DNA of 64,000 nt, taken from the NCBI GenBank assembly GCA_965248435.1, contig OZ252100.1:4128001-4192000 (forward strand). The letters are read 5' to 3'. The position numbers and the translations under genes are program-made. Shown here one piece after another: positions 1 through 64,000 of the stretch; positions within the stretch are counted from its first letter, which is position 1, and every line of letters starts with the position of its first letter. The stretch comes from Candidatus Latescibacterota bacterium. Lineage in GTDB: Bacteria > Latescibacterota > UBA2968 > GCA-2709665. The notes under the pieces were generated by a model that saw only the letters and a list, made by a program, of their open reading frames with translations, did not search any database and had not been told where the DNA came from.

Positions 1-773
1 GATACATCAGTCACCTGCCCCCAGAACCCCGTGTCCTGAGGCTCCGTCCAGGTCTCGCCGCCGTCCGAGGACCACGCCGAGTGGACGTTGACTCCCTGAT
101 CGTTCTGCATGTCGTGCGTCCAGTAGACAGCGAGCAGGCGGCCGTCCTCCAGCAGGGTAATGCGCATGTCGAAGAAGTAGCGCCCGCCTTTCGGCTCGTG
201 CACCCTCCGCCACCTCTCCCAGGTTCGGCCGCCGTCGGTCGAGCGCGTGAGCAGGGAAGACCAGTCGGGCATTCGATCGCCTTTTCCTTCGTCGCCCCAT
301 TCGCCTGGCGACACGACCGTGCCGTCCGCCAGGGTTACCAGGTTGCCGCCGCACCCGACCCGGTCGAAGGGCGCGGCGTCGACGCTCGAGAACGGAGACC
401 AGGTGTCACCGACGTCGGAGGAACGAGTGACGAGCAGGCTCGAGGCTTCCCTGACTGCGGACAGGATGCGTACCCAGGCCAGGACGTCGCCCTCCCGGGT
501 GAGACCAAACACTCCGGGCACGTGATAGCCCTCGGCGGCGCCTGCCGGCTCGGGCAGCGGTCCGGCCGGCTGCCAGGTGGCGCCGCCGTCGGTCGAGCGG
601 TGGACGTTCACGACGCCGTCGTCGCTCTCCCGGGCCGTTCCGTGGCGGCAGGCACAGAGCAGCGAGTCGTCCGGCAGGGCCAGGATGGCGGGGAAGGCGA
701 CGTATTCGCTGAAACGATTGGGGTGCGGATTGCGATAGACAGTGCTGTGTCCCAGGATTTCGAGCTTTGGCAT
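1..773 (-). CDS. Sialidase-like / BNR (Asp-box) repeat protein, 3' end truncated by the window edge
   Basis: Hand translation from ATG at 773 (not in ORF track): MPKLEILGHSTVYRNPHPNRFSEYVAFPAIL..., with Asp boxes RSTDGGATW, RSSDVGDTW, RSTDGGRTW and WSSDGGETW. Confidence 0.85.
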   Translation of the reverse strand, partial: MPKLEILGHSTVYRNPHPNRFSEYVAFPAILALPDDSLLCACRHGTARESDDGVVNVHRSTDGGATWQPAGPLPEPAGAAEGYHVPGVFGLTREGDVLAWVRILSAVREASSLLVTRSSDVGDTWSPFSSVDAAPFDRVGCGGNLVTLADGTVVSPGEWGDEGKGDRMPDWSSLLTRSTDGGRTWERWRRVHEPKGGRYFFDMRITLLEDGRLLAVYWTHDMQNDQGVNVHSAWSSDGGETWTEPQDTGFWGQVTDV

Positions 774-896
774 CCGTCTGAATCCCTCTACTTCTGTTCG
801 CTGACCCGGTCTCTCACGAGCCTGTATGATAGGACCAACTTCGCCTTGTGCCAAGCGATCCGCGACCCCAGAGTCCCCCCAGGCATAGTTCCTGGC

Positions 897-1070
897 CGGT
901 CCCCTCCTTGGAGGGGACTTAGGGGTGGGTCTGATGAGAGAGATACTCAATATAATTGAAGGCCAAAGAAGGCTTGCCAAGAAGCAGGGCATCTGGAATT
1001 GGGTCACCGAAAACCCATTGTGACCTACCCCGCCCCGGCTTTGCCGGGACACCCCTCCCGGGAGGGGATT
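897..1070. repeat. Inverted pair of CCCCTCC-GGAGGGG palindromic elements (REPIN/MITE-like)
   Basis: tcccctccttggaggggacttaggggtgggtc (~900-931) and gacctacccc...acccctcccgggaggggatt (~1023-1070); related to elements in the array spacers. Confidence 0.6.
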
Positions 1071-1646
1071 CTTGTGATCATTCCTTCACTAGATGCGAGA
1101 TACGGATTCACTCACCGCGGAGGCGCGTCACAGCGTGCGCAGGGCGCCCTTGCGTGTCGCGTGATGCATAGACAGAAGATCGCCGTGACTCCCATCGTAT
1201 CGCGCGGATCGGATCTGCCCCGGCGAATCGACCTCGTATAAACGCTTAACCCTTCCCGGCCAAGCTGGGCGCCTTCCAGGCCTCTTCAAATCCCGGTAGA
1301 TCGAGCTCGCCGTGTCCACACCCGAGACCGGGTTCAGCAAGCATAATATATACCAAGCCGTTGGGTTTTATGGCATTTAGACCAATTTTCCAGACGTCTG
1401 GAAAATTGGTCTGGCCCACTGCCGTGCCCTGCTCAAGCTGCCGAGCGGAACGCGCGGGGGTTTGCGAAACGGCGACGCGCGCGCGGGATTTTGTCGTAGA
1501 GGCGCTGCAGGGCCTGTCCACCCTTGATGCGTAATCACCAAATCATTACCATGGCCACAGGACGTTAGCCGAAATTTCACCACTACCCGAGAAAAACAGA
1601 CCGCACGCAAAAGGACCGCCCTCTATCTGGTCGTGGAGAGATCGCT

Positions 1647-2426
1647 GTGACAGGCGTCCAGGAAATCGCTGCAAGTCGCCGAAGTCTACTCTCTGAACTT
1701 TTCGCCCGTCACAAACGGCACCGCGTCCCCATCGATGCCGTTTTTGATTTTCCTTTTGGCAAAGCCTTTGCGGATTCTGCGACCGATCCTGAAGTCGCGA
1801 TGCTGCGTTTGGGTGTATTTACGTATCTTGGTGGAAACCCGGATCACACAGCCGTTCGAGATCTGCTCGAGGGTCTGTCTCAAACGGCGATCATCCCCGA
1901 AACAGAGGCCTGGGCGGACGCTATTGTGCGGGTTCTTGGAAAAAGAGTAGAAAGACGAGATAGATGGGGCTTCTCCCACGAGGAATTGGACATAGATCAC
2001 CTGCGCATCCTCAGTCAAAAGATTCCCAAAGAGTATGAAATCCACGCGATATCTGACAATCGAGAATTGGCTGGAAAATTGGCTCGAAAAGGTGGGGGAG
2101 GGACAGTTTACACACCTGAACAGTTCATGGAGCATTGCATTGGTTTCTGCGCCCTTTCAGGACCCGATCTTGTAAGAGATCTTGTTGCAGCCGCTCTATC
2201 CGCAATGAACTCTAAGAGGGCAATTGAAATCACGATTGGCACAGACAAACCACATCGACGCAAAGGGCTGGCAACTGCTGTAGGCGCGTCACTGATTGCG
2301 TATTGCTTGGAGAAGGGAATTGAACCGCACTGGAACGCTGCGAGTCAGGCATCGGCGAGGCTTGCGGAAAAACTCGGTTATGTTCAGAATGATTTCTTCC
2401 ATCCCTATTTCCTTGGGGGCGAATAG
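1647..2426 (+). CDS. GNAT family acetyltransferase (C-terminal GNAT domain)
   Basis: EITIGTDKPHRRKGLA acetyl-CoA motif; ASARLAEKLGY; GGAG upstream of GTG. Confidence 0.85.
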   Translation: MTGVQEIAASRRSLLSELFARHKRHRVPIDAVFDFPFGKAFADSATDPEVAMLRLGVFTYLGGNPDHTAVRDLLEGLSQTAIIPETEAWADAIVRVLGKRVERRDRWGFSHEELDIDHLRILSQKIPKEYEIHAISDNRELAGKLARKGGGGTVYTPEQFMEHCIGFCALSGPDLVRDLVAAALSAMNSKRAIEITIGTDKPHRRKGLATAVGASLIAYCLEKGIEPHWNAASQASARLAEKLGYVQNDFFHPYFLGGE

Positions 2427-2607
2427 CGGAGCACCCCCCAAACAGGAGGAGAAGGGGAAATGAAATCCGAGAGTACGGATTCGGGAGGAAACGGGCGGGC
2501 TGAGGGACGAATGATTCGACCGCCGGGGACGGTTACGGGACCCAAGTGGGCGGAGATATAGCGCATTTTTTCTGTTCAATCACAGTTGGCCAGCTGTGGA
2601 GGTAGCA

Positions 2608-2955
2608 ATGAATCGCATCGAAGGCATCAGCCCGATTCTAAACGTATCAGATATGAAGCGAAGTCTTCGATTTTACGTCGATCTATTGGGTTTTGAAAAC
2701 GCGGAATGGGGCGACGAAAATTTCACCGGTGTTTCACGAGATGGCTTCACGATACTTCTGTGCAAGAGTGGCCAGGGCCAACCCGGCACATGGATATATA
2801 TTGGTATTGAAAATGCCCGGCAAGTATACGAGGACCTCTCCTCCAAAGGTGTGACGATCCTTATGGAGCCGACCAACAGGCCCTGGGCGCTTGAAGTAAA
2901 TGTTGAAGATCCGGACGGTCATGTATTGCGTTTTGGATCTGAACCAGAAGAATGA
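2608..2955 (+). CDS. VOC / glyoxalase-bleomycin resistance family protein
   Basis: PILNVSDMKRSLRFYVDLLGF...PWALEVNVEDPDGHVLRF; GGAGG RBS. Confidence 0.9.
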   Translation: MNRIEGISPILNVSDMKRSLRFYVDLLGFENAEWGDENFTGVSRDGFTILLCKSGQGQPGTWIYIGIENARQVYEDLSSKGVTILMEPTNRPWALEVNVEDPDGHVLRFGSEPEE

Positions 2956-2988
2956 AAGAAGTGTAATGCAACTGAACAGGTAGAGGAA

Positions 2989-3624
2989 TTGGACGCTCTC
3001 TCCTCAGCGCCACTGCTCGAAAACCAGATCGAACAGGCTGGTGATTTGTTCGCGCGTGCCTTTCAAGATGACCCGCTGAACGTCTACGCGCTGCCCGACG
3101 CACGCGAACGCGAACGTTTGAATCCGACTTACTTCTCGGCATTCGTAAGGTATGGCCATCTCGCCGGGGAGGTGTGGGCGACGGAGGGCAGTCTCGACGG
3201 GGTTGCGGTCTGGATCCCGCCGAATAACGGTGTCCAGATACCACCGGATCTGGCGGACCGGGCTGGCATCAGCGCCCTTCCGTCGATCCTTGGCGTCGAG
3301 GCAGTCGACCGCAAGAGGGAGGTGTTCGACCATCTGGACAGACTTCACGAGCGGGATGCCGAGGATCCACACTGGTACCTGATGTTCATAGGTGTGGAGC
3401 CGAATCGGCAGCGGCAGGGCGTCGGGAGCGCACTCTTACGGCCGGTACTGTCTCGTGCCGACTCGGATGGAAGACCCTGCTACCTCGAGACCTTTCAACC
3501 GACGAACGTTCCCTTCTACCTGAAGCACGGGTTTGAGATCGTCGTCAGAGATGTCGAACCGCAGAGCGGCATCCGGTTCTGGACGTTTCGGCGCGAGCCC
3601 GGAATAGATACACGTAAGCGATAG
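2989..3624 (+). CDS. GNAT N-acetyltransferase (puromycin acetyltransferase-like)
   Basis: HWYLMFIGVEPNRQRQGVGSALL...CYLET...NVPFYLKHGF. Confidence 0.9.
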   Translation: MDALSSAPLLENQIEQAGDLFARAFQDDPLNVYALPDARERERLNPTYFSAFVRYGHLAGEVWATEGSLDGVAVWIPPNNGVQIPPDLADRAGISALPSILGVEAVDRKREVFDHLDRLHERDAEDPHWYLMFIGVEPNRQRQGVGSALLRPVLSRADSDGRPCYLETFQPTNVPFYLKHGFEIVVRDVEPQSGIRFWTFRREPGIDTRKR

Positions 3625-3643
3625 ATTCAGTAAAGGATTCAAG

Positions 3644-5086
3644 ATGTCTTTAGAGCGCGATGACTTATCCCGTGTCGGTGGGATGTTGAAAACGCGCGAA
3701 GCCCGCGTGCTCACGTGGTCGCTTGGTGCACGGCTGGCTTTCTTCGCCATCTTCCTTGTGCTGTTGCTCCTGTATCTCCTCGGCTTAATTAGACCAGGTA
3801 TTGTCGCTGAGACCGACGTAGACGCGATCGCTTCGCTTTCTATCCTAGCTGTGGCAAGCTGCATCATTTCTTTGGGGTGTGTGCTCGCGAAACGCGAGCG
3901 GCATCTTCTCGCCGTCGGCATCGGCTCTGTCCTGCTCGATTTGGTCATGCTTGCCTTGCTACCGTTCATTTGGTACAAAGCTATGGACCTGCCTGATGGT
4001 TCTCCCGCTTTCCTCATGAAGAACGAGTTGGTTACGATCGGCATGGTCATGATAGCCGTCAACAGCTTGACGCTGAGGCCGATGTATCCAGCGATGATGG
4101 CCGCGGGTGTGATCGCAATTCATCTCGCGATCATGCAGTGGGTGCTCGGCGACCCACGGGTTACCGTCACGTCGCAATTCAGCGAGCATTTCTACACCTC
4201 CGCCGTAAATCCTGGCATCTTTGTTGTCCGTATGGTAATTCTGGCAATGGTCGGCGGAGCTCTGGCTTTCCTGGCGTGGTTCGCCAGGCGGCTGATCCAG
4301 GACGGGGTAGCGCTTGAAGTCTCCAACTTCGAGATCAAGGAACAGCAGGCACATCTCATCCATGAGGGCAAGATGGCCGCGGTGAGCGGACTGGTAGCGG
4401 GTGTTGCACATGAAGTCAACAATCCGCTCGGCGCGGTAAGGAGCAGTCTGGAGACTTCGCAAATAGGCGCTTCAAAGCTTGCAGGGGAATTGGCAGCTTC
4501 TTCACCTGGGTCAAAGATCGACAAGATCCTTAAGGTCATGAAGGACAGCAACAGAGTTGCACTCCAGGCCGTTGAAAGAATTTCTAATCTGGTTCGCTCG
4601 CTGAGGGATTTTTCCCGCCTCGACGAGGCCGAGGTTCAGCTTACTGATCTTCATGCAGATCTGGACACCGCCCTGTCGCTCATCGAGCCAGACGTAAAGG
4701 GAAAAGTGGAGGTCCTCAAGCAATATAGAGACATCCCTCAGATCAAGTGCAGGCCCAAGGAACTCAATCAAGTGTTCATGACGATCCTCCTCAACGCATT
4801 CGAGGCCATGGACGGAGCGGGAACGCTTCGTATCAGCACCGAAGCCGTTGATGGCCACATTGCAATCGAGATTTCGGACTCCGGGCCAGGGATACCGGAT
4901 GATCTACTGTCCAATCTGTTTGAAATCGGGTTTGCTGCCAGCAAGGGCAGGATATCGATGGGGCTGGGATTGCCCGTGGCACACAGGGTTGTAAAGCATC
5001 ACAACGGGGAACTATCGGTTCAGAGCATATTGGACCAGGGTACGTCTTTTAAGATATCATTGCCACTGAATGAGCTACCAGATTAG
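3644..5086 (+). CDS. Membrane sensor histidine kinase (NtrB-like transmitter)
   Basis: Several N-terminal TM helices; H-box AGVAHEVNNPL, N-box LNQVFMTILLNA, G-boxes DSGPGI and GLGL. Confidence 0.9.
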   Translation: MSLERDDLSRVGGMLKTREARVLTWSLGARLAFFAIFLVLLLLYLLGLIRPGIVAETDVDAIASLSILAVASCIISLGCVLAKRERHLLAVGIGSVLLDLVMLALLPFIWYKAMDLPDGSPAFLMKNELVTIGMVMIAVNSLTLRPMYPAMMAAGVIAIHLAIMQWVLGDPRVTVTSQFSEHFYTSAVNPGIFVVRMVILAMVGGALAFLAWFARRLIQDGVALEVSNFEIKEQQAHLIHEGKMAAVSGLVAGVAHEVNNPLGAVRSSLETSQIGASKLAGELAASSPGSKIDKILKVMKDSNRVALQAVERISNLVRSLRDFSRLDEAEVQLTDLHADLDTALSLIEPDVKGKVEVLKQYRDIPQIKCRPKELNQVFMTILLNAFEAMDGAGTLRISTEAVDGHIAIEISDSGPGIPDDLLSNLFEIGFAASKGRISMGLGLPVAHRVVKHHNGELSVQSILDQGTSFKISLPLNELPD

Positions 5087-5239
5087 TCCGTAAGCGCGCC
5101 CGCCATATGTACGGTCAAAGACGTTCAGACAGGCAAAACAACCAAACAGGATGAGTTATTCCGTTTTGGTAGAGTAAGGTGTTTACGAGCGTGCTGGCAA
5201 GAGACCAAACTGATACACGGGGCTGCGACTTTGTATAAC

Positions 5240-6259
5240 ATGCGAATGTGTGCCGGTCTGCTGGTGCTGCTCTTCCTGGCCCCTTTCGAACTGAAGGGGG
5301 AATCATTCCTCTTTGAATCCGCCAGGGTAAGCGTATGGCGCGCTCCGAGCTCCGGTTTCAGGGGTGCCCAGGAGATCAACGTCACCGCACTCAGGCTCGA
5401 GGGAAAAACCGTTGTTATCGACCCGGGGGTCGAGCGCTGGCGGGACGACCTTCTTTCAGTCTTTCCAGTCATAGACGAGATATGGATCACGCACGCGCAC
5501 CCCGACCACGCGGCCCTTTCGGGGATCCTCCAGGAAAAGTCAGGATCCAGGATCCTGTGCTCGGCCCAGGGCAAGGCGATTCTCGAGAATCCACGAGCCT
5601 TCCTGAAAGGAGAATTCGATGCCGCGGGCCCGCTCAAGGGAGATATATTTCCCTGGTATCTCAGGCCGTTCTCGCAGGCAGCGCTCAAGTTCGCATATGG
5701 GCCCTGGCCGCCCGCGAGCGTGGATGAGACATTCGATTCTGACGGAATGGTCCGCTATGGCGTGACGGTCCGGCATCTTCCCGGGCATACTGACGGATCT
5801 GTCGGCTTCTCTCTTCTTGAAGAGGGAAAGCGGGTGCTGGTCATCGGTGATTTATTTCAGCAGCGCGCCGTCGGCGACTTTGTTCTATCCATAAACCTCC
5901 CACGCGCAGATCTGGATAAGGCCCTCCGGTCGCTCGAGGAAATAAAGTCCTGGGGACCTGACATCACCATCCCCGCTCATGGAGCGCTGATGGAAGGGGC
6001 TGGCTTCATCTCGGATGGCATCGACCATACCATCTCGAAGTACAAGGCGTACCGAGAGAAGGTACGCGCCTTTCTTGTAGAAAGGGGTCGTCTGCCTTCG
6101 CTCGCATCCATTGCGCGTGAAGTCCCGTTCGAATGGCCTGACTCATACAATCCCGGCTTTACTCAGAAGCGATCGCTCGTCTTTGCCGTCTTGAAATCTC
6201 TCAGGAGAGAGGGGAGTCTGCCATCCCAGATCGCCGGGCGGATCTCCGTTCATCCATAG
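5240..6259 (+). CDS. Metallo-beta-lactamase fold hydrolase, possibly secreted
   Basis: THAHPDH, PGHTDG, GD and PAHG motifs; hydrophobic N-terminus. Confidence 0.85.
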   Translation: MRMCAGLLVLLFLAPFELKGESFLFESARVSVWRAPSSGFRGAQEINVTALRLEGKTVVIDPGVERWRDDLLSVFPVIDEIWITHAHPDHAALSGILQEKSGSRILCSAQGKAILENPRAFLKGEFDAAGPLKGDIFPWYLRPFSQAALKFAYGPWPPASVDETFDSDGMVRYGVTVRHLPGHTDGSVGFSLLEEGKRVLVIGDLFQQRAVGDFVLSINLPRADLDKALRSLEEIKSWGPDITIPAHGALMEGAGFISDGIDHTISKYKAYREKVRAFLVERGRLPSLASIAREVPFEWPDSYNPGFTQKRSLVFAVLKSLRREGSLPSQIAGRISVHP

Positions 6260-6325
6260 GCCGGGATCTGGGCTAAGCACCAAGAGGCGGTCAAGGTAAT
6301 TCGCCTAACCGGAAGGAGGACACTT

Positions 6326-6826
6326 ATGGCTTCAGAAGTCCTGGGACAGGACATGCTGAAGGTCGTGGTGAGCATAGCGCTCGGGATGCTCACCTACGGG
6401 CTGATCGCGCGATGGTATGTCATGCCGGCGCTGGCGACCCTTTCCCGCAACGATGCGCTGATCCCGCTCGTGCTTCCGCACGCGTTTCGGTATATCGGGC
6501 TGGCTTTTCTGATTCCTGGTGTCGTTTCAGCCGACGTGACGCACGATTTCGCGGTGCCGGCAGCCTATGGCGACCTTCTGGCGTCAGTTTTGGCGCTGCT
6601 CGCGGCTGTCGCACTCAAGTCGAGATGGTCGATCGCAGTTCCGGCAGTCTGGATCTTCAACCTTGAAGGAACTCTGGACGCGCTGTATGCCGTGTCACAG
6701 GGCGTCCAGCACGTGGATGCAGGCCAACTGGGCGGCGTGATCTTTATCCCTCTCCTGATCGTCCCGGCTCTGTTCGTGACCCACATTATGATCTTTCAGA
6801 TTCTGCTGAGGAGACCCGCGTCTTGA
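6326..6826 (+). CDS. Integral membrane protein of unknown function
   Basis: About 5 TM segments; GGAGG RBS; resembles 13855..14565 (H/Q-A-x-R, G/P-D, W-x-x-N-L pattern). Confidence 0.8.
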   Translation: MASEVLGQDMLKVVVSIALGMLTYGLIARWYVMPALATLSRNDALIPLVLPHAFRYIGLAFLIPGVVSADVTHDFAVPAAYGDLLASVLALLAAVALKSRWSIAVPAVWIFNLEGTLDALYAVSQGVQHVDAGQLGGVIFIPLLIVPALFVTHIMIFQILLRRPAS

Positions 6827-6865
6827 AACGCTGCTGGTGTGAGGGATGACGCATAACGCGGCAGG

Positions 6866-7291
6866 ATGAATATGAAGAGGCCGCCTCTACAGAGGATGCT
6901 CGAATTTGGGCTCTACGTTGACTACGTTGAGCGTGCGGCGGACTTCTACGCCCGCGTCTTTGGGTTTCGAGCTCTGATGTTGAATGAGCGGATTGGCGTG
7001 CTTGACGTGGAGGGTAAGCAGATCCTGCTCCTCTTCAAGCATGGGGCGTCGACCGAGCCGATGAAAGTGCCGGGGGGTGTGATACCGCCGCACGACGGCG
7101 AGGGGACGTCGCACATCGCGTTCGCCATCCAGGAGCGTGACGTCAGCCACTGGGAGGGCTGGCTGAGGGAGCAGGCGCTGGAGATCGAGAGCAAGGTGGC
7201 GTGGGAGGAGGGAGGCCAGAGCCTATATTTCCGGGACCTGGATGGGCATTTGCTAGAGCTCGCAACTCCCGGTGTTTGGGAGACCTACTGA
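6866..7291 (+). CDS. VOC / glyoxalase family protein
   Basis: LYVDYVERAADFY...HIAFAI...SLYFRDLDGHLLELA. Confidence 0.9.
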   Translation: MNMKRPPLQRMLEFGLYVDYVERAADFYARVFGFRALMLNERIGVLDVEGKQILLLFKHGASTEPMKVPGGVIPPHDGEGTSHIAFAIQERDVSHWEGWLREQALEIESKVAWEEGGQSLYFRDLDGHLLELATPGVWETY

Positions 7292-7317
7292 ACTAGCAAG
7301 GCCAACTAGGTGAACTC

Positions 7318-7372
7318 ATGAAGGCATACGTGGTCCGCAATGCGGGTCCACCGGGCGTACTGGAATTTACAG
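7318..7372 (+). pseudogene. N-terminal remnant of a zinc-binding dehydrogenase / quinone oxidoreductase (MDR family)
   Basis: MKAYVVRNAGPPGVLE resembles the MDR N-terminus MKAxxxxxxGGPEVL; similarity is lost immediately afterwards. Confidence 0.45.
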
Positions 7373-7417
7373 GAGTAACGAATTTTGTTTTCTTAAATCA
7401 TACCCGGAGGAATCAAA

Positions 7418-8431
7418 ATGAGCGAACAGCCAACACCAGAGAAAATCATGCAGGTTGGCCTGGGTTTTTGGGGTTCCAGAACACTACTGAGTGCCGTGGA
7501 GATGGGACTCTTTACCGAACTGGCCAGGCAAGGCGAAGATCTAAACGGACTTCAGCATCGGCTAGGATTGCATCCACGCTCCGCACGTGACTTCTTGGAT
7601 GCTTTGGTTGCAATGGGATTCCTAAGAAGAGTCGATGGGAAGTATCAGAATACGCCGGAAACAGATCTGTTTCTGGACAAGCAGAAACCCTCATACATAG
7701 GTGGAATGTTAGAGATGTCCAGTCACCGGCTCTTCGGGTTTTGGAATCATCTCACCGAAGCACTGCGCACCGGAGAGCCACAGAATGAGGCGAAGGGTGG
7801 GGGCGATTCCTTTTTTGCCACCTTGTACGCGGATCCAGATCGGCTTAAGGGATTCTTGGCGGCAATGACGGGTATCAGCCACGGGGCCAATCTTGCCATT
7901 GCTGGGAAGTTTTCCTGGAGCGACTATAAGACTTTTGCGGATGTGGGGACCGCACAGGGAGATCTTGGTGTTCAGGTTGCCCTCACGCACTCTCATTTGT
8001 CAGGTATCGGACTCGATCTACCTGGGGTAGCGCCCATTTTCGAGGAGTATGTCGAACAAAATGGTCTTTCGGAGCGTTTGCAGTTTGCCGCAGCCGATTT
8101 TTTCAAAGATTCTCTACCCCCGGTCGATGTCATCATGATGGGGCACATTCTTCACGATTGGAATCTGGAAGAGAAGAAGCTCCTCATCCAGAAGGCCTTC
8201 GACGCTATACCGGAAGGTGGCGCCTTCATTGTGTATGAGTCCATCATTGACGATGATCGATCTCAAAACGCCTTTGGACTTCTGATGAGTCTGAATATGC
8301 TCATCGAGACACCCGGTGGTTTTGATTATACGGGGGCCGACTGCGCGGGCTGGATGAAGGAAATTGGATTCCAAAAAACCTGGGTTGAACCTTTGGTAGG
8401 ACCGGACTCTATGGTCATAGGAGTCAAATAG
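7418..8431 (+). CDS. SAM-dependent O-methyltransferase (Methyltransf_2 family with dimerisation domain)
   Basis: [10 protein letters not shown] and GHILHDW motifs; GGAGG RBS. Confidence 0.9.
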
Positions 8432-8569
8432 TCAGCGTTTCAATTTCAGGTCATTCAGCGAAGCAAGGATCTTGTCGTGCGACCGCACGCAGGATCAGCA
8501 AGACCACGCCTTTTATAAGACTTTGTGTTTTATGGGCTTATAATAAATTTCTACACGCGTAGAAATTTA

Positions 8570-8700
8570 GGCTGGACGACCGGTACCAGCCGGATCTGTT
8601 CTACCTGCTGGAGAACAGGACAGTGAGGTGGTGCTCAGGGAGGGCCGGTTTCTGAACCGCGAGCTCGTGGAGGCGGGATCGGCCAGGCGAGTTTGGGAGC
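8570..8700 (+). pseudogene. Degraded thermonuclease (SNase) fragment
   Basis: DDRYQR and GRFLNRELVEAGSA pieces resemble SNase DRYGR.../FLNxELVxxGxA; no intact ORF. Confidence 0.4.
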
Positions 8701-8713
8701 CCCACTTACACAC

Positions 8714-8742
8714 TTGACCTGCAATCATCGAATCGGTAAACT
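8714..8742 (+). promoter_or_regulatory. Sigma70-like promoter of PhyH copy 1
   Basis: TTGACC-17-TAAACT; homologous to the promoter at 9719. Confidence 0.6.
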
Positions 8743-8789
8743 TCAGCGATAAAGAATCCGAAAGCAGGGCCCGAAAGAGGAGAACTCCC

Positions 8790-9614
8790 ATGCTAACAGA
8801 CCTGGAAGTCGGACAGTTCCGCGCCTTCGGCTATGTCGTCCTGAAGGACTGCCTGGATGTGGACGAGCTGCAGGGAGTTCAGGACGCGTTCGACCGCGTA
8901 ACCGAGCGTGCGCCGGACTTTGAAGAGTTCGGCCCGTCCGGGACCCGGAGGTCGACATCGTTTATGGAAGAGGAGGGGGCGCTGGCGGCGCTGATCGAAC
9001 ACCCGAAGATCATGGAGGCGATGCGGGACATCGACGGGACCGAGTTCCTCTACATAGGCAACGGCGACCTGACGGCGAACATGGATGAGGTCTACTGGCA
9101 CACCGACGGCTGCCCCAGCATGCAGCCGATGACGGTGAAGACCGTCTTCTACCTCAGTGGGACGCCCGACGGCGAGGGGGCGCTGAACATCATCCCGGGG
9201 AGCTTTCACCCCGATTTCAGCGCCGCGCTCTACCGGTCGTATGCGCCGCTCGGGGAGGAGTACCGCAGGCGATCGCACAATCCGGATCCGAGCACCCGGG
9301 AGAACGTTCCCGGCATGGTCCAGGTCCTCGCGAACCCGTGCGACGTGGTGATCTGGGACAACCGGATGTGGCATTCGGCCTGGAAGCGGCGGGATGGGAA
9401 GCCGCGGCGGAATATCTTCTTCAGCTACGTGCGCGACCCGCTGGATGACCCGATCCGCGGGCGGGAGGCCCGGGAGCACATAGACAGATACCGTTCGGGC
9501 CCGAGCCGCCGATTCGTCTACAGCAAGAAATTGATGGAGGAAGGCGGCCCCGCGCGTGAGATGATGGCGAAGCGGCTGGAGGAGCTGGGGGTTGAAAACG
9601 TGCGGGAAGGATAA
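8790..9614 (+). CDS. Phytanoyl-CoA dioxygenase (PhyH) family Fe(II)/2OG dioxygenase, copy 1
   Basis: FRAFGYVVL, WHTD (HxD), GALNIIPGSF, WHSA, RR. Confidence 0.9.
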   Translation: MLTDLEVGQFRAFGYVVLKDCLDVDELQGVQDAFDRVTERAPDFEEFGPSGTRRSTSFMEEEGALAALIEHPKIMEAMRDIDGTEFLYIGNGDLTANMDEVYWHTDGCPSMQPMTVKTVFYLSGTPDGEGALNIIPGSFHPDFSAALYRSYAPLGEEYRRRSHNPDPSTRENVPGMVQVLANPCDVVIWDNRMWHSAWKRRDGKPRRNIFFSYVRDPLDDPIRGREAREHIDRYRSGPSRRFVYSKKLMEEGGPAREMMAKRLEELGVENVREG

Positions 9615-9643
9615 ACCAGACCTAAAAGACGTCACCCAAACAG

Positions 9644-9690
9644 AGAAGACCCCGTCCTGATTCAGCGAGATCAGGGCGGGTTCTTATTTG
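9644..9690 (+). terminator. CCCCGTCCTGA...TCAGGGCGGG hairpin (repeat family copy 1)
   Basis: GC stem plus T-rich tail after the stop codon. Confidence 0.7.
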
Positions 9691-9718
9691 GTGGGACGGG
9701 GAAGCGCTATGTACTCAC

Positions 9719-9747
9719 TTGACGTGTCATCACTAAATCGTTACTCT
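9719..9747 (+). promoter_or_regulatory. Sigma70-like promoter of PhyH copy 2
   Basis: TTGACG-17-TACTCT. Confidence 0.6.
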
Positions 9748-9793
9748 TCAGCGAAGGAAGGCGAGAAGCAGTACCAAAGAGAGGGCAAATCCA

Positions 9794-10614
9794 ATGTTGA
9801 ATGACCTGGAAGTCGGACAGTTCCGCGCCTTCGGCTATGTCGTCCTAAAGGACTGCCTGGATGCGGACGAGCTGCAGGAAGTTCAGGAGGCGTTCGACCG
9901 CGTAACCGAGCGCGCACCGGACTTTGACAACTTCGGCCCGTCCGGGACCCGGAGGTCGATATCGTTCACGGAAGAGGAGGAGGTGCTGGGGGCGCTGATC
10001 GAACAGCCCAGGATCATGGAGGCGATGCGGGACATCGACGGGACCGAGTTCCTCTACATAGGCAACGCCGACCTGACGGCGAACATGGATGAGGTCTACT
10101 GGCACACCGACGGCAACCCCAGCATGCAGCCCATGACGGTGAAGACCGTGTTCTACCTCAGTGGGACGCCCGACGGCGAGGGGGCGCTGAACATCATCCC
10201 GGGGAGCTTTCACCCCGATTTCAGCGCCGCGCTCTACCGGTCCTACGCGCCGCTCGGGGAGGAGTACCGCAGGCGATCACACCGTCCGGATTCGAACACC
10301 CGGGAAAACGTTCCCGGCGTGGTCCAGGTCCTCGCGAACCCGGGCGACGTGGTGATCTGGGACAACCGGCTGTGGCATTCCGCGTGGAAGCGCAAGGACG
10401 GGAAGCCGCGGCGGAATATCTTCTACAACTATGTGCGGGACCCGCTGGGTGACCCGGTTCGCGGGCGCGAGGTGCGGGAGCACGTGGCGTATTACCGTTC
10501 GGACCCTCACCGTTCGTCTACAGCAAAAAGATGATGGAGGCCGGCGGCCCCGCGCGCGGGAAGATGGCGGCACGGCTGGAGTCGCTGGGCGTGGAAAACG
10601 TGCGAGAGGGATAA
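9794..10614 (+). CDS. PhyH family dioxygenase copy 2, frameshifted near 10510 (in-frame stop at 10534)
   Basis: Close paralog of 8790..9614; the homologous tail FVYSKKMMEAGGPARGKMAARLESLGVENVREG* continues in another frame to TAA 10614. Confidence 0.85.
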
Positions 10615-10644
10615 ACGGCGCATCCACAGTGACGTCGCACAAAT

Positions 10645-10691
10645 GAAGAGGCCCCGTCCTGACTAAGAGAATCAGGGCGGGGCTTTTGTTT
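10645..10691 (+). terminator. CCCCGTCCTGA hairpin (repeat family copy 2)
   Basis: gccccgtcctga-ctaagagaa-tcagggcggggc-ttttgttt. Confidence 0.7.
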
Positions 10692-10768
10692 GGGATCGTG
10701 CTGGCAGGAAGATTGCAGGTCTAGTGGGGCATAGCCGATAGCTCGGGGGGATCATACTCAAGAGGATC

Positions 10769-10843
10769 TAACCAGACAAAAAAAGTCACGCCAACGAAGA
10801 GACCCCGTCCTGATGCACTCGAATCAAGGCGGGGTTTCTTCTT
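10769..10843 (+). repeat. CCCCGTCCTGA hairpin (copy 3), orphan, with leader similar to copy 1
   Basis: aaccagac...gtcac...gaagagaccccgtcctga...tcaaggcggggtttctt. Confidence 0.65.
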
Positions 10844-11032
10844 GCAACTCTCAAGGGGTCGGGGCAACGGATGAACGCCCCGTTCAAAACACAGCATCGG
10901 TTTGAACAGGATGAATGGAGACATTAGTGCTTCCGAAAGACAGAATGACCTCTCTCGTCTACTGTGGCGCAATATCTTACAAGAACAAAACGGCCAACGG
11001 CATGAGAATTGCGAATCTGGAGGACCCAGCCC

Positions 11033-11061
11033 TTGACTTGTAACTAATAAATGGTTATATT
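11033..11061 (+). promoter_or_regulatory. TA operon promoter with palindromic operator
   Basis: TTGACT-17-TATATT; TAAC-N9-GTTA between the hexamers; ATG 4 nt after the -10. Confidence 0.65.
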
Positions 11062-11065
11062 AGAG

Positions 11066-11329
11066 ATGTATGAGGTTGTAATCAAGCGGAAAATCCTCAG
11101 GAATATTCAGAGATTACCTATTCCGATCCAGAGGAGATTGGCGAACCTGGTCGAAGACTTACGGGACGGAGGACCATTTAGAAAAGACTGGCCCAACTAT
11201 GGAAAACTCGGAACGGATGACTATCACTGCCACCTTGCTCATAGGTGGGTGGCTTGTTGGTATTGTGAAAGCAACTCAAACATAATTGAGATGTATTATG
11301 CAGGCAGTCGTGAAGACGCCCCGTATTGA
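11066..11329 (+). CDS. RelE/HigB-like type II toxin
   Basis: 87-aa basic protein with YEVVI...LP...YHCHL...WVACW...YAGSRE pattern, upstream of an HTH gene. Confidence 0.7.
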   Translation: MYEVVIKRKILRNIQRLPIPIQRRLANLVEDLRDGGPFRKDWPNYGKLGTDDYHCHLAHRWVACWYCESNSNIIEMYYAGSREDAPY

Positions 11330-11660
11330 GATCCACATCAAAGGAGATATTCCCAAGAAGCTCCTTTCTGTGCTTGAACAGGAATATGGGCAACAGGTCC
11401 AATTCATCGATGACGAAGAGACCGTGGATATCTTTCAGACCGATTGGTACCGACAAACAAAATCAAAGATGACGCCGGGCGACAACTTGAAGATCTACCG
11501 CACCAACAACGAATTGACGCAGGCGCGGTTGGGTGAGATGCTTGGGGGGCTACCGCGCCAGCACATTTCGAACATGGAGGCGGGCGCGAGATCTATCAGT
11601 TTGAAGATGGCACGGAAACTGTCAGAGATATTCAAGGTTTCGCCTGAGAAGTTCATCTAG
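11298..11660 (+). CDS. HigA-like XRE-family HTH antitoxin
   Basis: C-terminal HTH LTQARLGEMLG...HISNMEAGARSIS; overlaps the toxin by 32 nt. Confidence 0.8.
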   Translation: MQAVVKTPRIEIHIKGDIPKKLLSVLEQEYGQQVQFIDDEETVDIFQTDWYRQTKSKMTPGDNLKIYRTNNELTQARLGEMLGGLPRQHISNMEAGARSISLKMARKLSEIFKVSPEKFI

Positions 11661-11683
11661 AATAGACACAGACTCAAGATCTC

Positions 11684-11727
11684 GCCCCGTCCTGATCCAC
11701 TCGAATCAGGGCGGGGTTTCTTGTTTG
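11684..11727 (+). terminator. CCCCGTCCTGA hairpin (copy 4)
   Basis: gccccgtcctgat-ccactcga-atcagggcgggg-tttcttgttt. Confidence 0.7.
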
Positions 11728-11890
11728 GCCACAACCTTCGAACGCCGGTGTTGTGTGGTTGTGGGAACGGAATGTATATTGGAATATTGCTTTGCTGACG
11801 ATGTCAGCTGGAATGTCCCGAATTGTTCGAATCGCGCCCGAGCAGGATAACTCGGGGTGGGTCACCACTTCAGTCAAAGGAGGTACAACC

Positions 11891-12553
11891 GTGGCAGATG
11901 AAAAACGTGTGGCTGGGTATGACGATCCGGTTCAGGAGCCTGAAGAACTCATCCTGAAGACGCTTGAGTACCGGATGCCTTTTAATTACCGGAATGTGAC
12001 GGTCCATCGTCAATATCATGGTGGGGAGGTACACGGCGTCGAGCTCTTCCCCATCAATACAGATACGAAAGGGAGTTCCGGTCTGCCGCCGGAATTCATC
12101 GAAGTCGAGGAACAGCACCCGATCGTCCGCGTGGCCGTCATCGGCAGCGCGTGCACCCCGCCCGGATGGATTCAAATCGAGGCTGACCCGGTGGAAGGCT
12201 TTAGGGGGGAGAGAGAGAGCCCTGAAGTCATGCCGGTTCGCTTTCGCGCAGACAATCTCTGGGGCATGCACTTCAGGTATGACAGCTGGAAGGCCAAGGG
12301 CAGCAGCCAGATCGACCCCGTCAAGGGAGCAGAACATTACCCCGATTCACTCCCTGGTGGCACCAAACCCAAGCTGATCAGCCGCGAGCTGCCCCTCACG
12401 GGGATGAGCTGCGCGATTTTCGAGATTCCGCCATCTGACCGCGTCCGGATTACGGGGGGAGGCCAGATTCCCGCGTGGACGGCCGACAACTTTCCCGACG
12501 ATGTTCACTATTCGTTCCGCATGATTCGTACTACGCTCTCCGTTAAAGCATAG
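11891..12553 (+). CDS. Hypothetical protein (220 aa)
   Basis: GGAGG 7 nt before GTG; followed by a terminator. Confidence 0.7.
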   Translation: MADEKRVAGYDDPVQEPEELILKTLEYRMPFNYRNVTVHRQYHGGEVHGVELFPINTDTKGSSGLPPEFIEVEEQHPIVRVAVIGSACTPPGWIQIEADPVEGFRGERESPEVMPVRFRADNLWGMHFRYDSWKAKGSSQIDPVKGAEHYPDSLPGGTKPKLISRELPLTGMSCAIFEIPPSDRVRITGGGQIPAWTADNFPDDVHYSFRMIRTTLSVKA

Positions 12554-12604
12554 CCCGGAGCTGGCGCCGGGTGAAATGCGAATGTGGGCGTCACTCAACA
12601 ATAC

Positions 12605-12646
12605 GCCCCGTCCTGACAGCAAGAAGTCGGGACGGGGTTTTTGTTT
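12605..12646 (+). terminator. CCCCGTCCTGA hairpin (copy 5)
   Basis: ccccgtcctgac-agcaagaa-gtcgggacgggg-tttttgttt. Confidence 0.7.
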
Positions 12647-12828
12647 GGAGGTCGCGAGAGGTCAGGAGACCGTTGGAAATTCCGTTCACATCGCGGCGTC
12701 TCATTGATCGGGATGATTCGGAAGGACCGACGTGAATCTCGAAGCTCGTGATGGCTGATTCTTTGCCTCGCTTTACCCGGGCGTAGCGGAAGGCCTCATC
12801 GAAATCACTCGGGATTCTGGCAAGGAGG

Positions 12829-13461
12829 TTGCTGACTACCCACGGCATGGGTAGACCTGCGACCGGAGGTGGAGCGTTGAATGATCTCGGTGACGTCCAG
12901 GGTGAGATCGGTTTCCATCACGTGAGTCTCTATGAAGGTGATCGGACGATCCTGGAAGATGTGCATCTGACGATTCCGGCTCACTCCACTGTTGCAATCG
13001 TCGGAAAAAGGGCCTCCGGGAAGGTCGCACTGACCAGGCTGATACAAAGGTTTCGTGATCCGTGCGAGGGAACCATCACGATCGACGGCGCTGACGTCAG
13101 AACGATCTGCCTCGAGTACCTGAGGCAGATCGTTTGCACGGAGACGCTGAAAGGCGGTTCATTCCAGGGGAGTGTTTCGCACGGTTTGAAGTTGAACACA
13201 CCGATCTTGATTCTCGAAGAAGCGGTCGCCGAGCTGGACTCTCGATCTGAATTTTACATTCAGGAGATGTTGAAGCGGATGACACGGGGGAGAACGGCGT
13301 TGATGATCGCGCGCCGGCCCTCCACGATCCGATCGGCCGATGAGGTAATCGTTCTGGAAGCGGGAAAGATGGTGGAGCAGGGGCCTCCACAGCTTCTCGA
13401 GGCGCTTGGAGGGAGCTTTGCGGACCTGATGGGCGAACTCGATGGTTCAGTTGTCGCGTAA
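12829..13461 (+). pseudogene. Degenerate MsbA-type ABC ATPase domain, no membrane domain
   Basis: Walker A GKRASGKV, LSGGQ signature deleted, Walker B ILILEEA, H-loop IARR. Confidence 0.7.
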
Positions 13462-13796
13462 TTCATCATCGGTGAAATAGAGTTCATTTCCGTCCGGGTC
13501 GGCTACGACCATGACCTTCATTCCCCATTGTGTAAACGACACTTCAGCGCCTGAAGACCTGAACTCGTCCTCTAACCCATTTACTCGACCCGAATCGAGG
13601 GACATAAAGATCCGCCCCTTTCCCGATTTCTGGACATCCTTGTTCAAGATGAGTTCTAAACCCTCTCGATCGACCTGCGCTGCACCATCTTCGTGCTTCC
13701 ACTCTCTGAAAACCCCAGTCGTTCGTAAAAATCGATCGACTTCTCGACATCATCCACGAAGAAGACCGTCCTGTGGTACCAAAGCGAACTTCCCAC
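13447..13796 (-). pseudogene. VOC/glyoxalase gene with a single frameshift near 13703
   Basis: AGGAGG then GTG 13796: VGSSLWYHRTVFFVDDVEKSIDFYERLGF; continues in another frame WKHEDGAAQVDREGLELIL...WGMKVMVVADPDGNELYF. Confidence 0.75.
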
Positions 13797-13830
13797 GCGT
13801 TGTCCTCCTGTGAGTGATTCGACGGTTTTG

Positions 13831-13853
13831 CGAGATACGAGATACGAGATACG
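13831..13853. repeat. (CGAGATA)3 heptamer tandem repeat
   Basis: Direct reading. Confidence 0.85.
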
Positions 13854-13854
13854 C

Positions 13855-14565
13855 TTAGGATGCGGCCGCGGCGGGCGACTCGAAGCCCTCTTCGTATATC
13901 CTCCAGGCCAGAAGCAGATTCAGGCAGATGGAGATGGGCACGACGATGCTCGGCGCCAGGATCATCGGGAACTCGAACATGAATTCGAAGCCCGGTTCGT
14001 TCATCCAGTGATTCATGCCGACAATCAGCGGCAGGAGGATGATGGCGGCGCCGAGCAGGTTCCAGATCGCGAGGAAGCGCCGGCCCACGGCATCCCTCAC
14101 CATCATCCACGCGAGGACGAGGGCGGATATGCCGTAGAGAAAGTCCGGGATGCCGACCACGAACACGAACTTGGACGTGACCTCGCCGCGGAACCCTTTC
14201 ATCACGCCGCCGATCGCCCCGATGCGCAGGGCCTGGAAAAGGACCAGCCAGTGCCACGGCGTGTACGCGGCGATGCCGCGCAGACCGCTTCGGAGCGGCC
14301 GCGAAACGACCAGGCCGACGACCAGCAGGACGATTGCCACGTTGGCCTGCCACAGCAGCGGGATCCGCTCCATCAACGCGACGTGCATCCCTTTGATCCC
14401 CATCACGAACGCGACCACCGTCCAGGCGAAAAACGCCAGCAGCAGGGCATAGACGTTGATCGCTTCCGCGAGGCTGATCGACTGATTCCGCTTCGCCCTG
14501 TGGGTGATCCAAATACAGAAGGCGAAGTTGATCAGGACGAAGATCGGAACGATCGAGAATTTCAT
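13855..14565 (-). CDS. Integral membrane protein of unknown function
   Basis: About 7 TM segments; GGAGG RBS. Confidence 0.8.
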   Translation of the reverse strand: MKFSIVPIFVLINFAFCIWITHRAKRNQSISLAEAINVYALLLAFFAWTVVAFVMGIKGMHVALMERIPLLWQANVAIVLLVVGLVVSRPLRSGLRGIAAYTPWHWLVLFQALRIGAIGGVMKGFRGEVTSKFVFVVGIPDFLYGISALVLAWMMVRDAVGRRFLAIWNLLGAAIILLPLIVGMNHWMNEPGFEFMFEFPMILAPSIVVPISICLNLLLAWRIYEEGFESPAAAAS

Positions 14566-14617
14566 AGTGAACGCCTCCTTTTGCGTCCTTCACACCGTAT
14601 CAACAAAATTTATCCGA

Positions 14618-14654
14618 CGAGATACGCTTAACGAGATACGAGATACGAGATACG
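14618..14654. repeat. CGAGATA heptamer repeats (1 + 3 units)
   Basis: Direct reading. Confidence 0.85.
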
Positions 14655-14658
14655 CTCT

Positions 14659-15450
14659 TTACCAGATCGTCCAGCCGCCGTCGACGACGAGGTTGTGACC
14701 GGTGATCCAGTCTCCGGCCTTCGAGGCGAGGAGACCCACGGCCCCCTTCAGGTGCTCCGGCCTGCCGTGGACCTGGAGCGCGTTGAGCAGTCGGTAGCGC
14801 TCGGCCTGTTTCGGGTCCATATCCGGCTTCAGGATCTGTCCGGGGCTGATGCAGTTGGCCGTGATGCCGTGCGAGCCGAGCTCGGCGGCGAGCGCGCGCG
14901 TGAGGTTGATGACGGCGCCCTTCGCGGCCTGGTAGGGGGGACCCGACCGGGGTTTCATGTCCAGGCCTTCGTACATCCGGAGGTCGGCCGTCGTAAACCC
15001 GTGGATCGAACCGATCGTGATGATCTTGCCGGATCGCTGGGGGATCATCACGCGGGCCGCGGCCTGGGCGCACATGTAGATGCTCTTGACGTTCGTCTCC
15101 CATGTCAGCGTGAACTCTTCGATCGAGGCGTCCGGGATGTAGGTGGTCGTGGCGCTTCCGCCGGCGTTGCAGACGACGATGTCCAGCTGACCTTTTTGGG
15201 CGACGACGGTGTCGATCAGGGCATCGACCTGGGCTTCGTCGGTGACGTCGCAGCCGAGTCCGGTGCAGTCGATCCCGGCCTCCTGCAGCTCGCCGGCGAC
15301 CTGTTCGCAGAGGGCCTTACGCCGGCTCGCGATGTACACGACGGCGCCAAGCTCACCGAGAGCGGTGGCCATGGCCGTGCCGAGATGGGTGCCCCCGCCG
15401 GTGACGATGGCGACTTTGCCTGTTAGGTCGAAGAGTTCCTGGACAGTCAT
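14659..15450 (-). CDS. SDR family oxidoreductase (gluconate 5-dehydrogenase-like)
   Basis: TGGGTHLG, NAG, YQAAK, ITGHNLVVDGG. Confidence 0.92.
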   Translation of the reverse strand: MTVQELFDLTGKVAIVTGGGTHLGTAMATALGELGAVVYIASRRKALCEQVAGELQEAGIDCTGLGCDVTDEAQVDALIDTVVAQKGQLDIVVCNAGGSATTTYIPDASIEEFTLTWETNVKSIYMCAQAAARVMIPQRSGKIITIGSIHGFTTADLRMYEGLDMKPRSGPPYQAAKGAVINLTRALAAELGSHGITANCISPGQILKPDMDPKQAERYRLLNALQVHGRPEHLKGAVGLLASKAGDWITGHNLVVDGGWTIW

Positions 15451-15543
15451 CTATTACCTCCACAAAAGATACGAGGTCTCACCGCGGAGGCGCAGAGAAC
15501 GCGGAGAGAGAATCGAATGATGAATATCGAAGCCGATCCCGGT

Positions 15544-15735
15544 CCCTCGATACACCCGTGAGCCTTTTCCTAGGTGAAAACTGTTTATCTCACGGAGCGG
15601 GCACTCGGGAACTCGGGACTTCCGTATCAGGTGTTGAGCATAACGAATCAGTGTTGAATCACCCAGAGGCAAAACCCCCGAATCCCCGAGTGCGGCGCTG
15701 AGGAGGGTTCTGAATCACGCGCCGTGTATCGAGGG
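15544..15735. repeat. Inverted-pair palindromic element (CCCGAGTGC...GTGTATCGAGGG arms)
   Basis: ccctcgatacac...gcactcggg (15544-15609) mirrors cccgagtgc...gtgtatcgaggg (15685-15735). Confidence 0.65.
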
Positions 15736-15821
15736 GTCGGGCCCCAGGGAGCAGGCACGAAAAAGCACCTGCGAATATAATACACAGGTGCCAACTCACC
15801 TTGCCCAATGACTTGCCGACG

Positions 15822-16433
15822 CTATCCCTGGGTGGCCAGTGTCTGCTTCAGTCCGCTCAACAGGTCAACGACTTTGTCGATCTCCTCCTTCGGCGCCATG
15901 TCCCTGTATCTCGTGAAGGCTTCGACGGCGCGGCCGAACTCTTCGTTCAGGGCGTGGACCAGGCCCAGGTTGAACTGGGTGTTCGGATATCCGGGATGGA
16001 TCTCCGCCGCGATTTCGTAGTGCACGCGCGCGAGCGCGAGGTCACCCGTCTCGAAGTACTGGTTTGCGAGGTTGTAGTGGGTTTCGAAGTGGCGGGGGTT
16101 GGCCTTCAGGGATTTGGTGAAGCAGTCGAAGGCCTTGGCCGTCCTGCCCTGCTGGGATTCCAGGATGCCCAGGTTGCAGAAGGCATCGGCCACGCAGTCC
16201 CCTTCTGAGATCGCGGTCAAGTAGGCGTCGGCGGCCTTCGGGTCTCCCCGCTCGTCAAGCAGCAGGGCCTCCTCGAAGCGCCCGATCGTTCTGGGAAGTT
16301 CGAGGACATTTCCAGACGACGTGGAGAAGAGGTCGAGCTGATCGGGATCGAAACGCTTCCGCTTGCGCTTCTTGACACGCTTGAACCCGAACTTGGCCGG
16401 GGGCTTTCCCGGAAAGGCGATCACATTGGCCAC
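15822..16433 (-). CDS. Tetratricopeptide repeat protein with basic N-terminus and QLDLF motif
   Basis: TPR consensus AFCNLG, THYNLA, TQFNLG; 32 nt downstream of ku. Confidence 0.85.
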   Translation of the reverse strand: MANVIAFPGKPPAKFGFKRVKKRKRKRFDPDQLDLFSTSSGNVLELPRTIGRFEEALLLDERGDPKAADAYLTAISEGDCVADAFCNLGILESQQGRTAKAFDCFTKSLKANPRHFETHYNLANQYFETGDLALARVHYEIAAEIHPGYPNTQFNLGLVHALNEEFGRAVEAFTRYRDMAPKEEIDKVVDLLSGLKQTLATQG

Positions 16434-16465
16434 ACTCTTTTACCTCAGGACGAAGTCGTGTAACC

Positions 16466-17347
16466 TCAGGCGGCTTTTCGCTTTTTGGCCTTGGCCGTGG
16501 TCTTGGTCTTCTTCGCCTTCTTGGCCTTCTTCGTTTGGGCTCGGGCCTTTCCGGTGGCCTTCTTCATCGGCTTCCGATCGGCCTTGGCCTGCTCGATGCT
16601 GTCCTTGAGGGCGGTCATAATGTCCACGACCGGTGCGAGCTCCTCGGCGACGGTCACGATTTCCCTGCCCTCGACCTTGGCCTCCACCATCTCCTTCACG
16701 GCCTGTCGGTAGTTGTCCTTCAGCTCGATCTTGTCCAGGGATGTGGACATCGAGTCGACGAGACTCTGGGCCATCTTCAGCTGTTGGGCGTCCGCCGCTT
16801 CACCGTCCAGTTGAGGTACGTCGGCGATGTTTCGCACCATCTCGGGCGTGCGGAGCTTGTAAAGGATCAGTCCGTTTTCCTCCGGGCCGATCATGACGAT
16901 CTCTTCCCGGTCTCGGAGCACGACCTTGCCGATGCCCAGCTTTCCGCTCTGTCTCAGGGCCTCGCCGAGGAGGGCATAGGCCTTCGCCGCGACGTCGCCG
17001 TCGGGCCCGGCGAAATAGGGGGTCTCATACAGGGTCGGGTGGACTTCCGAGGCGTCCACGAACCCCTCGATCTCGATGATCTTCGTGCTTTTGAGTTTGA
17101 TCTTTTCGAGGTCTTCCGCTTCGACGATCACGAACTGCTCCGGCTCGTACTGGTAGCCCTTGACGATCTCCTCCTTGTCGAGCACCTTGCTGCACTTCTT
17201 ACACTTCTTGTCATATCCGATCGGACCGTTGCACTCCTTGTGCAGCTGGTTGAATCGGATGGTCTGGGCTGTGTCCACGGCGTTGTAGATGCGGATGGGG
17301 ATCGTGACCAGGGAGAAACGGATGTGGCCTTTCCAGATTGCTCGCAT
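16466..17347 (-). CDS. ku: Non-homologous end joining protein Ku
   Basis: MRAIWKGHIRFSLVTIP, EIVKGYQY, Lys-rich C-terminal tail. Confidence 0.96.
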   Translation of the reverse strand: MRAIWKGHIRFSLVTIPIRIYNAVDTAQTIRFNQLHKECNGPIGYDKKCKKCSKVLDKEEIVKGYQYEPEQFVIVEAEDLEKIKLKSTKIIEIEGFVDASEVHPTLYETPYFAGPDGDVAAKAYALLGEALRQSGKLGIGKVVLRDREEIVMIGPEENGLILYKLRTPEMVRNIADVPQLDGEAADAQQLKMAQSLVDSMSTSLDKIELKDNYRQAVKEMVEAKVEGREIVTVAEELAPVVDIMTALKDSIEQAKADRKPMKKATGKARAQTKKAKKAKKTKTTAKAKKRKAA

Positions 17348-17386
17348 GCTTTACCTCCGCGTCGGGTCTGGGTGTGACGTTTCGAT

Positions 17387-19714
17387 TCAGGCCGTCAGAT
17401 CGGGACGGAGCCGCACGAAGACCGGCTCGCGCAGCGTCCCGTTGGGTGTGAACGAGGCGTACTGGACCTCGCACAGCAGTTCAGGTTTCAGCCATGTCGT
17501 CTGGGCGTCGTCGACCGGTCTTTCCTTCACGGGACGTTTTCCCGGGGGGACCTTCTTGAGTTCTTTCAGCACGGTCTTGAGCATCCGATCGTCGAAGCCG
17601 GTCCCGACCTTGCCCAGATACTTCAGCCCGTCCCCGTTCCCCTGTGCAAGATGCAGCGCCCCGAATCCGGACCGGCGATCTCCCTTGCCTTCCGTGTAGC
17701 CGATGATCATACACTCGGTCGTCTGCCTGGCCTTTACCTTGAGCCACGAAGCGGACCGCCTGCCGGGCAGGTAATGACTGTCGGACTGTTTGGCCATGAT
17801 GCCCTCGAGGCCCATCTTCTTGGCCGCCTCGAAGAGGTCATTCCCTTCGTCCACGGCCTCGCTGACGCGATAGGTCTCGTTCCTGCGGACGGCATCGGTC
17901 ATCCACTCGCGCCGCACCGTCAGGGGTTCGCTGACGATGGGCCGCCCGTCCAGGTAGAGGCAGTCGAACAGGTAGCAGACGGCGGGGTGCTTTGCGCTCG
18001 CGCGCGTAATCGCGCCCTCGCTCGTGGGATGGAGGCGGCCCACCGCGTGATGGAAGATCGGCCGGCCGCCTTCCTCGAGGCAGACGATCTCGGCGTCGAA
18101 AAGCGCGGAGGAGGCCCTGAAGGCCTGCTCGGGAATCAGCAGCTCCGGGAAGTATTTGGTGATGTCCCGCTGGCTGCGGCTTCTGATCCTCATTTCCCCT
18201 TCGTCGATCGCGATCATGGCCCGTATGCCGTCCCACTTGACTTCATACAGATATTCGGGTCCATCAGGCGGCTCGTCCTGGGTCTCCGCCAGCATGGGAT
18301 CGATCGGCTCGACGAGCCAGTCCACCTGAAGCGGATCGACGCGCTCCAGCAGACATTCCTTGTTCCGGGTGTTGATCAGCCGGTATTCACCGGTGACGCC
18401 CTCACCGTAGAGCCGAAAATAGAAACTGTCTTTCTTCTGCTTCGTGATTTCGTAGGTCCCGTGTCCGAAGATCCACATCCGGCCGCCGCCGTACTGGCCT
18501 TTCGGGATCGTGCCGTCGAAGGCGAGGTATTCGATCGGGTGGTCTTCCACGGAGACTGCCAGGCGCTTGATTCCCGGCCGGGGGGGGAGCCCCTTCGGAA
18601 CGGCCCACGACCTCAGTGCGCCCTCGTGTTCGAGCCGCAGGTCGTAGTGGAGCCTGGAGGCGTGATGGCGATGGATGACGAACGCATTTCCATCTCCCCC
18701 GATCTCGGCAGGAACGGGCTCGGGTGTCTTGCCGAAGTTCCGCTTCTGTCTGTACGCCTCGAGGTCCTCGGGTGACTTGAAGGTCGGGGACGGCCCGACC
18801 TGCCTCCTGGACTTTTTCGTCTGCTTCCGCTCGGTGTGGAGGTCCACGGCGTAGGCGTTGAATCCTTCCCAGGCATCCCCCTCAGAGCGAACGTGGTCCC
18901 TAACGGTGCGGATGTTGAAGACCTTCGGGTCGTCGACGCCGCTCAACTGCTCCCACTGGAGCGGCATCGAGATCGGGGCCGACACGGCGCCTCGAACGCT
19001 GTAGGGTGAAACGATCGTCTGGTAGTGACGGTTCCGGTAGATGTCGACGAGCACCTTTCCGCCACGTGCGTCTTTCTTGATGCGGAGGGTGGTCGACGAC
19101 CCGTGCGCGTCCACGAACGGCCGGGCGACATCCGCGGCGGCATCCGCGACCTGATCGAAGCTCCACCTGGGCTGGATCGGGCAGAGGATGTGCACGCCCT
19201 TTCGGCCGGTCGTCTTGACGAAGGGATGGTATCCGAACCCTTCGACGTGTTCCTTGAGGTCGATGGCCAGGCCGACCACTTCCTCGAATGGGAAATCTTC
19301 CGGGGGATCCAGGTCGAAGACGACGTAGTCCGGCTTGTCGTAGTGCGGCTTGTGAGAGTGCATCTGGTGCAGTTCAAGACAGGCCAGGTTTGCGACCCAG
19401 ACGAGGGTGGCCTCTTCGGAGGCGAGGATGTAGTCGATCTTGTCTTCTTCACCCAGTGCGACGTGCTGAACCCACTCGGGGGCCCAGTCCGGCCGGTTTT
19501 TCTGAAAGAATCGCCCACCCGTGATCCCATCCGGGTAGCGGACGAAGGAAAGGGGCCGGCCGTAGAGGTGCGAGAGGATCGTCGGCGCGATTTCCAGATA
19601 GTACTCGATGAGCTCGGCTTTGAGAAACCCGTCTCCGGGGAAGAGGACCTTATTCAGGTTCGAAAGCTCGATTTTGCGCTTTCCGACACTGGCTAATTGT
19701 GACGTTCTGGCCAT
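17387..19714 (-). CDS. ligD: NHEJ DNA ligase D (polymerase-phosphoesterase-ligase order)
   Basis: Primase-polymerase RYPDG/FDLDP/KTTGRKGVH; PE domain HHASRLHYDLRLE; ligase EVKWDG, EGIMAK, WLKVK. Confidence 0.96.
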   Translation of the reverse strand: MARTSQLASVGKRKIELSNLNKVLFPGDGFLKAELIEYYLEIAPTILSHLYGRPLSFVRYPDGITGGRFFQKNRPDWAPEWVQHVALGEEDKIDYILASEEATLVWVANLACLELHQMHSHKPHYDKPDYVVFDLDPPEDFPFEEVVGLAIDLKEHVEGFGYHPFVKTTGRKGVHILCPIQPRWSFDQVADAAADVARPFVDAHGSSTTLRIKKDARGGKVLVDIYRNRHYQTIVSPYSVRGAVSAPISMPLQWEQLSGVDDPKVFNIRTVRDHVRSEGDAWEGFNAYAVDLHTERKQTKKSRRQVGPSPTFKSPEDLEAYRQKRNFGKTPEPVPAEIGGDGNAFVIHRHHASRLHYDLRLEHEGALRSWAVPKGLPPRPGIKRLAVSVEDHPIEYLAFDGTIPKGQYGGGRMWIFGHGTYEITKQKKDSFYFRLYGEGVTGEYRLINTRNKECLLERVDPLQVDWLVEPIDPMLAETQDEPPDGPEYLYEVKWDGIRAMIAIDEGEMRIRSRSQRDITKYFPELLIPEQAFRASSALFDAEIVCLEEGGRPIFHHAVGRLHPTSEGAITRASAKHPAVCYLFDCLYLDGRPIVSEPLTVRREWMTDAVRRNETYRVSEAVDEGNDLFEAAKKMGLEGIMAKQSDSHYLPGRRSASWLKVKARQTTECMIIGYTEGKGDRRSGFGALHLAQGNGDGLKYLGKVGTGFDDRMLKTVLKELKKVPPGKRPVKERPVDDAQTTWLKPELLCEVQYASFTPNGTLREPVFVRLRPDLTA

Positions 19715-19898
19715 CGACCGTCCTTGCCGATCTCGGTTCCCGGGCCGACCCGAGGGTGGCTTCCGGACCCCGATTCTGGTGCTAAGATTCGCTGTTATAA
19801 GGTCTTATAAAGATAAGAACTGCCGTCTTGCGTTGTCAACGGACAAATTCCGAATCAGTTGCATCTATTTGGCCAATGCGTTATATTATAAGCCGTTT

Positions 19899-19913
19899 AG
19901 GCACGGCATTTGC
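19899..19913 (+). promoter_or_regulatory. Putative sigma54 (-24/-12) promoter
   Basis: aGGCACGgcatTTGC (GG-N10-GC). Confidence 0.55.
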
Positions 19914-19972
19914 CTTTTCAGAGGGGAAAAGACGGGGGCAACCCCAGCGACACCATCTTCAGAGGAAGACCC

Positions 19973-20242
19973 ATGGGAGCGATGTTTTCAGGGCTGTTTG
20001 CTGTCCTTTGCCTGTTTGCGGTGATTGTTGCCAAATATTTGACTTCGGCGAAACTCCAGAGTTGGCGCCAGCGGGTAATTGAGTCCGAAAATGAGGCTCG
20101 AAAGGCCAGGGGCAGGGTGAAAGCGGCCGAGAACGAGAAGGGCGTGGCAAGCCGCGGGGTGAACACCCAGGAGCGGAAGAAGAAGACACTGGAGCGGCAA
20201 ATCGACAAATTCAGAAAGGAACTCGCCGAGCTGAAGAGTTAG
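19973..20242 (+). CDS. Small membrane-anchored coiled-coil protein
   Basis: N-terminal TM, AKYLTS, charged helical tail; GAGG RBS; terminator follows. Confidence 0.75.
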   Translation: MGAMFSGLFAVLCLFAVIVAKYLTSAKLQSWRQRVIESENEARKARGRVKAAENEKGVASRGVNTQERKKKTLERQIDKFRKELAELKS

Positions 20243-20264
20243 CCTTTCAGCGACGCTGTGATAT

Positions 20265-20301
20265 GAAGAGGCCCCCTGGTTTTCCAGGCGGGCTTTTTTT
20301 T
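20265..20301 (+). terminator. Rho-independent terminator
   Basis: ggccccctgg-tttt-ccaggcgggc-tttttttt. Confidence 0.75.
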
Positions 20302-20499
20302 GTCCTTGCACGATGCACCGGGGGCGGGTGATGATGGGGAATTCAGCCACCTCGTGACAGATTTCCGACAGCTCTGTCGCCGTCCGGCAGCATTCGAGGC
20401 TGCGACAGAGGGCCGACGATAGGGATGGACGAATTTAAGGACCCTATAAACATCATCTTGTGGGCGGACATTTCAGATCGCCCGCGGGGCGGTGTATGA

Positions 20500-20515
20500 T
20501 GGCACACGTTGTGCA
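20500..20515 (+). promoter_or_regulatory. Putative sigma54 promoter
   Basis: TGGCACacgttgTGCA (GG-N10-GC). Confidence 0.45.
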
Positions 20516-20588
20516 TTGATAAGGATCTCGGAGAAGCACGCCGTCCAGGTCCGATCGCGAATCTCGTTCTAACGTGGGGGAGCGACAG

Positions 20589-20960
20589 ATGAAGATTCTC
20601 CTTGCAGAGGATGATCCGACGATCCGTAAGCTTTATGGCGAGGTGCTCGAGAGCTGCGGCCACGCCGTGATCACGGCGCGCGACGGCCGGGAGGCACTGA
20701 CGCGGATTGCGGAAGGGGAGTGTGATCTGGTGGTGATGGACCTCCATATGCCCAACATGAACGGGTTTGAGGCCCTCGGGGAGATGAAGCGGCAGGGGTC
20801 GAACCTGCCGGTGATCGTCATCTCGGGGTTCTATCCTGAGGATGTGATGGCGGAGCAGTTCCAGGATCTGGGACTGGAGATCAAGGAGGTGCTCAAGAAG
20901 CCTGTCAAGATCACGGACATTTCAAATGCGATTCACCGCGTCACCGTGGGGATGAGCTGA
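20589..20960 (+). CDS. Single-domain response regulator
   Basis: KILLAEDD, DLHMPNMNG, KP. Confidence 0.92.
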   Translation: MKILLAEDDPTIRKLYGEVLESCGHAVITARDGREALTRIAEGECDLVVMDLHMPNMNGFEALGEMKRQGSNLPVIVISGFYPEDVMAEQFQDLGLEIKEVLKKPVKITDISNAIHRVTVGMS

Positions 20961-20997
20961 GGCTCCGCGGCGCAGAGCGGCAGGGCGGGAAAACGAA

Positions 20998-21369
20998 ATG
21001 GCCACCATCCTGATTATCGACGACGACGAACCGGTGAGGCTCGTGATTCGTGAGATCCTCGAAAAGGCAGGGCACCAGGTCATCGAGGCAGAGGACGGTG
21101 TTGTGGGCTTGAGGGTCTACCGCGAGCGGCTCCCGGACCTGGTGACGACGAACATCCTGATGCCGGAGAAAGATGGGATCGAAACGATCAAGGAGCTGAA
21201 ACAAGAATTCCCGAACGTGAAGATCATCGCGATTTCAGGCGCTGACGTCTCCGGCGTCTTCGGCTTTCTTTCCCTGGCCAGAGAACTCGGCGCCGAGCGC
21301 GCTTTGGTAAAGCCCTTCCACAAACAGGAGATCCTGGAGGCGGTAGAGGAACTCCTAGAAGAGACGTAG
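20998..21369 (+). CDS. Single-domain receiver protein with phosphoacceptor Asp replaced by Asn
   Basis: ILIIDDD...DLVTTNILMPEKDG...KPF. Confidence 0.9.
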   Translation: MATILIIDDDEPVRLVIREILEKAGHQVIEAEDGVVGLRVYRERLPDLVTTNILMPEKDGIETIKELKQEFPNVKIIAISGADVSGVFGFLSLARELGAERALVKPFHKQEILEAVEELLEET

Positions 21370-21419
21370 GACTCAGTCTCGAGTTTCTTGTTTCTTGTTT
21401 CGAGTTGACAGCAAACATT

Positions 21420-21452
21420 AAAACCCCCTTTCCAACAGGAAAGGGGGTTTTT
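21420..21452. terminator. Bidirectional terminator between convergent genes
   Basis: aaaaccccctttcc-aaca-ggaaagggggtttt. Confidence 0.85.
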
Positions 21453-21530
21453 CGTGGTCCGTGAAATCAAATTCAGATCGAGGGACAACAGTCCAGAGCA
21501 GAATCAATCCTGGTTGCTTTTCCCGTGTGG

Positions 21531-21586
21531 ATTCTCTGCGATCCCTGCTTTCGCAGGGACATGCCTCTGCGTCTCTGCGGTGAGAT
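21531..21586 (-). repeat. CGCAGAG-type repeat containing a CATGTCCC...GGG hairpin; near-identical inverted copy at 57441-57494
   Basis: ctctgcgatccctgctttcgcagggacatgcctctgcgtc matches the reverse complement of 57451-57490. Confidence 0.75.
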
Positions 21587-21601
21587 TTCTCATTTTATCA
21601 T

Positions 21602-22462
21602 TCAGTCTTTTATGGCGAGCAATTCACGCAGGTGTTCTGCCGCGAGGCGCACGGCCTCCCGGTCGTCGCAGCGGTTGCGGTCGCTGCCGTCGAGTTCCCT
21701 GCCTTCGAAGACGATCGATATGTTCCCGTTGAAATCGACCGCCCTCAGGATCTGCAGGACACGTTTGTAGTCGATCCACTCTTCCCAGCCCTGGTCGATC
21801 TTGTAGATCTTGGCCCGAACACACGTGGCATACGGGGCGGTCTGTTCCATGTACTTGTAGATGTCGACGCTCGGATCGAAACTCCCGTCGCGCGGCTGTG
21901 CGCCGATCGACCCCAGCCATTGCCCCGTGTCCATGATGTGGGTGAAGTTCTCACGGTCCACATCGCCGAGGATCTGCAGGACGTCGTCGCCGGTCATCGC
22001 CAGGCTCTTGTTGTCGTGGTTCTGCAGCCCGACGACCATGCCTTTCTTGGCCGCGAAATCCGAGACCTCCTGGAATCGGCGGATCATCGGGGGATAGAAG
22101 GCGTCTCGATTCTCCAGGGCGACGAGACCCCCTCCCGCGAAGACGCGGATCATGTCCGCCCCCAGGAAGGCGGCCACATCCACGGCCTCCATGGCCTCCG
22201 CGAGGCGCGTTTTGCCGTCCTCTTCGGACGCGGCGAAGTGGCCGAGGTATCCGACGTAGCCGATGGGCAGGCCGTACTTCAGACAGAGCATCCTGAAGAG
22301 GAGGAGATAGTCCGGATCTTTCGAGAGAAACCCCCGGTCCATCTCCAGATCGATCACGTCGAGCTTCAGCTCGTAAGCGATGCGGGCGAAGGTGTCGAGG
22401 TCGACGTAGCGATCTCGATCCTCTGTATCGCGATGGGTGTGCTGCCAACCCAGCTTGATCAT
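21602..22462 (-). CDS. Sugar phosphate isomerase/epimerase (AP endonuclease 2 TIM barrel)
   Basis: IRVFAG, LQNHD, MDTG, ISIVFEG. Confidence 0.85.
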   Translation of the reverse strand: MIKLGWQHTHRDTEDRDRYVDLDTFARIAYELKLDVIDLEMDRGFLSKDPDYLLLFRMLCLKYGLPIGYVGYLGHFAASEEDGKTRLAEAMEAVDVAAFLGADMIRVFAGGGLVALENRDAFYPPMIRRFQEVSDFAAKKGMVVGLQNHDNKSLAMTGDDVLQILGDVDRENFTHIMDTGQWLGSIGAQPRDGSFDPSVDIYKYMEQTAPYATCVRAKIYKIDQGWEEWIDYKRVLQILRAVDFNGNISIVFEGRELDGSDRNRCDDREAVRLAAEHLRELLAIKD

Positions 22463-22537
22463 CGCGTATCTCGTATTTCGTGCCAGGTTCTTCGGGAATC
22501 GGAAAACAGAGCAGTGAGAAGAAGCGAGTGCTGGGGA

Positions 22538-22620
22538 AATGGAGTAATGGAGTAATGGAGTAATGGGGAGACAGTGCTAAGATTCTGGTTTTCCCAATAC
22601 TCCAGTACTGCAATACTCCA
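22538..22620. repeat. Inverted pair of 8-mer tandem repeats (AATGGAGT)n / (CAATACTC)n
   Basis: Direct reading. Confidence 0.75.
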
Positions 22621-22638
22621 GAATCACAGAAATGCCCA

Positions 22639-24225
22639 CTATTGGTAACGAATAAGCAACTCGAGACCGACGAGGTCGACCGGGCCGGTGCGGCCTGAGG
22701 GGCGCGGGCCGAGAGTGAGCTCGACCTGGTTTTCGCCCAGGGACAGGTTCGGTTCCACGAGGAGGTCGGTAAAGAGCGTGAACAGTAGGAATTCAAGACC
22801 ATGGATCCGTTCCGGCAGGCCCTTCCACTGTCCGGGCGGATCGGGCACTACAGGTGTAGGATTTCGCACTTCGCTGCCGTTCAGCTTGACGCTTACCTCG
22901 TCCTGATAGGGGTCGAAGTCGGTGAGCGACAGGCGGAGTCGGATCTCCTTGAGTGAGCCGTCTGACGCGGCATTCTTGACGTCGTCGCCGATGATGAGTT
23001 TCGCCGAGCTGGACTTGCCCTCCTCCAGCCGGACCGGAAGGAGACCCGGCACCGAGCCGTTTCGCATGGTCGGTGACTGCGTGGAGTGGTTCATCACGAA
23101 ATGCTTGTCCTTCCCGGCGAGGAGTTTGGGGTCTCCCATCTCTCTCATGACCTGGTCGCATCGGGGGAACCTGAAGTTCATGGTGTAGAGGCCGTCCGCG
23201 CCACAGCTGTAGTAGTAGGTCGCCAGCGCCCGGTCACGCTCCAGCCCGCGTTGACGGTACATGCACGGGTAGACGGGCACATCGTAGCAGTGTGCCAGCT
23301 CAACCCATTCGGTCACGGGGACGGCATAGTCATTCAGAGAACCGCCTACGACGAGGATGTCGATCAGGCCCTCCTTCAACCAGGTCTCCACGTCCAGGCC
23401 CATCCTCAGGTTGATCTCCGGCGAATCGAAGGCCCGGGGGACGAGCAGCAGGGGTCGGCCTCGATCGGACTCGATCTCTGTCATGCGACTGCGGGTTTTG
23501 CGCATAAAGTCGGTCATCATGTCGACGTGCCGCTGTTCGACCGGCTTGTGATCCAGGGTCGGTTTGAACAGGATAGGCCAGCGCCAGAAGTCCAGCTCCA
23601 TCCCGTCCACGTCGTAGCCGGTGCAGACCTCTTCGATTACGGCCAGCCGGAGGTCGCGAACGGCCTGGTGCTCGAAGTCGAGAGCGGACCAGCAGCTATA
23701 CCGCAGCTCGTGTTGATTGCCGCGCAGCCGCTCGCCCCTTTCGCCCAGGCAGAAATGCATGTGTTCGCGCTTCCACTTGCTGTAGGCGCTCTGCCTCCAG
23801 GAGTCCTGGATCATGTTCATTCGGAGGCTGGCGAAGACCTCCCTGCCCTGGGCATGGCTGTATTCCACGACGATTCTCAACGGGTCGGTTCCCGCGTCAA
23901 GAAACGTCTTCATGTTGTGCCAGAACTGGCCTAGAAGCTTCAGATCCTGCTTCGGGGCGCCGGGATAGGGCACCTGGCCCAGCATCTCGCCCACCTTGCT
24001 GTCATAGGCGTACTGCTCGATGCCTGCGAAACTCCACGAGATGGTGTCCACCTCAGGGATCCTGACCCCGTAGGCGATGGGATCGGACATGAGACCTTCC
24101 GGCGTGTTGGCAGGGTGTTCGACACCGTCCGGGTCCGTGCCCGTCTTCCCGTGAAGGTTGCCGGTGTCGTCGTTCATGATGATGCGGCGACGCCTCTTAA
24201 TGGCTTGTTGTCTATCGATGCCCAC
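22639..24225 (-). CDS. GHL10-like (family 10-like glycoside hydrolase) TIM-barrel protein, array copy 1
   Basis: RRIIxNDD, ASxRMN, ALD, DGMELDFWRWP, GADGxYTxN, C-terminal beta-rich domain. Confidence 0.75.
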   Translation of the reverse strand: MGIDRQQAIKRRRRIIMNDDTGNLHGKTGTDPDGVEHPANTPEGLMSDPIAYGVRIPEVDTISWSFAGIEQYAYDSKVGEMLGQVPYPGAPKQDLKLLGQFWHNMKTFLDAGTDPLRIVVEYSHAQGREVFASLRMNMIQDSWRQSAYSKWKREHMHFCLGERGERLRGNQHELRYSCWSALDFEHQAVRDLRLAVIEEVCTGYDVDGMELDFWRWPILFKPTLDHKPVEQRHVDMMTDFMRKTRSRMTEIESDRGRPLLLVPRAFDSPEINLRMGLDVETWLKEGLIDILVVGGSLNDYAVPVTEWVELAHCYDVPVYPCMYRQRGLERDRALATYYYSCGADGLYTMNFRFPRCDQVMREMGDPKLLAGKDKHFVMNHSTQSPTMRNGSVPGLLPVRLEEGKSSSAKLIIGDDVKNAASDGSLKEIRLRLSLTDFDPYQDEVSVKLNGSEVRNPTPVVPDPPGQWKGLPERIHGLEFLLFTLFTDLLVEPNLSLGENQVELTLGPRPSGRTGPVDLVGLELLIRYQ

Positions 24226-24240
24226 TGCGTCCTCTTTGAT

Positions 24241-24266
24241 CGAGATGCGGCACCGCCGCGTCTCTA
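24241..24266 (-). repeat. GTAG-type REP palindrome
   Basis: GTAGagacgcggcggtgccgcatctc on the minus strand. Confidence 0.65.
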
Positions 24267-24273
24267 CTGGTTG

Positions 24274-25860
24274 TTATTGATATCTGATGAATAATTCGAG
24301 GCCGACGAGGTCGACAGGGCCGGTCATGCCGGAAGCGCGTGGTCCCAGGGTGAGCTCGACTGGGTTTTCACCGAGGGTCAGGTTCGGTTCGACCAGGAGG
24401 TCGGTAAAGACCGTGAACACAAGGTATTCCATACCGCGTATTCGTTCAACCAACCCGTCCCACTCTCTGGGCCGATCGGGTCTTACTTGCGTAGGATTTC
24501 GTAGCTCATTGTCGTTCAGCTTCACGCTCAGCTCGTCCTGATGGGGATCGAAGTCGGTGAGGGAGAGGCGGAGTCGGATCTCCTTGAGCGAGCCGTCCGC
24601 CGCGGCCTTCTTGACGTCGTCGCCGATGATGAGCTTCGCGGAGCTGGACTTGCCCTCCTCCAGCCGGACGGGGAGGAGGCCCGGAACGGAGCCGTTCAAC
24701 ATGACCAGAGACCGCGTGGAGTGGTTCATCACGAAATGCTTGTCCTTACCGGCGAGGAGCTGGGGGTCTCCCATCTCTCTCATTGCTTGGTCGCAATGGG
24801 GGAATCTGAGGTTGAAGGTGTAGATGCCGTCCGGGCCACAGCTGTGGTAGTAATTCGCCAGTGCCCGGTCCCTCTCCAGCCCCCGCTGACGGTACATGCA
24901 CGGATAGATCTGCGTATCGTACCTGTGGGCTAGCTCGACCCAGTCTTTTACAGGAAGGGCGTAGTCGTTGAAGGAGCCACTCACGACGAGGATATCGACC
25001 AGGCCCTCCTTCAGCCAGCCCTCCACGTCCAGGCCCATCCTCAGGTTGATTTCGGGAGAGTCGAAGACCCGGGGGACCAGCATGAGGGGTTTGCCCTTCT
25101 CCGACTCGATCTCCAGCATCCGGCTTCGGGCCTTGCGCATAAAGTCGGTCATCATGTCGATGTGCTGCTGTTCGACCGGCTTGTGATCCAGTGTTGGCTT
25201 GAACAGGATCGGCCAGCGCCAGAAGTCCAGCTCGATGCCATCCACGTCGTAGTTGGAACAGACCTCTTCGACGATGGCGAGCCTTCGCTCTCGAACCTCG
25301 TTGTGTGCGAAGTCCAGCGCGGACCAGCAGTGGGTTAACAGCGCGTTGTGGTCACCGTTCACCCGCGAGCCTCGTTCGCCCAGGCAGAGATGCATGTTCT
25401 CGCGCTTCCACTTGCTGTAGGTGCTCGGTCTCCAGGAGTCCTGGATCATGTTCATGCGGAGGCTGCCGAAGACCTCCCGGTCGTGCTCGCGGCAGTATTC
25501 GACGACAGTCTGCAGCGGATCGGTGCCCCGGTCCAGGAACGACTTGATGTTGTGCCCGATCGTCGCGATATGCTCGATGTCCTGTTTGGGCGCTCCGGGA
25601 TACGGCTCCATGCCGGCGATCTCGGCGATCTTGGTGTTGTAGTCGACCTGCTCGATGCGGGTGAAGCTCCAGGAGACGGTGTCGATCTCGGGGATCCGGA
25701 CGGCGAAGGAGAGGGGATCGGCCAGAAGCCCCTCGGGGGTGTCGGTGGTATGCTCCACGCCGTCCGCGTCGACGGCCGTCTTCGCGGGGAGCGTCCCGGA
25801 GTCGTCGTTCATGATGATACGGCGACGCCGCTTTCTGGCTTTTTCCCTATCGATGCTCAT
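24274..25860 (-). CDS. GHL10-like protein, array copy 2
   Basis: Same motifs; closest to copy 1. Confidence 0.75.
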   Translation of the reverse strand: MSIDREKARKRRRRIIMNDDSGTLPAKTAVDADGVEHTTDTPEGLLADPLSFAVRIPEIDTVSWSFTRIEQVDYNTKIAEIAGMEPYPGAPKQDIEHIATIGHNIKSFLDRGTDPLQTVVEYCREHDREVFGSLRMNMIQDSWRPSTYSKWKRENMHLCLGERGSRVNGDHNALLTHCWSALDFAHNEVRERRLAIVEEVCSNYDVDGIELDFWRWPILFKPTLDHKPVEQQHIDMMTDFMRKARSRMLEIESEKGKPLMLVPRVFDSPEINLRMGLDVEGWLKEGLVDILVVSGSFNDYALPVKDWVELAHRYDTQIYPCMYRQRGLERDRALANYYHSCGPDGIYTFNLRFPHCDQAMREMGDPQLLAGKDKHFVMNHSTRSLVMLNGSVPGLLPVRLEEGKSSSAKLIIGDDVKKAAADGSLKEIRLRLSLTDFDPHQDELSVKLNDNELRNPTQVRPDRPREWDGLVERIRGMEYLVFTVFTDLLVEPNLTLGENPVELTLGPRASGMTGPVDLVGLELFIRYQ

Positions 25861-25885
25861 TGCGTAATTCTCCTTGCGATTTCGT

Positions 25886-26046
25886 GGACCCCTCCCTCGG
25901 TCCCTCCCCTAAAGGGGAGGGAAGGTAGATGCGGTCCTTGTGGCCAAAACGAAGTCCTGACCTTGCGCTTGGGCGGTGAATCGTAGAGAAATGAGTTAAT
26001 CACTTGTGTTCGTTCCCCCCTTCCCTTTAGGGAAGGGGGGTTAGGT
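25886..26046. repeat. ~160-bp REPIN/MITE-like element with palindromic ends
   Basis: ccctcccctaaaggggaggg ... cccccttccctttagggaaggggggttagg; homologous to 29377-29532. Confidence 0.7.
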
Positions 26047-26059
26047 CTGCAATCGGCAT

Positions 26060-27631
26060 CTACTGGTAACGAATGAACAGCTCCAGCCCAACGAGGTCCA
26101 CCGTGCCGGTGAGGCCGGAGGGGCGTGAGCCGAGTGTAAGCTCGACCTGGTTTTCGCCCTTCCTTACGGTCGGTTCCATACGGATGTCGGAGTAGAGGGT
26201 GAAGACCTTGAATTGCAGACTGCGGATGTTCTCCTCTATACCCTGCCACTCCCGACCCCTTCTGTGCGCGAAGGGATCTTCGGGCTGCACAGTCAGAGGG
26301 TTTTTCAATCGGCGGTTGTTGAGCGTGACCGCGAGCTCGTCCTGACGCGGGTCGAAGTTCGTGAGGGAGAGACGGAGGTTGAGCTCTGAGAGGCTGTCTT
26401 CATCGGCGGCTTTCTCTACGTCGTCGCCGATCAGGAGTTTCGCCGCGGCCGGGCTCCCTTCTACCAGCCGGACTGGAAGCAAGCCGGGTGCGGCGCCGTT
26501 CTGAAGGCAGGTGGAGGTGATCGAGTGGTTCATCACGTATTGCTTCGGCTCGCGCGAGATGGTTTCCGCATCTCCGAGTGTTCGAAGGAAATCGAGGTCC
26601 TTTGGGAGCCGGAGGTTGAAGGTGTAGATGCCGTCCGCGCCGCAGCTCCAGTAGTAGGCCGCGACGGCCAGGTCGTGCTCCAGGCCGTTCCTGCCGTAGA
26701 GGCAGGCATACAGCGGCACGTCGTGTTTGTGGGCGAGCTCGACCCAGTCCGAGACGGGGAAGGAGAAGTGGTTGAAGCTCCCCCCGACGACAAGGATATC
26801 GAGCAGGCCCTCTTCGAGCCAGGTCTCGACGTCCAGGCCCATCCTCCGGTTGATCTCGAGCGTGTCGAAGACACGCGGTGCGAGGATGAGGGGCCGGTCC
26901 CGCCCGGCATCGATCTCCATCATCCGTGCGCGGGTCTTTCGCATGAAGTCGGTCGTCAGGTCGATGTGACGCTGTTCGACCGGCTCCCGGTTCAGCGTCG
27001 GCTTGTAGAGGATCGGCCAGCGCCAGAAGTCCAGCTCCATCCCGTCGACTTCATACCGGCTGCAGATGTCGTCGATCATCGCGAAACGGTAGTCGCGCAC
27101 CGCTTCGTGCTCCCAGTCGAGCGCGGACCAGCAGAGGCGAAGGTCTTTGTTGTCGCTGTTCTCCCAGTCGCCCCTTTTGCCCAGACAGTATTCGGGGTGC
27201 TCGCGCTTGAACCGGGAGGCGAAGTAGGGCCTGAACGAGTCCTGGATCATGTTCATGCGGCAGCTCGCGAAGACCTCCCGGCCGACGCCGTGACCCCAGT
27301 CGCAGATAAACTTGATCGGGTCCGTCCCCCTTTCCATCATCGCTCTGATGATGGTCCGCTCCGTTTTCCAGGTCTTCTGGTCCGCCACCGGCATGTTCGG
27401 CGCAGGCTCTTCGCCGGCGATGTGATCGACCCTCGTGTCGTAGAGCAGGTGGTCCGCGCCGACGATGAAACTCCACCAGATGCTGTCCGTCTGGGTGTCC
27501 AGGATGTGGCCGAGCCGGGCCTCCAGAAAGCCCTGCTCGGTCACCGCTTCCGGCTCCCACAAAACGCAGCCGTCGTCGTTAACGATGACGCGTCTGGGGC
27601 GATGTATGGCTTTTTGTCTATCGATACTCAC
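26060..27631 (-). CDS. GHL10-like protein, array copy 3
   Basis: Same motifs. Confidence 0.75.
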   Translation of the reverse strand: MSIDRQKAIHRPRRVIVNDDGCVLWEPEAVTEQGFLEARLGHILDTQTDSIWWSFIVGADHLLYDTRVDHIAGEEPAPNMPVADQKTWKTERTIIRAMMERGTDPIKFICDWGHGVGREVFASCRMNMIQDSFRPYFASRFKREHPEYCLGKRGDWENSDNKDLRLCWSALDWEHEAVRDYRFAMIDDICSRYEVDGMELDFWRWPILYKPTLNREPVEQRHIDLTTDFMRKTRARMMEIDAGRDRPLILAPRVFDTLEINRRMGLDVETWLEEGLLDILVVGGSFNHFSFPVSDWVELAHKHDVPLYACLYGRNGLEHDLAVAAYYWSCGADGIYTFNLRLPKDLDFLRTLGDAETISREPKQYVMNHSITSTCLQNGAAPGLLPVRLVEGSPAAAKLLIGDDVEKAADEDSLSELNLRLSLTNFDPRQDELAVTLNNRRLKNPLTVQPEDPFAHRRGREWQGIEENIRSLQFKVFTLYSDIRMEPTVRKGENQVELTLGSRPSGLTGTVDLVGLELFIRYQ

Positions 27632-27663
27632 TGTGTGATCCTCCTCGCGTTATGGTGGATCGG

Positions 27664-27749
27664 ACCTAACCCCCCGCCCCCCTTCCCTAAAGGGAAGGGG
27701 GAGAAGAGGTAGGATGCATCACCGTAGGGGCACGGCGTGCCGTGCCCGG
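27664..27749. repeat. CCCCTTCCC-GGGAAGGGG palindrome plus GTAG-type REP
   Basis: cctaaccccccgcccccttccctaaagggaagggg; GTAGgggcacggcgtgccgtgccc. Confidence 0.7.
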
Positions 27750-27757
27750 ATCTAGCG

Positions 27758-29329
27758 TCATTGATAGCGAATGAATAACTCAAGGCCCACGAGGTCGACC
27801 GGTTCTTCGAGGCCGGAAGCGCGCGGTCCGAGGGTGAGCTCGACCTGGTTTTCACCCTTCGTCACGGTCGGTTCCATTCGGATGTCGGCGTAGAGCGTGA
27901 AGACCTTGAATTGCAAACTGCAGATGCTGCCCTCGATGCCCTGCCACTCCCGACCCCTTCTGTGCGCGAATGGATCTTCGGGCTGAACCGTCAGGGGGCG
28001 CTTCAAATGGCGGCCGTTGAGCGTGACGGCCAGCTCGTCCTGGTCCGGATCGAAGTTCGTGAGGGAGAGACGAAGGTTGAGCTCTGAGAGGCTGTCTTCA
28101 TCGGCGGCCTTCTCTGCGTCGTCGCCGACCAGGAGCCTTGCGGATGCCGGGCTGCCTTCTTCCAGGCGCACTGGAAGAAGGCCGGGTGCGGCGCCGTTCT
28201 GGAGGCAGGTGCCGGTGTTCGAGTGGTTCATCACATAGCGCTTCGGCTTGTGCGAGATCTTTTCGGCATCTCCGAGTTCGTGGATGAAGTCGAGGTCCCG
28301 CGGGAACCTGAGGTTGAAGGTGTAGATGCCGTCCGCGCCGCAGCTCCAGTAGTAGGACGCGACGGCCAGGTCGTGCTCCAGGCCGTTCCTTCCATAGAGA
28401 CATGCATACAGCGGCACGTCGTGCTTGTGTGCGAGCTCGACCCAGTCCGAGACGGGGAAGGAGAAGTGGTTGTAGCTCCCGCCGATGACTAAGATGTCGA
28501 GCAGGCCCTCTTCGAGCCAGGTCTCTACGTCCAGGCCCATCCTCCGGTTGATCTCGAGGGTATCGAAGACTCGCGGAGCGAGGATCAGGGGTTGGTCACG
28601 CTCGGCATCGATCTCCATCATCCGCTTGCGGGTCTTTCGCATGAAGTCGGTCATCATGTCGATGTGCTTCTGCTCGACGGGGTCGTGATACATCGTCGGT
28701 TTGAACAGGATGGGCCAGCGCCAGAAGTCCAGCTCCATACCGTCTACCGGGTAGCCGCTGCAGATCTCGTCGATCAGCGCGAAACGTTGGTCGCGCACCG
28801 CCTCGTGTTCCCAGTCGAGTGCGGACCAGCAGAGCTGCTCGTCTGGATTGTCGCTGTTCTCTCCCATCCCGCGCTCGCCCAGGCAGTACTCGGGGTGATC
28901 GCGCTTCCACTGCGTGTTGAAGTTGGGCCGCCAGGAGTCCTGGACCATGTTCATTCTGAAACTGGCGAACACCTCGCGACCGACGCCGTGGCCCCAGTCG
29001 CAGATGAACTTCAGGGGGTCCGTTCCCCTGTCAATGAAGGACTTGATGTTGTTCCATACCGTCGCCCACCCTTCCAGGTCCTTCCTGGGGGAGCCGGGGA
29101 CCGGGATCTTGCCCGCGACATCGCCCACCTTCGTGTCGTATCCCAGGCAGTCTGAGTTCATGATGAAGCTCCACCAGATGCTGTCTATCTGGCTGTCCAG
29201 GATGTGGCCGAAACAGGCATCGAGAAACCCCGCCTCGGTGTGGGCGTTCGGGTCTTGCAGTTCGTAGGCGTCGTCGTTCAGGATGATGCGGCGACGTTTG
29301 TGGATGGCTTCTTGTCTGTTGATGCTCAT
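27758..29329 (-). CDS. GHL10-like protein, array copy 4
   Basis: Same motifs. Confidence 0.75.
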   Translation of the reverse strand: MSINRQEAIHKRRRIILNDDAYELQDPNAHTEAGFLDACFGHILDSQIDSIWWSFIMNSDCLGYDTKVGDVAGKIPVPGSPRKDLEGWATVWNNIKSFIDRGTDPLKFICDWGHGVGREVFASFRMNMVQDSWRPNFNTQWKRDHPEYCLGERGMGENSDNPDEQLCWSALDWEHEAVRDQRFALIDEICSGYPVDGMELDFWRWPILFKPTMYHDPVEQKHIDMMTDFMRKTRKRMMEIDAERDQPLILAPRVFDTLEINRRMGLDVETWLEEGLLDILVIGGSYNHFSFPVSDWVELAHKHDVPLYACLYGRNGLEHDLAVASYYWSCGADGIYTFNLRFPRDLDFIHELGDAEKISHKPKRYVMNHSNTGTCLQNGAAPGLLPVRLEEGSPASARLLVGDDAEKAADEDSLSELNLRLSLTNFDPDQDELAVTLNGRHLKRPLTVQPEDPFAHRRGREWQGIEGSICSLQFKVFTLYADIRMEPTVTKGENQVELTLGPRASGLEEPVDLVGLELFIRYQ

Positions 29330-29376
29330 TGCATGGTCCCCCTTGTGATTACGTCGTTCGTCGTTCGTGAATCGTA

Positions 29377-29532
29377 GACCCCTTCCTCGGTCCCTCCCCT
29401 AAAGGGGAGGGAAGATAGTTGCAATCCTCGATGCCAAAACGAAGTCCTATTGTTTCACGTATACTCGTTCCCCCCTTCCCTTAGGGAAGCATGTCCCGAG
29501 CCAGACGAGGGAGGGGGCCAGGGGGGTTAGGT
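29377..29532. repeat. REPIN/MITE-like element with nested 22-nt insertion (29490-29511)
   Basis: Homologous to 25886-26046, including the internal gccaaaacgaagtcct. Confidence 0.7.
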
Positions 29533-31110
29533 CTATTGATAGCGTACCCACAACTCCAGACCGGAGAGGTCGACCGGGCCGGTGAGGCCGGAGGCCCGAT
29601 CACCCAGGGTCAGCTCGACCTTGTTCTCACCCTTTTCCATGAAGGGTTCCAGTTTCACGTCTGTGTATAGCGTAAAGACCTGGTACTCCACGCTTCGGAG
29701 GCTGTGACCTCCCCACTCGCTCGAGCTCACCCCTTTTTGTCTCTCCGCCCAGGGGTTTTCTGGGGTCACGGGCTGTGGGTGCTTCAGTTCACGGCCGTTG
29801 AGCTTCACGGCGAGCGTGTCCTGCCGGGGGTCGAAGTTGGTCAGGGAGAGACGGAGTTTGAGCAGGGCCAGCGCGTCGTCGGCAGCGGCCTTCTGCACGT
29901 CGTCTCCGATGATGAGTGCTGCCGACTTCGGTGATCCTTTTTCCAGACGCACCGGCAGGATGCCCGGCGCGCATCCGTTGCCGAGGCAGCCTCCAACGTA
30001 GCTGGGATTCATGACATAGTGCTTGTCTCTTCGCGCGATCAGATCGGGGTCTCCGATCTCCTTGATCGGTTCGAGGTGCCCGGGGAGTCTGAGGTTGAAG
30101 GTATAGATGCCGTCGGCACCGCAGTTGAAGAAGTGGGAACAGACGGCGCGGTCGAACTCCACTCCGGTGGAGCGGTAGAGGCAGGGGTAGAGCGGCACGT
30201 CATACTTGTGGGCCAGTTTGGCCCAATCGGCGACGGGGATGGTGTAGTAGGTGTAGTGACCGCCCACCGCGAGGACGTCCAGGAGCCCCTCTTTCAGCCA
30301 GGTCTCCACGTCCAGGCCCATTCGGAGGTTGATCTCCAGCGTGTCGAAGACCCGGGGCGCGATCACGATGGGACGTCCCCGTTCGGCCTCGATCTCCGTC
30401 ACGCGCTCACGGGTCTTGCGCATGAAGTCCGTCATCATGTCGATGTGCTTCTGCTCAGCGGGCTGTTGATACATCGTCGGTTTGAACAGGATGGGCCAGC
30501 GCCAGAAGTCAAGCTCCATCCCGTCGACGTCGTATCGGCTGCAGATGTCGTCGATAATCGCGAGGCGCTGGTCCCGCACGGCCTGGTGTTCCCAGTCGAG
30601 CGCGGACCAGCAGGTGCGCTCGTCGTCATTGTCGCTGTTCGTCCCCATCCCGCGCTCGCCCAGACAGTACTCGGGGTGCTCGCGTTTGAACCGGGAGGCG
30701 AAGTAGGGCCTCCAGGAGTCCTGGATCATGTTCATGCGGAAGCTCGCGAAGACCTCCCTGCCGACCCCGTGACCCCAGTCCGTGACGAACTTGAGGGGGT
30801 CCGTCCCTCTTTCCATCATGGTCTTGATCGTGTTCCACATCGCGCCCCAGGTCTTCTGGTCCGCCTTCGGCATTCCCGGGACCTGAACCTTGCCGGCGAT
30901 TTCGTCTACCCTCGTGTCGTAGAGGAGGTTGTCCGCGCCGACGATGAAACTCCACCAGATGCTGTCCACCTGCGTATCCAGGATGTGGCCGAGTCGGCTG
31001 TCCAGAAACGCTTCCTCGGTATACGTGTTCGGGTCGAACAGGACGCCGCCATCGTCGTTGAAAATGATGCGGCGTTTCCTGTGGATGGCTTTATGTCTAT
31101 CGATGCTCAC
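29533..31110 (-). CDS. GHL10-like protein, array copy 5
   Basis: GTG start at 31110 after GGAGG gives (M)SIDRHK like the paralogs. Confidence 0.75.
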   Translation of the reverse strand: MSIDRHKAIHRKRRIIFNDDGGVLFDPNTYTEEAFLDSRLGHILDTQVDSIWWSFIVGADNLLYDTRVDEIAGKVQVPGMPKADQKTWGAMWNTIKTMMERGTDPLKFVTDWGHGVGREVFASFRMNMIQDSWRPYFASRFKREHPEYCLGERGMGTNSDNDDERTCWSALDWEHQAVRDQRLAIIDDICSRYDVDGMELDFWRWPILFKPTMYQQPAEQKHIDMMTDFMRKTRERVTEIEAERGRPIVIAPRVFDTLEINLRMGLDVETWLKEGLLDVLAVGGHYTYYTIPVADWAKLAHKYDVPLYPCLYRSTGVEFDRAVCSHFFNCGADGIYTFNLRLPGHLEPIKEIGDPDLIARRDKHYVMNPSYVGGCLGNGCAPGILPVRLEKGSPKSAALIIGDDVQKAAADDALALLKLRLSLTNFDPRQDTLAVKLNGRELKHPQPVTPENPWAERQKGVSSSEWGGHSLRSVEYQVFTLYTDVKLEPFMEKGENKVELTLGDRASGLTGPVDLSGLELWVRYQ

Positions 31111-31130
31111 TTCGTTACCCTCCTTAGAAA

Positions 31131-31230
31131 CGGTTTCGAGTTTCGGGTTTCGAGTTGAAGACAAAACAGTAAGCGAGTTCAAAGCTCATTCGATATGAAC
31201 TAGAAACTAGAGACTGGAAACCAGAAACTA
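31131..31230. repeat. Inverted pair of heptamer tandem repeats (GTTTCGA / AACTAGA type)
   Basis: gtttcgagtttcgggtttcgag ... aactagaaactagagactggaaaccagaaac. Confidence 0.65.
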
Positions 31231-32793
31231 TTGATAGCTGATAAACAGCTCTAGGCCTACGATGTCGACCGGGCCCGTCAGGCCGGAAGCGCGCGGACGC
31301 AGGGAGACTTCGACGCTGTTTTCGCCGACTTCCAGGTTCGGCTCGATCGGAACGTCTGTGTAGAGCGTGAAGACCGCGAATTCCACGCTTCGGATTCCCT
31401 CTTCGAGCCAGTCGTGCGTGTCCTTGCCCCGTTTGGCCCAGGGGTTCTCGGGCCGCACCTGCTGGGGGTGCCTGAGCTCGCGGCCGTTGAGCTTCACGGC
31501 GAGCGTGTCCTGGCGGGGATCGAAGTTCGTCAGGGAGAGGCGAAGTCTGATCAGAGACAGCGCGTCGTCGGCCGCGGCCTTCCGCACGTCGTCCCCGATG
31601 ATAAGCTTCGCCGTCTCCGGCGTTCCTTCGGTCAGCCGCACCGGCAGGAGGCCCGGCGCGCACCCGATACCGAGGGCGCCTCCTTCGTAGCTGGGATTCA
31701 TGACGTAGTGCTTGTCTCTTCGCGCGATCAGATCGGGGTCTCCGATCTCCTTGATCGGTTCGAGGTGCTCGGGAAGCCTCAGGTTGAAGGAGTAGATGCC
31801 GTCGGCACCGGAGTTGAAGAAGTGGGAGGCGACGGCCCTGTCGAATTCCACACCGGTGGATCGATACAGACACGGGTAGAAGGGCACGTCGTACTTGTGA
31901 GCCAGCTCAGCCCATTCGGAGACCGGGATGGAGTAGTAGGTGTAATGGCCGCCCACGATGAGGAGGTCGAGGAGCCCCTCTTCCAGCCAGGTCTCCACGT
32001 CCAGACCCAGCCAGCGATTGATCTCGAGGGTGTCGAAGACCCGCGGCGCAATCACGAAGGGCCGTCCCAGCTCGGCTTCGATCGCCGTCACCCGCTCGCG
32101 GGTCTTGCGCATGAAGTCGGTCATCGCGTCGAGATGCCGCTGTTCGACCGGCTTCCGGTCCAGGGTCGGTTTGAAGTAGGCGGGCCACCGCCAGAAGTCC
32201 AGCTCTATGCCGTCGATGTCGTAGTCTCTGCAGAGCTCTTCGATGATCGCGAGGCGCTGGTCGTGCACCGCCTCGTGCTCCCAGTCGAGCGCGGACCACA
32301 TGACCCTGGTCAGATCGTCGTCGGATTGGCCCATGCCGCGTTCGCCCAGACACAGCTCTGGATGCTCCCGCTTCCATTTGGACCAGAACTGCGGCCGCCA
32401 CGAGTCCTTGGGCATGTTCATGCGGTAGCTGGGGAATACCTCCAGGCTGTGCTTGCGACAGAATTCGATGACCACGCCCAGTGGATCCGTCCCCCGGTCG
32501 ATAAACTCCTTGATGTTGCGCCACGTCAGCGCCATGCCTTCCAGATCGGGCTTTGGGGCCCCGGGAACCGGATGCTGGCCGTAGATCTCGCCCGCCTTCG
32601 TATCGTAACGGTAGACTTCTGCGCCGGAAACGCTCCACCAGACGCTGTCCACCTGTGTTCCGGCCACGTGGTTTAGCCGCTCCGCGAGAAACCCCTCCGG
32701 CGTGCTCGATGTTTCGCGGTGAAGGTATCCCGCGTCGTCGTTGAAGATGATGCGACGCTGGCGGTGTATGGCTTGATGTCTATCGATGCTCAT
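31228..32793 (-). CDS. GHL10-like protein, array copy 6
   Basis: Same motifs. Confidence 0.75.
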   Translation of the reverse strand: MSIDRHQAIHRQRRIIFNDDAGYLHRETSSTPEGFLAERLNHVAGTQVDSVWWSVSGAEVYRYDTKAGEIYGQHPVPGAPKPDLEGMALTWRNIKEFIDRGTDPLGVVIEFCRKHSLEVFPSYRMNMPKDSWRPQFWSKWKREHPELCLGERGMGQSDDDLTRVMWSALDWEHEAVHDQRLAIIEELCRDYDIDGIELDFWRWPAYFKPTLDRKPVEQRHLDAMTDFMRKTRERVTAIEAELGRPFVIAPRVFDTLEINRWLGLDVETWLEEGLLDLLIVGGHYTYYSIPVSEWAELAHKYDVPFYPCLYRSTGVEFDRAVASHFFNSGADGIYSFNLRLPEHLEPIKEIGDPDLIARRDKHYVMNPSYEGGALGIGCAPGLLPVRLTEGTPETAKLIIGDDVRKAAADDALSLIRLRLSLTNFDPRQDTLAVKLNGRELRHPQQVRPENPWAKRGKDTHDWLEEGIRSVEFAVFTLYTDVPIEPNLEVGENSVEVSLRPRASGLTGPVDIVGLELFISYQ

Positions 32794-32835
32794 GGCGTGA
32801 TTCTCTTAGCCGTGATGATAAAAGAAGCTATGCCT

Positions 32836-32922
32836 GACCACAGACCACGGACCACAGACGGCTAAGACATGGGACATCACGCTATTCAATCCTGCGGTCC
32901 GCGGTCTGTTGTCCGCCGTCTG
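32836..32922. repeat. Inverted pair of GACCACA/GACCGCG-type heptamer repeats
   Basis: gaccacagaccacggaccacagacggc ... ctgcggtccgcggtctgttgtccgccgtc. Confidence 0.7.
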
Positions 32923-32926
32923 CATT

Positions 32927-34498
32927 TCATTGATAGCTGATGAAGAGCTCCAGGCCGGTGAGATCCACGGGTCCTGCGAGACCCGATGCACGAGCGCCCA
33001 GGGTGAGCTCGACCTTGTTTTCGCCCTTTGTCAGGCTGGGTTCGACAGGAACGTCAGTGAAGAGTCTAAACACCGTGAATTCGAGACTCCCGACGTTGCT
33101 CCCCCTCCACTCACGGGTTTCCACCCCTCTTTTTGCCCAGGGATTTTCAGTCGGTACGGGCTGAGAGCGCCGTGGGACAAGACCGTTGACTTTAGCGGTC
33201 AGCTCGTCCTGATAGGGATTGAAGTTCGTCAACGACAGCCGAAGTTTGATTTCGGCCAGACTGTCTTCGGACCAAGCTTGCTTGACGTCGTCGCCGATCA
33301 CGAGCTTTGCCGTCGCATGCGATCCTTCCTCCAACCGCACTGGCAGGAGACCGGGAGCACATCCGTTCCGGAGACAGACGGAATTGACGGAGTGATTCAT
33401 CACGTAATGCTTGTCTCTCCGCGCGATCAGCTCGGGGTCTCCGATTTCCTTGATGGGCTCCAGGTGCCGGGGAAGTCTCAGGTTGAAGGTGTAGATGCCG
33501 TCCGCACCGGAACTGAAGTAGTGCGTCGCGACGGCCCTGTCGAATTCCACACCGGTGGAGCGATACAAACAGGGGTAGAAGGGCACATCATATTTGTGAG
33601 CCAGATCGGCCCATTCGGAGACGGGGAAAGAGTAGTAGGTATAGCTCCCTCCCACGACCAGGACGTCAAGGAGGCCTTCTTCTAGCCAGGTCTCCACGTC
33701 CAGGCCCATCCTGCGGTTGATCTCTGTCGTGTCGAAGACGCGGGGCGCAATCACGATGGGCCGTCCCCGTTCGGCTTCGATCTCCGTCACCCGCTCGCGG
33801 GTCTTGCGCATGAAGTCGGTCACCATGTCGATGTGCTTCTGCTCAACGGGCTCGTGATAAAGGGTTGGTTTGAACAGGATCGGCCAGCGCCAGAAGTCCA
33901 GCTCCATGCCGTCGACCTCGTACCGGCTGCAGACGTCGTCGATCAGAGACAGGCGCTGGTCACGCACGGCCTCGTGTTCCCAATCCAATGCCGACCAGCA
34001 GAGTCGTTCCTCTTCATTGTCGCTGTTCTCTCCCATTCCACGCTCGCCCAGGCAGTACTCGGGGTGCTCCCGCTTCCACCTGGAGTGGAAGTCGCGCCGC
34101 CAGGAGTCCTGGATCATGTTGATTCGGAAGCTCGCGAAGACTTCCCTGCCGACACCGTGACCCCAGTCGACGACGAACTTCAAGGGATCGGTCCCTCTGG
34201 CCATCATGGCTTTGACGTTGTCGTACTGGATATTCAGCCTTTCGAGCTCGCTCTTCGGCGCTCCGGGATAGGGTGCACTGCCCACAATATCGCCTACGCG
34301 GGTGTCGTAGAGGAGGAGGTCCGCATTCTTGTTGAAGCTCCACCAGATACTGTCAACCTGGGTGTCCAGGATGTGGCCGAGCCGGCTGTCGAGAAATCCC
34401 TCCTCGGTGTGCGCCTTCGGGTCGTGAACGACGCCGGCATCGTCGTTGAAGATGATGCGACGTCGCCTGTGTATGGCTTCGTGTCTATCGATGCTCAT
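32927..34498 (-). CDS. GHL10-like protein, array copy 7
   Basis: Same motifs. Confidence 0.75.
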   Translation of the reverse strand: MSIDRHEAIHRRRRIIFNDDAGVVHDPKAHTEEGFLDSRLGHILDTQVDSIWWSFNKNADLLLYDTRVGDIVGSAPYPGAPKSELERLNIQYDNVKAMMARGTDPLKFVVDWGHGVGREVFASFRINMIQDSWRRDFHSRWKREHPEYCLGERGMGENSDNEEERLCWSALDWEHEAVRDQRLSLIDDVCSRYEVDGMELDFWRWPILFKPTLYHEPVEQKHIDMVTDFMRKTRERVTEIEAERGRPIVIAPRVFDTTEINRRMGLDVETWLEEGLLDVLVVGGSYTYYSFPVSEWADLAHKYDVPFYPCLYRSTGVEFDRAVATHYFSSGADGIYTFNLRLPRHLEPIKEIGDPELIARRDKHYVMNHSVNSVCLRNGCAPGLLPVRLEEGSHATAKLVIGDDVKQAWSEDSLAEIKLRLSLTNFNPYQDELTAKVNGLVPRRSQPVPTENPWAKRGVETREWRGSNVGSLEFTVFRLFTDVPVEPSLTKGENKVELTLGARASGLAGPVDLTGLELFISYQ

Positions 34499-34592
34499 GG
34501 AGTGATCCTTCTAGTGATATCGTGGATCGTCGTTCGTGAATCGAGACCTAACCCCCCGGCCCCCGGCTGCCATATCAAAATCGGTTGTGCTT

Positions 34593-34674
34593 GACCGCAG
34601 ACTACGGACGGCTAGAAGACCTGAAATATCGAGTTATTCATCCTGCGGTCCACTGTCCGCCGTTCGCCGTCCGC
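34593..34674. repeat. Inverted pair of GACCGCA-type heptamer repeats
   Basis: gaccgcagactacggacggc ... ctgcggtccactgtccgccgttcgccgtccgc. Confidence 0.65.
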
Positions 34675-34676
34675 AT

Positions 34677-36245
34677 CTATCGATACCGGATGAAGAGCTC
34701 GACGCCGACAAGATCGACCGGTCCGGTCAACCCGGAGGTGCGCGGTCTCAGGGTTACATCGATGCTGTTTTCGCCCTTTGTCACGGTTGGTTCAACAGGT
34801 ATGTCGGTGTAGATCGTAAACACCGTGAATTCGAGACTGCGGACCCGATCCTCGATGCCCTTCCACTCGGGAGCCGAGCCCCTCACGGTCCAGGGATTCT
34901 CAGGTTCTACGGGTCGAGGTCGCCGCAGCTCACGGCCATTGAGTACGGCAGTCACTTCGTCCTGATACGGGTCGAAGTTGGTCAGCGATAGACGGAGTCT
35001 CAGCTCCATCAGGGCATCTTCGTCCGCGGCCGCCTGCACGTCGTCTCCGATGAGGAGCTTCGCCGTAGTGGGCCTGTCCTCCTCCATCCGAACGGGCAGG
35101 AGACCCGGCGCGCAGCCGTTCCGGAGGCACACGGACTTCGACGAATGGTTCATCACGTAGTGCTTGTTTCTTCTGTCGATGAGCTGAGGGTCTCCGATCT
35201 CCTTGATGGGCGGGACGTGCCTGGGAAGTTTGAAGTTGAAGGTGTAGACACCATCCGAGCCGCAGCTGAAGTGGTAGGACGTGACTGCCCGGTCCTGCTC
35301 GACCGTCGTGGACCGATACAGGCAGACGTAGAGCGGCACGTCGTATCTGTGGGCCAGTTCGGCCCATTCGGAAACGGAGATGGAGTAGTAGGTGTAGTCG
35401 CCGCCCACGACCAGGATGTCCAGCAGGCCCTCTTCCAGCCAGGTCTCCACGTCCAGGCCCATGCGACGATTGACCTCGAGTGTGTCGAAGACCCGCGGGG
35501 CAAGCAGCAGGGGCCGCCCCCGCTCGGACTCGATCTCCATCATCCGGCTGCGTACGCGGCGCATGAAGTCGGTCATCACGTCTAGATGCCGCTGCTCGAC
35601 CGGCTTCTGCTCCAGGGTCGGCTTGAAGAGGATGGGCCAGCGCCAGAAGTCCAGCTCCATGCCGTCCACATCGTAGCCGGAGCATACCTCCTCGATCACC
35701 GCCAGGCGCTGATCGCGCACGGCCTCGTGTTCCCAGTCGAGTGCAGACCAGCAAAGGTGCAGGTCATCGTTGTCGCTGTTTACGTAGCTGCCCCGCTCAC
35801 CGAGGCAGAACTCGGGATGCTCGCGCTTCCATTTCGTCCTGAAGCTCCGCTGCCAGGTGTCCTGTATCATGTTCATTCTGTAGCTGGCGAACATCTCCAG
35901 GCCGTGCTTCCGGCAGAAGTCGAGGACGACGCGAAGGGTGTCGGTGTCCCGGTCGAGGAGTGCCTTGATGTTGCGCCAGTGGACGGTCTCTTCGCCGGGC
36001 TTCCGAACACCGGGCCACGGACCGCTGTCGGCAATCTCACCGACCTTCGTGTCGTAGAGAAGGACGTCGGCGCCGCCCACGAAGCTGAGCCAGACACTAT
36101 CGACCTGAGTGTCGATCACGTGGTCGAGCCGGTGGGAAAGGTAGGCCTCTGGTGTGGTCGATCTTTCCTGACCGATCGCCTCATTGTCGTCGTTAAAGAT
36201 GATGCGACGGCGCCTGTGGATGGCTTCGTGTCTATCGATGCTCAC
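34677..36245 (-). CDS. GHL10-like protein, array copy 8
   Basis: Same motifs. Confidence 0.75.
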   Translation of the reverse strand: MSIDRHEAIHRRRRIIFNDDNEAIGQERSTTPEAYLSHRLDHVIDTQVDSVWLSFVGGADVLLYDTKVGEIADSGPWPGVRKPGEETVHWRNIKALLDRDTDTLRVVLDFCRKHGLEMFASYRMNMIQDTWQRSFRTKWKREHPEFCLGERGSYVNSDNDDLHLCWSALDWEHEAVRDQRLAVIEEVCSGYDVDGMELDFWRWPILFKPTLEQKPVEQRHLDVMTDFMRRVRSRMMEIESERGRPLLLAPRVFDTLEVNRRMGLDVETWLEEGLLDILVVGGDYTYYSISVSEWAELAHRYDVPLYVCLYRSTTVEQDRAVTSYHFSCGSDGVYTFNFKLPRHVPPIKEIGDPQLIDRRNKHYVMNHSSKSVCLRNGCAPGLLPVRMEEDRPTTAKLLIGDDVQAAADEDALMELRLRLSLTNFDPYQDEVTAVLNGRELRRPRPVEPENPWTVRGSAPEWKGIEDRVRSLEFTVFTIYTDIPVEPTVTKGENSIDVTLRPRTSGLTGPVDLVGVELFIRYR

Positions 36246-36302
36246 GGCGTGATCCTGCTATGGAAGAATGTATCTCGTCCTAGGAAACTCGGGGACCACA
36301 TT

Positions 36303-37838
36303 TTATCGATACTTGATGAATAACTCGACGCGTACGACGTCGACGGGCTTGTGCGCGTAGGGCGACCGGCGCACGAGCGTTACTTCCACCGCGTTGTGGC
36401 CCTGTGATACCGGAGGCTCGCGACGGACATCGGTGTGTATCGTGTAGACAGGGAACTGCAACACGCAGTCATTTTCTACGATCTCGGTCTTCCTCGGGCG
36501 CTTCATCTTTCGCCCGTTGAGCTTGACCGTGACCTCGTCTTCCTCGGGATCGAAGTGGGATAGCGACAGGTGCACGTCGAGGGTGAACAGCGTATCATTC
36601 AACGCGGCCTGCTGCACGTCGTCACCGATGACGAAGGAGACGGTCCGCGGCTCGCCTTCCGCGAGGCGCGCTGGCAGCGGACTCGGTGCGCACCCGCGCG
36701 CCCAGATCGGGTCGTCCTCCTCAGCCTTGAAGAGTCCGGCGAACACGTAGTGCTTTTCCATGGTCGCGATCAGGTCGGGTTCGCCGATCTCGCTGATCAT
36801 CTGCAGGTCCTTCGGCATCTTCACGTTGAAGGTGTAGACGCCCGCCGCGCCCTGCGTGCGAAAATTCGTCGCCACGGCGCGGTCCTGTTCGGGACTCGTG
36901 GACCGGTACTTGCACGGATAGACCGGCACGTCGTGCGGCCGCGCCAGCTCGACCCAGTCGGATACCGGGATTCGGTTCTCACCGTAGGATCCGCCGACGA
37001 CAAGGAGGTCGATCAGCCCCTCATTCAACCAGGTTTCGACGTCTATGCCGGCACGGAGGTTGGTCTCGATCGTCTCGAACACGCGCGGCGCCAGGAGCAG
37101 GGGGTGGCCCTTATCCTCCTCGATCGCCGTCATGCGCGCACGAAGCTGCCGCATGAAGTCGTTCATGATATCGATATGCCGCTGCTCGACCGGCAGGTTG
37201 TCGAGGTTGGGCTTGAAGAGCATCGGCCATCGCCAGAAGTCCAGCTCCACGCCGTCCACGTCGTAGTTCGCGCAGATCTCCTCCATCACGGCCAGACGCC
37301 GGTCGCGAACGGCCTGATGCTCGTAGTCCAGGGCGGACCAGAACCATTTGCGCGGGTCATCATGCTCGCCGTACTCGTAGCTGCCACGAACACCGAGGCA
37401 GAGCTCGGGATGGTCGCGCTTCCATTGCGTCCTGCAGTTTGGCCACCAGGAGTCCTGGATCATGTTCGTTCGGAAGCTGGCGAGCACCTCCAGGTCGTGC
37501 TTTCTGCAGAAATCGATGACCAGCTGGAGGGGATCGGTTCCCTGTTCGATAAGCATCCTGAGGTTGCGTCCGATCACGGACTCCTCGCCCGGCTTCCGAA
37601 CGCCGGGCCACTCCCCGCTGTCGGCGACCTCGCCGACCTTCGTGTTGTAGAGGAGATTGTCGGAGCTGGTCATGATGCTGATCCAGACGCTGTCCACGTG
37701 CGTGTCGATCACGTGGTCGAGCCGGTAGGAATAATAGCCCTCGGGCGTCGTGGCTGTCTCCTGGTGGATGGGGGCGTTGTCGTCGTTGAAGATGACGCGA
37801 CGAGGTCTATGTATGGCTTTCTTTCGGTCGATGCTCAC
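36303..37838 (-). CDS. GHL10-like protein, array copy 9 (most divergent C-terminal half)
   Basis: Same core motifs, DGVELDFWRWP. Confidence 0.75.
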   Translation of the reverse strand: MSIDRKKAIHRPRRVIFNDDNAPIHQETATTPEGYYSYRLDHVIDTHVDSVWISIMTSSDNLLYNTKVGEVADSGEWPGVRKPGEESVIGRNLRMLIEQGTDPLQLVIDFCRKHDLEVLASFRTNMIQDSWWPNCRTQWKRDHPELCLGVRGSYEYGEHDDPRKWFWSALDYEHQAVRDRRLAVMEEICANYDVDGVELDFWRWPMLFKPNLDNLPVEQRHIDIMNDFMRQLRARMTAIEEDKGHPLLLAPRVFETIETNLRAGIDVETWLNEGLIDLLVVGGSYGENRIPVSDWVELARPHDVPVYPCKYRSTSPEQDRAVATNFRTQGAAGVYTFNVKMPKDLQMISEIGEPDLIATMEKHYVFAGLFKAEEDDPIWARGCAPSPLPARLAEGEPRTVSFVIGDDVQQAALNDTLFTLDVHLSLSHFDPEEDEVTVKLNGRKMKRPRKTEIVENDCVLQFPVYTIHTDVRREPPVSQGHNAVEVTLVRRSPYAHKPVDVVRVELFIKYR

Positions 37839-37885
37839 TGCGTGATCCTCCTAGCCGTGATGATAAGTAAAGGAGAGCTATGTTC

Positions 37886-37961
37886 GACCGCAGACGACGG
37901 ACCGCGGACCGCCAAACCCGAATCACGTTATTCATCTCGCGGTCTGCCGTCCGCCGTCGGC
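37886..37961. repeat. Inverted pair of GACCGCA-type heptamer repeats
   Basis: gaccgcagacgacggaccgcggaccgc ... gcggtctgccgtccgccgtcggc. Confidence 0.7.
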
Positions 37962-37963
37962 AT

Positions 37964-39532
37964 CTATTGATAGCGAATGAATAGCTCCAGCCCGACGAGG
38001 TCCACCGGGCCGGTGAAGCCGGAGACGCGCGGACCCAGATTCAGGTCGATGCTGTTTTCTCCCTTCGTCACGTTGGGTTCAATCGAGATGTCAGACATGA
38101 TGTTGAACAGCGGGAAATCCAGACACCGGACGCGGTCCTCTATCCCGGACCATTCTCCCCCTGCCTTGCCCCGCTGAGCCCAGGGATTCTCGGTCGACAC
38201 GGGCCGGGGCCGACGAAGCTCGCGACCGTTGACCCTGACGGTGACCTCGTCCCGGTTCGGGTCGAAGTTCGTGAGGGAGAGGCGAAGCCGGAGTTCCGAC
38301 AGGGCGCCTTCGGAGGCGGCCTCCTGTACGTCATCACTGTTGATGAGCGTAGCCTGTGTCTTAGAACTCTCCTCGAGCCGCACCGGCAGGAGGCCCGGCG
38401 CGCATCCGTTACCCAGAACGCCCCCTCCCTGTGCGTGATCCATCACGTAATGTTTGTCCTTTCGTGCGATCAGGTCGAGGTCGCCGATTTCTTTAACGGT
38501 CTGGAGGGCCCCCGGGAGCCTGACGTTGAAGGTGTAGATGCCGTCAGCGCCGCAGTCGTAATAATGAGTGGCGAGGGCGCGGTCGAATTCCACGCCGGTA
38601 GACCGATACATGCAGGGGTAGAGGGGCACGTCGTACTTGCGGGCAAGGTCGGACCACTCCCGGAGGGGGATCGAGTAGTTGGTGTAGTGACCCCCGACGA
38701 CGAGGATGTCGAGGAGACCTTCTTCGAGCCAGGTCTCGACGTCCAGGCCCAGCCTGCGATTGATCTCCAGCGTATCGAACAGGTGGGGGGCGAGCAACAG
38801 GGGTCGTCCACGCCCTGACTCGACTTCCGTCACCATACTACGTGCGCGGCGCATGAAGTCTGTCATCGCGTCGAGATGCCGCTGCTCGACCGGCTTCTGC
38901 ACCAGTGTGGGCTTGAAGTAGGCGGGCCACCGCCAGAAGTCCAGCTCCACGCCGTCGACATCGTACTGGCAGAGTTCCTCGAGGATTCCGAACCGATAGT
39001 CGCGCACGGCCTCGTGCTCGTAGTCGAGTGCGGACCAGCAGTTCCGCAGGTCGTCATTGTCGCTGTTCTCGTATGCGCCCCTTTCGCCAAGACAATACTC
39101 GGGGTGCTCTCGCTTGAACCGGGTGCCGAAGGCGGGCCTCCACGAGTCCTGGATCATGTTTAAGCGGTAGCTGGCGAACACTTCTCTGCCAACGCCGTGG
39201 CCCCAGTCGACGACGAACTTGAGCGGGTCGCCGCCCCGGTCCATGAAGGCCTTGATGTTTCGCCAGACCGTGGCGAATCTCTTCAGGTCAGCCTTGGGCG
39301 CGCCTGGAATGGGATCTTTTCCGCCCACGTCACCGACCTTGCTGTCGAACTTGAGGTGGTCCGCGCCGGTCATGATCGACCACCAGATGCTGTCGATCTG
39401 TGTATCCAGGATGTGGCCGAGCGGCGAGGCGAGCAGCCCTGCCTCGGTATGCCCGCTCGGGTCATTCATAGTTGCGGAGTCGTCGTTGAGGATGATGCGA
39501 CGTCTGCGGTGTATGGCTTCTCGTCTATCCAA
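37964..39532 (-). CDS. GHL10-like protein, array copy 10 (first transcribed; TTG start)
   Basis: AAGGA leader like copy 7; (M)DRREAIHRRRRIILNDD. Confidence 0.72.
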   Translation of the reverse strand: MDRREAIHRRRRIILNDDSATMNDPSGHTEAGLLASPLGHILDTQIDSIWWSIMTGADHLKFDSKVGDVGGKDPIPGAPKADLKRFATVWRNIKAFMDRGGDPLKFVVDWGHGVGREVFASYRLNMIQDSWRPAFGTRFKREHPEYCLGERGAYENSDNDDLRNCWSALDYEHEAVRDYRFGILEELCQYDVDGVELDFWRWPAYFKPTLVQKPVEQRHLDAMTDFMRRARSMVTEVESGRGRPLLLAPHLFDTLEINRRLGLDVETWLEEGLLDILVVGGHYTNYSIPLREWSDLARKYDVPLYPCMYRSTGVEFDRALATHYYDCGADGIYTFNVRLPGALQTVKEIGDLDLIARKDKHYVMDHAQGGGVLGNGCAPGLLPVRLEESSKTQATLINSDDVQEAASEGALSELRLRLSLTNFDPNRDEVTVRVNGRELRRPRPVSTENPWAQRGKAGGEWSGIEDRVRCLDFPLFNIMSDISIEPNVTKGENSIDLNLGPRVSGFTGPVDLVGLELFIRYQ

Positions 39533-39587
39533 GATTACTTGATCCTTCTGGCAATACCGTTGATCGTCGTTCGTCGTTCGTCGATCG

Positions 39588-39628
39588 CAAACAAAACGGG
39601 GTCGTGTCGCTGGGACACAACCCCTCGT
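39588..39628 (-). terminator. Terminator-like hairpin upstream of the array
   Basis: Minus strand ggggttgtgtc-ccagc-gacacgacccc-gTTTTGTTT. Confidence 0.5.
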
Positions 39629-39806
39629 TCTTGTATGAAAGGCGGGACTCACATCCGGGATTTTGAGTCGACAGTACCACCTTCCCCTCCCTTACGAATC
39701 GACACAAGGCGCCCTATTTCTGCGCCAAGATAGGGGGTTGGCCGGGTGGAATCAACTCAAATCGGGGAGCGTCAGAAGGGTTATATTAATCATGTAGGAG
39801 GTCAAA

Positions 39807-41201
39807 ATGAGACGCGGAACGTATTTCACGGAGGATCAAATGCCGATAGATGTTGTGGTGGAACCCGAGAAGGAGGTCCCTGTCGCATATGACGTGGACG
39901 TGGTTGTGGCCGGAAGCGGCGTGGCCGGCTGTTTTGCCGCGATCGCCTCCGCGCGGCGCGGAGTGGAGACCCTGCTGGTCGACCGATTCGCCTATCCGGG
40001 CGGGAACATGGGACCCGGGATGATTGCCGGCGGCAGCCTCACCGGCGGTGCGTTCAAACATCTGAACGGGGGGTTCACGGGCATCCCAAGGGAGTTCATC
40101 CAGCGCCACGTCGAACTGGGCGGCGGCACCGTGCCCGAGTCACCCAACCTGGGAGATCTGCCCCCTTCACCCCATCCAGGAGATTACGCGAAGGACTCGG
40201 GGATCGTTTCCTACACCCTTCTGAAGATGCTCGAGGAGGCCGGAGTCCGATGCCTGTTTTCGACCTTCATCGCTGATCCTATCGTGGAGGACGACAGGGT
40301 CTGCGGTCTCTTCGTGGAGAACAAATCTGGTCGGCGGGCGGTACGGGCGAAGGTGGTCGTGGACGCGACGGGGGAGGCGGATGTGGTCATGCGTGCCGGC
40401 GCGGCCATGATCTATCCTGAATCCTACTACGCCGACATCGACGGACACTGTCCGGGGGGATCGGGCATCTGCTACGTGATCGCCGGGGTCGACCAGGATC
40501 GTTACGAAGCCTACGTGGAGGAAGCGGAGGCGAGCGGCAAGGACCCGGAGGTCGGGCGTGGGGGATGGACCTGCCGAGGAGGAGTCGTGGTCACTCGAAC
40601 GGGGCCCCCGCGGCGCGACCATCAGGACGGTACGTATGCCCACGATGCCGAGAAGCTGACGCGGGACGAGATCGCGATGCGCACGGAGATTTTCGAGACC
40701 GTGCAGCGCTGGAAGGAGGGTGTAGCAGGCTTCGAGGATGCATACCTGGTGTCGATCGCGCCCTACATGGGATCGAGAGGCGGTCCCTGCATCAAAGGCG
40801 TCTACACCTTGGGCCCGGCGGACATGCTGGCCGGACGGCGCTTCGATGACGTCTTGCTCATGTTCACCACCCGGGGCTGTTTCGACGCAGAGGATCCGGA
40901 ACGGAAGGTGGATGCGCCCTGGACCGACTTTCCCTACCGGATTCTGATCCCCGAGAAGCTGGACGGTCTGTTGACCGCGGGTCGGAGCTCGTCCAGCATT
41001 CCGGACACGCTGGTGCGGGGCCGGATGATGGTGATGCACCAGGGACAGGTCGGCGGGACTGCTGCTGCGCTGACCGTGAAGCAGGATGTAACGCCGAGAC
41101 AGCTGGATGTGAAGGTGCTTCAACAGGCGCTGCTCGACGAGGGTTTCTACCTGGGTGACGATGACAGGCTGGAAGAACTCGGACTCAAAGCCTCTTCCTA
41201 A
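39807..41201 (+). CDS. FAD-dependent oxidoreductase (FAD_oxidored family)
   Basis: DVVVAGSGVAG, VVVDATGEAD, PYRILIP...LLTAGR...GQVGGTAAAL. Confidence 0.9.
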   Translation: MRRGTYFTEDQMPIDVVVEPEKEVPVAYDVDVVVAGSGVAGCFAAIASARRGVETLLVDRFAYPGGNMGPGMIAGGSLTGGAFKHLNGGFTGIPREFIQRHVELGGGTVPESPNLGDLPPSPHPGDYAKDSGIVSYTLLKMLEEAGVRCLFSTFIADPIVEDDRVCGLFVENKSGRRAVRAKVVVDATGEADVVMRAGAAMIYPESYYADIDGHCPGGSGICYVIAGVDQDRYEAYVEEAEASGKDPEVGRGGWTCRGGVVVTRTGPPRRDHQDGTYAHDAEKLTRDEIAMRTEIFETVQRWKEGVAGFEDAYLVSIAPYMGSRGGPCIKGVYTLGPADMLAGRRFDDVLLMFTTRGCFDAEDPERKVDAPWTDFPYRILIPEKLDGLLTAGRSSSSIPDTLVRGRMMVMHQGQVGGTAAALTVKQDVTPRQLDVKVLQQALLDEGFYLGDDDRLEELGLKASS

Positions 41202-42331
41202 ATATATCCGGTCGATCCGTCCGGGCGGACCGGAGAGGTCCGCTGCCAGTGTACGTATTCGTCCTTACCGATCGCGTCCTCGTCCACTTCTACGCCCAGA
41301 CCGGGGCGATCTCGTAGCTCCAGGTAGCCGTCTTTGGGCAGGTAGGGGTCGTCCAGCCATTTACTCTCGCCCGGAAAGTTGTATTCCAGGATCTTGAAGT
41401 TGGGCGTGGCGGCCGCGAAGTGGAGGTTGACGGCGGCGGCGAGCGGGCCCATGGGGTTATGAGGGGCGACTGTGACGTAGTGCGCTTCTGCGATGGCGGC
41501 GATCTTTCGCATTTCCAGCAGGCCGCCGCAGGCGCAGATGTCGGGCTGGATGATGTCGGCCCCGTGGGCGGCCATCAGGTCCAGGAATTCGAACCGGGTG
41601 TAGAGGCACTCGCCCGTCGCCAGAGGGACCTGCATCTGGGCGCGGAGGCGGGACCAGGCTGGAATGTGCTCAGGCCGTAACGGCTCTTCGTAGAAAAGGG
41701 GATCGTATGGGGCCAGGGCATTGGCGAGCTGGAGGGCCAGGATCGGCTCGAAGATCTTGGCGTGAGGATCGAACGCGATCTCCCAGTTTTCGTCCGTGTG
41801 TTTTCGAATTTCCTCGAAGTATTCGGCGGCGGTCCTGCAGACGAGGCCCCAGCGGTTCGCGTTCTCGTCGATGCGGTAGGGGGAGGTCTTGAACGCGGTG
41901 AAGCCCCATTCTTCGTTCAGCTTGACCGCTTCCTCCGCCGCTTCCTTCCCGCTTTCCCCTCCGATGCCGCGATAGACCTGGACACGGTCCCGGACTGCTC
42001 CTCCGAGGAGCATGTAGACGGGGAGCCCGGCAGCCTTGCCGCTGATGTCCCACAGCGCGTGGTCGACGGCCGACATGGCCGCCAGACCGAGCGCCCCCGG
42101 CGGAAAACGGAACTGCTGGAACAGCTTCAGCATGATGAACTCGATTCGCCGGGGATCTTCACCCTTGATCATCTCGAAGATGTAGTCGGCGACCGGTTCG
42201 ATCGCAAGGTCGGGGCCGTGGTTGTAGGCCTCGCCCCAACCGTAGAGGCCTTCGTCCGTCTCGACTTTGATGAGCGCACGCGGGCGTTGTCGATGGCTGG
42301 TCATGAAGGTTTTGATGGCGGTGATTTTCAT
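41198..42331 (-). CDS. Mandelate racemase/enolase superfamily acid-sugar dehydratase (galactonate dehydratase-like)
   Basis: MKITAIKTF, ETDEGLYGWGEA, DHALWDISGK, DPH, EEP, TGE, QPD, APHNP. Confidence 0.9.
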   Translation of the reverse strand: MKITAIKTFMTSHRQRPRALIKVETDEGLYGWGEAYNHGPDLAIEPVADYIFEMIKGEDPRRIEFIMLKLFQQFRFPPGALGLAAMSAVDHALWDISGKAAGLPVYMLLGGAVRDRVQVYRGIGGESGKEAAEEAVKLNEEWGFTAFKTSPYRIDENANRWGLVCRTAAEYFEEIRKHTDENWEIAFDPHAKIFEPILALQLANALAPYDPLFYEEPLRPEHIPAWSRLRAQMQVPLATGECLYTRFEFLDLMAAHGADIIQPDICACGGLLEMRKIAAIAEAHYVTVAPHNPMGPLAAAVNLHFAAATPNFKILEYNFPGESKWLDDPYLPKDGYLELRDRPGLGVEVDEDAIGKDEYVHWQRTSPVRPDGSTGYI

Positions 42332-42350
42332 AGCGGGCTCCTTAAATGAC

Positions 42351-42381
42351 CGTATCTCGTATCTCGTGAAGCGTATCTCGT
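42351..42381. repeat. CGTATCT (reverse of CGAGATA-type) heptamer repeats
   Basis: cgtatctcgtatctcgtgaagcgtatctcgt. Confidence 0.75.
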
Positions 42382-42590
42382 CAAAAGAATAGAAACGACA
42401 GTGTGTGATATCGCTGGTCGAATATGAATATTGGATATTGCCTTTCTTCTTCAAGATAATACTTTATGCACATTCTTTCGAGTTTTCTGATAGCCCGGTT
42501 TCGCATCTGAAGCAGGAGCGGGACAGGTTGAAGGGAGCGGTTCAAGTGAAGTTTGCATCGTTGGTTAGGAAGGAAGCTTGGGGATACTGT

Positions 42591-42619
42591 TTGACATTTC
42601 CTTCAGATCGTGCTACATA
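42591..42619 (+). promoter_or_regulatory. Sigma70-like promoter
   Basis: TTGACA-17-TACATA with TG extension. Confidence 0.5.
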
Positions 42620-42693
42620 GAGCTGGAGGATCAATGATGTTTTCCTTAGCTGTCCGGCTCAGCCCCAGAACGCTCGCCGCAAGGGTTTAAACT

Positions 42694-42987
42694 ATGTTTT
42701 GGGTTGTCGTAGCCCTCGTAAGTGTGGTCGTCGTCAAGTATTACACGTCGATCGGGAAGCGAAAACTGGAGGAGCGACTGACCCGCGTCAAGACGGCACT
42801 GGTTGATGCTCGGAAAAAACTCAGATCCGCTCAGAATGAGCAGGCTGGAGTGACCGAAGAGATGGATGAGATGGAGGAACGCATCAGGCGTATGAAGGAG
42901 ATCATGGATGACCTTGGCCTTCGTATGCAGAGCAAGGAACAGCCCGAGGAAAGGGAGGAGAAGATGGAGAAGGCGCTCCACCTTTGA
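42694..42987 (+). CDS. Small membrane-anchored coiled-coil protein
   Basis: N-terminal TM, VKYYTS, heptad-rich tail; same architecture as 19973..20242. Confidence 0.75.
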   Translation: MFWVVVALVSVVVVKYYTSIGKRKLEERLTRVKTALVDARKKLRSAQNEQAGVTEEMDEMEERIRRMKEIMDDLGLRMQSKEQPEEREEKMEKALHL

Positions 42988-43025
42988 GGATTCATTGTCG
43001 TGTCTCGGGCTGAAATGGAGAAGTA

Positions 43026-43054
43026 TTGACACGGAGAGCAAAAGAGGGTAACTT
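43026..43054 (+). promoter_or_regulatory. Sigma70-like promoter
   Basis: TTGACA-17-TAACTT. Confidence 0.55.
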
Positions 43055-43194
43055 TCGAGATGTTCGAAGGGTGAAAGGGGTCATCGGCTGGGAAGTTCTC
43101 TCGTATGGGTAAGTTTCATGCATACTAGTCACACTCACCTGAGATGGGTAACGGGAGATGTGACTTTTTTGTTTCGGTGAGAGGTATTATCCCT

Positions 43195-44049
43195 ATGGTG
43201 AGTAATGCACGTCACGATGAAAACGATTCTCTTCAGTACTATCTGAAAGATGTATCCTCGACACGCCTGCTCTCTGCTCAGGAGGAAGTAGCCCTCGCAC
43301 GGCAAATCAAAAAGGGGGATATGAAAGCCCGGGCAAAAATGGTGGAGGCCAATCTCAGATTCGTCATCACCGTAGCCAAGAAATACCAGAACCGAGGGCT
43401 GCCACTGGTTGAGCTGATCAGTGCTGGGAACATCGGTCTGGTTACTGCGGTTGACCGGTTCGACGGGGACAGGGGGTTCAAGTTTATCTCTTACGCGGTC
43501 TGGTGGATTCGGCAGTCTATCCAGCAGACCCTGAAGGAACAGTCCCGGATGGTGCGTCTGCCTCTTAATCGGATCGACTTGCTGCACCGCATTTTCCAGT
43601 ACGTCACCCAACAGCAGGAGACTTCTCACCGTCCGGATGAAGACGAGATCGCCAAGGAGCTGGGCATATCTGTCGAAATGGTGAAGGATACACTCGTCAA
43701 GGGCCAGCGCGTCCTCTCCCTGGATGCCACTTTCGAAGAAGACAACACGAACACCCTTATGGAACGGATAACCGATGAGACCCAGGAACAGCCTGATGTG
43801 CAGTTGACCCGCAACTCCCTTCACGAAGACATCGAAGCTGTTCTGCACACTCTCGGCGACGATCGCGCACGGGACATAATCAAACTCTATTTCGGCCTGG
43901 ATGGAGCTCCTGGGATGACTCTGGAGGAAATCGGAGTTCGGTATGGCGTCACGAGAGAACGCATTCGGCAGATCAAGTATAAGGCTTTGTGCAGGCTTCG
44001 TAATCCTGTGCGGGCACGGAAATTAATGTCCTACACGGAAGAAATCTGA
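43195..44049 (+). CDS. RNA polymerase sigma factor, RpoD/RpoS family lacking region 1.1
   Basis: ANLRFVITVAKKY, GFKFISYAVWWIRQ, TLEEIG...VTRERIRQI. Confidence 0.95.
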   Translation: MVSNARHDENDSLQYYLKDVSSTRLLSAQEEVALARQIKKGDMKARAKMVEANLRFVITVAKKYQNRGLPLVELISAGNIGLVTAVDRFDGDRGFKFISYAVWWIRQSIQQTLKEQSRMVRLPLNRIDLLHRIFQYVTQQQETSHRPDEDEIAKELGISVEMVKDTLVKGQRVLSLDATFEEDNTNTLMERITDETQEQPDVQLTRNSLHEDIEAVLHTLGDDRARDIIKLYFGLDGAPGMTLEEIGVRYGVTRERIRQIKYKALCRLRNPVRARKLMSYTEEI

Positions 44050-44085
44050 CGCTGGATGAGTACCCGAAATGCAGGGGGAGGAAGA

Positions 44086-44214
44086 ATGGCTGACAAGGGA
44101 AAAAGAGACAAAGCCAGAAAAGAACAACGGCAAAAGGCCCAGCTTAATCCAAAAGAAAAACGAAAACTGAAAAAAGAAAAGAAGGCAGCCCGGGGCAAAG
44201 GGCTGCCAACCTGA
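44086..44214 (+). CDS. Small basic protein (42 aa)
   Basis: GGAGG RBS; MADKGKRDKARKEQRQKAQLNPKEKRKLKKEKKAARGKGLPT; below the ORF-track length cutoff. Confidence 0.65.
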   Translation: MADKGKRDKARKEQRQKAQLNPKEKRKLKKEKKAARGKGLPT

Positions 44215-44344
44215 CCGTTTAGCCGTTGTTGAAGGTGATCCAGCTTTCAGTGGCGGCCCGTCCTGGGGTCGTCAGAAGCGCATATCGTTGGGAGTCGGAC
44301 GAAATCCTGCGACACTTCTGCGTTACCCAGCCTGCTTCTATACG

Positions 44345-44391
44345 AAAAGGCACTTACACCGTCTCTAGAGAGATCGAGGTAAGTGCCCTTT
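44345..44391. terminator. Bidirectional hairpin downstream of tRNA-Leu
   Basis: aaaaggcacttac...gtaagtgccctttt. Confidence 0.65.
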
Positions 44392-44408
44392 TTCTTGTCG
44401 ATTCCTTA

Positions 44409-44495
44409 TGGTGCCGAAGGTGGGACTCGAACCCACACGGGCTTGCGCCCACCGGATTTTGAGTCCGGCGCGTCTACCAATTCCACCACTTCGGC
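44409..44495 (-). tRNA. tRNA-Leu(CAA)
   Basis: GCCGAAG...CTTCGGC-A-CCA; anticodon arm CCGGA-CT-CAA-AA-TCCGG; long variable arm; GGTTCGAGTCC. Confidence 0.97.
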
Positions 44496-44518
44496 ACGGG
44501 TCAAGCCGTAATCAAGAA

Positions 44519-45070
44519 TCAGGGCATCTCTTCGGAGCGGGGAGGGCCCAGGATCTCACGATAGAGGATCGCGTTTCGCACGCTGCCTCGCGAGAAGTCC
44601 AGACGCCGACGCCGCTTATCCTTTTTCGCGCGCAGGAGATGCGCCTTTTGCGAAGGGGCCGTTTCAGGCGGGGGGGCCTGAGGGCGCGGCGCGGGGGTCG
44701 GCTTCGGCTCGGGCCGGACGGGTCGGAATTCTTCCTGCGCCGGTGGCTCCTCAACCGGCCGGGTGACCTGGATCGGTCTGAATTCCTCCCGGGCCGGTTC
44801 TTCCGTGACGCTTCTCGTCCCCTTCACCTCCCGAAATTCTTCTTCGAGTGACTCCGTGCGGTGGCGGAAGACTTCGGAGAGCACGTCCCAATCCGAGGCG
44901 TCGGCATCGTCCTCCTCGGGTTGGTAGATCGGCCGTCGCTGGTTCGGAGATAGCGTCCGGCCCTGACGCCCGACCTCCCCGGAAGTCTGCTTACGCTGCC
45001 GCAGTTTGCTGATGATCGAGGAGACGACGCTCAACAACAGGAACAGGATGACGATGACTTCAAAACCCAT
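44519..45070 (-). CDS. YqfB-like membrane-anchored protein
   Basis: N-terminal TM, C-terminal AILYREILGPPRS; third gene after nfeD-floA. Confidence 0.75.
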   Translation of the reverse strand: MGFEVIVILFLLLSVVSSIISKLRQRKQTSGEVGRQGRTLSPNQRRPIYQPEEDDADASDWDVLSEVFRHRTESLEEEFREVKGTRSVTEEPAREEFRPIQVTRPVEEPPAQEEFRPVRPEPKPTPAPRPQAPPPETAPSQKAHLLRAKKDKRRRRLDFSRGSVRNAILYREILGPPRSEEMP

Positions 45071-45073
45071 CCG

Positions 45074-46060
45074 CTATCTCCCCTCCTCGTCCGTGCGCTC
45101 ATCGCTTTCGTCCGCGATGCCCTCACGCATGGAGGTGTCGGCCTGGATGTTTCGCATCCGATAATAGTCCATGATCCCGAGATTTCCGCTCCTGAAGGCC
45201 TCGGCCATCGCGCGGGGGACCTCGGCCTCAGCTTCCACTACGCGGGCGCGCATCTCCACGACGCGTGCACTCATCTCCTGCTCCTGCGCCACGGCCATCG
45301 CCCTGCGCCCTTCGGCCCTTGCCTGGGCGACCTTGAGGTCGGCATCGGCCTGGTCGGTCTGCAGTATTGCGCCGATGTTGTCGCCGACGTCGACATCGGC
45401 GATGTCGATCGAGAGGATTTCGTAGGCCGTGCCCGAATCCAGGCCCTTGTCCAGGACCGTTTTTGAGATGCGGTCAGGATTTTCGAGCACGTCTTTGTGC
45501 GTCTCCGCCGAACCGATCGTGGTCACGATGCCTTCGCCGACACGGGCCATGATCGTCTCTTCACCTGCGCCGCCCACGAGCCGTTCGATGTTGGCTCGGA
45601 CGGTCACCCGGGAGGTGGCCTTCACCTGGATGCCGTCTTTGGCCACCGCGGTGACCATAGGGGTGGAGATGACCTTGGGGTTCACGCTGACTTGAACCGC
45701 TTCGAGCACGTCCCGCCCGGCGAGGTCGATCGCCGCGGCACGTTCAAAGGTGAGGTTGATGCCCGCCTTGTCCGCGGCGATCAAGGCGGTGATCACGTTT
45801 TCAACGGCGCCGCCGGCCAGAAAGTGTGCCTCCAGGAAGGCGGTGGGTATGTCCAGGCCAGCCTTGGTTGCACTGATCTGCGAACCCAGGATAATGCGTG
45901 GAGGAACCCGGCGAAGACGCATCCCGACCAGTTCGCCGATGCCGATCCGCACGCGCGCCGCGAGCGCGGAGATCCACAGCCCGACCGGGATGAAGTAGAC
46001 AAAGAGGACCAGGAAAAAAATTCCTGCAGCGACGATGAGCAGCAGGGCGAGGAATTCCAT
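45074..46060 (-). CDS. floA: Flotillin-like protein FloA (YqfA)
   Basis: [47 protein letters not shown]. Confidence 0.93.
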
Positions 46061-46081
46061 TGAATGTCTCCTTGAAGGTGG

Positions 46082-47425
46082 CTAGGCCTGGTCCGCCTTG
46101 CGGACGACGATTCGGTTTCCTTCCACTTCCACGACCTTGATCGGTGTATCCTTGTCTATGAAATCGCCTTCGGTGGCCACACTGATTCGACGGCCCTCGA
46201 TCAGACCCGTGCCTCCGGGACGAAGCGGCGTGAACGCCGTACCGATCACGCCGACGAGATTGTCGTATTCAGAGACGGCACGGTAGCCATCATCCGACTT
46301 TTCCTCCGCCTTGAGCACCAGCCGGTCCCACGTCGTCGTTCGCGGCAGGGACTTGATCATCCAGATGGCGAGGACGACCGTCAGCGCCATTGAGAGCAGC
46401 ACCGGACGCGCAGCCTCACCCGCAGATCCCCACGTCCAGAGCTCGCTTCGCCCCATCAGACTCAGAAGGAGACTGACGAAGATGAGCGCGAAGCCCGGGG
46501 CGGCCAGGAGGCCGAACCCAGCAACGAAGAAGAGGTCCGCAAGGACGAGGACGACGCCCAGGATGAAAAGGAGGACTTCACTCCAGTCGGCAAGGTTGAC
46601 GAGCATGTGGCTCCCGAAAAACAGACCGAGGCAGATCAGGCCAACTGTACCACCGATCCCCCAACCCGGACTCTGGATCTCGAAGATCAACCCAAGGAAG
46701 CCCAGGCTCATGAGGAGTGACGCAATGACGGGGTGGGTCAGCCATCTCACGACCTGCTCTGCCCAGTTTACAGACTGACGCCGGAGATCGGCCCCATCCA
46801 GTTCGAACTGCTTCAAGATTTCTTTGATTCGCTCGCTCGCGCCGGTGGCCGTAATGCTGATCTCGGCGATGCCCTGTTCGACAGCCTCTTCCGTGGTGAG
46901 GGTCAGGAGCTTTCCCTTTGGCGCCAGCTCGGGGAGATCCACGTCTTCATCGACCATGGCTTCTGCGAGCTTCGGGGGACGTCCCGTCTTCTCGGCCGTG
47001 GCTTTCATCTCGTTTCGAAAGTAGGAGATGATCTTCTCGCTGGCCTTCTTGCCCTGCAAATCCACCGCCGTCGCCGCCCCGATCGTGCCGCCTTCCACCA
47101 TGACGATATGCTTTGTGGCGAGTGAGATGAGGGCGCCCGCAGAGATGGCCCTTGGGTTGATGAAGGCGATCGTCTTTACTTCGCTGTATAGGATCGCGTC
47201 CCGGACGGTAAGCGCTGCATCCAGCGCGCCCCCCGGGGTGTCAATTTCGAAGATAACGGCCGCCGCACCTTCTTCTTCGGCTTCGGACATCACCCGTGAG
47301 ACGAACGCAGCCAACCCCTTCTCAATCGTGCCCTGAATGGGTACGATGTAGACGGTCTCGGCTGCCGAGAGGCCGGGGAAAAACCCAACGATCAGGACGA
47401 TGAATTTGAGAGGAAGTTTGTGCAT
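46082..47425 (-). CDS. NfeD family membrane-bound serine protease (YqeZ-like)
   Basis: IDTPGG, AISAGALI, TIGAA, TM block, LRPGG OB domain; start placed downstream of the promoter at 47474-47502. Confidence 0.9.
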   Translation of the reverse strand: MHKLPLKFIVLIVGFFPGLSAAETVYIVPIQGTIEKGLAAFVSRVMSEAEEEGAAAVIFEIDTPGGALDAALTVRDAILYSEVKTIAFINPRAISAGALISLATKHIVMVEGGTIGAATAVDLQGKKASEKIISYFRNEMKATAEKTGRPPKLAEAMVDEDVDLPELAPKGKLLTLTTEEAVEQGIAEISITATGASERIKEILKQFELDGADLRRQSVNWAEQVVRWLTHPVIASLLMSLGFLGLIFEIQSPGWGIGGTVGLICLGLFFGSHMLVNLADWSEVLLFILGVVLVLADLFFVAGFGLLAAPGFALIFVSLLLSLMGRSELWTWGSAGEAARPVLLSMALTVVLAIWMIKSLPRTTTWDRLVLKAEEKSDDGYRAVSEYDNLVGVIGTAFTPLRPGGTGLIEGRRISVATEGDFIDKDTPIKVVEVEGNRIVVRKADQA

Positions 47426-47473
47426 TCTGACGTTGATCTTAAACGCGATACGAAATCCTGAATAATATGTTTG

Positions 47474-47502
47474 AGTGTACCACATACCCCCAGGGTTGTC
47501 AA
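47474..47502 (-). promoter_or_regulatory. Sigma70 promoter of the nfeD-floA operon
   Basis: TTGACA-17-TACACT with TG extension. Confidence 0.65.
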
Positions 47503-47530
47503 TGCCAATCCTCGATTAGAGGAATGGAAC

Positions 47531-47559
47531 TTGACAGCGTCTTGTGTTCCTTTTATTAT
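47531..47559 (+). promoter_or_regulatory. Sigma70 promoter of tRNA-Met
   Basis: TTGACA-17-TATTAT. Confidence 0.75.
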
Positions 47560-47573
47560 TTTCAACTCGAATT

Positions 47574-47646
47574 GGCGGTGTAGCTCAGCTGGTAGAGCAG
47601 TGGAATCATAATCCATGGGTCGGGGGTTCGAGCCCCTCCACCGCCA
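47574..47646 (+). tRNA. tRNA-Met(CAT), elongator type, CCA not encoded
   Basis: GGCGGTG...CACCGCC-A; anticodon loop AT-CAT-AA; G1-C72 paired, no triple-GC initiator stem. Confidence 0.93.
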
Positions 47647-47672
47647 CACGATATTCGATCGGGCAACGAATG

Positions 47673-47703
47673 AGAGAAGGCATCCAGTTTGGGTGCCTTC
47701 TCT
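47673..47703 (+). terminator. Hairpin downstream of tRNA-Met
   Basis: gagaaggcatcca-gtt-tgggtgccttctc. Confidence 0.6.
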
Positions 47704-47735
47704 TCGCTTAGAGGGTAGGAGGAACAGAGGTGACG

Positions 47736-48593
47736 ATGTTCAAAAGTCTGTCGCCCCGCACACTCGGGGTTGAGGTGAATCTTGAGGCTGGGCTCGCGCT
47801 GGCCGCCGAGGCAGGTTTTGAGGGGCTGGACGTGAACATCCAGGAAGTGCAGCGCCTGGTGCAAGAACGGGGTGCCGCGTGGCTGAGCGAGTTGTTCGAA
47901 GGTGCCGGCCTGCGGATCGGCGCCTGGGGGCTGTCCATTCCGTGGGACGGACCGGAAGAATCGTTCCGCAAGGGACTGGAGGTGCTTCCGTCACTCGTTG
48001 CAGCCGGGGCTGCCGTTGGCGCCACCCGGATCACGCTGGTGGTTCGACCGGGTTCCGATGAACGCGCCTTCGAGGCGAATTTCAATTGGCATATCGATCG
48101 CATCAGACCCGTCGCGGAGATCCTGGATGACGAGGGCTGTCGACTTGGATTGGAATTTCTCGGGCCGCGTACCCTTCGCACCGCCAAGGCCTTCGGATTC
48201 ATCCACACCTCGGCAGGGATGCTCGCACTGGCCGATGCGATCGGAACAGGAAACGTCGGGCTCCTGCTGGACTCCTGGCACTGGTATACGAGCCAGGGGA
48301 CAATTTCCGATCTGAGTTCGTTGGCAGTCAGAGAGGTCGTCCACGTTCACGTGAACGATGCGCCGGCCGGCGTGGATGTAGCGGAACAGATCGACAACAA
48401 ACGGGCCCTCCCGACGGAAACCGGTGTGATCGACCTGGTCGGCTTCCTGATGGCGCTGAAGGAGATGGGCTACGACGGCCCGGTGACGCCCGAACCCTTC
48501 AGCGAGCGCGTCCGGGAAATGGAGCCCGCGCAGGCGGTGCAATCGGCTCACGACGGCCTGGACGAGGCCTGGAGGTCTGCTGGGCTGAGATAA
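47736..48593 (+). CDS. Sugar phosphate isomerase/epimerase (TIM barrel)
   Basis: GLEFLGP, LLDSWHW, HVHVND, R, TPEPF. Confidence 0.9.
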   Translation: MFKSLSPRTLGVEVNLEAGLALAAEAGFEGLDVNIQEVQRLVQERGAAWLSELFEGAGLRIGAWGLSIPWDGPEESFRKGLEVLPSLVAAGAAVGATRITLVVRPGSDERAFEANFNWHIDRIRPVAEILDDEGCRLGLEFLGPRTLRTAKAFGFIHTSAGMLALADAIGTGNVGLLLDSWHWYTSQGTISDLSSLAVREVVHVHVNDAPAGVDVAEQIDNKRALPTETGVIDLVGFLMALKEMGYDGPVTPEPFSERVREMEPAQAVQSAHDGLDEAWRSAGLR

Positions 48594-48611
48594 ACCCAAC
48601 GGGCGAAGGAG

Positions 48612-48641
48612 AAAAAGGCACCCGGATCGGGTGCCTTTTTC
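48612..48641. terminator. Bidirectional terminator
   Basis: aaaaaggcacccg-gat-cgggtgccttttt. Confidence 0.85.
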
Positions 48642-48685
48642 TGTTGGTCGTAGTTTGATGCAGATCGATTCTGTAAGACCGACGG

Positions 48686-51637
48686 TCAGGTATTGTGAAG
48701 CGCTCCGGCCCTGTTTCGCGGCTCCACTGCCTGCTGGAGCGCCCGGTTCAATTTTATCGAATCGAACGGTTTGGAAAGGACCAGGTCAACGGCGTCGGAA
48801 TCGTCGGCAGGCGTTCCCTTGAATTCCCAACCGGTGATGAGGACGACTGTCGTATCGGGGGACTTCTGTTTGACCTTCTCGGCCAGTTCCAGGCCCGACA
48901 TCCCGCTCATGACCCAGTCCGTGATCACAAGGTCGTATGCCGCCCCGCGCATCTTCTCCAGGGCTTCGGCCCCACTTTCCGCCGTATCTGCAATGTGTCC
49001 AGGTAACAGCTTGGGCATAAAGTCTCTGACCTCGAAGTCATCGTCCACGATCAACACCCGAAGTCCTGAAAGGGAAGACAACCCTTCCACCTTTTCTTCG
49101 GCAGCGTCTGAAGGCGTCACCACCGGGACGCTTATGACGAAAGTCGTTCCTTTCCCCGGCGCAGTTTCGATCTGGACGATGCCTCCCTGACTCTGAACCA
49201 GTCCCCAGACGGTGCTCAGGCCCAAACCGGTTCCCTTTTCTGTGGACTTCGTCGTGAAAAACGGCTCGAAGACCCGCCGTTGGGTCTCTTCGTCCATCCC
49301 GGTACCGGTGTCGGAGACCTCGACGATGACTTTTCCGTCTTCCTGAAGCGTCGTCACCCCGATGGTTCCTCCTTTCGGCATGGCGTCCACGGCGTTGAAG
49401 ATGAGGTTTGAGAGAATCTCTTCCCAGGCGGAGGGTATGCTCTGGATGAGCGCAATCTGATTCAGGTCGACCGAAAGCTGCACATGCTTTCCTTCCTGTT
49501 CAGCGGCCGTCTTCCACCTCGGTTTGGTGATTTCGATCGTGTCTCGGACGACTTGATTCAAGTCGACGGGTTCCAGCTGGGTCATATCGATGGGCCGCCC
49601 GAATGTCTGAATGCGCCGAACGATGGCGGAGCACCTTTGCGCGGACTGTAAGATCTTGTCTGCGTCCGCCCGAATGGCCTCTGGTATGTCCTCCTTGAGT
49701 TTCATGAGTTCGGCATAGCCCATAACACCCGTAAGTAGGTTATTGAAGTTGTGGGCGACGCCCGCCGCCATCTCCCCGAGGGCTCGAAGTTTTTCGGCCT
49801 CGTGAAGCTGTTCTCGAAACCGGTGCGTCGCCTCCTCGCGTTCTTTTCTCTCGGTGATGTCACGGGCAATCCCGTGGATCCCCACCGCCTTTCCACTTTC
49901 GATGATCCATCGCGAGACGATTTCCAACGCCACGGGATTTCCATCTTTGCTCAAGACTTGAGCCTCAGCTACGGGTCTGGCGTGTTCCGGTGAGAGGAGG
50001 CGTTCGGTCTCTTTGAGGCGACTTGCATCCTCGGCCGCCAGCAGCTCATAGAGTGGTTTGCCCACCAGCTCGTTTGGTTCATACCCCAACTTTTCGGTGA
50101 CGGCTTTGTTCAGAGAGGTCAGGCGCAGTTCCAGATCCGTCGTGTAGACGATGTCGTGCGCGTTGTCGAAAAGGTCGCGGTAGCGCCACTCGGAAGCTTC
50201 CAGCGCATCGTAGGAGCGGGTCAGGGCCTCGGCCATGTTGTTGAACGAGTCGGCAAGCTCGCCGATTTCATCGTGCGAACGCACCTGGATTCGGTGACCC
50301 AACGCGCCGTCGGCGAGTCGTCGCGTCCCCTCCACCAGGGCCTTGACGGGACGCGTGATCCTTGAAGCGCCCGTAAAACTGAAGAGTGCGGCCGCGGCGA
50401 GCACGGCGATTCCGATCAAAAGGAGCACACGTTCAATCGTCGTCAAGAAACCGATGGCCTGATCGAGTGAAAACTGGATGAGGTAATAACCGCGTGCCTG
50501 GGCGGAGGCAACATCCATGGGGCCCAGGAGGCCCAGATAGGTTTCGTTGTCCAACAGCATTTCAAACCGGGCAGTCTGACCTTCTGCCCGTGCGACCACG
50601 TCACTCGGGAGGGATGCCGCCAAATACTCGCGCGTATGATTCGGCCAGGTCGAAGCCACAACCGTCTCGTTGAGCAGGAAGGAGATCTGGCTGTGCGTCA
50701 TGGACTGCAGGTTTGCCGCGAGACGGTCGTCGATGCTGAATCCCGTCGCCAGCGCACCGATCACTTCGTCCTGCGACCAGACCGGCACGCAGACGAGGTG
50801 GACGACCCGGTCGCGATCCACCTGGAGGCCGACGGTGGTAAGCCCATCAATCGCTTCCTGAATTTTCGGTACACTCGAAAGGTCCGCGCCATAACTCACT
50901 TGACGTTCGATCAAGGTGAGGACGGATCCTGTCGCATCGGTGACGGCGACCAGGTCGCCTCCCGCAGTCAGAATCTTTCTCGCAAGGTTGACCACGCGTG
51001 ACCTGTCGCCTGAACGCAGCGCTTGGAGAAGAGGCTCGCTCTCCGCGTCCAGGACCAGGTCCTGCAGGATCGGACCGAAATCGCTCGACTTGTCGCAGCC
51101 GACACTGAGGGTGCCCAGGACTTCTCCAGCGTCGCGTATCGGGACGCTCCTGACGAGAAGCTCTGCGGACTCCCGCTTCCAGATACCCGACGCCTCGGTT
51201 CCTTCAAGAGCCGCCCGCACCGTCGAAAGATCACCCAGCTCACCGCCTTCTGAGATGGAAACTTCCAGCCGGGTCAAGACCCGACCGTTCTGATTTACCA
51301 CGAGAAAGATGTCACTTCCGATGATGTTCTGAAACCGTCTGGCTTCGCGCAGGACAGTACGGGACTGATATTCGAGATCTGGATCTAGAATGTCCAGCGT
51401 GGCCGTAAAGCGGGGGTCCTCAGCAACGACGAGGCTCTGGGAGAGGAGCCATCTCGCTCTTTCCTGCATGAACGTTTTGAAGACGACCTCCGTCTTCTCG
51501 AGCTCCTCGCCGATCTCCTGTTGCACGCGGGCGGCCACGAAGCGGTGGGTGACCGCAAGGGACAGGCCCACGAGAACGGCCACGACTCCGAACGTGAACA
51601 TCAGCATTTTGGCGCGCAGACTCAGAAATTTGTTCAT
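48686..51637 (-). CDS. Hybrid sensor histidine kinase (Cache-like periplasmic domains, HAMP, PAS, HisKA, HATPase, REC)
   Basis: DEIGELADSFNNM; PAS ...RDITERK; AGVAHNFNN; FEPFFTTK; GTGLGL; DWVM...KPF. Confidence 0.93.
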   Translation of the reverse strand: MNKFLSLRAKMLMFTFGVVAVLVGLSLAVTHRFVAARVQQEIGEELEKTEVVFKTFMQERARWLLSQSLVVAEDPRFTATLDILDPDLEYQSRTVLREARRFQNIIGSDIFLVVNQNGRVLTRLEVSISEGGELGDLSTVRAALEGTEASGIWKRESAELLVRSVPIRDAGEVLGTLSVGCDKSSDFGPILQDLVLDAESEPLLQALRSGDRSRVVNLARKILTAGGDLVAVTDATGSVLTLIERQVSYGADLSSVPKIQEAIDGLTTVGLQVDRDRVVHLVCVPVWSQDEVIGALATGFSIDDRLAANLQSMTHSQISFLLNETVVASTWPNHTREYLAASLPSDVVARAEGQTARFEMLLDNETYLGLLGPMDVASAQARGYYLIQFSLDQAIGFLTTIERVLLLIGIAVLAAAALFSFTGASRITRPVKALVEGTRRLADGALGHRIQVRSHDEIGELADSFNNMAEALTRSYDALEASEWRYRDLFDNAHDIVYTTDLELRLTSLNKAVTEKLGYEPNELVGKPLYELLAAEDASRLKETERLLSPEHARPVAEAQVLSKDGNPVALEIVSRWIIESGKAVGIHGIARDITERKEREEATHRFREQLHEAEKLRALGEMAAGVAHNFNNLLTGVMGYAELMKLKEDIPEAIRADADKILQSAQRCSAIVRRIQTFGRPIDMTQLEPVDLNQVVRDTIEITKPRWKTAAEQEGKHVQLSVDLNQIALIQSIPSAWEEILSNLIFNAVDAMPKGGTIGVTTLQEDGKVIVEVSDTGTGMDEETQRRVFEPFFTTKSTEKGTGLGLSTVWGLVQSQGGIVQIETAPGKGTTFVISVPVVTPSDAAEEKVEGLSSLSGLRVLIVDDDFEVRDFMPKLLPGHIADTAESGAEALEKMRGAAYDLVITDWVMSGMSGLELAEKVKQKSPDTTVVLITGWEFKGTPADDSDAVDLVLSKPFDSIKLNRALQQAVEPRNRAGALHNT

Positions 51638-51661
51638 TGGGATCCGTCGCTTGACACCTAC

Positions 51662-52633
51662 CTAGAGGTTGGAGAAGCTGAGTTCAGTGCCTTCGGACAC
51701 CCGGTCTAACCTGGCGATCTCATCGGCAGACAGGGCCCAGCCGACCGCGCCCAGGTTCTCATCGAGCTGCTCGATCGTATCGCTGCCAGAGATCGCGACG
51801 GTGATCTCCGGCTTCGATATGACCCAATTGAGTGCGACCTGTGCCAAGGTCTTTTCTCTCTGTGCCGCGATGTCGCGCAGGACGCCGATGATCGCCGGAA
51901 TCTGACCGGAAAGCGAGCGGTCGAAACGCTCCCGGTCCTTCACCGCCCAGAGTGAGCCTGCGGGCGGCGGCTCGCCCGGCGTATACAGATCGCTGAGCAG
52001 ACCCGCGCCGAGCGGACTGAAGGCCATCGCGCCGAGACTCTGGTCTCGAATCAGGCCGAACATCTCTCCCTCAAGCGTCCGGTTCATGAGGCTGTAGGGG
52101 TTCTGAATGGTCACGAGTGGATCGGCGCCCAGTCTGTCCCCGGCCCACAAGGCCCTGCACACCTGCCAGGCTTTGAAGTTGCAGACGCCGACGTAGCGGA
52201 CCCTGCCCGAGGTCACGAGATCGTCCAGGGCCCTTATCGTTTCCTCGATGGGCGTTTCTTCGTCGAATGAATGAAGCAGGTAAACGTCGATATGGTCGGT
52301 GCGCAGTCTATCGAGCGACTTCTCGACTTCGGACAGGATGTGAACCCTGGAGCTGCCGCCGTCGTTCACGCCAGGGCCGATCTTTCCGAAGACCTTGGAC
52401 GTGATTACGACCTCTTTGCGCCTGGTTTCGAGGACAGCACCCAGGACTTCCTCGGACAACGGTCCGTCCCGGAGGTGGTAGAAGTTAGCGCAGTCGATGA
52501 AGTTGACGCCCGAATCTATGGCGTGCTCGATGACGCGCCTGGCTTCGGCCACTGAGGACTGGCCTCTAAAGCCTAGGCCCAGTGCGATTCTGGAGACCTT
52601 GACCCCGGCACACCCTAGCCGTATGTATTCCAT
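51662..52633 (-). CDS. Aldo/keto reductase
   Basis: IDCANFY, SLDRLRTDHIDVYLLH, GVCNF, QNPYSL. Confidence 0.92.
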   Translation of the reverse strand: MEYIRLGCAGVKVSRIALGLGFRGQSSVAEARRVIEHAIDSGVNFIDCANFYHLRDGPLSEEVLGAVLETRRKEVVITSKVFGKIGPGVNDGGSSRVHILSEVEKSLDRLRTDHIDVYLLHSFDEETPIEETIRALDDLVTSGRVRYVGVCNFKAWQVCRALWAGDRLGADPLVTIQNPYSLMNRTLEGEMFGLIRDQSLGAMAFSPLGAGLLSDLYTPGEPPPAGSLWAVKDRERFDRSLSGQIPAIIGVLRDIAAQREKTLAQVALNWVISKPEITVAISGSDTIEQLDENLGAVGWALSADEIARLDRVSEGTELSFSNL

Positions 52634-52688
52634 CGTCGAGCAGTGTCCAGACGACTCCTGAGAGACCTATTCAATGGGATCGTCGGGT

Positions 52689-53348
52689 TTAGAATGAGAA
52701 GTCGGCTTTTGCCATCCCGGATTCAGGAACGACGATGTCGCGAGACTGTTCCCCCTGAGAAGGATGCCAGGCCTTGAGCGTGTATTGTCCAGGTGGGATG
52801 TCGGTAAACGAGTAGGCACCGTCATCGGCCGGAACGGTGAAGTAGGGCGTTTCGAGGACACGGATGAAGGCCTTCATCCCGGCGTGTATCTCACAGCGTA
52901 CGACGATGACACCCGGTGTTGAGAAAGTTTCACGGGGGGTCTTTCCCTTGGCATATCGACCCAGGTCGAACCGGTCTCCCGCCATCACGGAGAAGACATT
53001 GTGATAAAAATCATCCAGGTTTGGGAACTCGACGGTCGTCCCCGCCAGCACTGGCAGGACACGAGGGACAAAGGCTTCGTTTTTCTGGGACATCACCGGA
53101 GGGGAAGATGCGGTCGAAACGGTCCGACCGGCCGCAAGCCCTTCCAGGTAGACGACGACATCCTGCTGACTCGCCCCGTGTGCATCGCGGGTTCGTGCGG
53201 ACCGGTAAGGGCCCAGGTAATACCGGGCAGGCCGCTTCGCTTTCTTAGTGGCCTTGACGGTGACCGTCCCCGCGATCGTTCCTGAGAACGCCATACCAGG
53301 AGCGACAGAGATGAGAAGGGGCGTAATGAGCAGAGAGAGAAGTCGCAT
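52689..53348 (-). CDS. Secreted cupredoxin-like / carboxypeptidase-regulatory-like domain protein
   Basis: Signal peptide; FPNLDDFYHNVFS and CEIHAGM (H...C-x2-H-x2-M); IPPGQYTLKAWH. Confidence 0.8.
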   Translation of the reverse strand: MRLLSLLITPLLISVAPGMAFSGTIAGTVTVKATKKAKRPARYYLGPYRSARTRDAHGASQQDVVVYLEGLAAGRTVSTASSPPVMSQKNEAFVPRVLPVLAGTTVEFPNLDDFYHNVFSVMAGDRFDLGRYAKGKTPRETFSTPGVIVVRCEIHAGMKAFIRVLETPYFTVPADDGAYSFTDIPPGQYTLKAWHPSQGEQSRDIVVPESGMAKADFSF

Positions 53349-53354
53349 GGGGCT

Positions 53355-54581
53355 TCAGAAGGAGACAGAGAGCTGAGTCGCCCAGAAATGGTTCACCGAG
53401 TCGGGCGCGTTGAGGTGCTCCACCCGTATGTCCTGTCGTAACACCTTGGCGATGACGCCGTCGTGCAGGTAATAGCCGATGCCCCATTCCCACCGCTGGA
53501 TCGGTTCATCCCACGGAACCTTGCCACCCGTTTCATCGTGGATCTCGCCGAAGGTCAGGCGGTCATAACGGACGGCACCGTAGAGGCCGGGCCGAAATGC
53601 GTATTTCGCCTCGATGTATCCTCCGACGTTTGTCAGGTCTGTTCGGTTCCCCCCTTCGTCGGTGATATTCGGGACCTCCCAGTGGTTGAATATCAGCTCG
53701 CCGATGACTTTGAGATGCCGGATGCCGAGTTCCAAGTCCAGACCCGCAACTTGCTGAGCGAAGTCCTCTACGTCTTGCCCTTGCAGCGCCTCGCCGACTG
53801 ACTGATCCAAGTAGGGCCCCTGAGCATACGAGGCGCCAATGATTAGGCCCGTTAATGGCACCAGTCCTATGCGAAAGGCGATCTGCTTTCCGTCGTTGTT
53901 GTCGCCTCCGGAGTTCCTGGGATCAGAAAGCGTGCCCTGGGTCACCGCCGCCTGATACTCCAGGCGCCAGGCGGAACCGAAGGCCTTCACGCCTACGTCC
54001 CAACAGACGTCGTAGATGATCGGGAGCCCGTTGAATCCCAGACTGGAGCCTCCCCCCGCGAATCCTCCGAACGCGTCGAAGGGCCCCTCGCCCCTGTGGG
54101 CCAGCAGGTCGGCATTGTCCGCAGGGAGCTGGTTCGAGCGCAGAGAGGTGAAGTAGTGGTAGATGAGCGGCGCGCTGACCAGGGGGTTGCGATCCGAGTA
54201 TGCGCGTGGGCCGAAGGCCCCGAAAACGGTCGGGATCTTGCCGGCCTCGAAATGGAGGTCTGCCTTTGCAGATTCGTAGGCGGTGTAGCGGACGTAAGAA
54301 CGAAAGTAGGATGAAACGTGGGCTTTGCTTGTGGGGTCCAGGATGATCTGATTGAAGAGCGTGAGGCGATCGCTCAAAACAGCGTCGCCGGAGAGGGTAA
54401 ATCTTATGTTATCGAACAGGCTGTCACTTCTCCGGAGTCGGTTTACCGCGGGGGCGCCTTTTTCACTGAAGGCGTTCGCCAGGTCCAGGATGCCATCGAA
54501 GTAAAACGTGGGCCCGTCTGCCGCCGTCTTGGAAACGGAAAGTAGAAATGCGAACAGGCTGGAGACGACAAGGGTCTTCAT
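53355..54581 (-). CDS. Putative outer-membrane beta-barrel (porin-like) protein
   Basis: Signal peptide; amphipathic strands; C-terminal Phe (QLSVSF). Confidence 0.7.
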   Translation of the reverse strand: MKTLVVSSLFAFLLSVSKTAADGPTFYFDGILDLANAFSEKGAPAVNRLRRSDSLFDNIRFTLSGDAVLSDRLTLFNQIILDPTSKAHVSSYFRSYVRYTAYESAKADLHFEAGKIPTVFGAFGPRAYSDRNPLVSAPLIYHYFTSLRSNQLPADNADLLAHRGEGPFDAFGGFAGGGSSLGFNGLPIIYDVCWDVGVKAFGSAWRLEYQAAVTQGTLSDPRNSGGDNNDGKQIAFRIGLVPLTGLIIGASYAQGPYLDQSVGEALQGQDVEDFAQQVAGLDLELGIRHLKVIGELIFNHWEVPNITDEGGNRTDLTNVGGYIEAKYAFRPGLYGAVRYDRLTFGEIHDETGGKVPWDEPIQRWEWGIGYYLHDGVIAKVLRQDIRVEHLNAPDSVNHFWATQLSVSF

Positions 54582-54661
54582 TCCACATGCTCACGACAAT
54601 CCGGCGTTGGTAAGGAGATCTATGCGTGGGCGGCGAGGATATCAAGAGGATACTAAAATGT

Positions 54662-54690
54662 ATAATACGGAGGTGCCATAGATGTGTCAA
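54662..54690 (-). promoter_or_regulatory. Sigma70 promoter of the porin/cupredoxin genes
   Basis: TTGACA-17-TATTAT. Confidence 0.7.
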
Positions 54691-54710
54691 GCAATGGTAA
54701 GGATATTGTG

Positions 54711-55622
54711 TTACAAGCCCTTGGGCGCAGACGCGAGGACATTGTCGATGCGGTCCAGCTCCTCTTGACTGAACACGATGTCAGCGGCACCGATATGCTC
54801 TCGGAGCTGCCCTGTCGTTTTGGCACCGACAAGGACGCACGAGATCGCGGGGAGGCGCAGAATCCAGGCGAGGGCAAGCTGGATGAGTGTGACGCCCTTC
54901 TCCGTTGCAATGTCCTTCAGGCGTTCTGAAGACGACAGGTAGGATGCAAATTTTTCACCCTTGAAATGGGGCTTCCTGGACCTCGCGTCATCCTCCGGAA
55001 ACAGGTGGCCAGGGGCGTACTTTCCTGTGAGGAGGCCCTGACTCAGTGGGCTGTGGGGGAGGATGCCGATCCCCTCCTGCTCGCAGAAGGGGATGTCTTC
55101 AGGTTCGATTCTTCGGGCAAACATGTTGTAGCGCGGCTGGTTGGACTGGAACCGTGCGGTCTGGAGCGCGAGGCGCATCTGTTCATCGTTGAAGTTCGAG
55201 ACCCCGATGAAGCGGGTCTTGCCCTGTTCCTGAAGCCGGGCCATGGCCTCCATGCTTTCGTCGATCGGATATTCGGACTTCCAGTCGTGGATTTGATAGA
55301 GGTCGACGTGGTCCACACCGAGACCGCGCAGACTGTTGTCCATGCCATTTTGGATATCTTCCCGAGAGTAACCCGAGCTGACTTTGGTACAAAGGAAACA
55401 TCTCTCTCGATAGCCGTCTTTAAGGGCCTTTCCCAGTGTATCTTCGCTGGTGTAATACGACTGTGCTGTATCTAGCAGGGTGATCCCGCTATCGATGGCG
55501 GCGCGGACCACGGCGATTCCCTGCTGTTCCTCGACGTGACCCAGACCCCCGCCAATCGGCCAGGTTCCAAGCCCGATGGCCGAGACTTCCGGACCGTCCT
55601 TTCCGAGTTGTCTGAACTGCAT
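54711..55622 (-). CDS. Aldo/keto reductase
   Basis: GLGTW, LDTAQSY, DHVDLYQIH, IGVSNF, HSPLSQGLLTGK. Confidence 0.93.
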   Translation of the reverse strand: MQFRQLGKDGPEVSAIGLGTWPIGGGLGHVEEQQGIAVVRAAIDSGITLLDTAQSYYTSEDTLGKALKDGYRERCFLCTKVSSGYSREDIQNGMDNSLRGLGVDHVDLYQIHDWKSEYPIDESMEAMARLQEQGKTRFIGVSNFNDEQMRLALQTARFQSNQPRYNMFARRIEPEDIPFCEQEGIGILPHSPLSQGLLTGKYAPGHLFPEDDARSRKPHFKGEKFASYLSSSERLKDIATEKGVTLIQLALAWILRLPAISCVLVGAKTTGQLREHIGAADIVFSQEELDRIDNVLASAPKGL

Positions 55623-55635
55623 TGGATACCTCTTT

Positions 55636-55663
55636 AGAGACGCCCCACCCGGGGCGTCTCTAC
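55636..55663 (-). repeat. GTAG-type REP palindrome overlapping the upstream TAG stop
   Basis: GTAGagacgccccgggtggggcgtctct. Confidence 0.7.
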
Positions 55664-56349
55664 GGCGATTGGCCGGGCCGGGTGTCTGACTTTTCCTGCG
55701 GATGATACCCGATCACCCTGCGCCCGTGATCGACATCATACAACGGCCACGTACTGTCGGAGACGCCGTAAACGATTTCGAATTTTACATCGGGCTGGAG
55801 AATCGCGCGCTCGAAGACGTTGACGGCGTCGACGTGGGCAAGGTGATGGGGATGGGTGGGGTGAGCTCTGAAGTTTCCGATACGGACACAAACGACTTCC
55901 ATGTCGAATCGATGGGCGTACATGTATCCCATGTTTTCACCGAAGGCTTTACTGATCGAATAGTAATGGCCAGCGTGAATCGGAAGGTCCACCGTGCGCA
56001 TTCTATCTTCCGGATAGTCGCCGACCAGGCCGGCCCGGCTCGCAAAGGCGATGCGGCGCACATCGTTTTTGAGCGCGGCCTGGAAGAGGTTGCGGAGCCC
56101 GATGATGTTGGCGGACAGGACTTCTTCCCAAACGGAATTGGATCCTGCGGCCGCAGCCAGGTGAATCACCGCATCCATTCCTCGAGTCACAGTCAGGAGG
56201 GTGTCCAGGTCCCCGAGATCCCCCACGATGCTGTCTTCGACGTCCGGCATGGGCACGACGTCGAATCCACGAATGTGATGCCTTTGCTTCAGGCCCTCTG
56301 CGATACAGCGTCCGACCTTACCGGCCGCGCCGGTGATCAGGACATTCAT
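55660..56349 (-). CDS. NAD-dependent epimerase/dehydratase (uronate dehydrogenase-like)
   Basis: TGAAGKVG, HLAA, YSISK, VRIG. Confidence 0.88.
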   Translation of the reverse strand: MNVLITGAAGKVGRCIAEGLKQRHHIRGFDVVPMPDVEDSIVGDLGDLDTLLTVTRGMDAVIHLAAAAGSNSVWEEVLSANIIGLRNLFQAALKNDVRRIAFASRAGLVGDYPEDRMRTVDLPIHAGHYYSISKAFGENMGYMYAHRFDMEVVCVRIGNFRAHPTHPHHLAHVDAVNVFERAILQPDVKFEIVYGVSDSTWPLYDVDHGRRVIGYHPQEKSDTRPGQSP

Positions 56350-56377
56350 GTCGATCGTCCTCTCGGGGGGGGTGATC

Positions 56378-57403
56378 TCACTGCTTCGGTGTCCTCACGT
56401 CCTCGGCGCCGAAAAGGAAAGAGAGCAGGGTAAACCTGCGGCCCTGCGTGACCTCTGTGACTTCGTGCAAATGCGAGCAGGAGAAGACCAGGGCCTCGCC
56501 GGCTCCGGGCCTATGGAGCATCTGGCCGAATTCAGGGAAACGCAGGCGGCCGCCTTCGTAGTCTTCGTTGAGGTTCAGCGTGAGCGCGAAACGTCGGTGG
56601 GCCGTCGAAGGGCTCAAATTGTCCCGATGGGCCTGGAAGAATCCACCGGTCTGGCTGTCATAGCAGGCAACCTTGAAGCCTTCGAAGCGCGTTGCCGAGT
56701 AGGCGAACGAGCGCTGAACTTCCGGCATCACGCGCCGGCCGATCGTAGAGGTGAGCATCTTCAACAGTTTTTCATCGGCCACGATGTGGTCGCGTCTCCG
56801 CTTAGCTTCCGGACTCAAGGCATCCTCACGGCGCGCACCGTGAGAGCGTTCGACACCGGTTTCGACGTTGTCCCGTGTCCCCCAAACCTGAATCAGGAAC
56901 TGGCAGATTTCAAGATCCAGCACATTGGGGACGAAGAGCACCGGGGCCTGAGCGGTAACCTCCACCACTTCGCGATGAACTTGTGATGCCTGGATGATGG
57001 AGAGGGCCTCATCGGCAGAGGATCGAGCATCGACGTATGCCACGGATCCGACTACTCTCAGGTTGGAATCGAGCACAAACAGGAACGCTGGTCCATCATC
57101 TTCGAGACGGTAGGCTTGCTTCACTTTACCCTGTTCGTCAAAGAAGACTTGAAAGGGAATGGAGGCATCCGGCTTGTTCGATCCAACCTGAACTCCGAAG
57201 ACGGACAGATCTGAATCGCCGCTCGGGTTCAGCGCCTCAGAGAATCGGCAAAGCTGTTCCGTGCTCAGGTCGCCGCAGAACAGGAGGACCGTGGGACGTC
57301 CTCCGGCACGGGCGTAGAAGCGTACTGGATTCCCTTCCTCATCGGGCAATACGAAATCGGGCGCCCGCTCGCCCCGGCCGAGCCCTTGACTGACTGAGCT
57401 CAT
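56378..57403 (-). CDS. Redoxin (AhpC/TSA-like)-2OG-Fe(II) oxygenase fusion
   Basis: GERAPDFVLPD N-domain; HRD...YEGGRLRFPEF...LHEV...RF. Confidence 0.85.
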   Translation of the reverse strand: MSSVSQGLGRGERAPDFVLPDEEGNPVRFYARAGGRPTVLLFCGDLSTEQLCRFSEALNPSGDSDLSVFGVQVGSNKPDASIPFQVFFDEQGKVKQAYRLEDDGPAFLFVLDSNLRVVGSVAYVDARSSADEALSIIQASQVHREVVEVTAQAPVLFVPNVLDLEICQFLIQVWGTRDNVETGVERSHGARREDALSPEAKRRRDHIVADEKLLKMLTSTIGRRVMPEVQRSFAYSATRFEGFKVACYDSQTGGFFQAHRDNLSPSTAHRRFALTLNLNEDYEGGRLRFPEFGQMLHRPGAGEALVFSCSHLHEVTEVTQGRRFTLLSFLFGAEDVRTPKQ

Positions 57404-57440
57404 GACTGTCCTCTTGGGTTGGCCAGAATCAAGGAAATTC

Positions 57441-57494
57441 CAACCGCAGGGACGCAGAGGCATGTCCCTGCGAAAGCAGGGATCGCAGAGAATT
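57441..57494 (+). repeat. CGCAGAG-type repeat with nested CATGTCCC...GGG hairpin
   Basis: Inverted copy of 21531-21586. Confidence 0.75.
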
Positions 57495-57731
57495 CCGTGG
57501 AGAAACTGCCTCGTTGAACAAAGCGATCCAAGATCGACCCAGACATAGGAAAATCCCAGGTGCCAGGAATGACGGATTCAGGCAAAGGCTGACTCCAAAA
57601 TAGGCCCAAAGCTCCGATCGTCAAGTCGAAAAACCGGAATCAAACTTGACAGTCCGTTTCGAATCTATTAATTCGTTTTCGGAATTGCGACCCGGAGGAA
57701 TAGACGGGACGATTCAGGAGGATTCTTGAGC

Positions 57732-58364
57732 ATGGGAAGGAACTTCGTTCGTCGGAGGTGGATTTGCCTGTGGCTTTCCGCTGCAACCAGTCTCGCCTCC
57801 TCTGAGAGGCCAGAAAATGTGACCTATGTGCTTCCTGAGGCGCTGAGGGACATCGATGGGAAGAGCGTGGAAGTGGAAAGACTTGCGAAAGAGAAGAGGC
57901 TGGTGATCGTTACCCTCAAAGCGACGTGGTGTTCGGTCTGTGTCAATCAACTCGTCAGACTTAACAGGCTGCTTCCTCAACTAGAATCGTGTGGGGCGAC
58001 ATTTGTCGTCCTATCTCCCGGACCTCAGCAAGCGCTTGCAGAAGTCCGGAAGCAGACGAGATTTCCTTATCCATTTGTGGAAGATCCCAAGCTGGATCTG
58101 GCAAAGAAGCTAGATTTGGTTTTGGGCCCTGATCAGATTCGACCGGCTATTTTTGTCGTGAACAAGGAGAGGGAAATGGTGTGGATGCAATACGGGCGAA
58201 GCGGGGCTCATTACGGAGACGATGCCTTGATGAAGTATTTGGGGTGTGGATATGATCTGACAGGCTTTGAAGGAGAACGACTTTCGCCCCTCACGACTAC
58301 ACCATCAGGTCGACCTTCCCGCCCATGCCGTTCAGCTGGCTCGTGTCGGCGAGCGTCGAGTTGA
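57732..58364 (+). CDS. Secreted thioredoxin-fold / AhpC-TSA family protein
   Basis: KATWCSVC, FPYPFVEDP, RPAIFVVN; C-terminal ~25 aa may be a spurious extension. Confidence 0.75.
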   Translation: MGRNFVRRRWICLWLSAATSLASSERPENVTYVLPEALRDIDGKSVEVERLAKEKRLVIVTLKATWCSVCVNQLVRLNRLLPQLESCGATFVVLSPGPQQALAEVRKQTRFPYPFVEDPKLDLAKKLDLVLGPDQIRPAIFVVNKEREMVWMQYGRSGAHYGDDALMKYLGCGYDLTGFEGERLSPLTTTPSGRPSRPCRSAGSCRRASS

Positions 58365-58509
58365 TGAGCGAAGCGCCTGCTGCCCGCGCTGAATTCGGCT
58401 CACTGTTGGTATCCGGCGTCAGCGGACGCGGGGTCGTGGGCGGAGGCAGATTCGGCCTCGTCTGCAGCAGGGTCGGCATTCTAAACGCAGAAGGGAAAAG
58501 GCCAGGCAA
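58297..58509 (-). CDS. Small hypothetical protein with C-terminal GxGxxVD motif
   Basis: AAGGAGG RBS before TTG; ends LNGMGGKVDLMV. Confidence 0.5.
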   Translation of the reverse strand: MPGLFPSAFRMPTLLQTRPNLPPPTTPRPLTPDTNSEPNSARAAGASLINSTLADTSQLNGMGGKVDLMV

Positions 58510-58582
58510 GGGGCCCTCCTTTCACCTGAGTCAGAACTTTCGTGGCGATACGATTATTGGTGCGATGAGAAGCGACAGAGTG

Positions 58583-59011
58583 TCACCGGTCTATCCGATG
58601 TGAATCCCAGTCTCGGTAGGGCATCGAGGCGTGCGTGTGGGCGAGCTTCCAGCTTCCGTTTCTCGCGAGCAACACCACGCTCATCCTCTCACCCTCCAGG
58701 CGATACCGTTCTCCTTCGGCGTTCCCTTCCCCGTCCCAGAGAAAGAATCCCCAGGCAACATCGCCGCGGACTCTGATCCGAGTGTTTCGCCGGAAGATCC
58801 GAACGTCTGACCACTTCGCAGTGTGGCGCTTCCAAACGTCAAGAACGTCCTTCCGTCCTCTGACAGGTTCGGGCATTCCAGAGAAGACCGCCGTTGCTTC
58901 CTCGCAGAAGAGCCGCGAGAGCGTGTCCAGGTCGGCCTGCGAGACTGCGTCTTCGAATGCCTGCAGGAGATTCTCGATGGCCTGGATCTGGTCCTGGCAC
59001 CCAGGCGCCAT
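58583..59011 (-). CDS. NTF2/SnoaL-like family protein
   Basis: DLDTLSRLF, RGDVAW, GSWKLAHTHAS. Confidence 0.85.
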   Translation of the reverse strand: MAPGCQDQIQAIENLLQAFEDAVSQADLDTLSRLFCEEATAVFSGMPEPVRGRKDVLDVWKRHTAKWSDVRIFRRNTRIRVRGDVAWGFFLWDGEGNAEGERYRLEGERMSVVLLARNGSWKLAHTHASMPYRDWDSHRIDR

Positions 59012-59013
59012 CC

Positions 59014-59361
59014 CTATTTCTTGTCCTGGATCTTGCAACAGTCGGGAAGTGCTCCGTAGGCCTCGGGATCCGCCTTTGTCTCATTTGCGGTGTAGCCCGC
59101 GGAGGCCACGGTCATCTCCAACTGGGCAAGGTCTGTCTTGCCGGCCAAATATCGAACTTCTGCCATCTGCTTCTTTTGGTCCACGTTGATTTCTTCCACT
59201 CCGGGAAGCTGCTTCAGTGCATCGGAGACCGTCTTCGCGCACGCCGAGCACTGGATCGTGGGAAGCTTAATCTGAGCGATGCGGGCATCCGTTTCGGAAC
59301 TGCATCCGCTTTGAAGGCCAACAAAGAATAAAAAGATAGAAATCAGAGCAGCGAGACGCAT
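59014..59361 (-). CDS. Periplasmic or lipoprotein heavy-metal-associated (HMA, MerP/CopZ-like) protein
   Basis: Signal peptide; TIQCSAC; AGY; C-terminal LPDCCK. Confidence 0.88.
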   Translation of the reverse strand: MRLAALISIFLFFVGLQSGCSSETDARIAQIKLPTIQCSACAKTVSDALKQLPGVEEINVDQKKQMAEVRYLAGKTDLAQLEMTVASAGYTANETKADPEAYGALPDCCKIQDKK

Positions 59362-59437
59362 AGCGATATCCTTTGTAAGTCAGGTTGAGAGTGGCAGATG
59401 TACCATGCAGAATTCATACGGGATTGTCAAGAAACCA

Positions 59438-59464
59438 ACAAAAAAAGACGGCCCAGGGGCCGCC
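59438..59464 (-). terminator. Rho-independent terminator
   Basis: Minus strand ggcggccc-ct-gggccgtc-ttttttt. Confidence 0.65.
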
Positions 59465-59497
59465 ATTTGGTCGAGGATAATTGCCTTGTCGTGAATT

Positions 59498-61141
59498 TCA
59501 CACGTGCTGTTCGACCGATATTTCAGGTTGATCCCCTTTTGCCCCAAGTGATCTTTGGACCAAACGCATCTGTTCCTGAGCAACCCGCAAAGTCACCCCA
59601 ACCACTTCACTCAGTTGTGTCAACTGCTCAGAGATATGGGACCCAATCTCAGACTGGCCGACGGCTATTTCCGCCAACAGCTCTGTCCTTTTGTTGAGAT
59701 CGCTCAAATCGCGATCGATACGCTCCAACGCAGCCTCTGCCCGCTTTGCAACGCGACCACCTGACCGGACGTCCGCCTTGTCCTCTTCCCAACGGCCTAA
59801 AGTGTCGTCTACTTCCGATCGGGTGCGGTCCAACTTCCCAACCACGAGCCTGCTAAGTCTGGACGCTTCCTTGCCCAGCCTCCGAATCTCTTCAACGACG
59901 ACTTTCATTCCGGCTCCGGCATCACCGGCGCGACTTACTTCCATGCGCGCTTCCAGAGCCATATGCTCAATAGACTGCCCAAAGTTCTTCACGAACTCAG
60001 GAATGACATCGGCTTCGTTGAGCGCCTTGCGGAGACGTTTGATGTGAACGGTCGAAGCACGCGCTCTTTCGACTCTCCCATTCAGCTCATTTATCAGGTC
60101 CCATAGCGACTCGGATCTTTCCGCGGTCAAATAGGCTGTATTTTGAGTACGCTGCCGCGTCTCTTCCACGTAGCGGCGAAGATTCTCTCCCTCGTTGCAC
60201 AGGGCTTCTACCATAGAAGTGATCGTAGAAACACGGTCAGAAAGCAGTCTGACACTGCGGCCGACCAGCGAGGAACCTCGTTCCAAGCGTGCGGCTGCGG
60301 CGGCAGCTGCGCCATTTGAGGAAGTTCCCGCCCGGTGTTCCTGCAGGGAGGCTGCCGTGCTTTCCTCGAGGGTTTCGGCCGCAATCTCCCCGGGTTCGTC
60401 TACGACCTGCCATATGAGCATAGGACCGATATAGTCCCCTTCAGAGTTGTAGACGGCGTTGGCGTTGAGTTCTACTTCGTAAGGTCCGACAGAGACGCTG
60501 GTTTCCCAGGGCATGAGATCGGGATCAGACAGGATTCTACGTGCTGCTTCTTCGTCCGGATAGAGCAGGGTGAGGGACCTGCCAACGACGACTTCGGCGT
60601 TCCAGGTGAGGAAGGAGGACAACTGTTGCAACCCGGACTCGGATGCGGCGTTCTGGTAGACGATATTCAGCTCCGCGTCAGCCATGGCGACACCGAGGGG
60701 TGCCGAGTCGACCAGCGCGTGGAACCTGTCGCAATCTTGAACCTGTTCGACGAGACACTGCCGCGCTTTTTCGGCAGACTGTTTTTCCTCAGTCACTTCA
60801 CGGATCTGGATCTCCAGATCCTCCATCATCTCATTGAAGGCCAGGGCCATCTGCTGCATCTCGTCCGGGCCCTCAACAGGTAGCCTGGGATTGAGGTCTC
60901 CTGCCCTCATCATCGCGAACGTGTCCGTCAAGGTCAGGATGGGATTCAATCCTCTTTCCAAAAGCCCGTGCAGGGCCATGCCGCACAGCCCGATGAAGAC
61001 GAAGGCGGCGATGCCTAGATGAACCTCCTGAATCTGCTCGGTGGCCTCCTTCAAAAACCGGGCACCGAACCAACCCGAAGCCAACGCGAGCAGGATCAAT
61101 CCCGTCGCCACGAGAGATATGCGGAGCTTAAGATTTCTCAT
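59498..61141 (-). CDS. Divergent methyl-accepting chemotaxis-like protein (TM-HAMP-PAS-MA)
   Basis: HAMP DEMQQMALAFNEM; Aer2-like PAS; tip ALEARMEVSRAGDAGAGMKVVVEEIRRL. Confidence 0.8.
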   Translation of the reverse strand: MRNLKLRISLVATGLILLALASGWFGARFLKEATEQIQEVHLGIAAFVFIGLCGMALHGLLERGLNPILTLTDTFAMMRAGDLNPRLPVEGPDEMQQMALAFNEMMEDLEIQIREVTEEKQSAEKARQCLVEQVQDCDRFHALVDSAPLGVAMADAELNIVYQNAASESGLQQLSSFLTWNAEVVVGRSLTLLYPDEEAARRILSDPDLMPWETSVSVGPYEVELNANAVYNSEGDYIGPMLIWQVVDEPGEIAAETLEESTAASLQEHRAGTSSNGAAAAAAARLERGSSLVGRSVRLLSDRVSTITSMVEALCNEGENLRRYVEETRQRTQNTAYLTAERSESLWDLINELNGRVERARASTVHIKRLRKALNEADVIPEFVKNFGQSIEHMALEARMEVSRAGDAGAGMKVVVEEIRRLGKEASRLSRLVVGKLDRTRSEVDDTLGRWEEDKADVRSGGRVAKRAEAALERIDRDLSDLNKRTELLAEIAVGQSEIGSHISEQLTQLSEVVGVTLRVAQEQMRLVQRSLGAKGDQPEISVEQHV

Positions 61142-61216
61142 TGCTGTCTCCTCCCGAAAAGGAGGGAAGGCCCTTGGCGTTTTGTTCGTGCACTGCTTCT
61201 ACAGATCTCTATCTTA

Positions 61217-61243
61217 ATATCGTCATTTTTTATAAGACCTTGA
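61217..61243 (-). promoter_or_regulatory. Putative sigma28 (FliA) promoter
   Basis: TCAA-N15-GACGATAT versus consensus TAAA-N15-GCCGATAA, upstream of the MCP-like gene. Confidence 0.5.
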
Positions 61244-61361
61244 GAAGTCTTGGGTTATATATGTTGGGCCTTCTCGTTCTACGCGGTGCAATCTTGCGGT
61301 GTGATCAATTTAACTTTCCATCAATTTATGTCAACCCTAAAGCCCGTGCAGGACAACAAAG

Positions 61362-61389
61362 AAAAGCCTCCGCGATGCGCGGAGGCTTT
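61362..61389 (-). terminator. Rho-independent terminator
   Basis: aaaagcctccgcg-atg-cgcggaggcttt. Confidence 0.8.
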
Positions 61390-61481
61390 CTAGGTTTTTG
61401 AGTCTTTCCCTCATCCTATTCGGAAGGTATCGCCAGCTTCCGACAACTGAGGGGGTGGTTTCGAAAAGAGAAGACGGCCCT

Positions 61482-61769
61482 TTATCTTCTGCGCTTCTTG
61501 GCAGCCTTCTTAGCCTTCTTGGCTTTCTTAGCCTTCTTGGCCTTCTTAGCCTTCTTGGCCTTCTTGGCCTTCTTGGCCTTCTTAGCAGGCTTCTTGGCCT
61601 TCTTGGCCTTCTTAGCCTTCTTAGCCTTCTTAGCCTTCTTAGCCTTCTTGGCCTTCTTGGCCTTCTTGGCCTTCTTGGCCTTCTTGGCCTTCTTGGCCTT
61701 CTTGGCCTTCTTAGCCTTCTTGGCCTTCTTGGCTTTCTTGGCCTTCTTAGCTTTCTTGGCCTTCGGCAT
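61482..61769 (-). CDS. Histone H1-like (AKK)n protein, 95 aa
   Basis: GAGGAGGT RBS; 9-bp tandem repeat varying synonymously in this frame; terminator downstream. Confidence 0.85.
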   Translation of the reverse strand: MPKAKKAKKAKKAKKAKKAKKAKKAKKAKKAKKAKKAKKAKKAKKAKKAKKAKKAKKAKKPAKKAKKAKKAKKAKKAKKAKKAKKAKKAAKKRRR

Positions 61770-62063
61770 CGCGTTCACCTCCTCACTTTGAAATTTTCAG
61801 GAAGGTTCCCCTTCCCTTAAGTTGCATGAATCTATCACGTGAAACTGAATTTTCTTATTTCAAATTTGAATATAAGACCGTTTAAGGTTGAGAATCAAGT
61901 CTAATCTTTAATTTTCCGACTTTTTCTTTCGCTTCTGAATCGTGCGAATTCGTCTTGCGCTGGAGTTTTCGCCTATGTAATTTGGCCGAGGTGAATGTGA
62001 AGATTGAGAAATTATTCTGGCGTACTCGTACGATCAATCTTGAACACACGGTGGGAAATCAAG

Positions 62064-63884
62064 ATGACAGAACGTTCAGTTGAGAAGTCGAGCGCAGCGG
62101 GGATTGGTTGGGACCTGAGTGATCTCTATGCAGGGACGGACGACCCTTTGCTCAATAGGGATCTGGAAGCGGCACTGAGGCGGGCAAAAGAATTCGAACG
62201 CGATTACAGAGGGAAGATTCGCGACGAAGAAGGTCTCACGCCCGCAAAGCTTTTTGAAGCGCTTACCGAATACGAGAAAATCTTGGAACAGGTCGGGCGC
62301 GTGCTCTCATATTCCCATCTTCTCCACGCTGCTCAAAGCGATGACCAGGAGCGTGGCGCCCTTCTTCAGTCCGTGCGTGAGCGCAGCACAGATATTCGTA
62401 AGCACCTAATATTCTTCGAGCTTGAGTGGCTCGAAGTCCCGGAAAGCAGAGCGGAGTCCCTGCTTGGCGCCCCCGAGATTTCGCGCTACCGCCACTACCT
62501 GGAGAAGGAGCTTCACTTCCGTCCACATCGACTTACAGAACCAGAGGAAAAGATTCTTGAAGAGAAGGCCAACACGGGATCACGAGCTTTCGTTCGGCTG
62601 TTCGACGAAACACTATCCGCCGCTCGGTTTCAGATTGAGTGTGATGGTGAGGTGAGAGAAATGAACGAGCAGCAGGTACTCGCGCTGCTCTATCATCCGG
62701 ACCAGGATCAGAGGCGTGCAGCGTCGGAAGGTCTCACCGGAGGACTTCGCTCCCACAGCCAACTGCTTACTTATATCTTCAATGTTGTTGTTCTGGATCA
62801 CAAAGTGGATGATGGTCTGCGATCGTATCAGACGCCAATGGCTTCACGGAATCTCTCGAACGAGATTGACCAGGAGAGAGTTGATACCCTGTTGACCGCC
62901 AGCGAATCCGGGCACGACATCGTTCAGCGATATTACAGGTTCAAGGCGCGTCTCCTGGGTTTGGATCGATTGTTTGACTACGATCGATACGCACCGACGT
63001 TTCCGGATCCTCCCGCGTGTGGCTGGGAGCGAAGTCGAAGCATCGTCGAGACTGCGTACTCCGGCTTCGACGAGAGAGCGGGAGAGATCGTGCGTGCATT
63101 CTTCAAAAACTCGTGGATCGATGCGGACCCGCGGCTCGGCAAGCGGGGCGGCGCCTTCTGCTCCAGTACGGTTCCCTCAGTGCATCCCTATATCCTTGTA
63201 AATTATACGGATCGGATCCGAGATGTGATGACGGTGGCCCACGAGCTGGGTCACGGCATCCATCAGTCTCTTGGAAGCGAACGGGGATACCTCCAAAGCA
63301 ATTCACCGTTGACACTCGCGGAAACTGCGAGTGTGTTCGGGGAGATGCTGGTTTTTCATCGTCTAATGGAGCTTGAAACGGATCCGGAGGTTCGTCTCGG
63401 CCTGCTCTGCAGCAAGCTGGAAGATGCCTTTGCGACTGCTTTTCGTCAGGTGGTGCTTACGCGGTTCGAGCAGAAGCTACACGCCGCGCGGCGCGAAGAG
63501 GGGGAACTTTCAGCGGACAGAATCGGTCACCTCTGGATCGAGGCAAACGGGCCGATGCACGGCGACTCGGTGGAACTCACGGAGAACTACTCTTGCTGGT
63601 GGATGTACATCCCCCATTTCATCCATACGCCATTTTACTGCTATGCCTACGCCTTTGGCGAACTCCTGGTCCTGGCGCTTTACCAGAAGTATCGGGAAGA
63701 GGGGCGAGACTTCGTTCCACGCTACTTCAACCTCCTTTCCGCGGGTGGATCGGAGGCCCCAGAAATCCTTCTCAAGAAAATGGGAGTAGACATCACCGAT
63801 TCTGATTTTTTCAAGGGCGGCCTGGGAATTCTTCGGGAAATGCTCGAGGAGGCGGAGGATTTAGGCAAGGCTATACATAAATAG
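62064..63884 (+). CDS. pepF: M3 family oligoendopeptidase F
   Basis: WDLSDLY, GKRGGAF, AHELGH, AETAS, FYCYAYAFG. Confidence 0.92.
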   Translation: MTERSVEKSSAAGIGWDLSDLYAGTDDPLLNRDLEAALRRAKEFERDYRGKIRDEEGLTPAKLFEALTEYEKILEQVGRVLSYSHLLHAAQSDDQERGALLQSVRERSTDIRKHLIFFELEWLEVPESRAESLLGAPEISRYRHYLEKELHFRPHRLTEPEEKILEEKANTGSRAFVRLFDETLSAARFQIECDGEVREMNEQQVLALLYHPDQDQRRAASEGLTGGLRSHSQLLTYIFNVVVLDHKVDDGLRSYQTPMASRNLSNEIDQERVDTLLTASESGHDIVQRYYRFKARLLGLDRLFDYDRYAPTFPDPPACGWERSRSIVETAYSGFDERAGEIVRAFFKNSWIDADPRLGKRGGAFCSSTVPSVHPYILVNYTDRIRDVMTVAHELGHGIHQSLGSERGYLQSNSPLTLAETASVFGEMLVFHRLMELETDPEVRLGLLCSKLEDAFATAFRQVVLTRFEQKLHAARREEGELSADRIGHLWIEANGPMHGDSVELTENYSCWWMYIPHFIHTPFYCYAYAFGELLVLALYQKYREEGRDFVPRYFNLLSAGGSEAPEILLKKMGVDITDSDFFKGGLGILREMLEEAEDLGKAIHK

Positions 63885-63922
63885 AGGGGTTCAGGCACTT
63901 GTCTGAAAACAGCCTGAAAACG

Positions 63923-63967
63923 CGAAACGCCCGGTGTTCTGGACTGGCACACCGGGCGTTTCGTTTG
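63923..63967 (+). terminator. Rho-independent terminator
   Basis: cgaaacgcccggtg...caccgggcgtttcg-ttt. Confidence 0.75.
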
Positions 63968-64000
63968 TACGGAACAGTCTTATTGGAAGCGGCTGCCTGC

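Follow-up and report, generated by a model that had tools for sequence, protein, structure and literature searches.

The attC sites of integrons are described as imperfect palindromes of 57-141 bp with RYYYAAC (R'') at the 5' end and GTTRRRY (R') at the 3' end (PMC3053210). A CALIN, in the definition given in PMC4889954, consists of at least two clustered sites on one strand with no nearby intI. Group IIC introns are described as treating terminator and attC hairpins as similar targets, and the same account puts forward that they join genes to attC sites (PMC3001079). Here we compare with these systems a gene-by-gene array of hairpins in a 64,000-nucleotide stretch (the window) of a 5.67-Mb Candidatus Latescibacterota genome.

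Scanning the whole window for the pattern CCCGTCCTGA-N4-14-TCRRGRCGGG returned matches at 9651-9680, 10653-10681, 10804-10833, 11686-11715 and 12607-12636, all on the + strand, with stems at 9650-9680, 10652-10682, 10803-10834, 11685-11716 and 12606-12637. Dinucleotide shuffles gave no match (0/100; expectation 0), bearing out the initial annotation, which had recognized five copies of one hairpin family. The genome-wide motif search that it proposed placed all strict matches (5/5) in the PhyH locus, and a covariance model recovered six intact copies (63.9-80.6 bits; next match 22 bits), all on the + strand and within 15 kb. Neither pattern nor covariance model found a copy beyond the PhyH locus in the 5.67-Mb genome, the pattern was absent from 100 relatives (0/100), and no Rfam family was matched, the one sub-threshold match scoring 22 bits against 70. 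The alternative named in the annotation, a common dispersed terminator or REP, is at odds with the confinement of all copies to 15 kb of a single genome. Its statement that the window holds no further copy is correct for pattern matches, but a decayed seventh copy lies at ~8636-8700. Genome-wide, just a few small sequence families occur among ~710 strong terminator-like hairpins. A second locus-confined hairpin family is found at 5.158-5.179 Mb, where each copy stands behind a tRNA-like 3' end and one lies ~1 kb from a tyrosine recombinase gene. The features of the PhyH locus are listed below.

G000:C1:4125283-4125360, + strand: e0, the sixth copy, 2.7 kb before the window (covariance model built with e0 included, 68.7 bits; nhmmer profile from which e0 was left out, 35.6 bits)
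8636..8700, + strand: e(-1), decayed copy upstream of the PhyH1 promoter region, aligning with e1
8790..9614, + strand: PhyH1, 274-aa phytanoyl-CoA dioxygenase family (Pfam PF05721, E 1.7e-7)
9626..9702, + strand: e1, PhyH-type leader, hairpin 9650-9680, T-rich tail (72.9 bits)
9794..10616, + strand: PhyH2, tandem paralogue of PhyH1 (Pfam PF05721, E 1.3e-11)
10630..10704, + strand: e2, PhyH-type leader, hairpin 10652-10682, T-rich tail (75.4 bits)
10763..10802, + strand: third-PhyH remnant (last codons, stop, 3'UTR leader)
10779..10853, + strand: e3, hairpin 10803-10834 with one C.A mismatch, tail end CTTGCAA (80.6 bits)
10850..11684, + strand: toxin-antitoxin (TA)-like unit between e3 and e4, 47.7% GC
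11033-11061, + strand: promoter-like site, matches 10/12
11066-11329, + strand: 87-aa RelE/ParE-like ORF, candidate toxin
11298-11660, + strand: 120-aa Xre-HTH ORF, candidate antitoxin (HTH_3, E 4.2e-12)
11662..11738, + strand: e4, unrelated leader, hairpin 11685-11716, tail TTTCTTGTTTGG (71.3 bits)
11891..12553, + strand: 220-aa ORF, no Pfam or NCBIfam family
12586..12660, + strand: e5, hairpin 12606-12637, tail TTTTTGTTTGG (63.9 bits)
12829..13461, + strand: ABC exporter ATPase domain fragment, marking decaying DNA downstream of the array

The hairpins have an 11-bp GC-rich stem, a loop of 8-10 nt and a T-rich tail, and the distance from stop codon to stem is 35 nt for both PhyH1 and PhyH2, 24 nt for the candidate antitoxin and 52 nt for the 220-aa ORF. 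A GC-rich stem with a T-rich tail 24-52 nt past a + strand stop resembles an intrinsic terminator, and the sequence hallmarks of Rho-independent termination (GC-rich hairpin, a T/U-rich tract directly following, a same-strand gene before it) are all present. A simple terminator scan ranked e1, e4 and e5 above all other terminator-like sites of the window's first 20 kb; it lists 3/5 window copies, e2 and e3 having longer loops or a mismatch. The + strand fold was more stable than that of the - strand in 5/5 copies with flanks and in 5/6 cores, the e0 core being the exception in which the - strand folds better; the difference arises because G.T wobbles of the + strand turn into C.A mismatches on the - strand. 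For e1, the DNA fold reached -18.8 kcal/mol (z -4.97). In 6/6 copies, eight pairs of the 17-pair consensus are identical; the hairpin proper has 12 pairs, each kept in at least 5/6. The loops differ, suggesting stems that remain paired around drifting loops. Judged from these sequence features, every copy would terminate the + strand gene preceding it.

The origin of the element is indicated by the PhyH genes. PhyH2 shares 85% amino acid identity with PhyH1, and its frame is broken near 10500, where the alignment of the two contains small indels: the ORF at 9794-10534 stops early and the C-terminal part lies in another frame. The two units are alignable from 8636 and 9641 onward, element included. 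Because the PhyH1 unit (8636-9616) aligns locally to the PhyH2 unit (9641-10616), 8636-8700 is the counterpart of e1; neither the pattern nor the covariance model matches there. The GTCRC-x-CAA leader that had been noted before most copies is common to e1, e2 and e3 in a statistical test, but e4 and e0 have unrelated leaders, and that of e5 shows marginal similarity (p 0.025), to e1 alone. Likewise, the copy reported to lack a gene (10769-10843) has no intact gene now, yet it is preceded by a PhyH 3'-end remnant at 10763-10802, which aligned to 9608-9646 with a score of 30 (shuffles reaching this score, 0/2000). Where this genome has the remnant, run X10 (organism B) shows an intact PhyH 3' end ahead of e3.

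G001, a member of the same genus and the closest genome compared, carries a single PhyH gene (79% DNA identity) lying 108 bp from a convergent TPR-Ku-LigD block (81%), with a covariance-model match in that gap. Its PhyH 3' flank contains a homologous leader, hairpin arm and T-tail; alignment scores to this flank were reached by 0/3000 shuffles each for e1, e3 and e0, 1/3000 for e2 and 7/3000 for e4, while the homology of e5 is marginal (68/3000). The best match to the G001 PhyH terminator was e3 (score 43). As far as sequence comparison can tell, this homologous hairpin, positioned at G001's PhyH before TPR-Ku-LigD, identifies the element as PhyH's own terminator, vertically inherited. In the window, the PhyH terminator and the TPR gene have come to be separated by ~5 kb of DNA, accessory and decaying.

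On balance, we favour the interpretation that the repeats are copies of PhyH's Rho-independent, originally bidirectional terminator that were multiplied locally. A promoter-PhyH-terminator unit was duplicated in tandem, giving four copies, e(-1), e1, e2 and e3, and the body of the third PhyH was deleted later; the boundary of that deletion (~10763) lies inside the gene end and not at the repeat. Further copying of the ~45-nt hairpin-plus-tail core, presumably by some illegitimate or duplication-linked process, would have placed e4 behind the TA module, e5 behind the 220-aa gene and e0 behind the CMD-containing block. Around e4 and e5, alignment tests for remnants of PhyH gave scores no better than the null, which lends no support to PhyH bodies having been replaced in an older array.

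The TA-like unit varies in presence among relatives. Its two ORFs overlap by 32 nt; the 120-aa product matched HigA-type models below their cut-offs only, and the 87-aa product had no Pfam, NCBIfam or PDB match, its nearest Atlas clusters among language-model neighbours being 'cytotoxic translational repressor' and RelE/ParE (0.98). As the initial annotation stated, the module lies between the two most similar copies: e3 and e4 agree at 38/44 positions, against 38/46 for the next best pairs, scored over stem-loop-stem plus 12 nt. The window's assembly was confirmed over 10249-14500 with 0 differences by X6 record 26. Two independent contigs ~95% identical to the window (L141 and X1 record 7) are without the TA module and one hairpin. 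In both, a PhyH-type leader runs directly into the e4 stem, with 95-96% identity onward and 1067 nt skipped. The comparison of relatives for gain or loss of units, which had been suggested as a check, thus yields at least one indel bounded by the repeat, comprising the TA module plus one copy, with its junction inside the hairpin. Between e3 and the relative's single element, 2/38 positions differ from the stem through TTTCTT, after which the tail differs; ~4% divergence alone would give those 2 differences, so the crossover point is not fixed. Copies in direct repeat could serve as substrates for homologous recombination or replication slippage, and the TA-less arrangement would be explained most simply by deletion between e3 and e4 with a crossover in the shared 5' arm, insertion being the alternative. 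Recombination between copies may add or remove genes. In run X4, the TA unit is also found behind a member of the hairpin family (a single contig, depth 2.5).

The 220-aa gene has an 85% DNA homologue at an unlinked G001 locus, the similarity being confined to 11874-12557. The ABC exporter ATPase fragment, whose matches to MsbA-type models cover just the C-terminal parts and fall far short of the cut-offs, and which differs from the X1 contig by 1-nt indels at 12904 and 13240, is probably a pseudogene. Some 12 kb upstream, e0 closes the CMD-containing block; no hairpin copy was found at G001's equivalent of this site, and recombination with a resident copy therefore cannot explain the e0 block.

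We consider it improbable that the hairpins are attC sites of an integrase-less array (CALIN), in which the PhyH, empty, TA and 220-aa units would be cassettes moved by an integron integrase since lost or acting in trans. The layout is reminiscent of one, as the sites are confined to one locus and a single strand and punctuate genes 150-1000 bp apart; five lie within 3 kb with no intI, a tally that counts toward a CALIN only if they are attC sites. There is an 'empty' unit, and the TA unit has its own promoter-like site and is variably present among relatives. Integron integrases above the cut-off occur in 10/100 relatives, including G004 of the same family, and integrase-less arrays are described as frequent and mostly without intI pseudogenes (PMC4889954). 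However, the best TIGR02249 match in this genome reached 104 bits against a cut-off of 265, the best matches are without model positions 176-237, and none falls at 4.11-4.15 Mb. Imperfect palindromes of ~70 nt, formed by pairing between leader and tail, are predicted for e1, e2 and e5 and would suit attC sites (paired length ~65-70 nt; ~50 nt in e3 and e4). GTTRRRY was found within 35 nt after the stem in 0/6 copies and RYYYAAC within 35 nt before it in 1/6 (ACTCAAC in e5). GTTT follows the stem in 4/6 (GTTTGG in e2, e4 and e5; GTTTCT in e0), with no GTT in the other two. Predicted bottom-strand folds, taken from minimum-energy prediction only, contain internal loops and symmetric mismatches, among them a C.A mismatch within the stem, and no bulge pair of two same-side extrahelical bases. 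The top strand is the more stable and alone carries the T-tail, the element has its orthologue in the terminator of G001's single, syntenic PhyH gene, a PhyH remnant stands ahead of e3, and the simplest TA junction falls in the 5' arm and not at a G|TT site. Of the cassette-like acquisition through the repeat proposed in the initial annotation, the indel bounded by the repeat stands, but integron-like site-specific acquisition finds no support, given the missing integrase and core boxes. We regard as similarly doubtful the idea of an integrase-less or trans-served cassette array that recombines at the terminator hairpin itself, with genes first joined to a copy of a resident bidirectional terminator and then gained, lost or moved as gene-plus-hairpin units.

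Somewhat less unlikely, though still well behind local multiplication of the PhyH terminator, is that foreign blocks were inserted at or beside a resident terminator hairpin, with insertion duplicating the ~45-nt hairpin-plus-tail so that one copy flanks each side; long target duplication, staggered breaks around an extruded hairpin and end-joining repair would provide the route. Consistent with this, the sequence shared by e4, e5 and e0 runs from the stem base to 6-18 nt past the stem, the DNA between e3 and e4 is low in GC (47.7%) and the two copies match at all but 2 positions over the stretch from the stem up to and including TTTCTT, the TA-less relative has exactly one copy, and the window encodes Ku and LigD. 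ACGCG/CACGCG occurs at the right junction of the e0 block as well as in the flank of the G001 PhyH terminator and at the G001 empty site, possibly marking a microhomology join. Nevertheless, no bacterial insertion mechanism is known to yield ~45-bp target duplications, G001 offers no hairpin at the e0 site for duplication, and the TA unit behind a family member in X4 suggests an older adjacency. Any such duplication would be old, since e4 and e5 have loops that are different at most positions. A small non-autonomous mobile repeat of the REP/BIME, MITE or PATE type entering intergenic regions would also leave a short palindromic intergenic repeat behind unrelated genes, but this is very improbable and close to refuted: unlike dispersed REP or MITE families, the intact copies number only six, sit inside 15 kb and share one orientation, with none in 100 relatives; target duplications and terminal inverted repeats were not seen in alignments judged by eye, and the homology to the PhyH 3'UTR reaches beyond the palindrome.

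If the repeats are copies of the PhyH terminator, an integron look-alike, complete with a palindrome per gene, a TA unit, an empty unit and variable content, traces to one gene's locally multiplied terminator, and the array serves as a warning when cassettes and CALINs are called. It also suggests that gene gain and loss in a plasticity zone of a chromosome can have terminator repeats of 45-75 nt as boundaries. If the core was copied behind three unrelated blocks by a process that operates regularly, this would be relevant to the unsolved question of how integron cassettes originated; were the terminator to act as a recombination site, the locus would be a living example of attC-type cassettes arising from terminators.

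Among known systems, attC arrays and CALINs share with this locus same-strand palindromes confined to one place at gene 3' ends, TA and empty units and variable content, but differ in that here there is no IntI, and the element favours the top strand, carries a T-tail and derives from the terminator of a resident gene. The tandem tRNA 3'-end att sites of integrative elements find a likeness in the genome's own 5.158-5.179 Mb family; units of the PhyH locus, in contrast, are shorter than 1 kb, with no recombinase or tRNA in the surrounding 26 kb. Unlike systems involving group IIC introns, the locus has no intron or reverse transcriptase among its annotated ORFs. Another known system is repeat-mediated deletion and unequal crossing-over in tandem gene arrays, with which the locus shares tandem PhyH paralogues, each with a promoter region and terminator, and a segment between direct repeats (the TA unit) that is absent in relatives, although the repeats here are 45-75 nt and some flank non-paralogous genes. 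With Rho-independent bidirectional terminators the element shares a GC-rich stem, a short loop, a T/U-rich tail, an A-rich stretch upstream and, in G001, a homologue between convergent genes; what sets it apart is that one such sequence is repeated behind unrelated genes in one locus.

The pattern CCCGTCCTGA-N4-14-TCRRGRCGGG matched the window at five sites, all on the + strand; a control set of 100 dinucleotide shuffles contained no match. Stems start 35 nt after the stop codons of both PhyH1 and PhyH2 (tandem phytanoyl-CoA dioxygenase family genes), 24 nt after that of the antitoxin in the toxin-antitoxin-like (TA) unit and 52 nt after that of a 220-aa ORF. Given this control and this placement, the initial annotation was correct in describing a five-copy hairpin family that punctuates genes. 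Allowing one mismatch in the 11-mer arm added only the copies' own opposite arms and two unrelated sites in the window. The family is real and non-random, and comprises the following copies (coordinates without a prefix are those of the window; G000 is the genome under study):

9651-9680, + strand: e1, behind PhyH1
10653-10681, + strand: e2, behind PhyH2
10804-10833, + strand: e3, before the TA unit
11686-11715, + strand: e4, behind the TA unit
12607-12636, + strand: e5, behind the 220-aa ORF
G000:C1:4125301-4125356: e0, a sixth copy 2.7 kb before the window start
about 8636-8700: e(-1), a decayed seventh copy, from alignment of the PhyH1 unit with the PhyH2 unit

A genome-wide motif search found the strict pattern only at the five window sites in the whole 5.67-Mb genome, with no match on the reverse strand or in a reversed control and no further sites with looser regular expressions. 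Copy e0 emerged from an nhmmer profile of the five (35.6 bits; next match, E 0.13), and a covariance model built from all six gave them 63.9-80.6 bits, the next unrelated site scoring 22 bits. None of 100 relatives contained the strict pattern. Model matches in 22 of 60 relatives (24-38 bits) were rejected, those aligned being AT-rich generic terminators, one per genome. Scans of large collections returned at least 119 genome and at least 120 metagenome stretches, roughly the chance expectation of about 95 matches in 596 Gb by our own arithmetic. Nearly all matches listed were single hairpins in unrelated phyla; the sole true relative among them was L141, a metagenome contig with two full copies (63 and 58 bits). 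An Rfam search gave one sub-threshold miRNA match. Because the genome-wide, relative and collection searches show confinement to the locus, L141 excepted, the element is not a common dispersed terminator or REP, the outcome that would have counted against the initial proposal. Strong terminator-like hairpins number about 710 in the genome by our own criteria and include few sequence families, of which this is the largest single-strand one.

The GC-rich stem is 11 bp long, with a 5' arm invariant in all six copies, a loop of 8-10 nt that differs between copies and a TTTYTTGTTTGG-type tail. The 3' arm varies by G/A transitions only, and in three of five the + strand pair is kept as G.T or A-T. 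With flanks, all five window copies fold better on the + strand than on the - strand, as do five of six cores alone (e0 is the exception), and e5, e4 and e1 rank as the top three terminator-like sites within the window's first 20 kb. In e1, e2 and e5 the leader pairs with sequence beyond the tail in a palindrome of about 70 nt, which accounts for the attC-like look of the elements; this complementarity is the A-tract/T-tract symmetry of a predicted, probably bidirectional terminator. Among the leaders, e1, e2 and e3 resemble one another (p 0.009-0.03), e5 is a marginal case, and e4 and e0 show no relation to the others. Several pairs of tails are alike beyond composition (for example e4-e5, p 0.0004). 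All that e4, e5 and e0 share with the rest of the family is a core, about 45 nt long, made up of stem, loop, stem and tail.

Comparison with G001, a genome of the same genus, points to the source of the element. The TPR-Ku-LigD block (15824-19862) is 81% identical to G001, and PhyH2 (9766-10612) is 79% identical to a G001 match lying only 108 bp from that block, with no counterpart of 10617-15800 between the two. Exactly within this 108-bp gap lies a weak model match (24.8 bits), in an arrangement of A-rich stretch, hairpin and T-run between convergent genes. Alignment scores against the gap were reached by 0 of 3,000 shuffles for e1, e3 and e0, 1 for e2, 7 for e4 and 68 for e5, and the homology includes the 'GACGT..C..CCAA' leader. 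Because a homologous hairpin and leader lie in the gap, we identify the element as the PhyH gene's own predicted terminator, probably a bidirectional one, plus its 3'UTR. The shared 3' element is, on this comparison, a locally multiplied predicted intrinsic terminator of PhyH.

Part of this multiplication is explained by tandem duplication of PhyH units, which accounts for e(-1), e1, e2 and e3, because the units align, a PhyH remnant precedes e3 and the e1-e3 leaders are similar. The units of PhyH1 and PhyH2 (85% protein identity) align over the whole span from one element to the following one, promoter region and gene included; by inspection, changes are far more frequent in non-coding than in coding parts, and e1 and e2 have identical stem arms with differing loops. 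The remnant, comprising PhyH stop region and leader, occupies 10763-10802 (0 of 2,000 shuffles). In organism B (a contig from run X10), an intact PhyH 3' end that matches PhyH2 at 87.5% is followed by 15 other letters and then by e3, the e3 and TA unit portion being 97% alike to the window. Corresponding traces at the other copies were rejected. A PhyH coding remnant was at null level before e5 (594 and 1,031 of 2,000 shuffles) and e4 (1,239 of 2,000), as was a PhyH promoter/5'UTR ahead of the 220-aa gene (784 and 196 of 2,000); the match upstream of the TA unit (46 of 2,000) is probably promoter-like convergence. Nor did the e5 leader pass for the 220-aa gene's native 3'UTR in a comparison with the unlinked G001 homologue (366 of 3,000 shuffles reached the score).

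The TA unit differs in presence among close relatives. On its reverse strand, L141 is 95.6% identical to 11685-13218; upstream, a PhyH 3' end (79% to PhyH1/2) leads through a PhyH-type leader to a single hairpin, and the TA unit is absent. An independent contig from run X1 (5,257 nt, depth 28) has the identical join, running from a PhyH part (9789-10617) through 31 other letters that form a PhyH-type leader to 11685-14499, with 137 other letters over that last part. The window assembly itself was confirmed over 10249-14500 by X6, a source-like run, with 0 differences. X1-X5 are low-share runs and have no bearing on habitat. The single element of these relatives combines an e3-type leader with stem, loop and tail identical to e4. 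Its simplest derivation, needing no extra changes, would be an e3-e4 deletion with the crossover placed within the stem's first 12 nt. Insertion of the TA unit into a one-copy ancestor, or a crossover elsewhere in the common sequence, stem to TTTCTT inclusive, would need two differences; divergence of about 4% would by itself produce these, and both polarities and a range of crossover points would therefore fit. Judged from these alignments, at least one of the differences in gene content that separate close relatives is due to recombination between copies. A joint in X4 from 12648 to 10874 (e5-like tail, then TA left flank) hints at another unit order or a circle; as a single contig at depth 2.5 it was set aside. 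The TA unit has a GC content of 47.7% (window, 58.4%) and homologues at unlinked places in G001, G002, G003, G004 and G007. An 85% homologue of the 220-aa gene lies at an unlinked G001 locus, and its limits (11874-12557) recur in a 10-kb X10 contig.

A block consisting of a 123-aa ORF and a CMD-family gene stands behind an SDR gene and ends in copy e0. The G001 homologue of the SDR gene lies about 176 bp before a homologue of the DNA downstream of e0, with no element copy at this site. Homology between the two genomes is lost at the stop codon of the SDR gene and begins again 18 nt past the e0 stem at ACGCGAATGGGCGCC. Because CACGCG, found after the e0 tail, also occurs in the flank of G001's PhyH terminator, the junction suggests an illegitimate join at short microhomology. 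The left end of the block (L252:12462-12520, before the window start; G000:C1:4124462-4124520) sits directly after the SDR stop codon and opens with AAAACCCCGGGG, behind which comes a short tandem repeat of GATTGCG-like units.

When G000 and G001 are compared, the interval from SDR2 to the TPR gene proves hypervariable; it contains many small accessory enzymes (GNAT, glyoxalase, MBL-fold, O-methyltransferase, PhyH, CMD) and decaying genes. A + strand run of such genes spans 1-8431 and L252:7831-13268 (GDPD, two distant PhyH paralogues, an ankyrin protein, SDR, CMD, two GNATs, two glyoxalase-fold, MBL-fold and O-methyltransferase). G001 lacks almost all of this run at the syntenic position, and the region is therefore a plasticity zone (about 29 kb, versus about 4 kb in G001). 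The O-methyltransferase gene and the PhyH1 unit lie 360 bp apart, and the gap holds a perfect palindrome, AAATTTCTAC-N4-GTAGAAATTT (8520-8570), which may be an operator or terminator remnant. The stretch 12829-14650 holds a fragment of an ABC exporter ATPase, along with ORFs that match no family; here, indels of 1 nt and 6-7 nt relative to the 95%-identical X1 contig (12904, 13240, 13579, 13590, 13831, 14217, 14409) are as expected of non-functional DNA.

Elsewhere in the genome, the best matches to the integron-integrase model TIGR02249 (104 and 89-93 bits) were six identical or near-identical 314-aa tyrosine recombinase ORFs, matching on both flanks without the middle segment and probably representing a multicopy mobile element:

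G000:C1:1448658-1449452
G000:C1:2071970-2072764
G000:C1:3850047-3850841
G000:C1:4651479-4652273
G000:C1:4843434-4844228
G000:C1:5171594-5172388

The last of these lies about 1 kb from one copy of a second locus-confined hairpin family (G000:C1:5158163, 5160384, 5170559, 5179030; stem GGGTTACGTC...GACGTAACCC plus T-run). Every copy is immediately preceded by a tRNA-like 3' end (T-arm, acceptor strand, CCA) and has about 35 nt of common sequence on its 3' side, so that the family looks like repeated att sites of tandemly integrated elements; ARAGORN called no intact tRNA or tmRNA in G000:C1 5155001-5182000. A third family, also small, consists of similar terminator stems (GGGTTACGG; G000:C1:120771, 128998, 132528); two of its three copies follow tRNA-Arg(ccg) and tRNA-Pro(ggg).

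The PhyH locus was compared with the CALIN, which PMC4889954 defines by the presence of two or more attC sites with no intI close by. Integron integrases occur in 10 of 100 relatives, and the lineage can therefore host integrons. We consider it very improbable that the hairpins are attC sites of such an integrase-less cassette array. G000 has no integron integrase, its best TIGR02249 matches reaching 104 bits against a cut-off of 265, lacking model positions 176-237 and lying nowhere near the locus; of the attC core boxes given in PMC3053210, GTTRRRY is present in none of the six elements and RYYYAAC in one; and predicted bottom-strand folds contain no pair of same-side extrahelical bases. That the element was inherited vertically and that a PhyH remnant precedes e3 argue in the same direction. 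As a lineage control, the intI flanks of G004 yielded no clean attC array by repeat finding or a crude box-plus-fold scan and were left out of the comparison. Of the cassette-like acquisition through recombination at the repeat that was initially proposed, the recombination holds for at least the TA difference, and an integron-like mechanism is not supported. Wider interest is confined to how the core came to stand behind three unrelated gene blocks.

Follow-up and report, generated by a model that had tools for sequence, protein, structure and literature searches.

A TPR protein encoded directly downstream of ku: a candidate third part of a bacterial NHEJ cassette

Both in teaching and in reconstitution experiments, bacterial NHEJ is treated as a minimal pair of proteins, Ku and LigD. 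The locus described here raises the question of whether this pair has a further partner in some bacteria, and what such a partner might bind. In a 64,000-nt stretch of the genome of a Candidatus Latescibacterota bacterium (hereafter the window; contig OZ252100.1, positions 4,128,001 to 4,192,000), ligD and ku are followed by a gene for a TPR protein. An initial annotation proposed that its product is an accessory NHEJ adaptor linking end joining to the sliding clamp or to DNA. A third protein would alter the picture of NHEJ for a large, mostly uncultured share of bacteria. The abstracts retrieved on bacterial NHEJ speak of Ku plus LigD and of no further component. In its accessible text, a comparative study (PMC7719229) mentions neither 'accessory' nor 'third gene', and the accessible text of PMC10140301 contains no description of the TPR protein; no paper describing it was found in the literature on LigD, Ku, NHEJ, TPR and the sliding clamp.

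The ligD-ku-TPR locus

The genes and flanking sites were located as follows.

19810..19839, minus strand: promoter-like site TTGACA-18-TATCTT, ~95 nt upstream of ligD, 10/12 consensus matches
17387..19714, minus strand: ligD, DNA ligase D, 775 aa, domain order POL - PE - LIG/OB (ORF, Pfam and TIGR02776)
16466..17347, minus strand: ku, bacterial Ku, 293 aa, with a Lys-rich C-terminal tail (ORF, Pfam Ku and TIGR02772)
16550..16573, minus strand: Ku C-tail motif, K259-P-M-K-K-A-T-G266 (alignment of 35 cassette Ku proteins)
15822..16433, minus strand: TPR gene, 203 aa, GTG start with GAGGT 8 nt upstream
15786..15801, minus strand: weak terminator-like hairpin, 21 nt past the TPR stop codon

The minus-strand ORFs bear out the gene order first annotated, with the three genes co-oriented and separated by 39 nt (ligD-ku) and 32 nt (ku-TPR gene). 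The homologues support the GTG start of the TPR gene, since the alignment of their N-termini begins at residue 1 (M1 in 115/120). Terminator-like sites were searched for in both gaps on the minus strand and none was found. The promoter-like site is a consensus match only (2 sites observed, 1.1 expected), and the hairpin is called weak because 7 such sites were observed against 5.4 expected.

The Pfam spans of LigD were LigD_Prim-Pol at residues 32-282, LigD_N at 348-447, DNA_ligase_A_M at 473-661 and DNA_ligase_A_C at 680-772, with domain scores of 267 bits (PrimPol), 113 (PE), 123 (ligase) and 88 (OB). This POL-PE-LIG order is that of mycobacterial LigD. The protein passed TIGR02776 (473.1 bits, cut-off 373.2) and fell short of the cut-offs of NF007210 (625 bits, cut-off 989) and NF004628 (611 bits, cut-off 895), both full-length models. 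Ku was matched by TIGR02772 (273.4 bits, cut-off 150) and Pfam Ku (158.7 bits), and its core aligns with the solved B. subtilis and M. tuberculosis Ku structures. No PADLOC defence-system model fitted Ku or the TPR protein. The locus thus encodes what characterizes bacterial Ku-LigD NHEJ, a bacterial-family Ku and a LigD with ligase, polymerase and phosphoesterase domains, and in this it resembles the canonical system of a Ku homodimer plus three-domain LigD in M. tuberculosis, B. subtilis and P. aeruginosa. It differs from that system in the conserved third gene after ku and in the tail of its Ku: the motif KPMxKAxG, whose K, P, M, A and G are invariant across 35 cassette Ku proteins, is missing at the corresponding place in the aligned M. 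tuberculosis Ku.

Distribution of the TPR family and its linkage to ku

The TPR protein is one member of a large family that has no name; its proteins are ~200 aa long, 45-90% identical and come from at least nine phyla. A profile search of 1.84 billion representatives returned 2,642 matches at E <= 1e-30, a number dominated by giant multi-TPR proteins that is not a family count; among the best 150 of these matches were ~45 single-stretch proteins of roughly 200 aa. The ESM Atlas clusters carry the automatic name 'TPR protein' and nothing more specific. No relative was found in viral contigs, and a search of proteins of 357-2000 aa with the tail (residues 1-66) gave no Ku-TPR fusion, which is a weak negative.

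At all 37 homologous genome loci (at least nine phyla), ku lies directly upstream of the TPR gene on the same strand, with a median gap of ~30 nt by ORF calls. LigD is found upstream in 23/37, so that the linkage is tighter to ku than to ligD. Of 168 genomes from the window's phylum, 23 encode a Ku and 29 a member of the TPR family, and every one of the 23 Ku-positive genomes was TPR-positive. The TPR gene lies no more than 1.5 kb downstream of ku in 21 of these 23, a count in which the window's genome and one divergent copy (25% identical) are included. The linkage to ku annotated at this one locus is thus seen again in both sets of genomes. Two genomes (G097 and G098) have an intact but unlinked TPR gene, megabases from ku.

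The pairwise distances of Ku and TPR proteins are correlated (mirror-tree, r = 0.83, with 0/2000 permutations as high). The cassette Ku proteins have a mean pairwise identity of 69% and their tree mixes phyla; a single mobile cassette passed on by common descent, rather than many associations formed independently, could account for much of the linkage to ku.

The TPR protein is not part of NHEJ in general. No member of its family was found in 61 genomes of an actinobacterial family, 57 of them with Ku, or on 72,556 plasmids, compared with 701 plasmid records with Ku (mostly rhizobial and Streptomyces). Because it was not found in that actinobacterial family or on Ku-bearing plasmids, the TPR family may have gone unnoticed. 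The distribution suggests that a supposedly two-protein NHEJ has a third part in many uncultured bacteria.

Six TPR-positive genomes of the window's phylum had no detected Ku. Three of these (G096, G099 and G163) are fragmented assemblies. The others (G037, G084 and G085) are three species of one genus, g8, in which no Ku was found at Pfam Ku E <= 0.1 in assemblies 84-91% complete. In this genus the TPR gene is intact, has all four tail motifs, lies beside ligD and ku remnants and is under strong purifying selection (dN/dS 0.03-0.07 in two measurable pairs). For a subfamily with a MerR-type HTH, the 1.0-2.3 kb upstream contained no Ku or LigD in 3/3 loci with enough sequence. Genus g8 and the MerR-HTH subfamily led us to reject a family found solely alongside Ku. 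The proposal of an accessory NHEJ adaptor therefore keeps the ku linkage and, weakly, a Ku co-fold (below) in its favour, and has to give up a strict tie to NHEJ.

The TPR domain, the tail motifs and their candidate ligands

The TPR protein is divided as follows.

16410..16433, minus strand: tail motif 1, residues 1-8 MANVIAFP; family consensus M-x-K-[IV]-[LI]-x-F-P
16353..16406, minus strand: tail motif 2 and basic patch, residues 10-27 KPPAKFGFKRVKKRKRKR (120-homologue alignment)
16326..16340, minus strand: QLDLF, residues 32-36, matching the beta-clamp-binding pentapeptide consensus
16293..16310, minus strand: tail motif 4, residues 42-47 NVLELP; family consensus [QR]-[VI]-L-x-L-P
15828..16280, minus strand: TPR domain, residues 52-202, nine helices (AlphaFold2 pLDDT 92-98)

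In the AlphaFold2 model (mean pLDDT 84.2), residues 1-50 are predicted to be disordered (pLDDT 44-64) and hold four conserved short motifs. The nine helices of residues 52-202 form three canonical TPRs, a degenerate N-terminal repeat and a capping helix, and the original estimate of about four TPRs was a fair one. Residues 82-184 match TPR_1 (64.3 bits, cut-off 27.8), TPR_2 (59.9 bits) and other TPR models, the TPR_1 match at residues 82-115 covering profile positions 1-34. In successive repeats, helix-A positions 2, 6 and 9 are taken by invariant Asp, Glu and Asn residues (D83, N87, E117, N121, N124, N151 and N155). Among natural structures, the highest-ranking Foldseek matches were the TPRs of O-GlcNAc transferase (OGT; E ~4e-7 to 6e-7, TM 0.59-0.64 on the query), with which the protein shares an asparagine ladder, an invariant Asn at position 6 in three successive repeats. 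However, it has only ~four repeats and no catalytic domain, and the fold match is generic, with designed consensus TPRs outscoring OGT in Foldseek.

Conservation of the tail was counted over 120 homologues. In motif 1, F7 is present in 113/120, and the motif stays at the extreme N-terminus in P0186 despite a ~65-aa insertion after it. The counts for motif 2 are 115 (K14), 103 (G16), 111 (F17), 112 (R19) and 114 (V20), and those for motif 4 are 96 (L44), 100 (L46) and 109 (P47). The basic patch KRVKKRKRKR (residues 18-27), followed by QLDLF ahead of the TPR domain, stands in the sequence as first described and is likely to be a DNA contact. Two variants, P0198 and P0199, have a MerR_1 HTH (35.5 and 44.9 bits, cut-off 21.6) in place of the basic patch, and this replacement was counted as support for DNA contact by the patch.

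The consensus pentapeptide for binding the DnaN beta-clamp is QL[SD]LF or QxxLxF, and clamp binders with a QL[SD]LF-type pentapeptide include Pol II, Pol IV, UmuC, MutS and Hda. Q[LM]xLF is the sharpest of the tail motifs (Q in 119, L or M in 117, L in 118 and F in 116 of 120 homologues), with variable flanks containing indels. It occurs as QLNLF (63), QLSLF (17), QLDLF (15) and QMNLF (6), among other versions. Judged from its composition, a 203-aa protein should contain QLxLF ~0.003 times, and QL[SDN]LF was found in 12 of 4,666 crude ORFs of the genome against 3.5 expected; the QLDLF of the TPR protein exceeds chance. The same genome encodes a MutS with QMGLF and a Y-family (IMS-family) polymerase with QLGLF, each near the C-terminus, and both families are known clamp binders. 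Like the pentapeptides of clamp binders, that of the TPR protein lies in a segment predicted to be disordered (pLDDT 55-56 around QLDLF), with Q, L and F conserved and the third position free. The TPR protein differs from these binders in being a scaffold without an enzymatic domain and in the loss of the motif in one clade. At the genome loci, Q[LM]xLF is canonical in 28/35 and degenerate or deleted in 7/35, all seven inside one Ku clade; beyond that clade it is kept in 22/22. Thus, at least one clade functions without the motif, and QLxLF was rejected as a universal family feature. The clamp-binding-like motif of the initial annotation is conserved in the homologue alignment (116-119/120), although not at every genome locus. 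Through Q[LM]xLF, the TPR protein would probably bind the beta-clamp.

Co-folding of two Ku chains with the TPR protein gave a score of 0.51 (runs 0.54, 0.50 and 0.51), against 0.05 for the best of 3 controls, with at least 54% contact agreement between runs and a partner pLDDT of at least 70. The pass mark is reached by 116/157 solved complexes and 2/215 mismatched pairs; passes at 0.60 or below comprise just 18 of the 157 solved complexes yet both of the passing mismatches, and since the co-fold used our own alignments the calibration holds only roughly. The co-fold, for which no interface was given, weakly suggests that the TPR protein may bind Ku, and the KPMxKAxG of the Ku tail is a candidate peptide ligand for the TPR groove.

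Possible roles of the TPR protein

On balance, we lean towards the TPR protein being the third, co-inherited part of a horizontally spread NHEJ cassette, an adaptor for Ku, DNA and probably the beta-clamp. In a cassette with the order LigD (POL-PE-LIG), Ku, TPR protein, the conserved concave face of the C-terminal TPR domain would grip an extended partner peptide. The ~50-aa disordered tail would present four linear motifs, with the Lys/Arg patch touching DNA and Q[LM]xLF docking in the hydrophobic pocket of the beta sliding clamp. The TPR protein would bind the Ku ring, perhaps via the invariant KPMxKAxG, and its tail would tether the Ku/LigD complex at the end both to DNA and to a clamp on that duplex. 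The TPR protein may have an effect on end joining.

The linkage, which is tightest to ku (37/37), and the Ku co-fold (0.51 against 0.05, weakly supportive) also favour a partner of Ku or LigD that is unrelated to the clamp. Its four tail motifs would dock Ku, LigD or, as auto-regulation, its own TPR groove, and its job could be to assemble, stabilise or release the Ku ring. Motifs 1 ([IV]LxFP) and 4 ([VI]LxLP) are alike, as might suit two equivalent sites on a homodimer, and QLxLF is dispensable at 7/35 loci, where motifs 1, 2 and 4 persist. However, Q[LM]xLF fits the clamp consensus and belongs to a motif class shared by MutS and the Y-family polymerase of the same genome. In addition, the tail motifs are under purifying selection in genus g8, which is without Ku or LigD, so a partner besides these two must exist, and we consider a role confined to Ku or LigD unlikely. 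Genus g8, with its TPR gene retained (dN/dS 0.03-0.07) beside decayed ligD and ku, fits a general DNA- and clamp-associated adaptor or regulator whose core job is not end joining and which the ku-ligD cassette merely acquired. The MerR-HTH subfamily, not Ku-linked at 3/3 informative loci, and the intact genes megabases from ku in G097 and G098 point the same way. We nevertheless judge this to be quite improbable: 23/23 Ku-positive genomes of the phylum carry the TPR gene and only 6 TPR genomes are without detectable Ku, and hitch-hiking across nine phyla would not readily produce the tight spacing, the co-orientation at 37/37 loci and the mirror-tree r of 0.83.

The MerR-type HTH of two variants and possible nucleic acid binding by the basic patch would also be expected of a transcriptional or post-transcriptional regulator of the operon, binding the promoter through patch or HTH and sensing a signal through the TPRs. 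The common form, however, has no folded DNA-binding domain in the AlphaFold2 model and a conserved clamp-type motif would be superfluous in a regulator, and we give such a regulator very little credence.

The co-inherited adaptor that we prefer can be extended to a three-component NHEJ machine, in which the TPR adaptor physically joins the Ku ring and the beta sliding clamp on one DNA, though we hold this extension to be doubtful. If it were true, the clamp, or a clamp loader recruited through it, could serve as a platform at the break for the polymerase and ligase of LigD, or determine the sites at which ends may be joined, such as behind replication forks as opposed to at them. Clamp or clamp loader could also help to clear Ku rings trapped on DNA after ligation, for which we know of no described bacterial mechanism. 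A third NHEJ protein would also connect end joining to the replication clamp in a definite and testable way. The TPR family is small, soluble-looking and sharply defined in its motifs, and should therefore be easy to test.

NHEJ in these bacteria would also gain an adaptor layer resembling the eukaryotic one, where the accessory factors XLF, APLF and PAXX reach Ku via short motifs in disordered tails. The TPR protein would follow a similar logic, as a scaffold encoded beside Ku with a disordered tail that combines a basic patch and a short hydrophobic motif. It has no sequence or fold kinship with these factors, whose motifs bind Ku70/80 regions missing from bacterial Ku, and the comparison is an analogy only.

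A DUF72 protein encoded in the window's own genome ends in QLDLF. DUF72 as a second clamp link was dropped, since the nine DUF72 genes adjoining ligD at other loci encode basic tails with no QLDLF-type motif. Besides DUF72, the neighbours of the cassette vary and include two-component systems, an ABC ATPase, a peptidase, HAD proteins and others.

The operon and the family of its third gene

The initial annotation had described an operon of ligD, ku and a gene for a 203-aa tetratricopeptide repeat (TPR) protein, and this description of operon and protein proved correct in every detail. The features are as follows:

17387-19714, minus strand: ligD, a 775-aa ORF, domain order PrimPol-phosphoesterase-ligase-OB (TIGR02776, 473 bits)
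16466-17347, minus strand: ku, a 293-aa ORF for a bacterial Ku (TIGR02772, 273 bits)
15822-16433, minus strand: the TPR gene, a 203-aa ORF with a GTG start, matching TPR models only (residues 82-184)
~95 nt upstream of ligD: a promoter-like site, TTGACA-18-TATCTT (consensus match only)

The curated cut-offs are 373 bits for LigD (TIGR02776) and 150 bits for Ku (TIGR02772). The three genes are arranged head to tail, with intergenic gaps of 39 and 32 nt in the ORF listing. Consensus matching on the same strand gave no terminator-like site in either short gap, and a weak hairpin (consensus match only) lies 3' of the TPR stop codon. Divergent from the ligD upstream region are two successive single-domain ORFs of 128 and 123 aa (20574-21369, plus strand), which resemble response regulators from a reading of the ORFs.

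The TPR protein reads MANVIAFPGKPPAKFGFKRVKKRKRKRFDPDQLDLFSTSSGNVLELP... and then continues as helical repeats. In a comparison with 5.8 billion clustered proteins, 1,273 of 2,090 candidates matched it at E <= 1e-3. The top 120 of these 1,273 are 168-225 aa long (at least 196 aa in all but one), cover 82-100% of the query (at least 97% in all but two) and are 54-100% identical to it; where their sources name them, the name is 'tetratricopeptide repeat protein' or 'TadD' and nothing else. Matches in the ESM Atlas were automatically named TPR clusters only, and PADLOC gave no match. By these comparisons the protein is a member of a large, sharply conserved, unnamed family.

AlphaFold2, run on a 37-sequence alignment, predicts nine helices for the TPR domain at residues 52-202 (pLDDT 92-98) and gives low confidence for residues 1-50 (pLDDT 44-64). 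The Foldseek ranking was generic, with designed consensus TPRs first and the O-GlcNAc transferase TPR next. In the Pfam alignment, residues 82-115 correspond to TPR_1 profile positions 1-34, and in this register the invariant residues of the domain (D83, C86, N87, E117, N121, N124, N151 and N155) occupy helix-A positions 2, 5, 6 and 9 of three successive repeats. These positions line the concave groove in solved TPR-peptide complexes. Because the invariant residues fall on them, the domain looks peptide-binding, with an asparagine ladder.

Linkage to ku and phyletic distribution

A neighbourhood scan with one genome per species gave 43 loci, 37 of which (L009-L045) hold true homologues of 45-77% identity; the other six (L046-L051) were generic TPR matches and were dropped. 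The expected linkage to ku held throughout, with a same-strand Ku match directly upstream in 37/37 loci, whereas linkage to ligD held only in part. LigD is found upstream in 23/37, adjacent to ku in 20 of these and separated from it by 1.4-2.7 kb of unrelated genes in L014, L036 and L039, and nine loci whose upstream sequence extends 1.3 kb or more lack a match to it altogether; in five of the 37, ku is no more than 250 nt from the end of the contig. On these counts, the TPR gene tracks ku more tightly than it tracks ligD. The ku-TPR gap has a median of ~30 nt and ranges from an overlap to 664 nt; ku is cut by the contig end in one locus and frameshifted in one, and the TPR gene is frameshifted in one. 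Only one other neighbour recurs: nine loci have a DUF72 gene upstream of ligD.

The phyla in the record titles are Latescibacterota, Nitrospirota, Bacteroidota, KSB1, Ignavibacteriota/Chlorobiota, Calditrichota, 'Deltaproteobacteria', Chloroflexota and Verrucomicrobiota. The cassette Ku proteins have a mean pairwise identity of 69% and their tree intermixes the phyla, consistent with horizontal transfer of the cassette as a whole, though errors of MAG binning could contribute. Ku and TPR distances are correlated (r = 0.83; 0 of 2000 permutations as high), indicating co-inheritance rather than binding.

Among the 168 Latescibacterota genomes, 23 have Ku (E <= 1e-20) and 29 have the TPR family (E <= 1e-25); every one of the 23 with Ku is also TPR-positive. 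Of the 23 Ku loci, 21 have the TPR gene no more than 1.5 kb downstream of ku, a count that takes in the window's own genome and a divergent copy in genome G008 (25% identity, QLSLF). In G097 and G098 it is intact, with QLDLF, elsewhere in the genome than ku; the ORF directly downstream of ku in G098 (L077:999-1361, minus strand) encodes a 120-aa Cys-rich (CxxC...CxC) protein. The cassette is rare in the window's order (TPR gene in at most 4 of 41 genomes, Ku in three), which points to its acquisition there. Further afield, the TPR family was found in none of 61 genomes from one actinobacterial family, that of an Amycolatopsis genome, though Ku is present in 57 (0/59 and 55/59, respectively, without G174 and G208, which are flagged unpublished), and on none of 72,556 plasmids (E <= 1e-10). 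Ku itself occurs in 701 plasmid records, mostly Rhizobium, Streptomyces and Sinorhizobium, all below 40% identity. Since it is missing from these actinobacterial and mostly rhizobial/Streptomyces plasmid samples, the TPR protein is specific to one Ku/LigD clade.

In four loci of genus g31 of the phylum (L071, L074, L075 and L076) the Ku match lies inside open frames of 582-1128 aa, which could be LigD-Ku read-through or fusion, or overlapping frames in GC-rich DNA. G008 carries a second, divergent TPR paralogue (L057:5465-6049, contig C41; 36% identity, with QLSLF), ~10 kb from putative DNA polymerase IV and putative endonuclease IV-like genes, named from a by-eye N-terminal reading only.

Conserved tail motifs and candidate partners

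The disordered N-terminal tail contains four conserved short motifs with variable linkers between them.

Tail motifs, with counts from 120 family sequences and residue numbers of the window's protein
Motif 1, extreme N-terminus: M-x-K-[IV]-[LI]-x-F-P; F7 in 113
Motif 2, running into a Lys/Arg patch: KPPxKFGFxRVKKRKK; K14 in 115, G16 in 103, F17 in 111, R19 in 112, V20 in 114
Motif 3: Q[LM]xLF; Q in 119, L/M in 117, L in 118, F in 116
Motif 4: [QR]-[VI]-L-x-L-P; L44 in 96, L46 in 100, P47 in 109

Motifs 1 and 4 resemble each other, and the variants of motif 3 include QLNLF (63), QLSLF (17), QLDLF (15) and QMNLF (6). In one family member (P0186) an acidic insertion of ~65 aa separates motif 1 from motif 2, and in two others (P0198 and P0199) a MerR_1 helix-turn-helix (HTH) stands at the position of the basic patch (35.5 and 44.9 bits; cut-off 21.6); the motifs are therefore separate modules. 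The best evidence here that the basic patch would contact DNA is this substitution of a folded DNA-binding domain for it.

Motif 3 is the element in which a beta-clamp-binding motif, QLDLF, had been proposed. Its conservation is uneven: QLxLF is kept in 22/22 rows outside one Ku clade, but is degenerate or deleted in 7 of the 35 genome rows compared (RLNRF, QLNPF, QSEL-, ELNQS, QTNLS and two deletions). All seven fall within one well-supported 13-row clade of the Ku tree, mostly Nitrospirota-labelled MAGs; on this tree ~5 changes are needed to explain the losses, though only one is required if the starred branches alone are counted. With every loss in one clade and the motif kept in the other 22 rows, the constraint appears to be relaxed in a single lineage and strong in the rest. 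A protein of this length and composition would carry ~0.003 copies of QLxLF by chance, and QL[SDN]LF is present in 12 of the 4,666 crude ORFs from the window's genome, where 3.5 would be expected. MutS and Y-family polymerases are textbook clamp clients, and the same genome encodes a Pfam-confirmed member of each with a motif of the Q[LM]xLF class (QMGLF at residue 832 of 886 in MutS; QLGLF at residue 358 of 398 in the IMS/Y-family polymerase). In the predicted structure, the TPR protein displays its motif in an accessible tail. We consider it an even bet that it binds the beta-clamp through Q[LM]xLF.

For Ku, two copies were co-folded with the TPR protein using alignments of the cassette Ku and TPR proteins with rows in matching order. 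The score was 0.51 (runs 0.54, 0.50 and 0.51), against 0.05 for the best of three controls, with at least 54% contact agreement between runs and a partner pLDDT of at least 70. Of 157 solved complexes, 116 reach the pass mark, as do 2 of 215 mismatched pairs, a calibration that is approximate here as our own alignments were used; only 18 of the 157 complexes, but both passing mismatches, do so with a score of 0.60 or below. Taking the adjacency of ku as the prior, we read the co-fold as modest support, so that binding of the TPR protein to Ku is a weakly supported prediction. The TPR groove may hold the Ku tail peptide K259-P-M-x-K-A-x-G266, a candidate ligand in which K, P, M, A and G do not vary among 35 cassette Ku proteins; the one comparator, the aligned M. 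tuberculosis Ku, differs in being without this motif.

Clamp-type motifs were also seen outside the window in its own genome. A DUF72 protein (G000:C1:4814563-4815375) has QLDLF as its exact C-terminal end, and the DUF72 copies by ligD (e.g. L014:37-783) have basic C-terminal tails without a QLDLF-type motif; DUF72 may be a DNA-repair enzyme recruited in different ways. A RadC-like JAB protein (G000:C1:1198636-1199166; Pfam RadC, 133 bits) starts MSYRKGEQLELF..., an N-terminal clamp-type motif. Four near-identical ORFs of 360-454 aa (G000:C1:4240298-4241662, 5353929-5355293, 3033898-3035214 and 5341159-5342241) share the segment ...YGSQQLSLFNAYF... and look like insertion-sequence transposase copies bearing such a motif.

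Retention without ku and a possible adaptor role

No Ku match was found in six of the phylum's TPR-positive genomes. G096, G099 and G163 are fragmented assemblies (Pfam Ku and LigD both negative in the first two). G037, G084 and G085, three species of one genus, have an intact TPR gene beside ligD/ku remnants only, and Pfam Ku found nothing in them at E <= 0.1 (assemblies 84-91% complete). In the remnants, in-frame deletions have fused an initial part of LigD to a terminal part of Ku; in G084 these are LigD residues 1-249 and Ku residues 211-261, and G037 and G085 retain less. The TPR proteins of this genus are 83-85% identical, with synonymous sites saturated. Two of the pairs allowed a dN/dS estimate (0.07 and 0.03), and the four tail motifs are all retained; the protein therefore has a function that outlasts the loss of Ku and LigD. 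The MerR-HTH subfamily (P0198 and P0199, ~270 aa), in which an inserted HTH separates motif 2 from QLNLF, likewise keeps QLNLF and the other tail motifs, and neither Ku nor LigD was found within 1.0-2.3 kb upstream of its members at the three loci with that much sequence.

Because of the Ku-less genus and the subfamily unlinked to ku, we keep the alternative that end joining is not the core business of the TPR protein; the same retention favours a universal tail partner, such as the clamp. We regard a functional tie of the protein to Ku and NHEJ as likely. The gene order, family, linkage, co-occurrence, tail disorder and motif conservation are observed; that the protein binds the clamp and DNA, or affects repair, is inferred. 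The TPR protein would act as an adaptor: its groove would grip a peptide of a partner, most probably the Ku tail, its basic patch would sit on DNA, Q[LM]xLF would dock on a beta-clamp on the same duplex, and motifs 1 and 4 would bind a further partner. We give this combined proposal, a third cassette component joining Ku, DNA and clamp, slightly better than even chances. Listings and abstracts of the non-subscription literature and passages of PMC7719229 and PMC10140301 contain no link of Ku or LigD to a TPR protein or clamp-motif adaptor; on this evidence, what is new is a conserved third component of bacterial NHEJ, itself a known system.

Decaying cassettes with the TPR gene intact downstream were located at L090 (G084:C29), L056 (G037:C78), L091 (G085:C245) and L058 (G008:C41), the last with LigD 1-55 joined to Ku 75-260. 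At the two MerR-HTH loci that were read (L092:1046-1861 and L094:2005-2796), the subfamily member adjoins a divergent gene with a radical-SAM-like CxxxCxxC motif.

Follow-up and report, generated by a model that had tools for sequence, protein, structure and literature searches.

The window, the whole 64,000-nucleotide stretch of DNA that was analysed, carries ten intact tandem paralogs of ~523 aa each on the minus strand at 22639–39532. The ten open reading frames, all on this one strand, comprise 511–528 aligned codons and span 22639–39652, and a Shine-Dalgarno-like motif lies at the end of every internal spacer (9/9), ahead of the gene starts. The N-termini pass directly into barrel strand β1, without a hydrophobic leader. 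The array encodes GH156-like TIM-barrel proteins that are sialidase-like and, judging from the sequences, cytoplasmic-looking. The motifs quoted in the original prediction, which described the copies as segmental mosaics, are visible in the protein alignment.

Searching 40 related genomes for close homologs (E ≤ 1e-60), we found them in one of 21 same-family genomes besides the present one (G000) and in none of 19 genomes of the sister family. The one positive relative, G001, belongs to the same genus and has a syntenic five-copy array (g1–g5) flanked by the same FAD-oxidoreductase and LigD genes. Copy c10 (37964–39532; start codon uncertain, frame open to 39652) is the ortholog of g1, and matches the database entry P0007 (522 aa) at 99–100% identity. 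The ortholog of g2 is c9 (36303–37838), its best match in 20/20 windows, and the ortholog of g5 is c2 (24274–25860), its best match in 18/20 windows (pS 0.41). Next to c2 lies c1 (22639–24225), a member with c2 and g5 of the E-lineage, in which no mosaic signal was seen: its best match is c2 in 19/20 windows, and MaxChi against c2 or g5 is weak (89/2000). The parental D-lineage is represented by c4 (27758–29329), the ortholog of g4. The best match of g4 is c4 in 13/20 windows, g3 in 3 (core) and c3 in 4 (C-half); in the 7/20 windows won by g3 or c3, c4 trails by 0–6 points. Finally, the parental C-lineage is represented by c5 (29533–31110, with an aligned GTG start at 31110 and a frame open up to 31182), which is collinear with g3.

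Fold and active site of the array proteins

The AF2 model of c7 (pLDDT 94) is a (β/α)8 barrel followed by a C-terminal β-sandwich, and its top Foldseek matches are structures of a GH156 exosialidase (6S04, 6S00 and 6RZD; E ~1e-35, TM 0.77–0.82). A profile of 99 family members aligned with 6rzd_A at E = 3.9e-45 (positions 55–503 vs residues 32–489). Identity to this enzyme, EnvSia156, is ~19–20%. Like EnvSia156 as described in the accessible parts of its reports (6RZD/6S00/6S04; PMC6811678, PMC6254351), the array proteins are a barrel plus β-sandwich over their full length; unlike it, they have no equivalent of His134 and are, by sequence, putative glycosidases. PF02638 (GHL10; gathering threshold 27.9 bits) scored 28.6 for c9, 22.0 for c1, 20.2 for c3 and 24.9 for c5, and precomputed annotation places this domain on c7 and many of its relatives.

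We compared the active sites using the residue roles given in the available text on EnvSia156 (PMC6811678). The carboxylate-binding residues of the −1 site, Arg129, Arg202 and Asn346, correspond in the alignment to R125, R204 and N339, all three invariant in 15/15 array proteins and 99/99 family members. The NDD motif that closes β1 contains D20, which is equally invariant (15/15 and 99/99) and is likely the counterpart of the catalytic base Asp14; it lies at the expected N-terminal distance, although the HMM alignment covers the chain only from residue 32. At the position of the catalytic acid, His134, 14/15 array proteins have Gln and c6 has Lys. The wider family has His here in 73/99 members; among the 20 closest relatives the residue is Q, R, K or N. 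The residue before His134, Asp in EnvSia156, aligns with Met. Residues aligned with the +1 (aglycone) subsite of EnvSia156 are variable and located in both halves of the protein.

Conflicting trees and the two half-gene chimeras

No single tree fits all segments of the array, and the mosaic is real. PHI was significant for the array (z = −12.8, 0/1000 permutations) and also when restricted to third positions (z = −5.1, 0/1000), and in AU tests the tree of each half was rejected by the alignment of the other (C-half tree on the N-half alignment, p = 5e-47; N-half tree on the C-half alignment, p = 1.5e-39; both p < 1e-5). A GARD-like scan placed the optimum single breakpoint at codon 240 (dAICc 458); AICc favoured further breakpoints (up to 5–6), which BIC did not, and these extra breakpoints may reflect rate heterogeneity. 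PHI, MaxChi and the GARD-like scan were our own implementations. The N-half tree contains (c3,(c5,g3)) with bootstrap 94 and (c6,(c8,(c9,g2))) with bootstrap 96, and the C-half trees contain (c3,c4,g4) with bootstrap 95–100 and ((c5,g3),c6) with bootstrap 97. Synonymous sites are near saturation (background pS 0.5–0.65); the shared blocks carry the shared synonymous signal that had been named as a check, in pS by block and in third-position PHI.

The clearest case is c3 (26060–27631), a robust chimera of a c5/g3-lineage N-half and a c4/g4-lineage C-half, so that both parents are identified. In 150-nt nucleotide windows, codons 26–200 are nearest c5 (74–86% vs 63–85% to c4) and codons 226–543 are nearest c4 (81–95% vs 54–76% to c5). 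MaxChi gave χ2 = 100.6 (0/2000), and AU tests rejected a c3–c4/g4 grouping for the N-half (p = 0.018) and a c3–c5/g3 grouping for the C-half (p = 3e-5). On third positions, the C-half result was p = 0.0007 and the N-half result only p = 0.078. Synonymous divergence follows the same blocks: pS between c3 and c4 is 0.33 [0.27–0.40] in the C-half vs 0.51 [0.42–0.61] in the N-half, and between c3 and c5 it is 0.38 [0.29–0.47] in the N-half vs 0.57 [0.50–0.64] in the C-half. Windows, MaxChi, AU and pS agree with the proposal that c3 shares its N-half with c5 and its C-half with c4. The junction lies at 27032–27043 (minus strand; alignment codons 209–212, own residues 197–200), in β4 at the start of the ELDFWRWP motif, and third positions alone place it at 27101–27124. 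The N-half of c3 carries 22 unique residues vs 7 in c5, having diverged faster than its partner after the chimera formed.

The second robust chimera is c6 (31228–32793), with a non-c5 N-half, a distant sister of c8/c9, and a c5/g3-lineage C-half; here only the C-half parent (c5/g3) is identified. Identity between c5 and c6 is 81–91% over codons 301–450 and only 58–69% over codons 1–175, and pS is 0.40 in the C-half and 0.56 in the N-half. AU tests rejected a c6–c5/g3 grouping for the N-half (p = 7e-5; third positions p = 0.035) and a c6–c8/c9/g2 grouping for the C-half (p = 1.7e-5; third positions p = 0.005). No synonymous signal tying the N-half of c6 to a partner was seen (c6–c8 pS 0.59). 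The junction is at 32104–32136 (minus strand; alignment codons 234–244, own residues 220–230), in the helix after β4. The proposed sharing between c6 and c10 holds for a short core tract of ~75 nt at 32125–32202 (minus strand; alignment codons 212–237; c10 counterpart 38861–38938) and for nothing longer. In this tract 20 sites are c10-like vs 3 c5-like, compared with 129/225 outside it (0/300 permutations). The core tree leaves the tract unsettled (bootstrap 51–74%), and every alternative position of c6 and c3 survived AU on the core at the 0.05 level, the smallest p being 0.055.

The collinear pairs g3/c5 and g4/c4 mark c3 and c6 as the recombinants. The original prediction had made c5 a mosaic as well, but c5 is 77–91% identical to g3 in 20/20 windows and is the best match, or ≤4 points below the best, throughout; it is a parent, and in the C-half block that it shares with c6 the recombinant partner is c6. 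Of the five pairs quoted in that prediction, the half-gene sharing of c3 and c6 stood, and c5 as a mosaic and the c8/c9 pair did not. Identity between c8 (34677–36245) and c9 is 73–81% over codons 1–175 and then 53–69%. Forcing c8, c9 and g2 together in the C-half was not rejected (AU p = 0.33), and the relative-rate test gave 65 unique residues for the c9/g2 C-half vs 17 (χ2 28). We therefore set mosaicism aside for this pair: c8 is a sister of c9/g2 without need for recombination, and the pattern is that of a c9 C-half evolving 3–4 times faster. For c7 (32927–34498), a duplicate in the c5-lineage, mosaicism is unproven, since keeping c7 with c5/g3/c6 over codons 376–543 gave AU p = 0.28. Thus, only two of the ten copies, c3 and c6, are robust half-gene chimeras.

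We considered whether rate differences along the gene, together with convergent protein evolution under similar selection, could produce all of these blocks with no recombination. This would account for c8/c9 and may account for c7, and MaxChi can be fooled by rate shifts. However, the topologies of c3 and c6 conflict in both directions (AU p 0.018 to 1.7e-5), third positions reject a single-lineage placement of either C-half, the C-half pS intervals for c3–c4 and c3–c5 are disjoint, and PHI on third positions remains at 0/1000. The explanation is already contradicted for c3 and c6, and we consider it highly improbable for the array.

Relatives, age and tempo

A look for other chimeras in related strains had been suggested, and one was found in a metagenome protein, in addition to a core tract within the G001 array itself. 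P0003, a metagenome protein that we examined as protein only, clusters with g3 by its N-half (bootstrap 96) and with g4 by its C-half (bootstrap 97). In the same trees the N-half of c3 branches outside (c5,g3) and its C-half joins c4. The P0003 junction, near c7 residues 270–285, differs from that of c3; by protein sequence, P0003 is a separate c5-type/c4-type chimera. The core tracts join g3 to g4 (19/3) and g1 to c8 (20/2), with 0/300 permutations each. Homologous recombination among paralogs has thus occurred more than once (c3, c6, P0003), as predicted. We also looked for mosaics in the other arrays of the family: in the N-half and barrel-C-half protein trees, built from 27 of the 28 family matches (one with an internal TAG was excluded), tree differences among the 17 copies outside the array were weakly supported (bootstrap 59–69%). 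No remnant of a c3-type gene was found in the 991-nt g4–g5 gap of G001 by tblastn with 15 proteins (best E 0.01), and blastn on the gap gave nothing below E 0.2; dispersed repeats, with 66 hits in G000, take up the gap.

A third, closer strain, on the two contigs found, keeps the c5–c4 and c2–c1 adjacencies, and its c3 ortholog is built in the same way as c3. The independent metagenome protein P0006 has the architecture of c3, being 84% identical to it in the N-half and 97% in the C-terminal part, and the architecture of c5 occurs also in contig L035. Assemblers are known to go wrong on tandem repeats, and the chimeras might in principle be mis-joined repeats. However, no two copies exceed 81% identity overall and paralogs share no exact run longer than 63 nt, so there is little to confuse an assembler; the window lies inside a contig of 5,656,476 bases; and the architectures of c3 and c5 recur elsewhere, in P0006 and in G001 and L035, respectively. 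An assembly artefact is, of the explanations weighed here, the one we regard as least probable.

The joins are old. The pS of the shared blocks (0.33–0.40) is close to that of the flanking orthologs in G000 and G001 (0.40 and 0.43). Taken over entire halves, pS is about the same for paralogs as for orthologs, and paralogs are closer only locally, in the g3–g4 core tract and over c3–c4 codons 251–375 (pS 0.27 vs 0.41–0.45 to g4). All ten copies are full-length and, with pN/pS of 0.13–0.54 in 22/22 comparisons, under purifying selection, which does not fit silent cassettes.

The original prediction likened the array to antigen diversification. In the form weighed here, ongoing and possibly selected conversion in the core would frequently yield new barrel-half combinations within populations. 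Recurrence across two lineages, as seen in P0003 and in the g3–g4 tract, and the clustering of junctions in the core are in keeping with this. So is the third strain, in which the tail of the c4 ortholog (codons 426–475) is slightly nearer c3 (91 and 88%) than c4 (85 and 87%) and identity between strain orthologs is patchy (87–100%). In contrast, synonymous divergence of the shared blocks is at the level of between-species orthologs, identical runs between paralogs do not exceed 63 nt, and robust chimeras are limited to 2/10 copies. The third strain has the same copies in the same order on its two contigs, and P0006 keeps the c3 architecture. Each gene is full-length behind its Shine-Dalgarno-like motif, with no silent cassettes, and enters β1 directly, with no hydrophobic leader. 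We therefore consider such combinatorial shuffling very unlikely, and conclude that exchange is recurrent yet slow.

Mechanism and meaning of the half-barrel joins

We favor ancient unequal crossover or gene conversion among the paralogs, a slow and unprogrammed process with no ongoing diversification, at a probability of about 85%. Because the joins are old and few, the chimeras are ordinary gene-family recombination rather than the output of an antigen-like system. RecA-type homologous recombination, acting between copies that were misaligned or adjacent, would occasionally have fused an N-half from one lineage with a C-half from another, on a timescale comparable to the split between two species of the genus. 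The surviving products are c3, with c5-type β1–β4 and c4-type β5–β8 plus β-sandwich, and c6, whose C-half is c5-type and whose N-half is not; smaller conversion tracts lie in the conserved core, and the chimeras have since diverged under purifying selection. The junctions lie between β4 and β6, in the most conserved DNA of the array, where mean pairwise identity of the ten copies reaches its maximum (81% at codons 211–240). The prediction that exchange takes place in the ELDFWRWP–GLDVETWL core was borne out by junctions in or beside it at c3 (209–212), c6 (234–244), the GARD-like optimum (240) and P0003 (~c7 270–285).

These data fit either unequal crossover or gene conversion. We tried the spacers as a marker for the distinction and discarded them, because they carry REP-like repeats dispersed across the genome and are unusable for ancestry: the spacer after c3 is 88% identical to that after c5 over 77 nt, and elements from the spacers after c3, c4 and c5 occur at 21–23 places each outside the array, and those of the region after c1 at up to 76. 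An external donor of the odd halves was also discarded, since the other 18 family members in the genome are ≤37% identical to c7 and none of these could have served.

Comparable systems differ from the array in various respects. Cassette antigenic variation, as at pilE/pilS and vlsE, likewise involves segmental gene conversion among related tandem sequences, but the array has no silent cassettes or expression locus and no sign of high frequency, its events being ancient, and its products are predicted not to be surface-exposed. Bacterial gene conversion is reportedly the subject of a review by Santoyo and Romero. Chimeras in tandem families, including prokaryotic concerted evolution as outlined in the accessible part of PMC6053082, share with the array homology-dependent exchange between paralogs and junctions in conserved stretches. 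They also share conflicting segment trees, and the g3–g4 core tract resembles local homogenisation; unlike in concerted evolution, the outcome here is stable half-gene hybrids that have diverged approximately since the species split. The papers listed by a literature search for bacterial glycoside-hydrolase arrays with gene conversion all dealt, judging by title, with eukaryotes. Laboratory (βα)4 half-barrel chimeras, as in the HisA/HisF work, are said to fold as a barrel when the halves are joined near the β4/β5 boundary. Such work is covered in a review (PMC8250049) and in PMC5770038. In the array, too, halves of different barrels are joined near β4/β5, but its chimeras are natural, combine paralogs of 65–80% identity and bring the C-terminal domain along with the second half. 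The position of the array junctions may simply follow DNA identity, and a barrel cut between β4 and β6 may leave the fold possible.

We also asked what the joins might do to the enzymes. In the model the swapped halves bear, as had been suggested, different loops on the active-site side of the TIM barrel. Since variable +1 residues occur in both halves, a chimera would be expected to carry a new pairing of substrate-side loops, as far as alignment to a ~20%-identical structure can indicate. On a more far-reaching reading, c3, c6 and the sister-lineage P0003 would be natural, selected half-barrel swaps that give a new substrate specificity in one step. The newly paired +1 residues would be the counterparts of EnvSia156 Trp164 (N-half) and Phe278/Trp279 (C-half), and the c5-type/c4-type combination would have arisen or persisted in two lineages independently of each other. 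We regard this reading as doubtful. If it were true, the swaps would parallel in nature the (βα)4 chimeragenesis done in the laboratory and offer Planctomycetota a way to widen their repertoire of glycan-cleaving enzymes. Planctomycetes are the phylum richest in GH156 (212 sequences) according to the available text of a preprint (10.1101/2022.06.28.497753), in which the words ‘tandem’ and ‘paralog’ are absent.

If the specificities of the chimeras differ from those of both parents, c3, c4, c5 and c6 would constitute a natural experiment, ready for use, on how modular (β/α)8 glycosidases are, and would give insight into the function of a GH156-like subfamily without the catalytic histidine that is abundant in Planctomycetota. 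The array, otherwise an ordinary genome feature with no programmed diversification system, has parents that can be identified, and the sister genome settles in which direction the events ran. It is a clean, datable case of a tandem enzyme family growing by re-pairing of TIM-barrel halves, besides duplication and point mutation.

A tandem array of GH156-like proteins

Positions 22639-39652 are filled by ten minus-strand ORFs, named c1-c10 in window order, which are transcribed from c10 to c1, comprise 511-528 aligned codons each and are 60-81% identical overall in pairwise nucleotide comparisons. The inter-copy spacers are 48-203 nt long, with a Shine-Dalgarno-like motif at the end of each. A divergently transcribed FAD-dependent oxidoreductase gene (39807-41201) flanks the array, and downstream follow, in order, a xylose-isomerase-like TIM-barrel gene, LigD and Ku. 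Ku and the 775-aa LigD, a non-homologous end-joining pair, lie directly downstream of the array, in the region made up of window 16466-19714 and 19715-22638. The distance from c1 to LigD is ~2.9 kb here, with the xylose-isomerase-like gene (21602-22462) in between, but only ~286 nt in G001, the other genome of the genus. Palindromic, G+C-rich elements of at least two types occur in the spacers at 25861-26059, 27632-27757, 29330-29532, 32794-32926, 34499-34676, 37839-37963 and 22339-22638. Each of these spacers matches 5 to 76 further places in the genome, so the elements are dispersed REP- or MITE-like repeats; because the spacers carry such genome-wide repeats, they were unusable as evidence of ancestry.

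The array proteins gave just borderline Pfam matches (GHL10) and no match in NCBIfam, and their database relatives, from Planctomycetota, are unnamed or called 'family 10 glycosylhydrolase'. In an AlphaFold2 model of c7 (99 homologs; pLDDT 94, pTM 0.93), a (β/α)8 barrel with strands at residues 15-18, 48-54, 119-125, 197-201, 249-254, 280-282, 307-312 and 335-338 is followed by a β-sandwich at 363-523. By far the best Foldseek matches were to the GH156 inverting exo-sialidase EnvSia156 (6S04, 6S00, 6RZD; E ~1e-35, TM 0.77-0.82, 19-20% identity), and the family profile matched 6RZD with E 3.9e-45. Residue positions were taken from an HMM alignment to EnvSia156, with roles (Arg129, Arg202, Asn346, acid His134, base Asp14) as given in PMC6811678. 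The counterparts of Arg129, Arg202 and Asn346 (R125, R204 and N339) are invariant in 15/15 array proteins and 99/99 family members; D20 in β1, likely the counterpart of Asp14, is also invariant. The His134 position is Gln in the array (Lys in c6); it is His in 73/99 of the wider family and in none of the array's 20 nearest relatives. The array subfamily has RMNMIQD throughout (e.g. c7 residues 125-131, ~34106-34126), versus RMNDIHD in most of the family. The N-termini enter the β1 region directly, a hydrophobic leader is absent, and by inspection the proteins look cytoplasmic. The family has 28 matches in this genome, one with an internal TAG; 18 lie outside the array, 26-37% identical to c7, and many of these form more tandem clusters (e.g. 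C1:3690963-3695539, 3783488-3791277, 3800726-3814354, 4934846-4939416).

Recombination among the array copies

The original prediction, made from the sequence alone, held that the copies are mosaics of exchanged segments. The motif sharing on which it drew is seen in the protein alignment and is also upheld at the DNA level. In 150-nt windows, the closest copy to c3 is c5 over codons 26-200 (74-86%) and c4 from codon 226 onwards (81-95%); between c5 and c6, identity is 81-91% in codons 301-450 and 58-69% in codons 1-175. This block pattern of identity exceeds chance. PHI, with 716 informative sites, gave z = −12.8 (0/1000 permutations), and third positions alone gave z = −5.1 (0/1000). Maximum likelihood trees of the N-half (codons 1-175) and the C-half (251-543) conflict with high support, and no one tree fits all segments, each half's tree being rejected on the other segment (AU p 5e-47 and 1.5e-39). 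A GARD-like scan, in which all 595 intervals of a 45-nt grid were scored by FastTree likelihood and then combined by dynamic programming, placed the best single breakpoint at codon 240 (dAICc 458). BIC favours one breakpoint; AICc still improves up to 5-6, but every segment was given its own branch lengths and model parameters, so we regard the extra ones as unproven. Our own scripts were used for PHI, MaxChi, the tract search and the GARD-like scan.

Synonymous sites follow the same blocks, as measured by the Nei-Gojobori synonymous p-distance (pS). For c3-c4, pS is 0.33 [0.27-0.40] in the C-half and 0.51 [0.42-0.61] in the N-half; for c3-c5, 0.57 [0.50-0.64] and 0.38 [0.29-0.47]; and for c5-c6, 0.40 [0.33-0.47] and 0.56 [0.46-0.65]. 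With a background pS of 0.5-0.65, synonymous sites are close to saturation, which weakens the N-half signals.

Among 40 related genomes, close homologs were found only in G001, the sole other genome of the genus, whose five-copy array (g1-g5, on contig L034) is flanked by the same FAD-oxidoreductase and LigD genes. By window-by-window identity, g1, g2, g3 and g4 are orthologous along their full length to c10, c9, c5 and c4, respectively, and g5 matches c2. Because g3 is orthologous to c5 over its whole length, c5 represents a parental type and not, as predicted, a mosaic; its pattern (N-half like c3, C-half like c6) is ancestral, and the recombinants are c3 and c6. The proposed make-up of c3, a c5-like N-half joined to a c4-like C-half, was confirmed by identity windows, AU constraints, pS and MaxChi. 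In constraint tests on a 15-sequence alignment, grouping c3 with c4/g4 in the N-half (AU p 0.018) or with c5/g3 in the C-half (p 3e-5) was rejected, as was grouping c6 with c5/g3 in the N-half (p 7e-5) or with c8/c9/g2 in the C-half (p 1.7e-5). At third positions the C-half rejections stand (p 0.0007, 0.005) and those in the N-half are weak (p 0.078, 0.035). MaxChi triplets place the c3 junction at codons 209-212 (window 27032-27043; chi2 100.6, 0/2000) and the c6 junction at codons 234-244 (window 32104-32136). A donor outside the array for the odd halves was ruled out, the 18 other copies in the genome being at most 37% identical to c7. After the event, more changes gathered in the c3 N-half than in c5, to judge from unique residues with c7 as outgroup (22 vs 7, chi2 7.8); with c4 as outgroup the counts are 18 vs 12, which is not significant. 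In all comparisons pN/pS is 0.13-0.54.

Other suggested mosaics fared less well. The N-half likeness of c8 and c9 stands, but not their mosaicism: constraining c8 to group with c9/g2 in the C-half lowers lnL by just 1.7 units (AU p 0.33). Unique C-half residues number 65 in c9 (60 in g2) versus 17 (21) in c8 (chi2 28 and 19), and rate acceleration is enough to account for the pattern. The c9/g2 C-half (c9 36303-37838; g2 L034:10184-11713) has a very long branch and a deletion in a β-sandwich loop; it is kept between the two genomes (pS 0.36, pN 0.10), so its function is diverged but constrained. Nor is c7 significantly mosaic: it can be placed in the c5 lineage along its whole length (AU p 0.28). 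The 'WPAYFKPTL...' core of c6 and c10 is indeed a common tract, but a short one (codons 212-237; in c6, 20 sites c10-like vs 3 c5-like, 0/300), and the tree of the 75-codon core gives too little support to resolve it.

The c3 junction falls at β4 and the c6 junction in the helix after β4, so in each chimera β1-β4 come from one lineage and β5-β8 with the β-sandwich from another. Both halves contribute positions that align with the +1 subsite of EnvSia156: the counterpart of Trp164, in the N-half, differs between copies; that of Phe203 (W205) is invariant; and those of Phe278/Trp279 belong to the C-half, in the variable 'GGSFNHF / GGHYTYY' loop that follows β6. This distribution makes the predicted re-pairing of pocket loops structurally reasonable.

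Age, recurrence and location of the exchanges

Flanking single-copy orthologs of the two genomes have pS of 0.40 (FAD oxidoreductase, 464 codons) and 0.43 (LigD, 639 codons), and array orthologs 0.36-0.47, save for the c4-g4 N-half. The shared blocks of the chimeras (pS 0.33-0.40) resemble the orthologs, which puts the age of the blocks at roughly that of the species split. In trees, c3 lies outside (c5,g3) in the N-half (bootstrap 94/89), c6 outside (c5,g3) in codons 376-543 (97/99) and c8 outside (c9,g2); these copies therefore predate the split, and five copies were most likely lost in G001. The G001 genome is 4.1 Mb, versus 5.7 Mb here. A slightly younger age is suggested only for the c3-c4 C-half, with pS 0.27 in codons 251-375 and (c3,c4) at 84. 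Fresh conversion tracts were not found, the longest exact run between any two window paralogs being 63 nt (c5-c6); the longest overall (77 nt) is shared by the orthologs c4 and g4. The c4-g4 N-half (window ~28715-29329 vs L034:13545-14160), which contains this run, has pS 0.22 [0.15-0.30], about half that of the flanking orthologs and of the same gene's C-half (0.47); later inter-lineage transfer or unusual constraint are possible causes. Between g4 and g5, exactly at the c3 position, G001 has a gap of 991 nt (L034:15117-16107), its other spacers being 71-133 nt. This gap consists of dispersed repeats, with 66 matches in the window's genome, and no gene remnant was found in it.

A third, closer lineage is known from several database proteins and from two metagenome contigs, either of which might itself be a chimera of strains. 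Orthologs of c5 and c4 are present on L035 (~90% identity), and those of c2 and c1 on L036 (93-94%). The c3 architecture recurs in this lineage, in the c3 ortholog P0006. The L036 c1 ortholog is 99-100% identical to window c1 over codons 1-125, then 87-99%; for the c2 ortholog, identity to window c2 is 85-92% in codons 126-325 and 95-100% beyond them, and the middle part of this gene is equally near or nearer to g5. Such patchy identity points either to recombination between the alleles of different strains or to chimerism of the metagenome contig.

A further chimera is P0003 (523 aa, from a metagenome assembly), which, compared at the protein level, combines c5-type and c4-type parts at a junction that differs from that of c3. 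Its N-part is 94% identical to g3 and its C-part 87-92% to g4, with the switch near c7 residues 270-285. Protein trees of the N-half place P0003 as sister to g3 (96), with c3 and P0006 outside (c5,g3,P0003); in those of the C-half its sister is g4 (97), and c3 and P0006 group with c4. The c5-type/c4-type combination may have two separate origins, each with its own junction; alternatively, an old c3-type gene may have undergone conversion by its two neighbours in each lineage separately. Adjacent g3 and g4 have a core tract of their own in G001 (codons 172-239, 19/3, 0/300), and g1 has a c8-like one (codons 220-261, 20/2, 0/300). All junctions and tracts lie within codons 165-295, and the mean identity of the ten copies is highest, 81%, at codons 211-240.

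Mechanism and comparison

With its C-type (c5/g3) N-half and D-type (c4/g4) C-half, c3 lies downstream of both parents, a position not obtainable by one crossover. It could have originated by collapse of a duplicated C-D pair or by later conversion of a duplicate; the array data do not distinguish unequal crossover from gene conversion.

Chimeric paralogs and conversion tracts are well known in tandem families. A narrow literature search found no description of such mosaics in bacterial glycoside-hydrolase arrays, and the available text of a preprint on GH156 diversity mentions neither tandem copies nor paralogs. Long-lasting concerted evolution is reported to be rare in prokaryotes (PMC6053082). 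The array is a well-resolved case of a known type of event, of modest added interest in that the exchanged unit is half a TIM barrel and the GH156-like subfamily concerned is uncharacterised.
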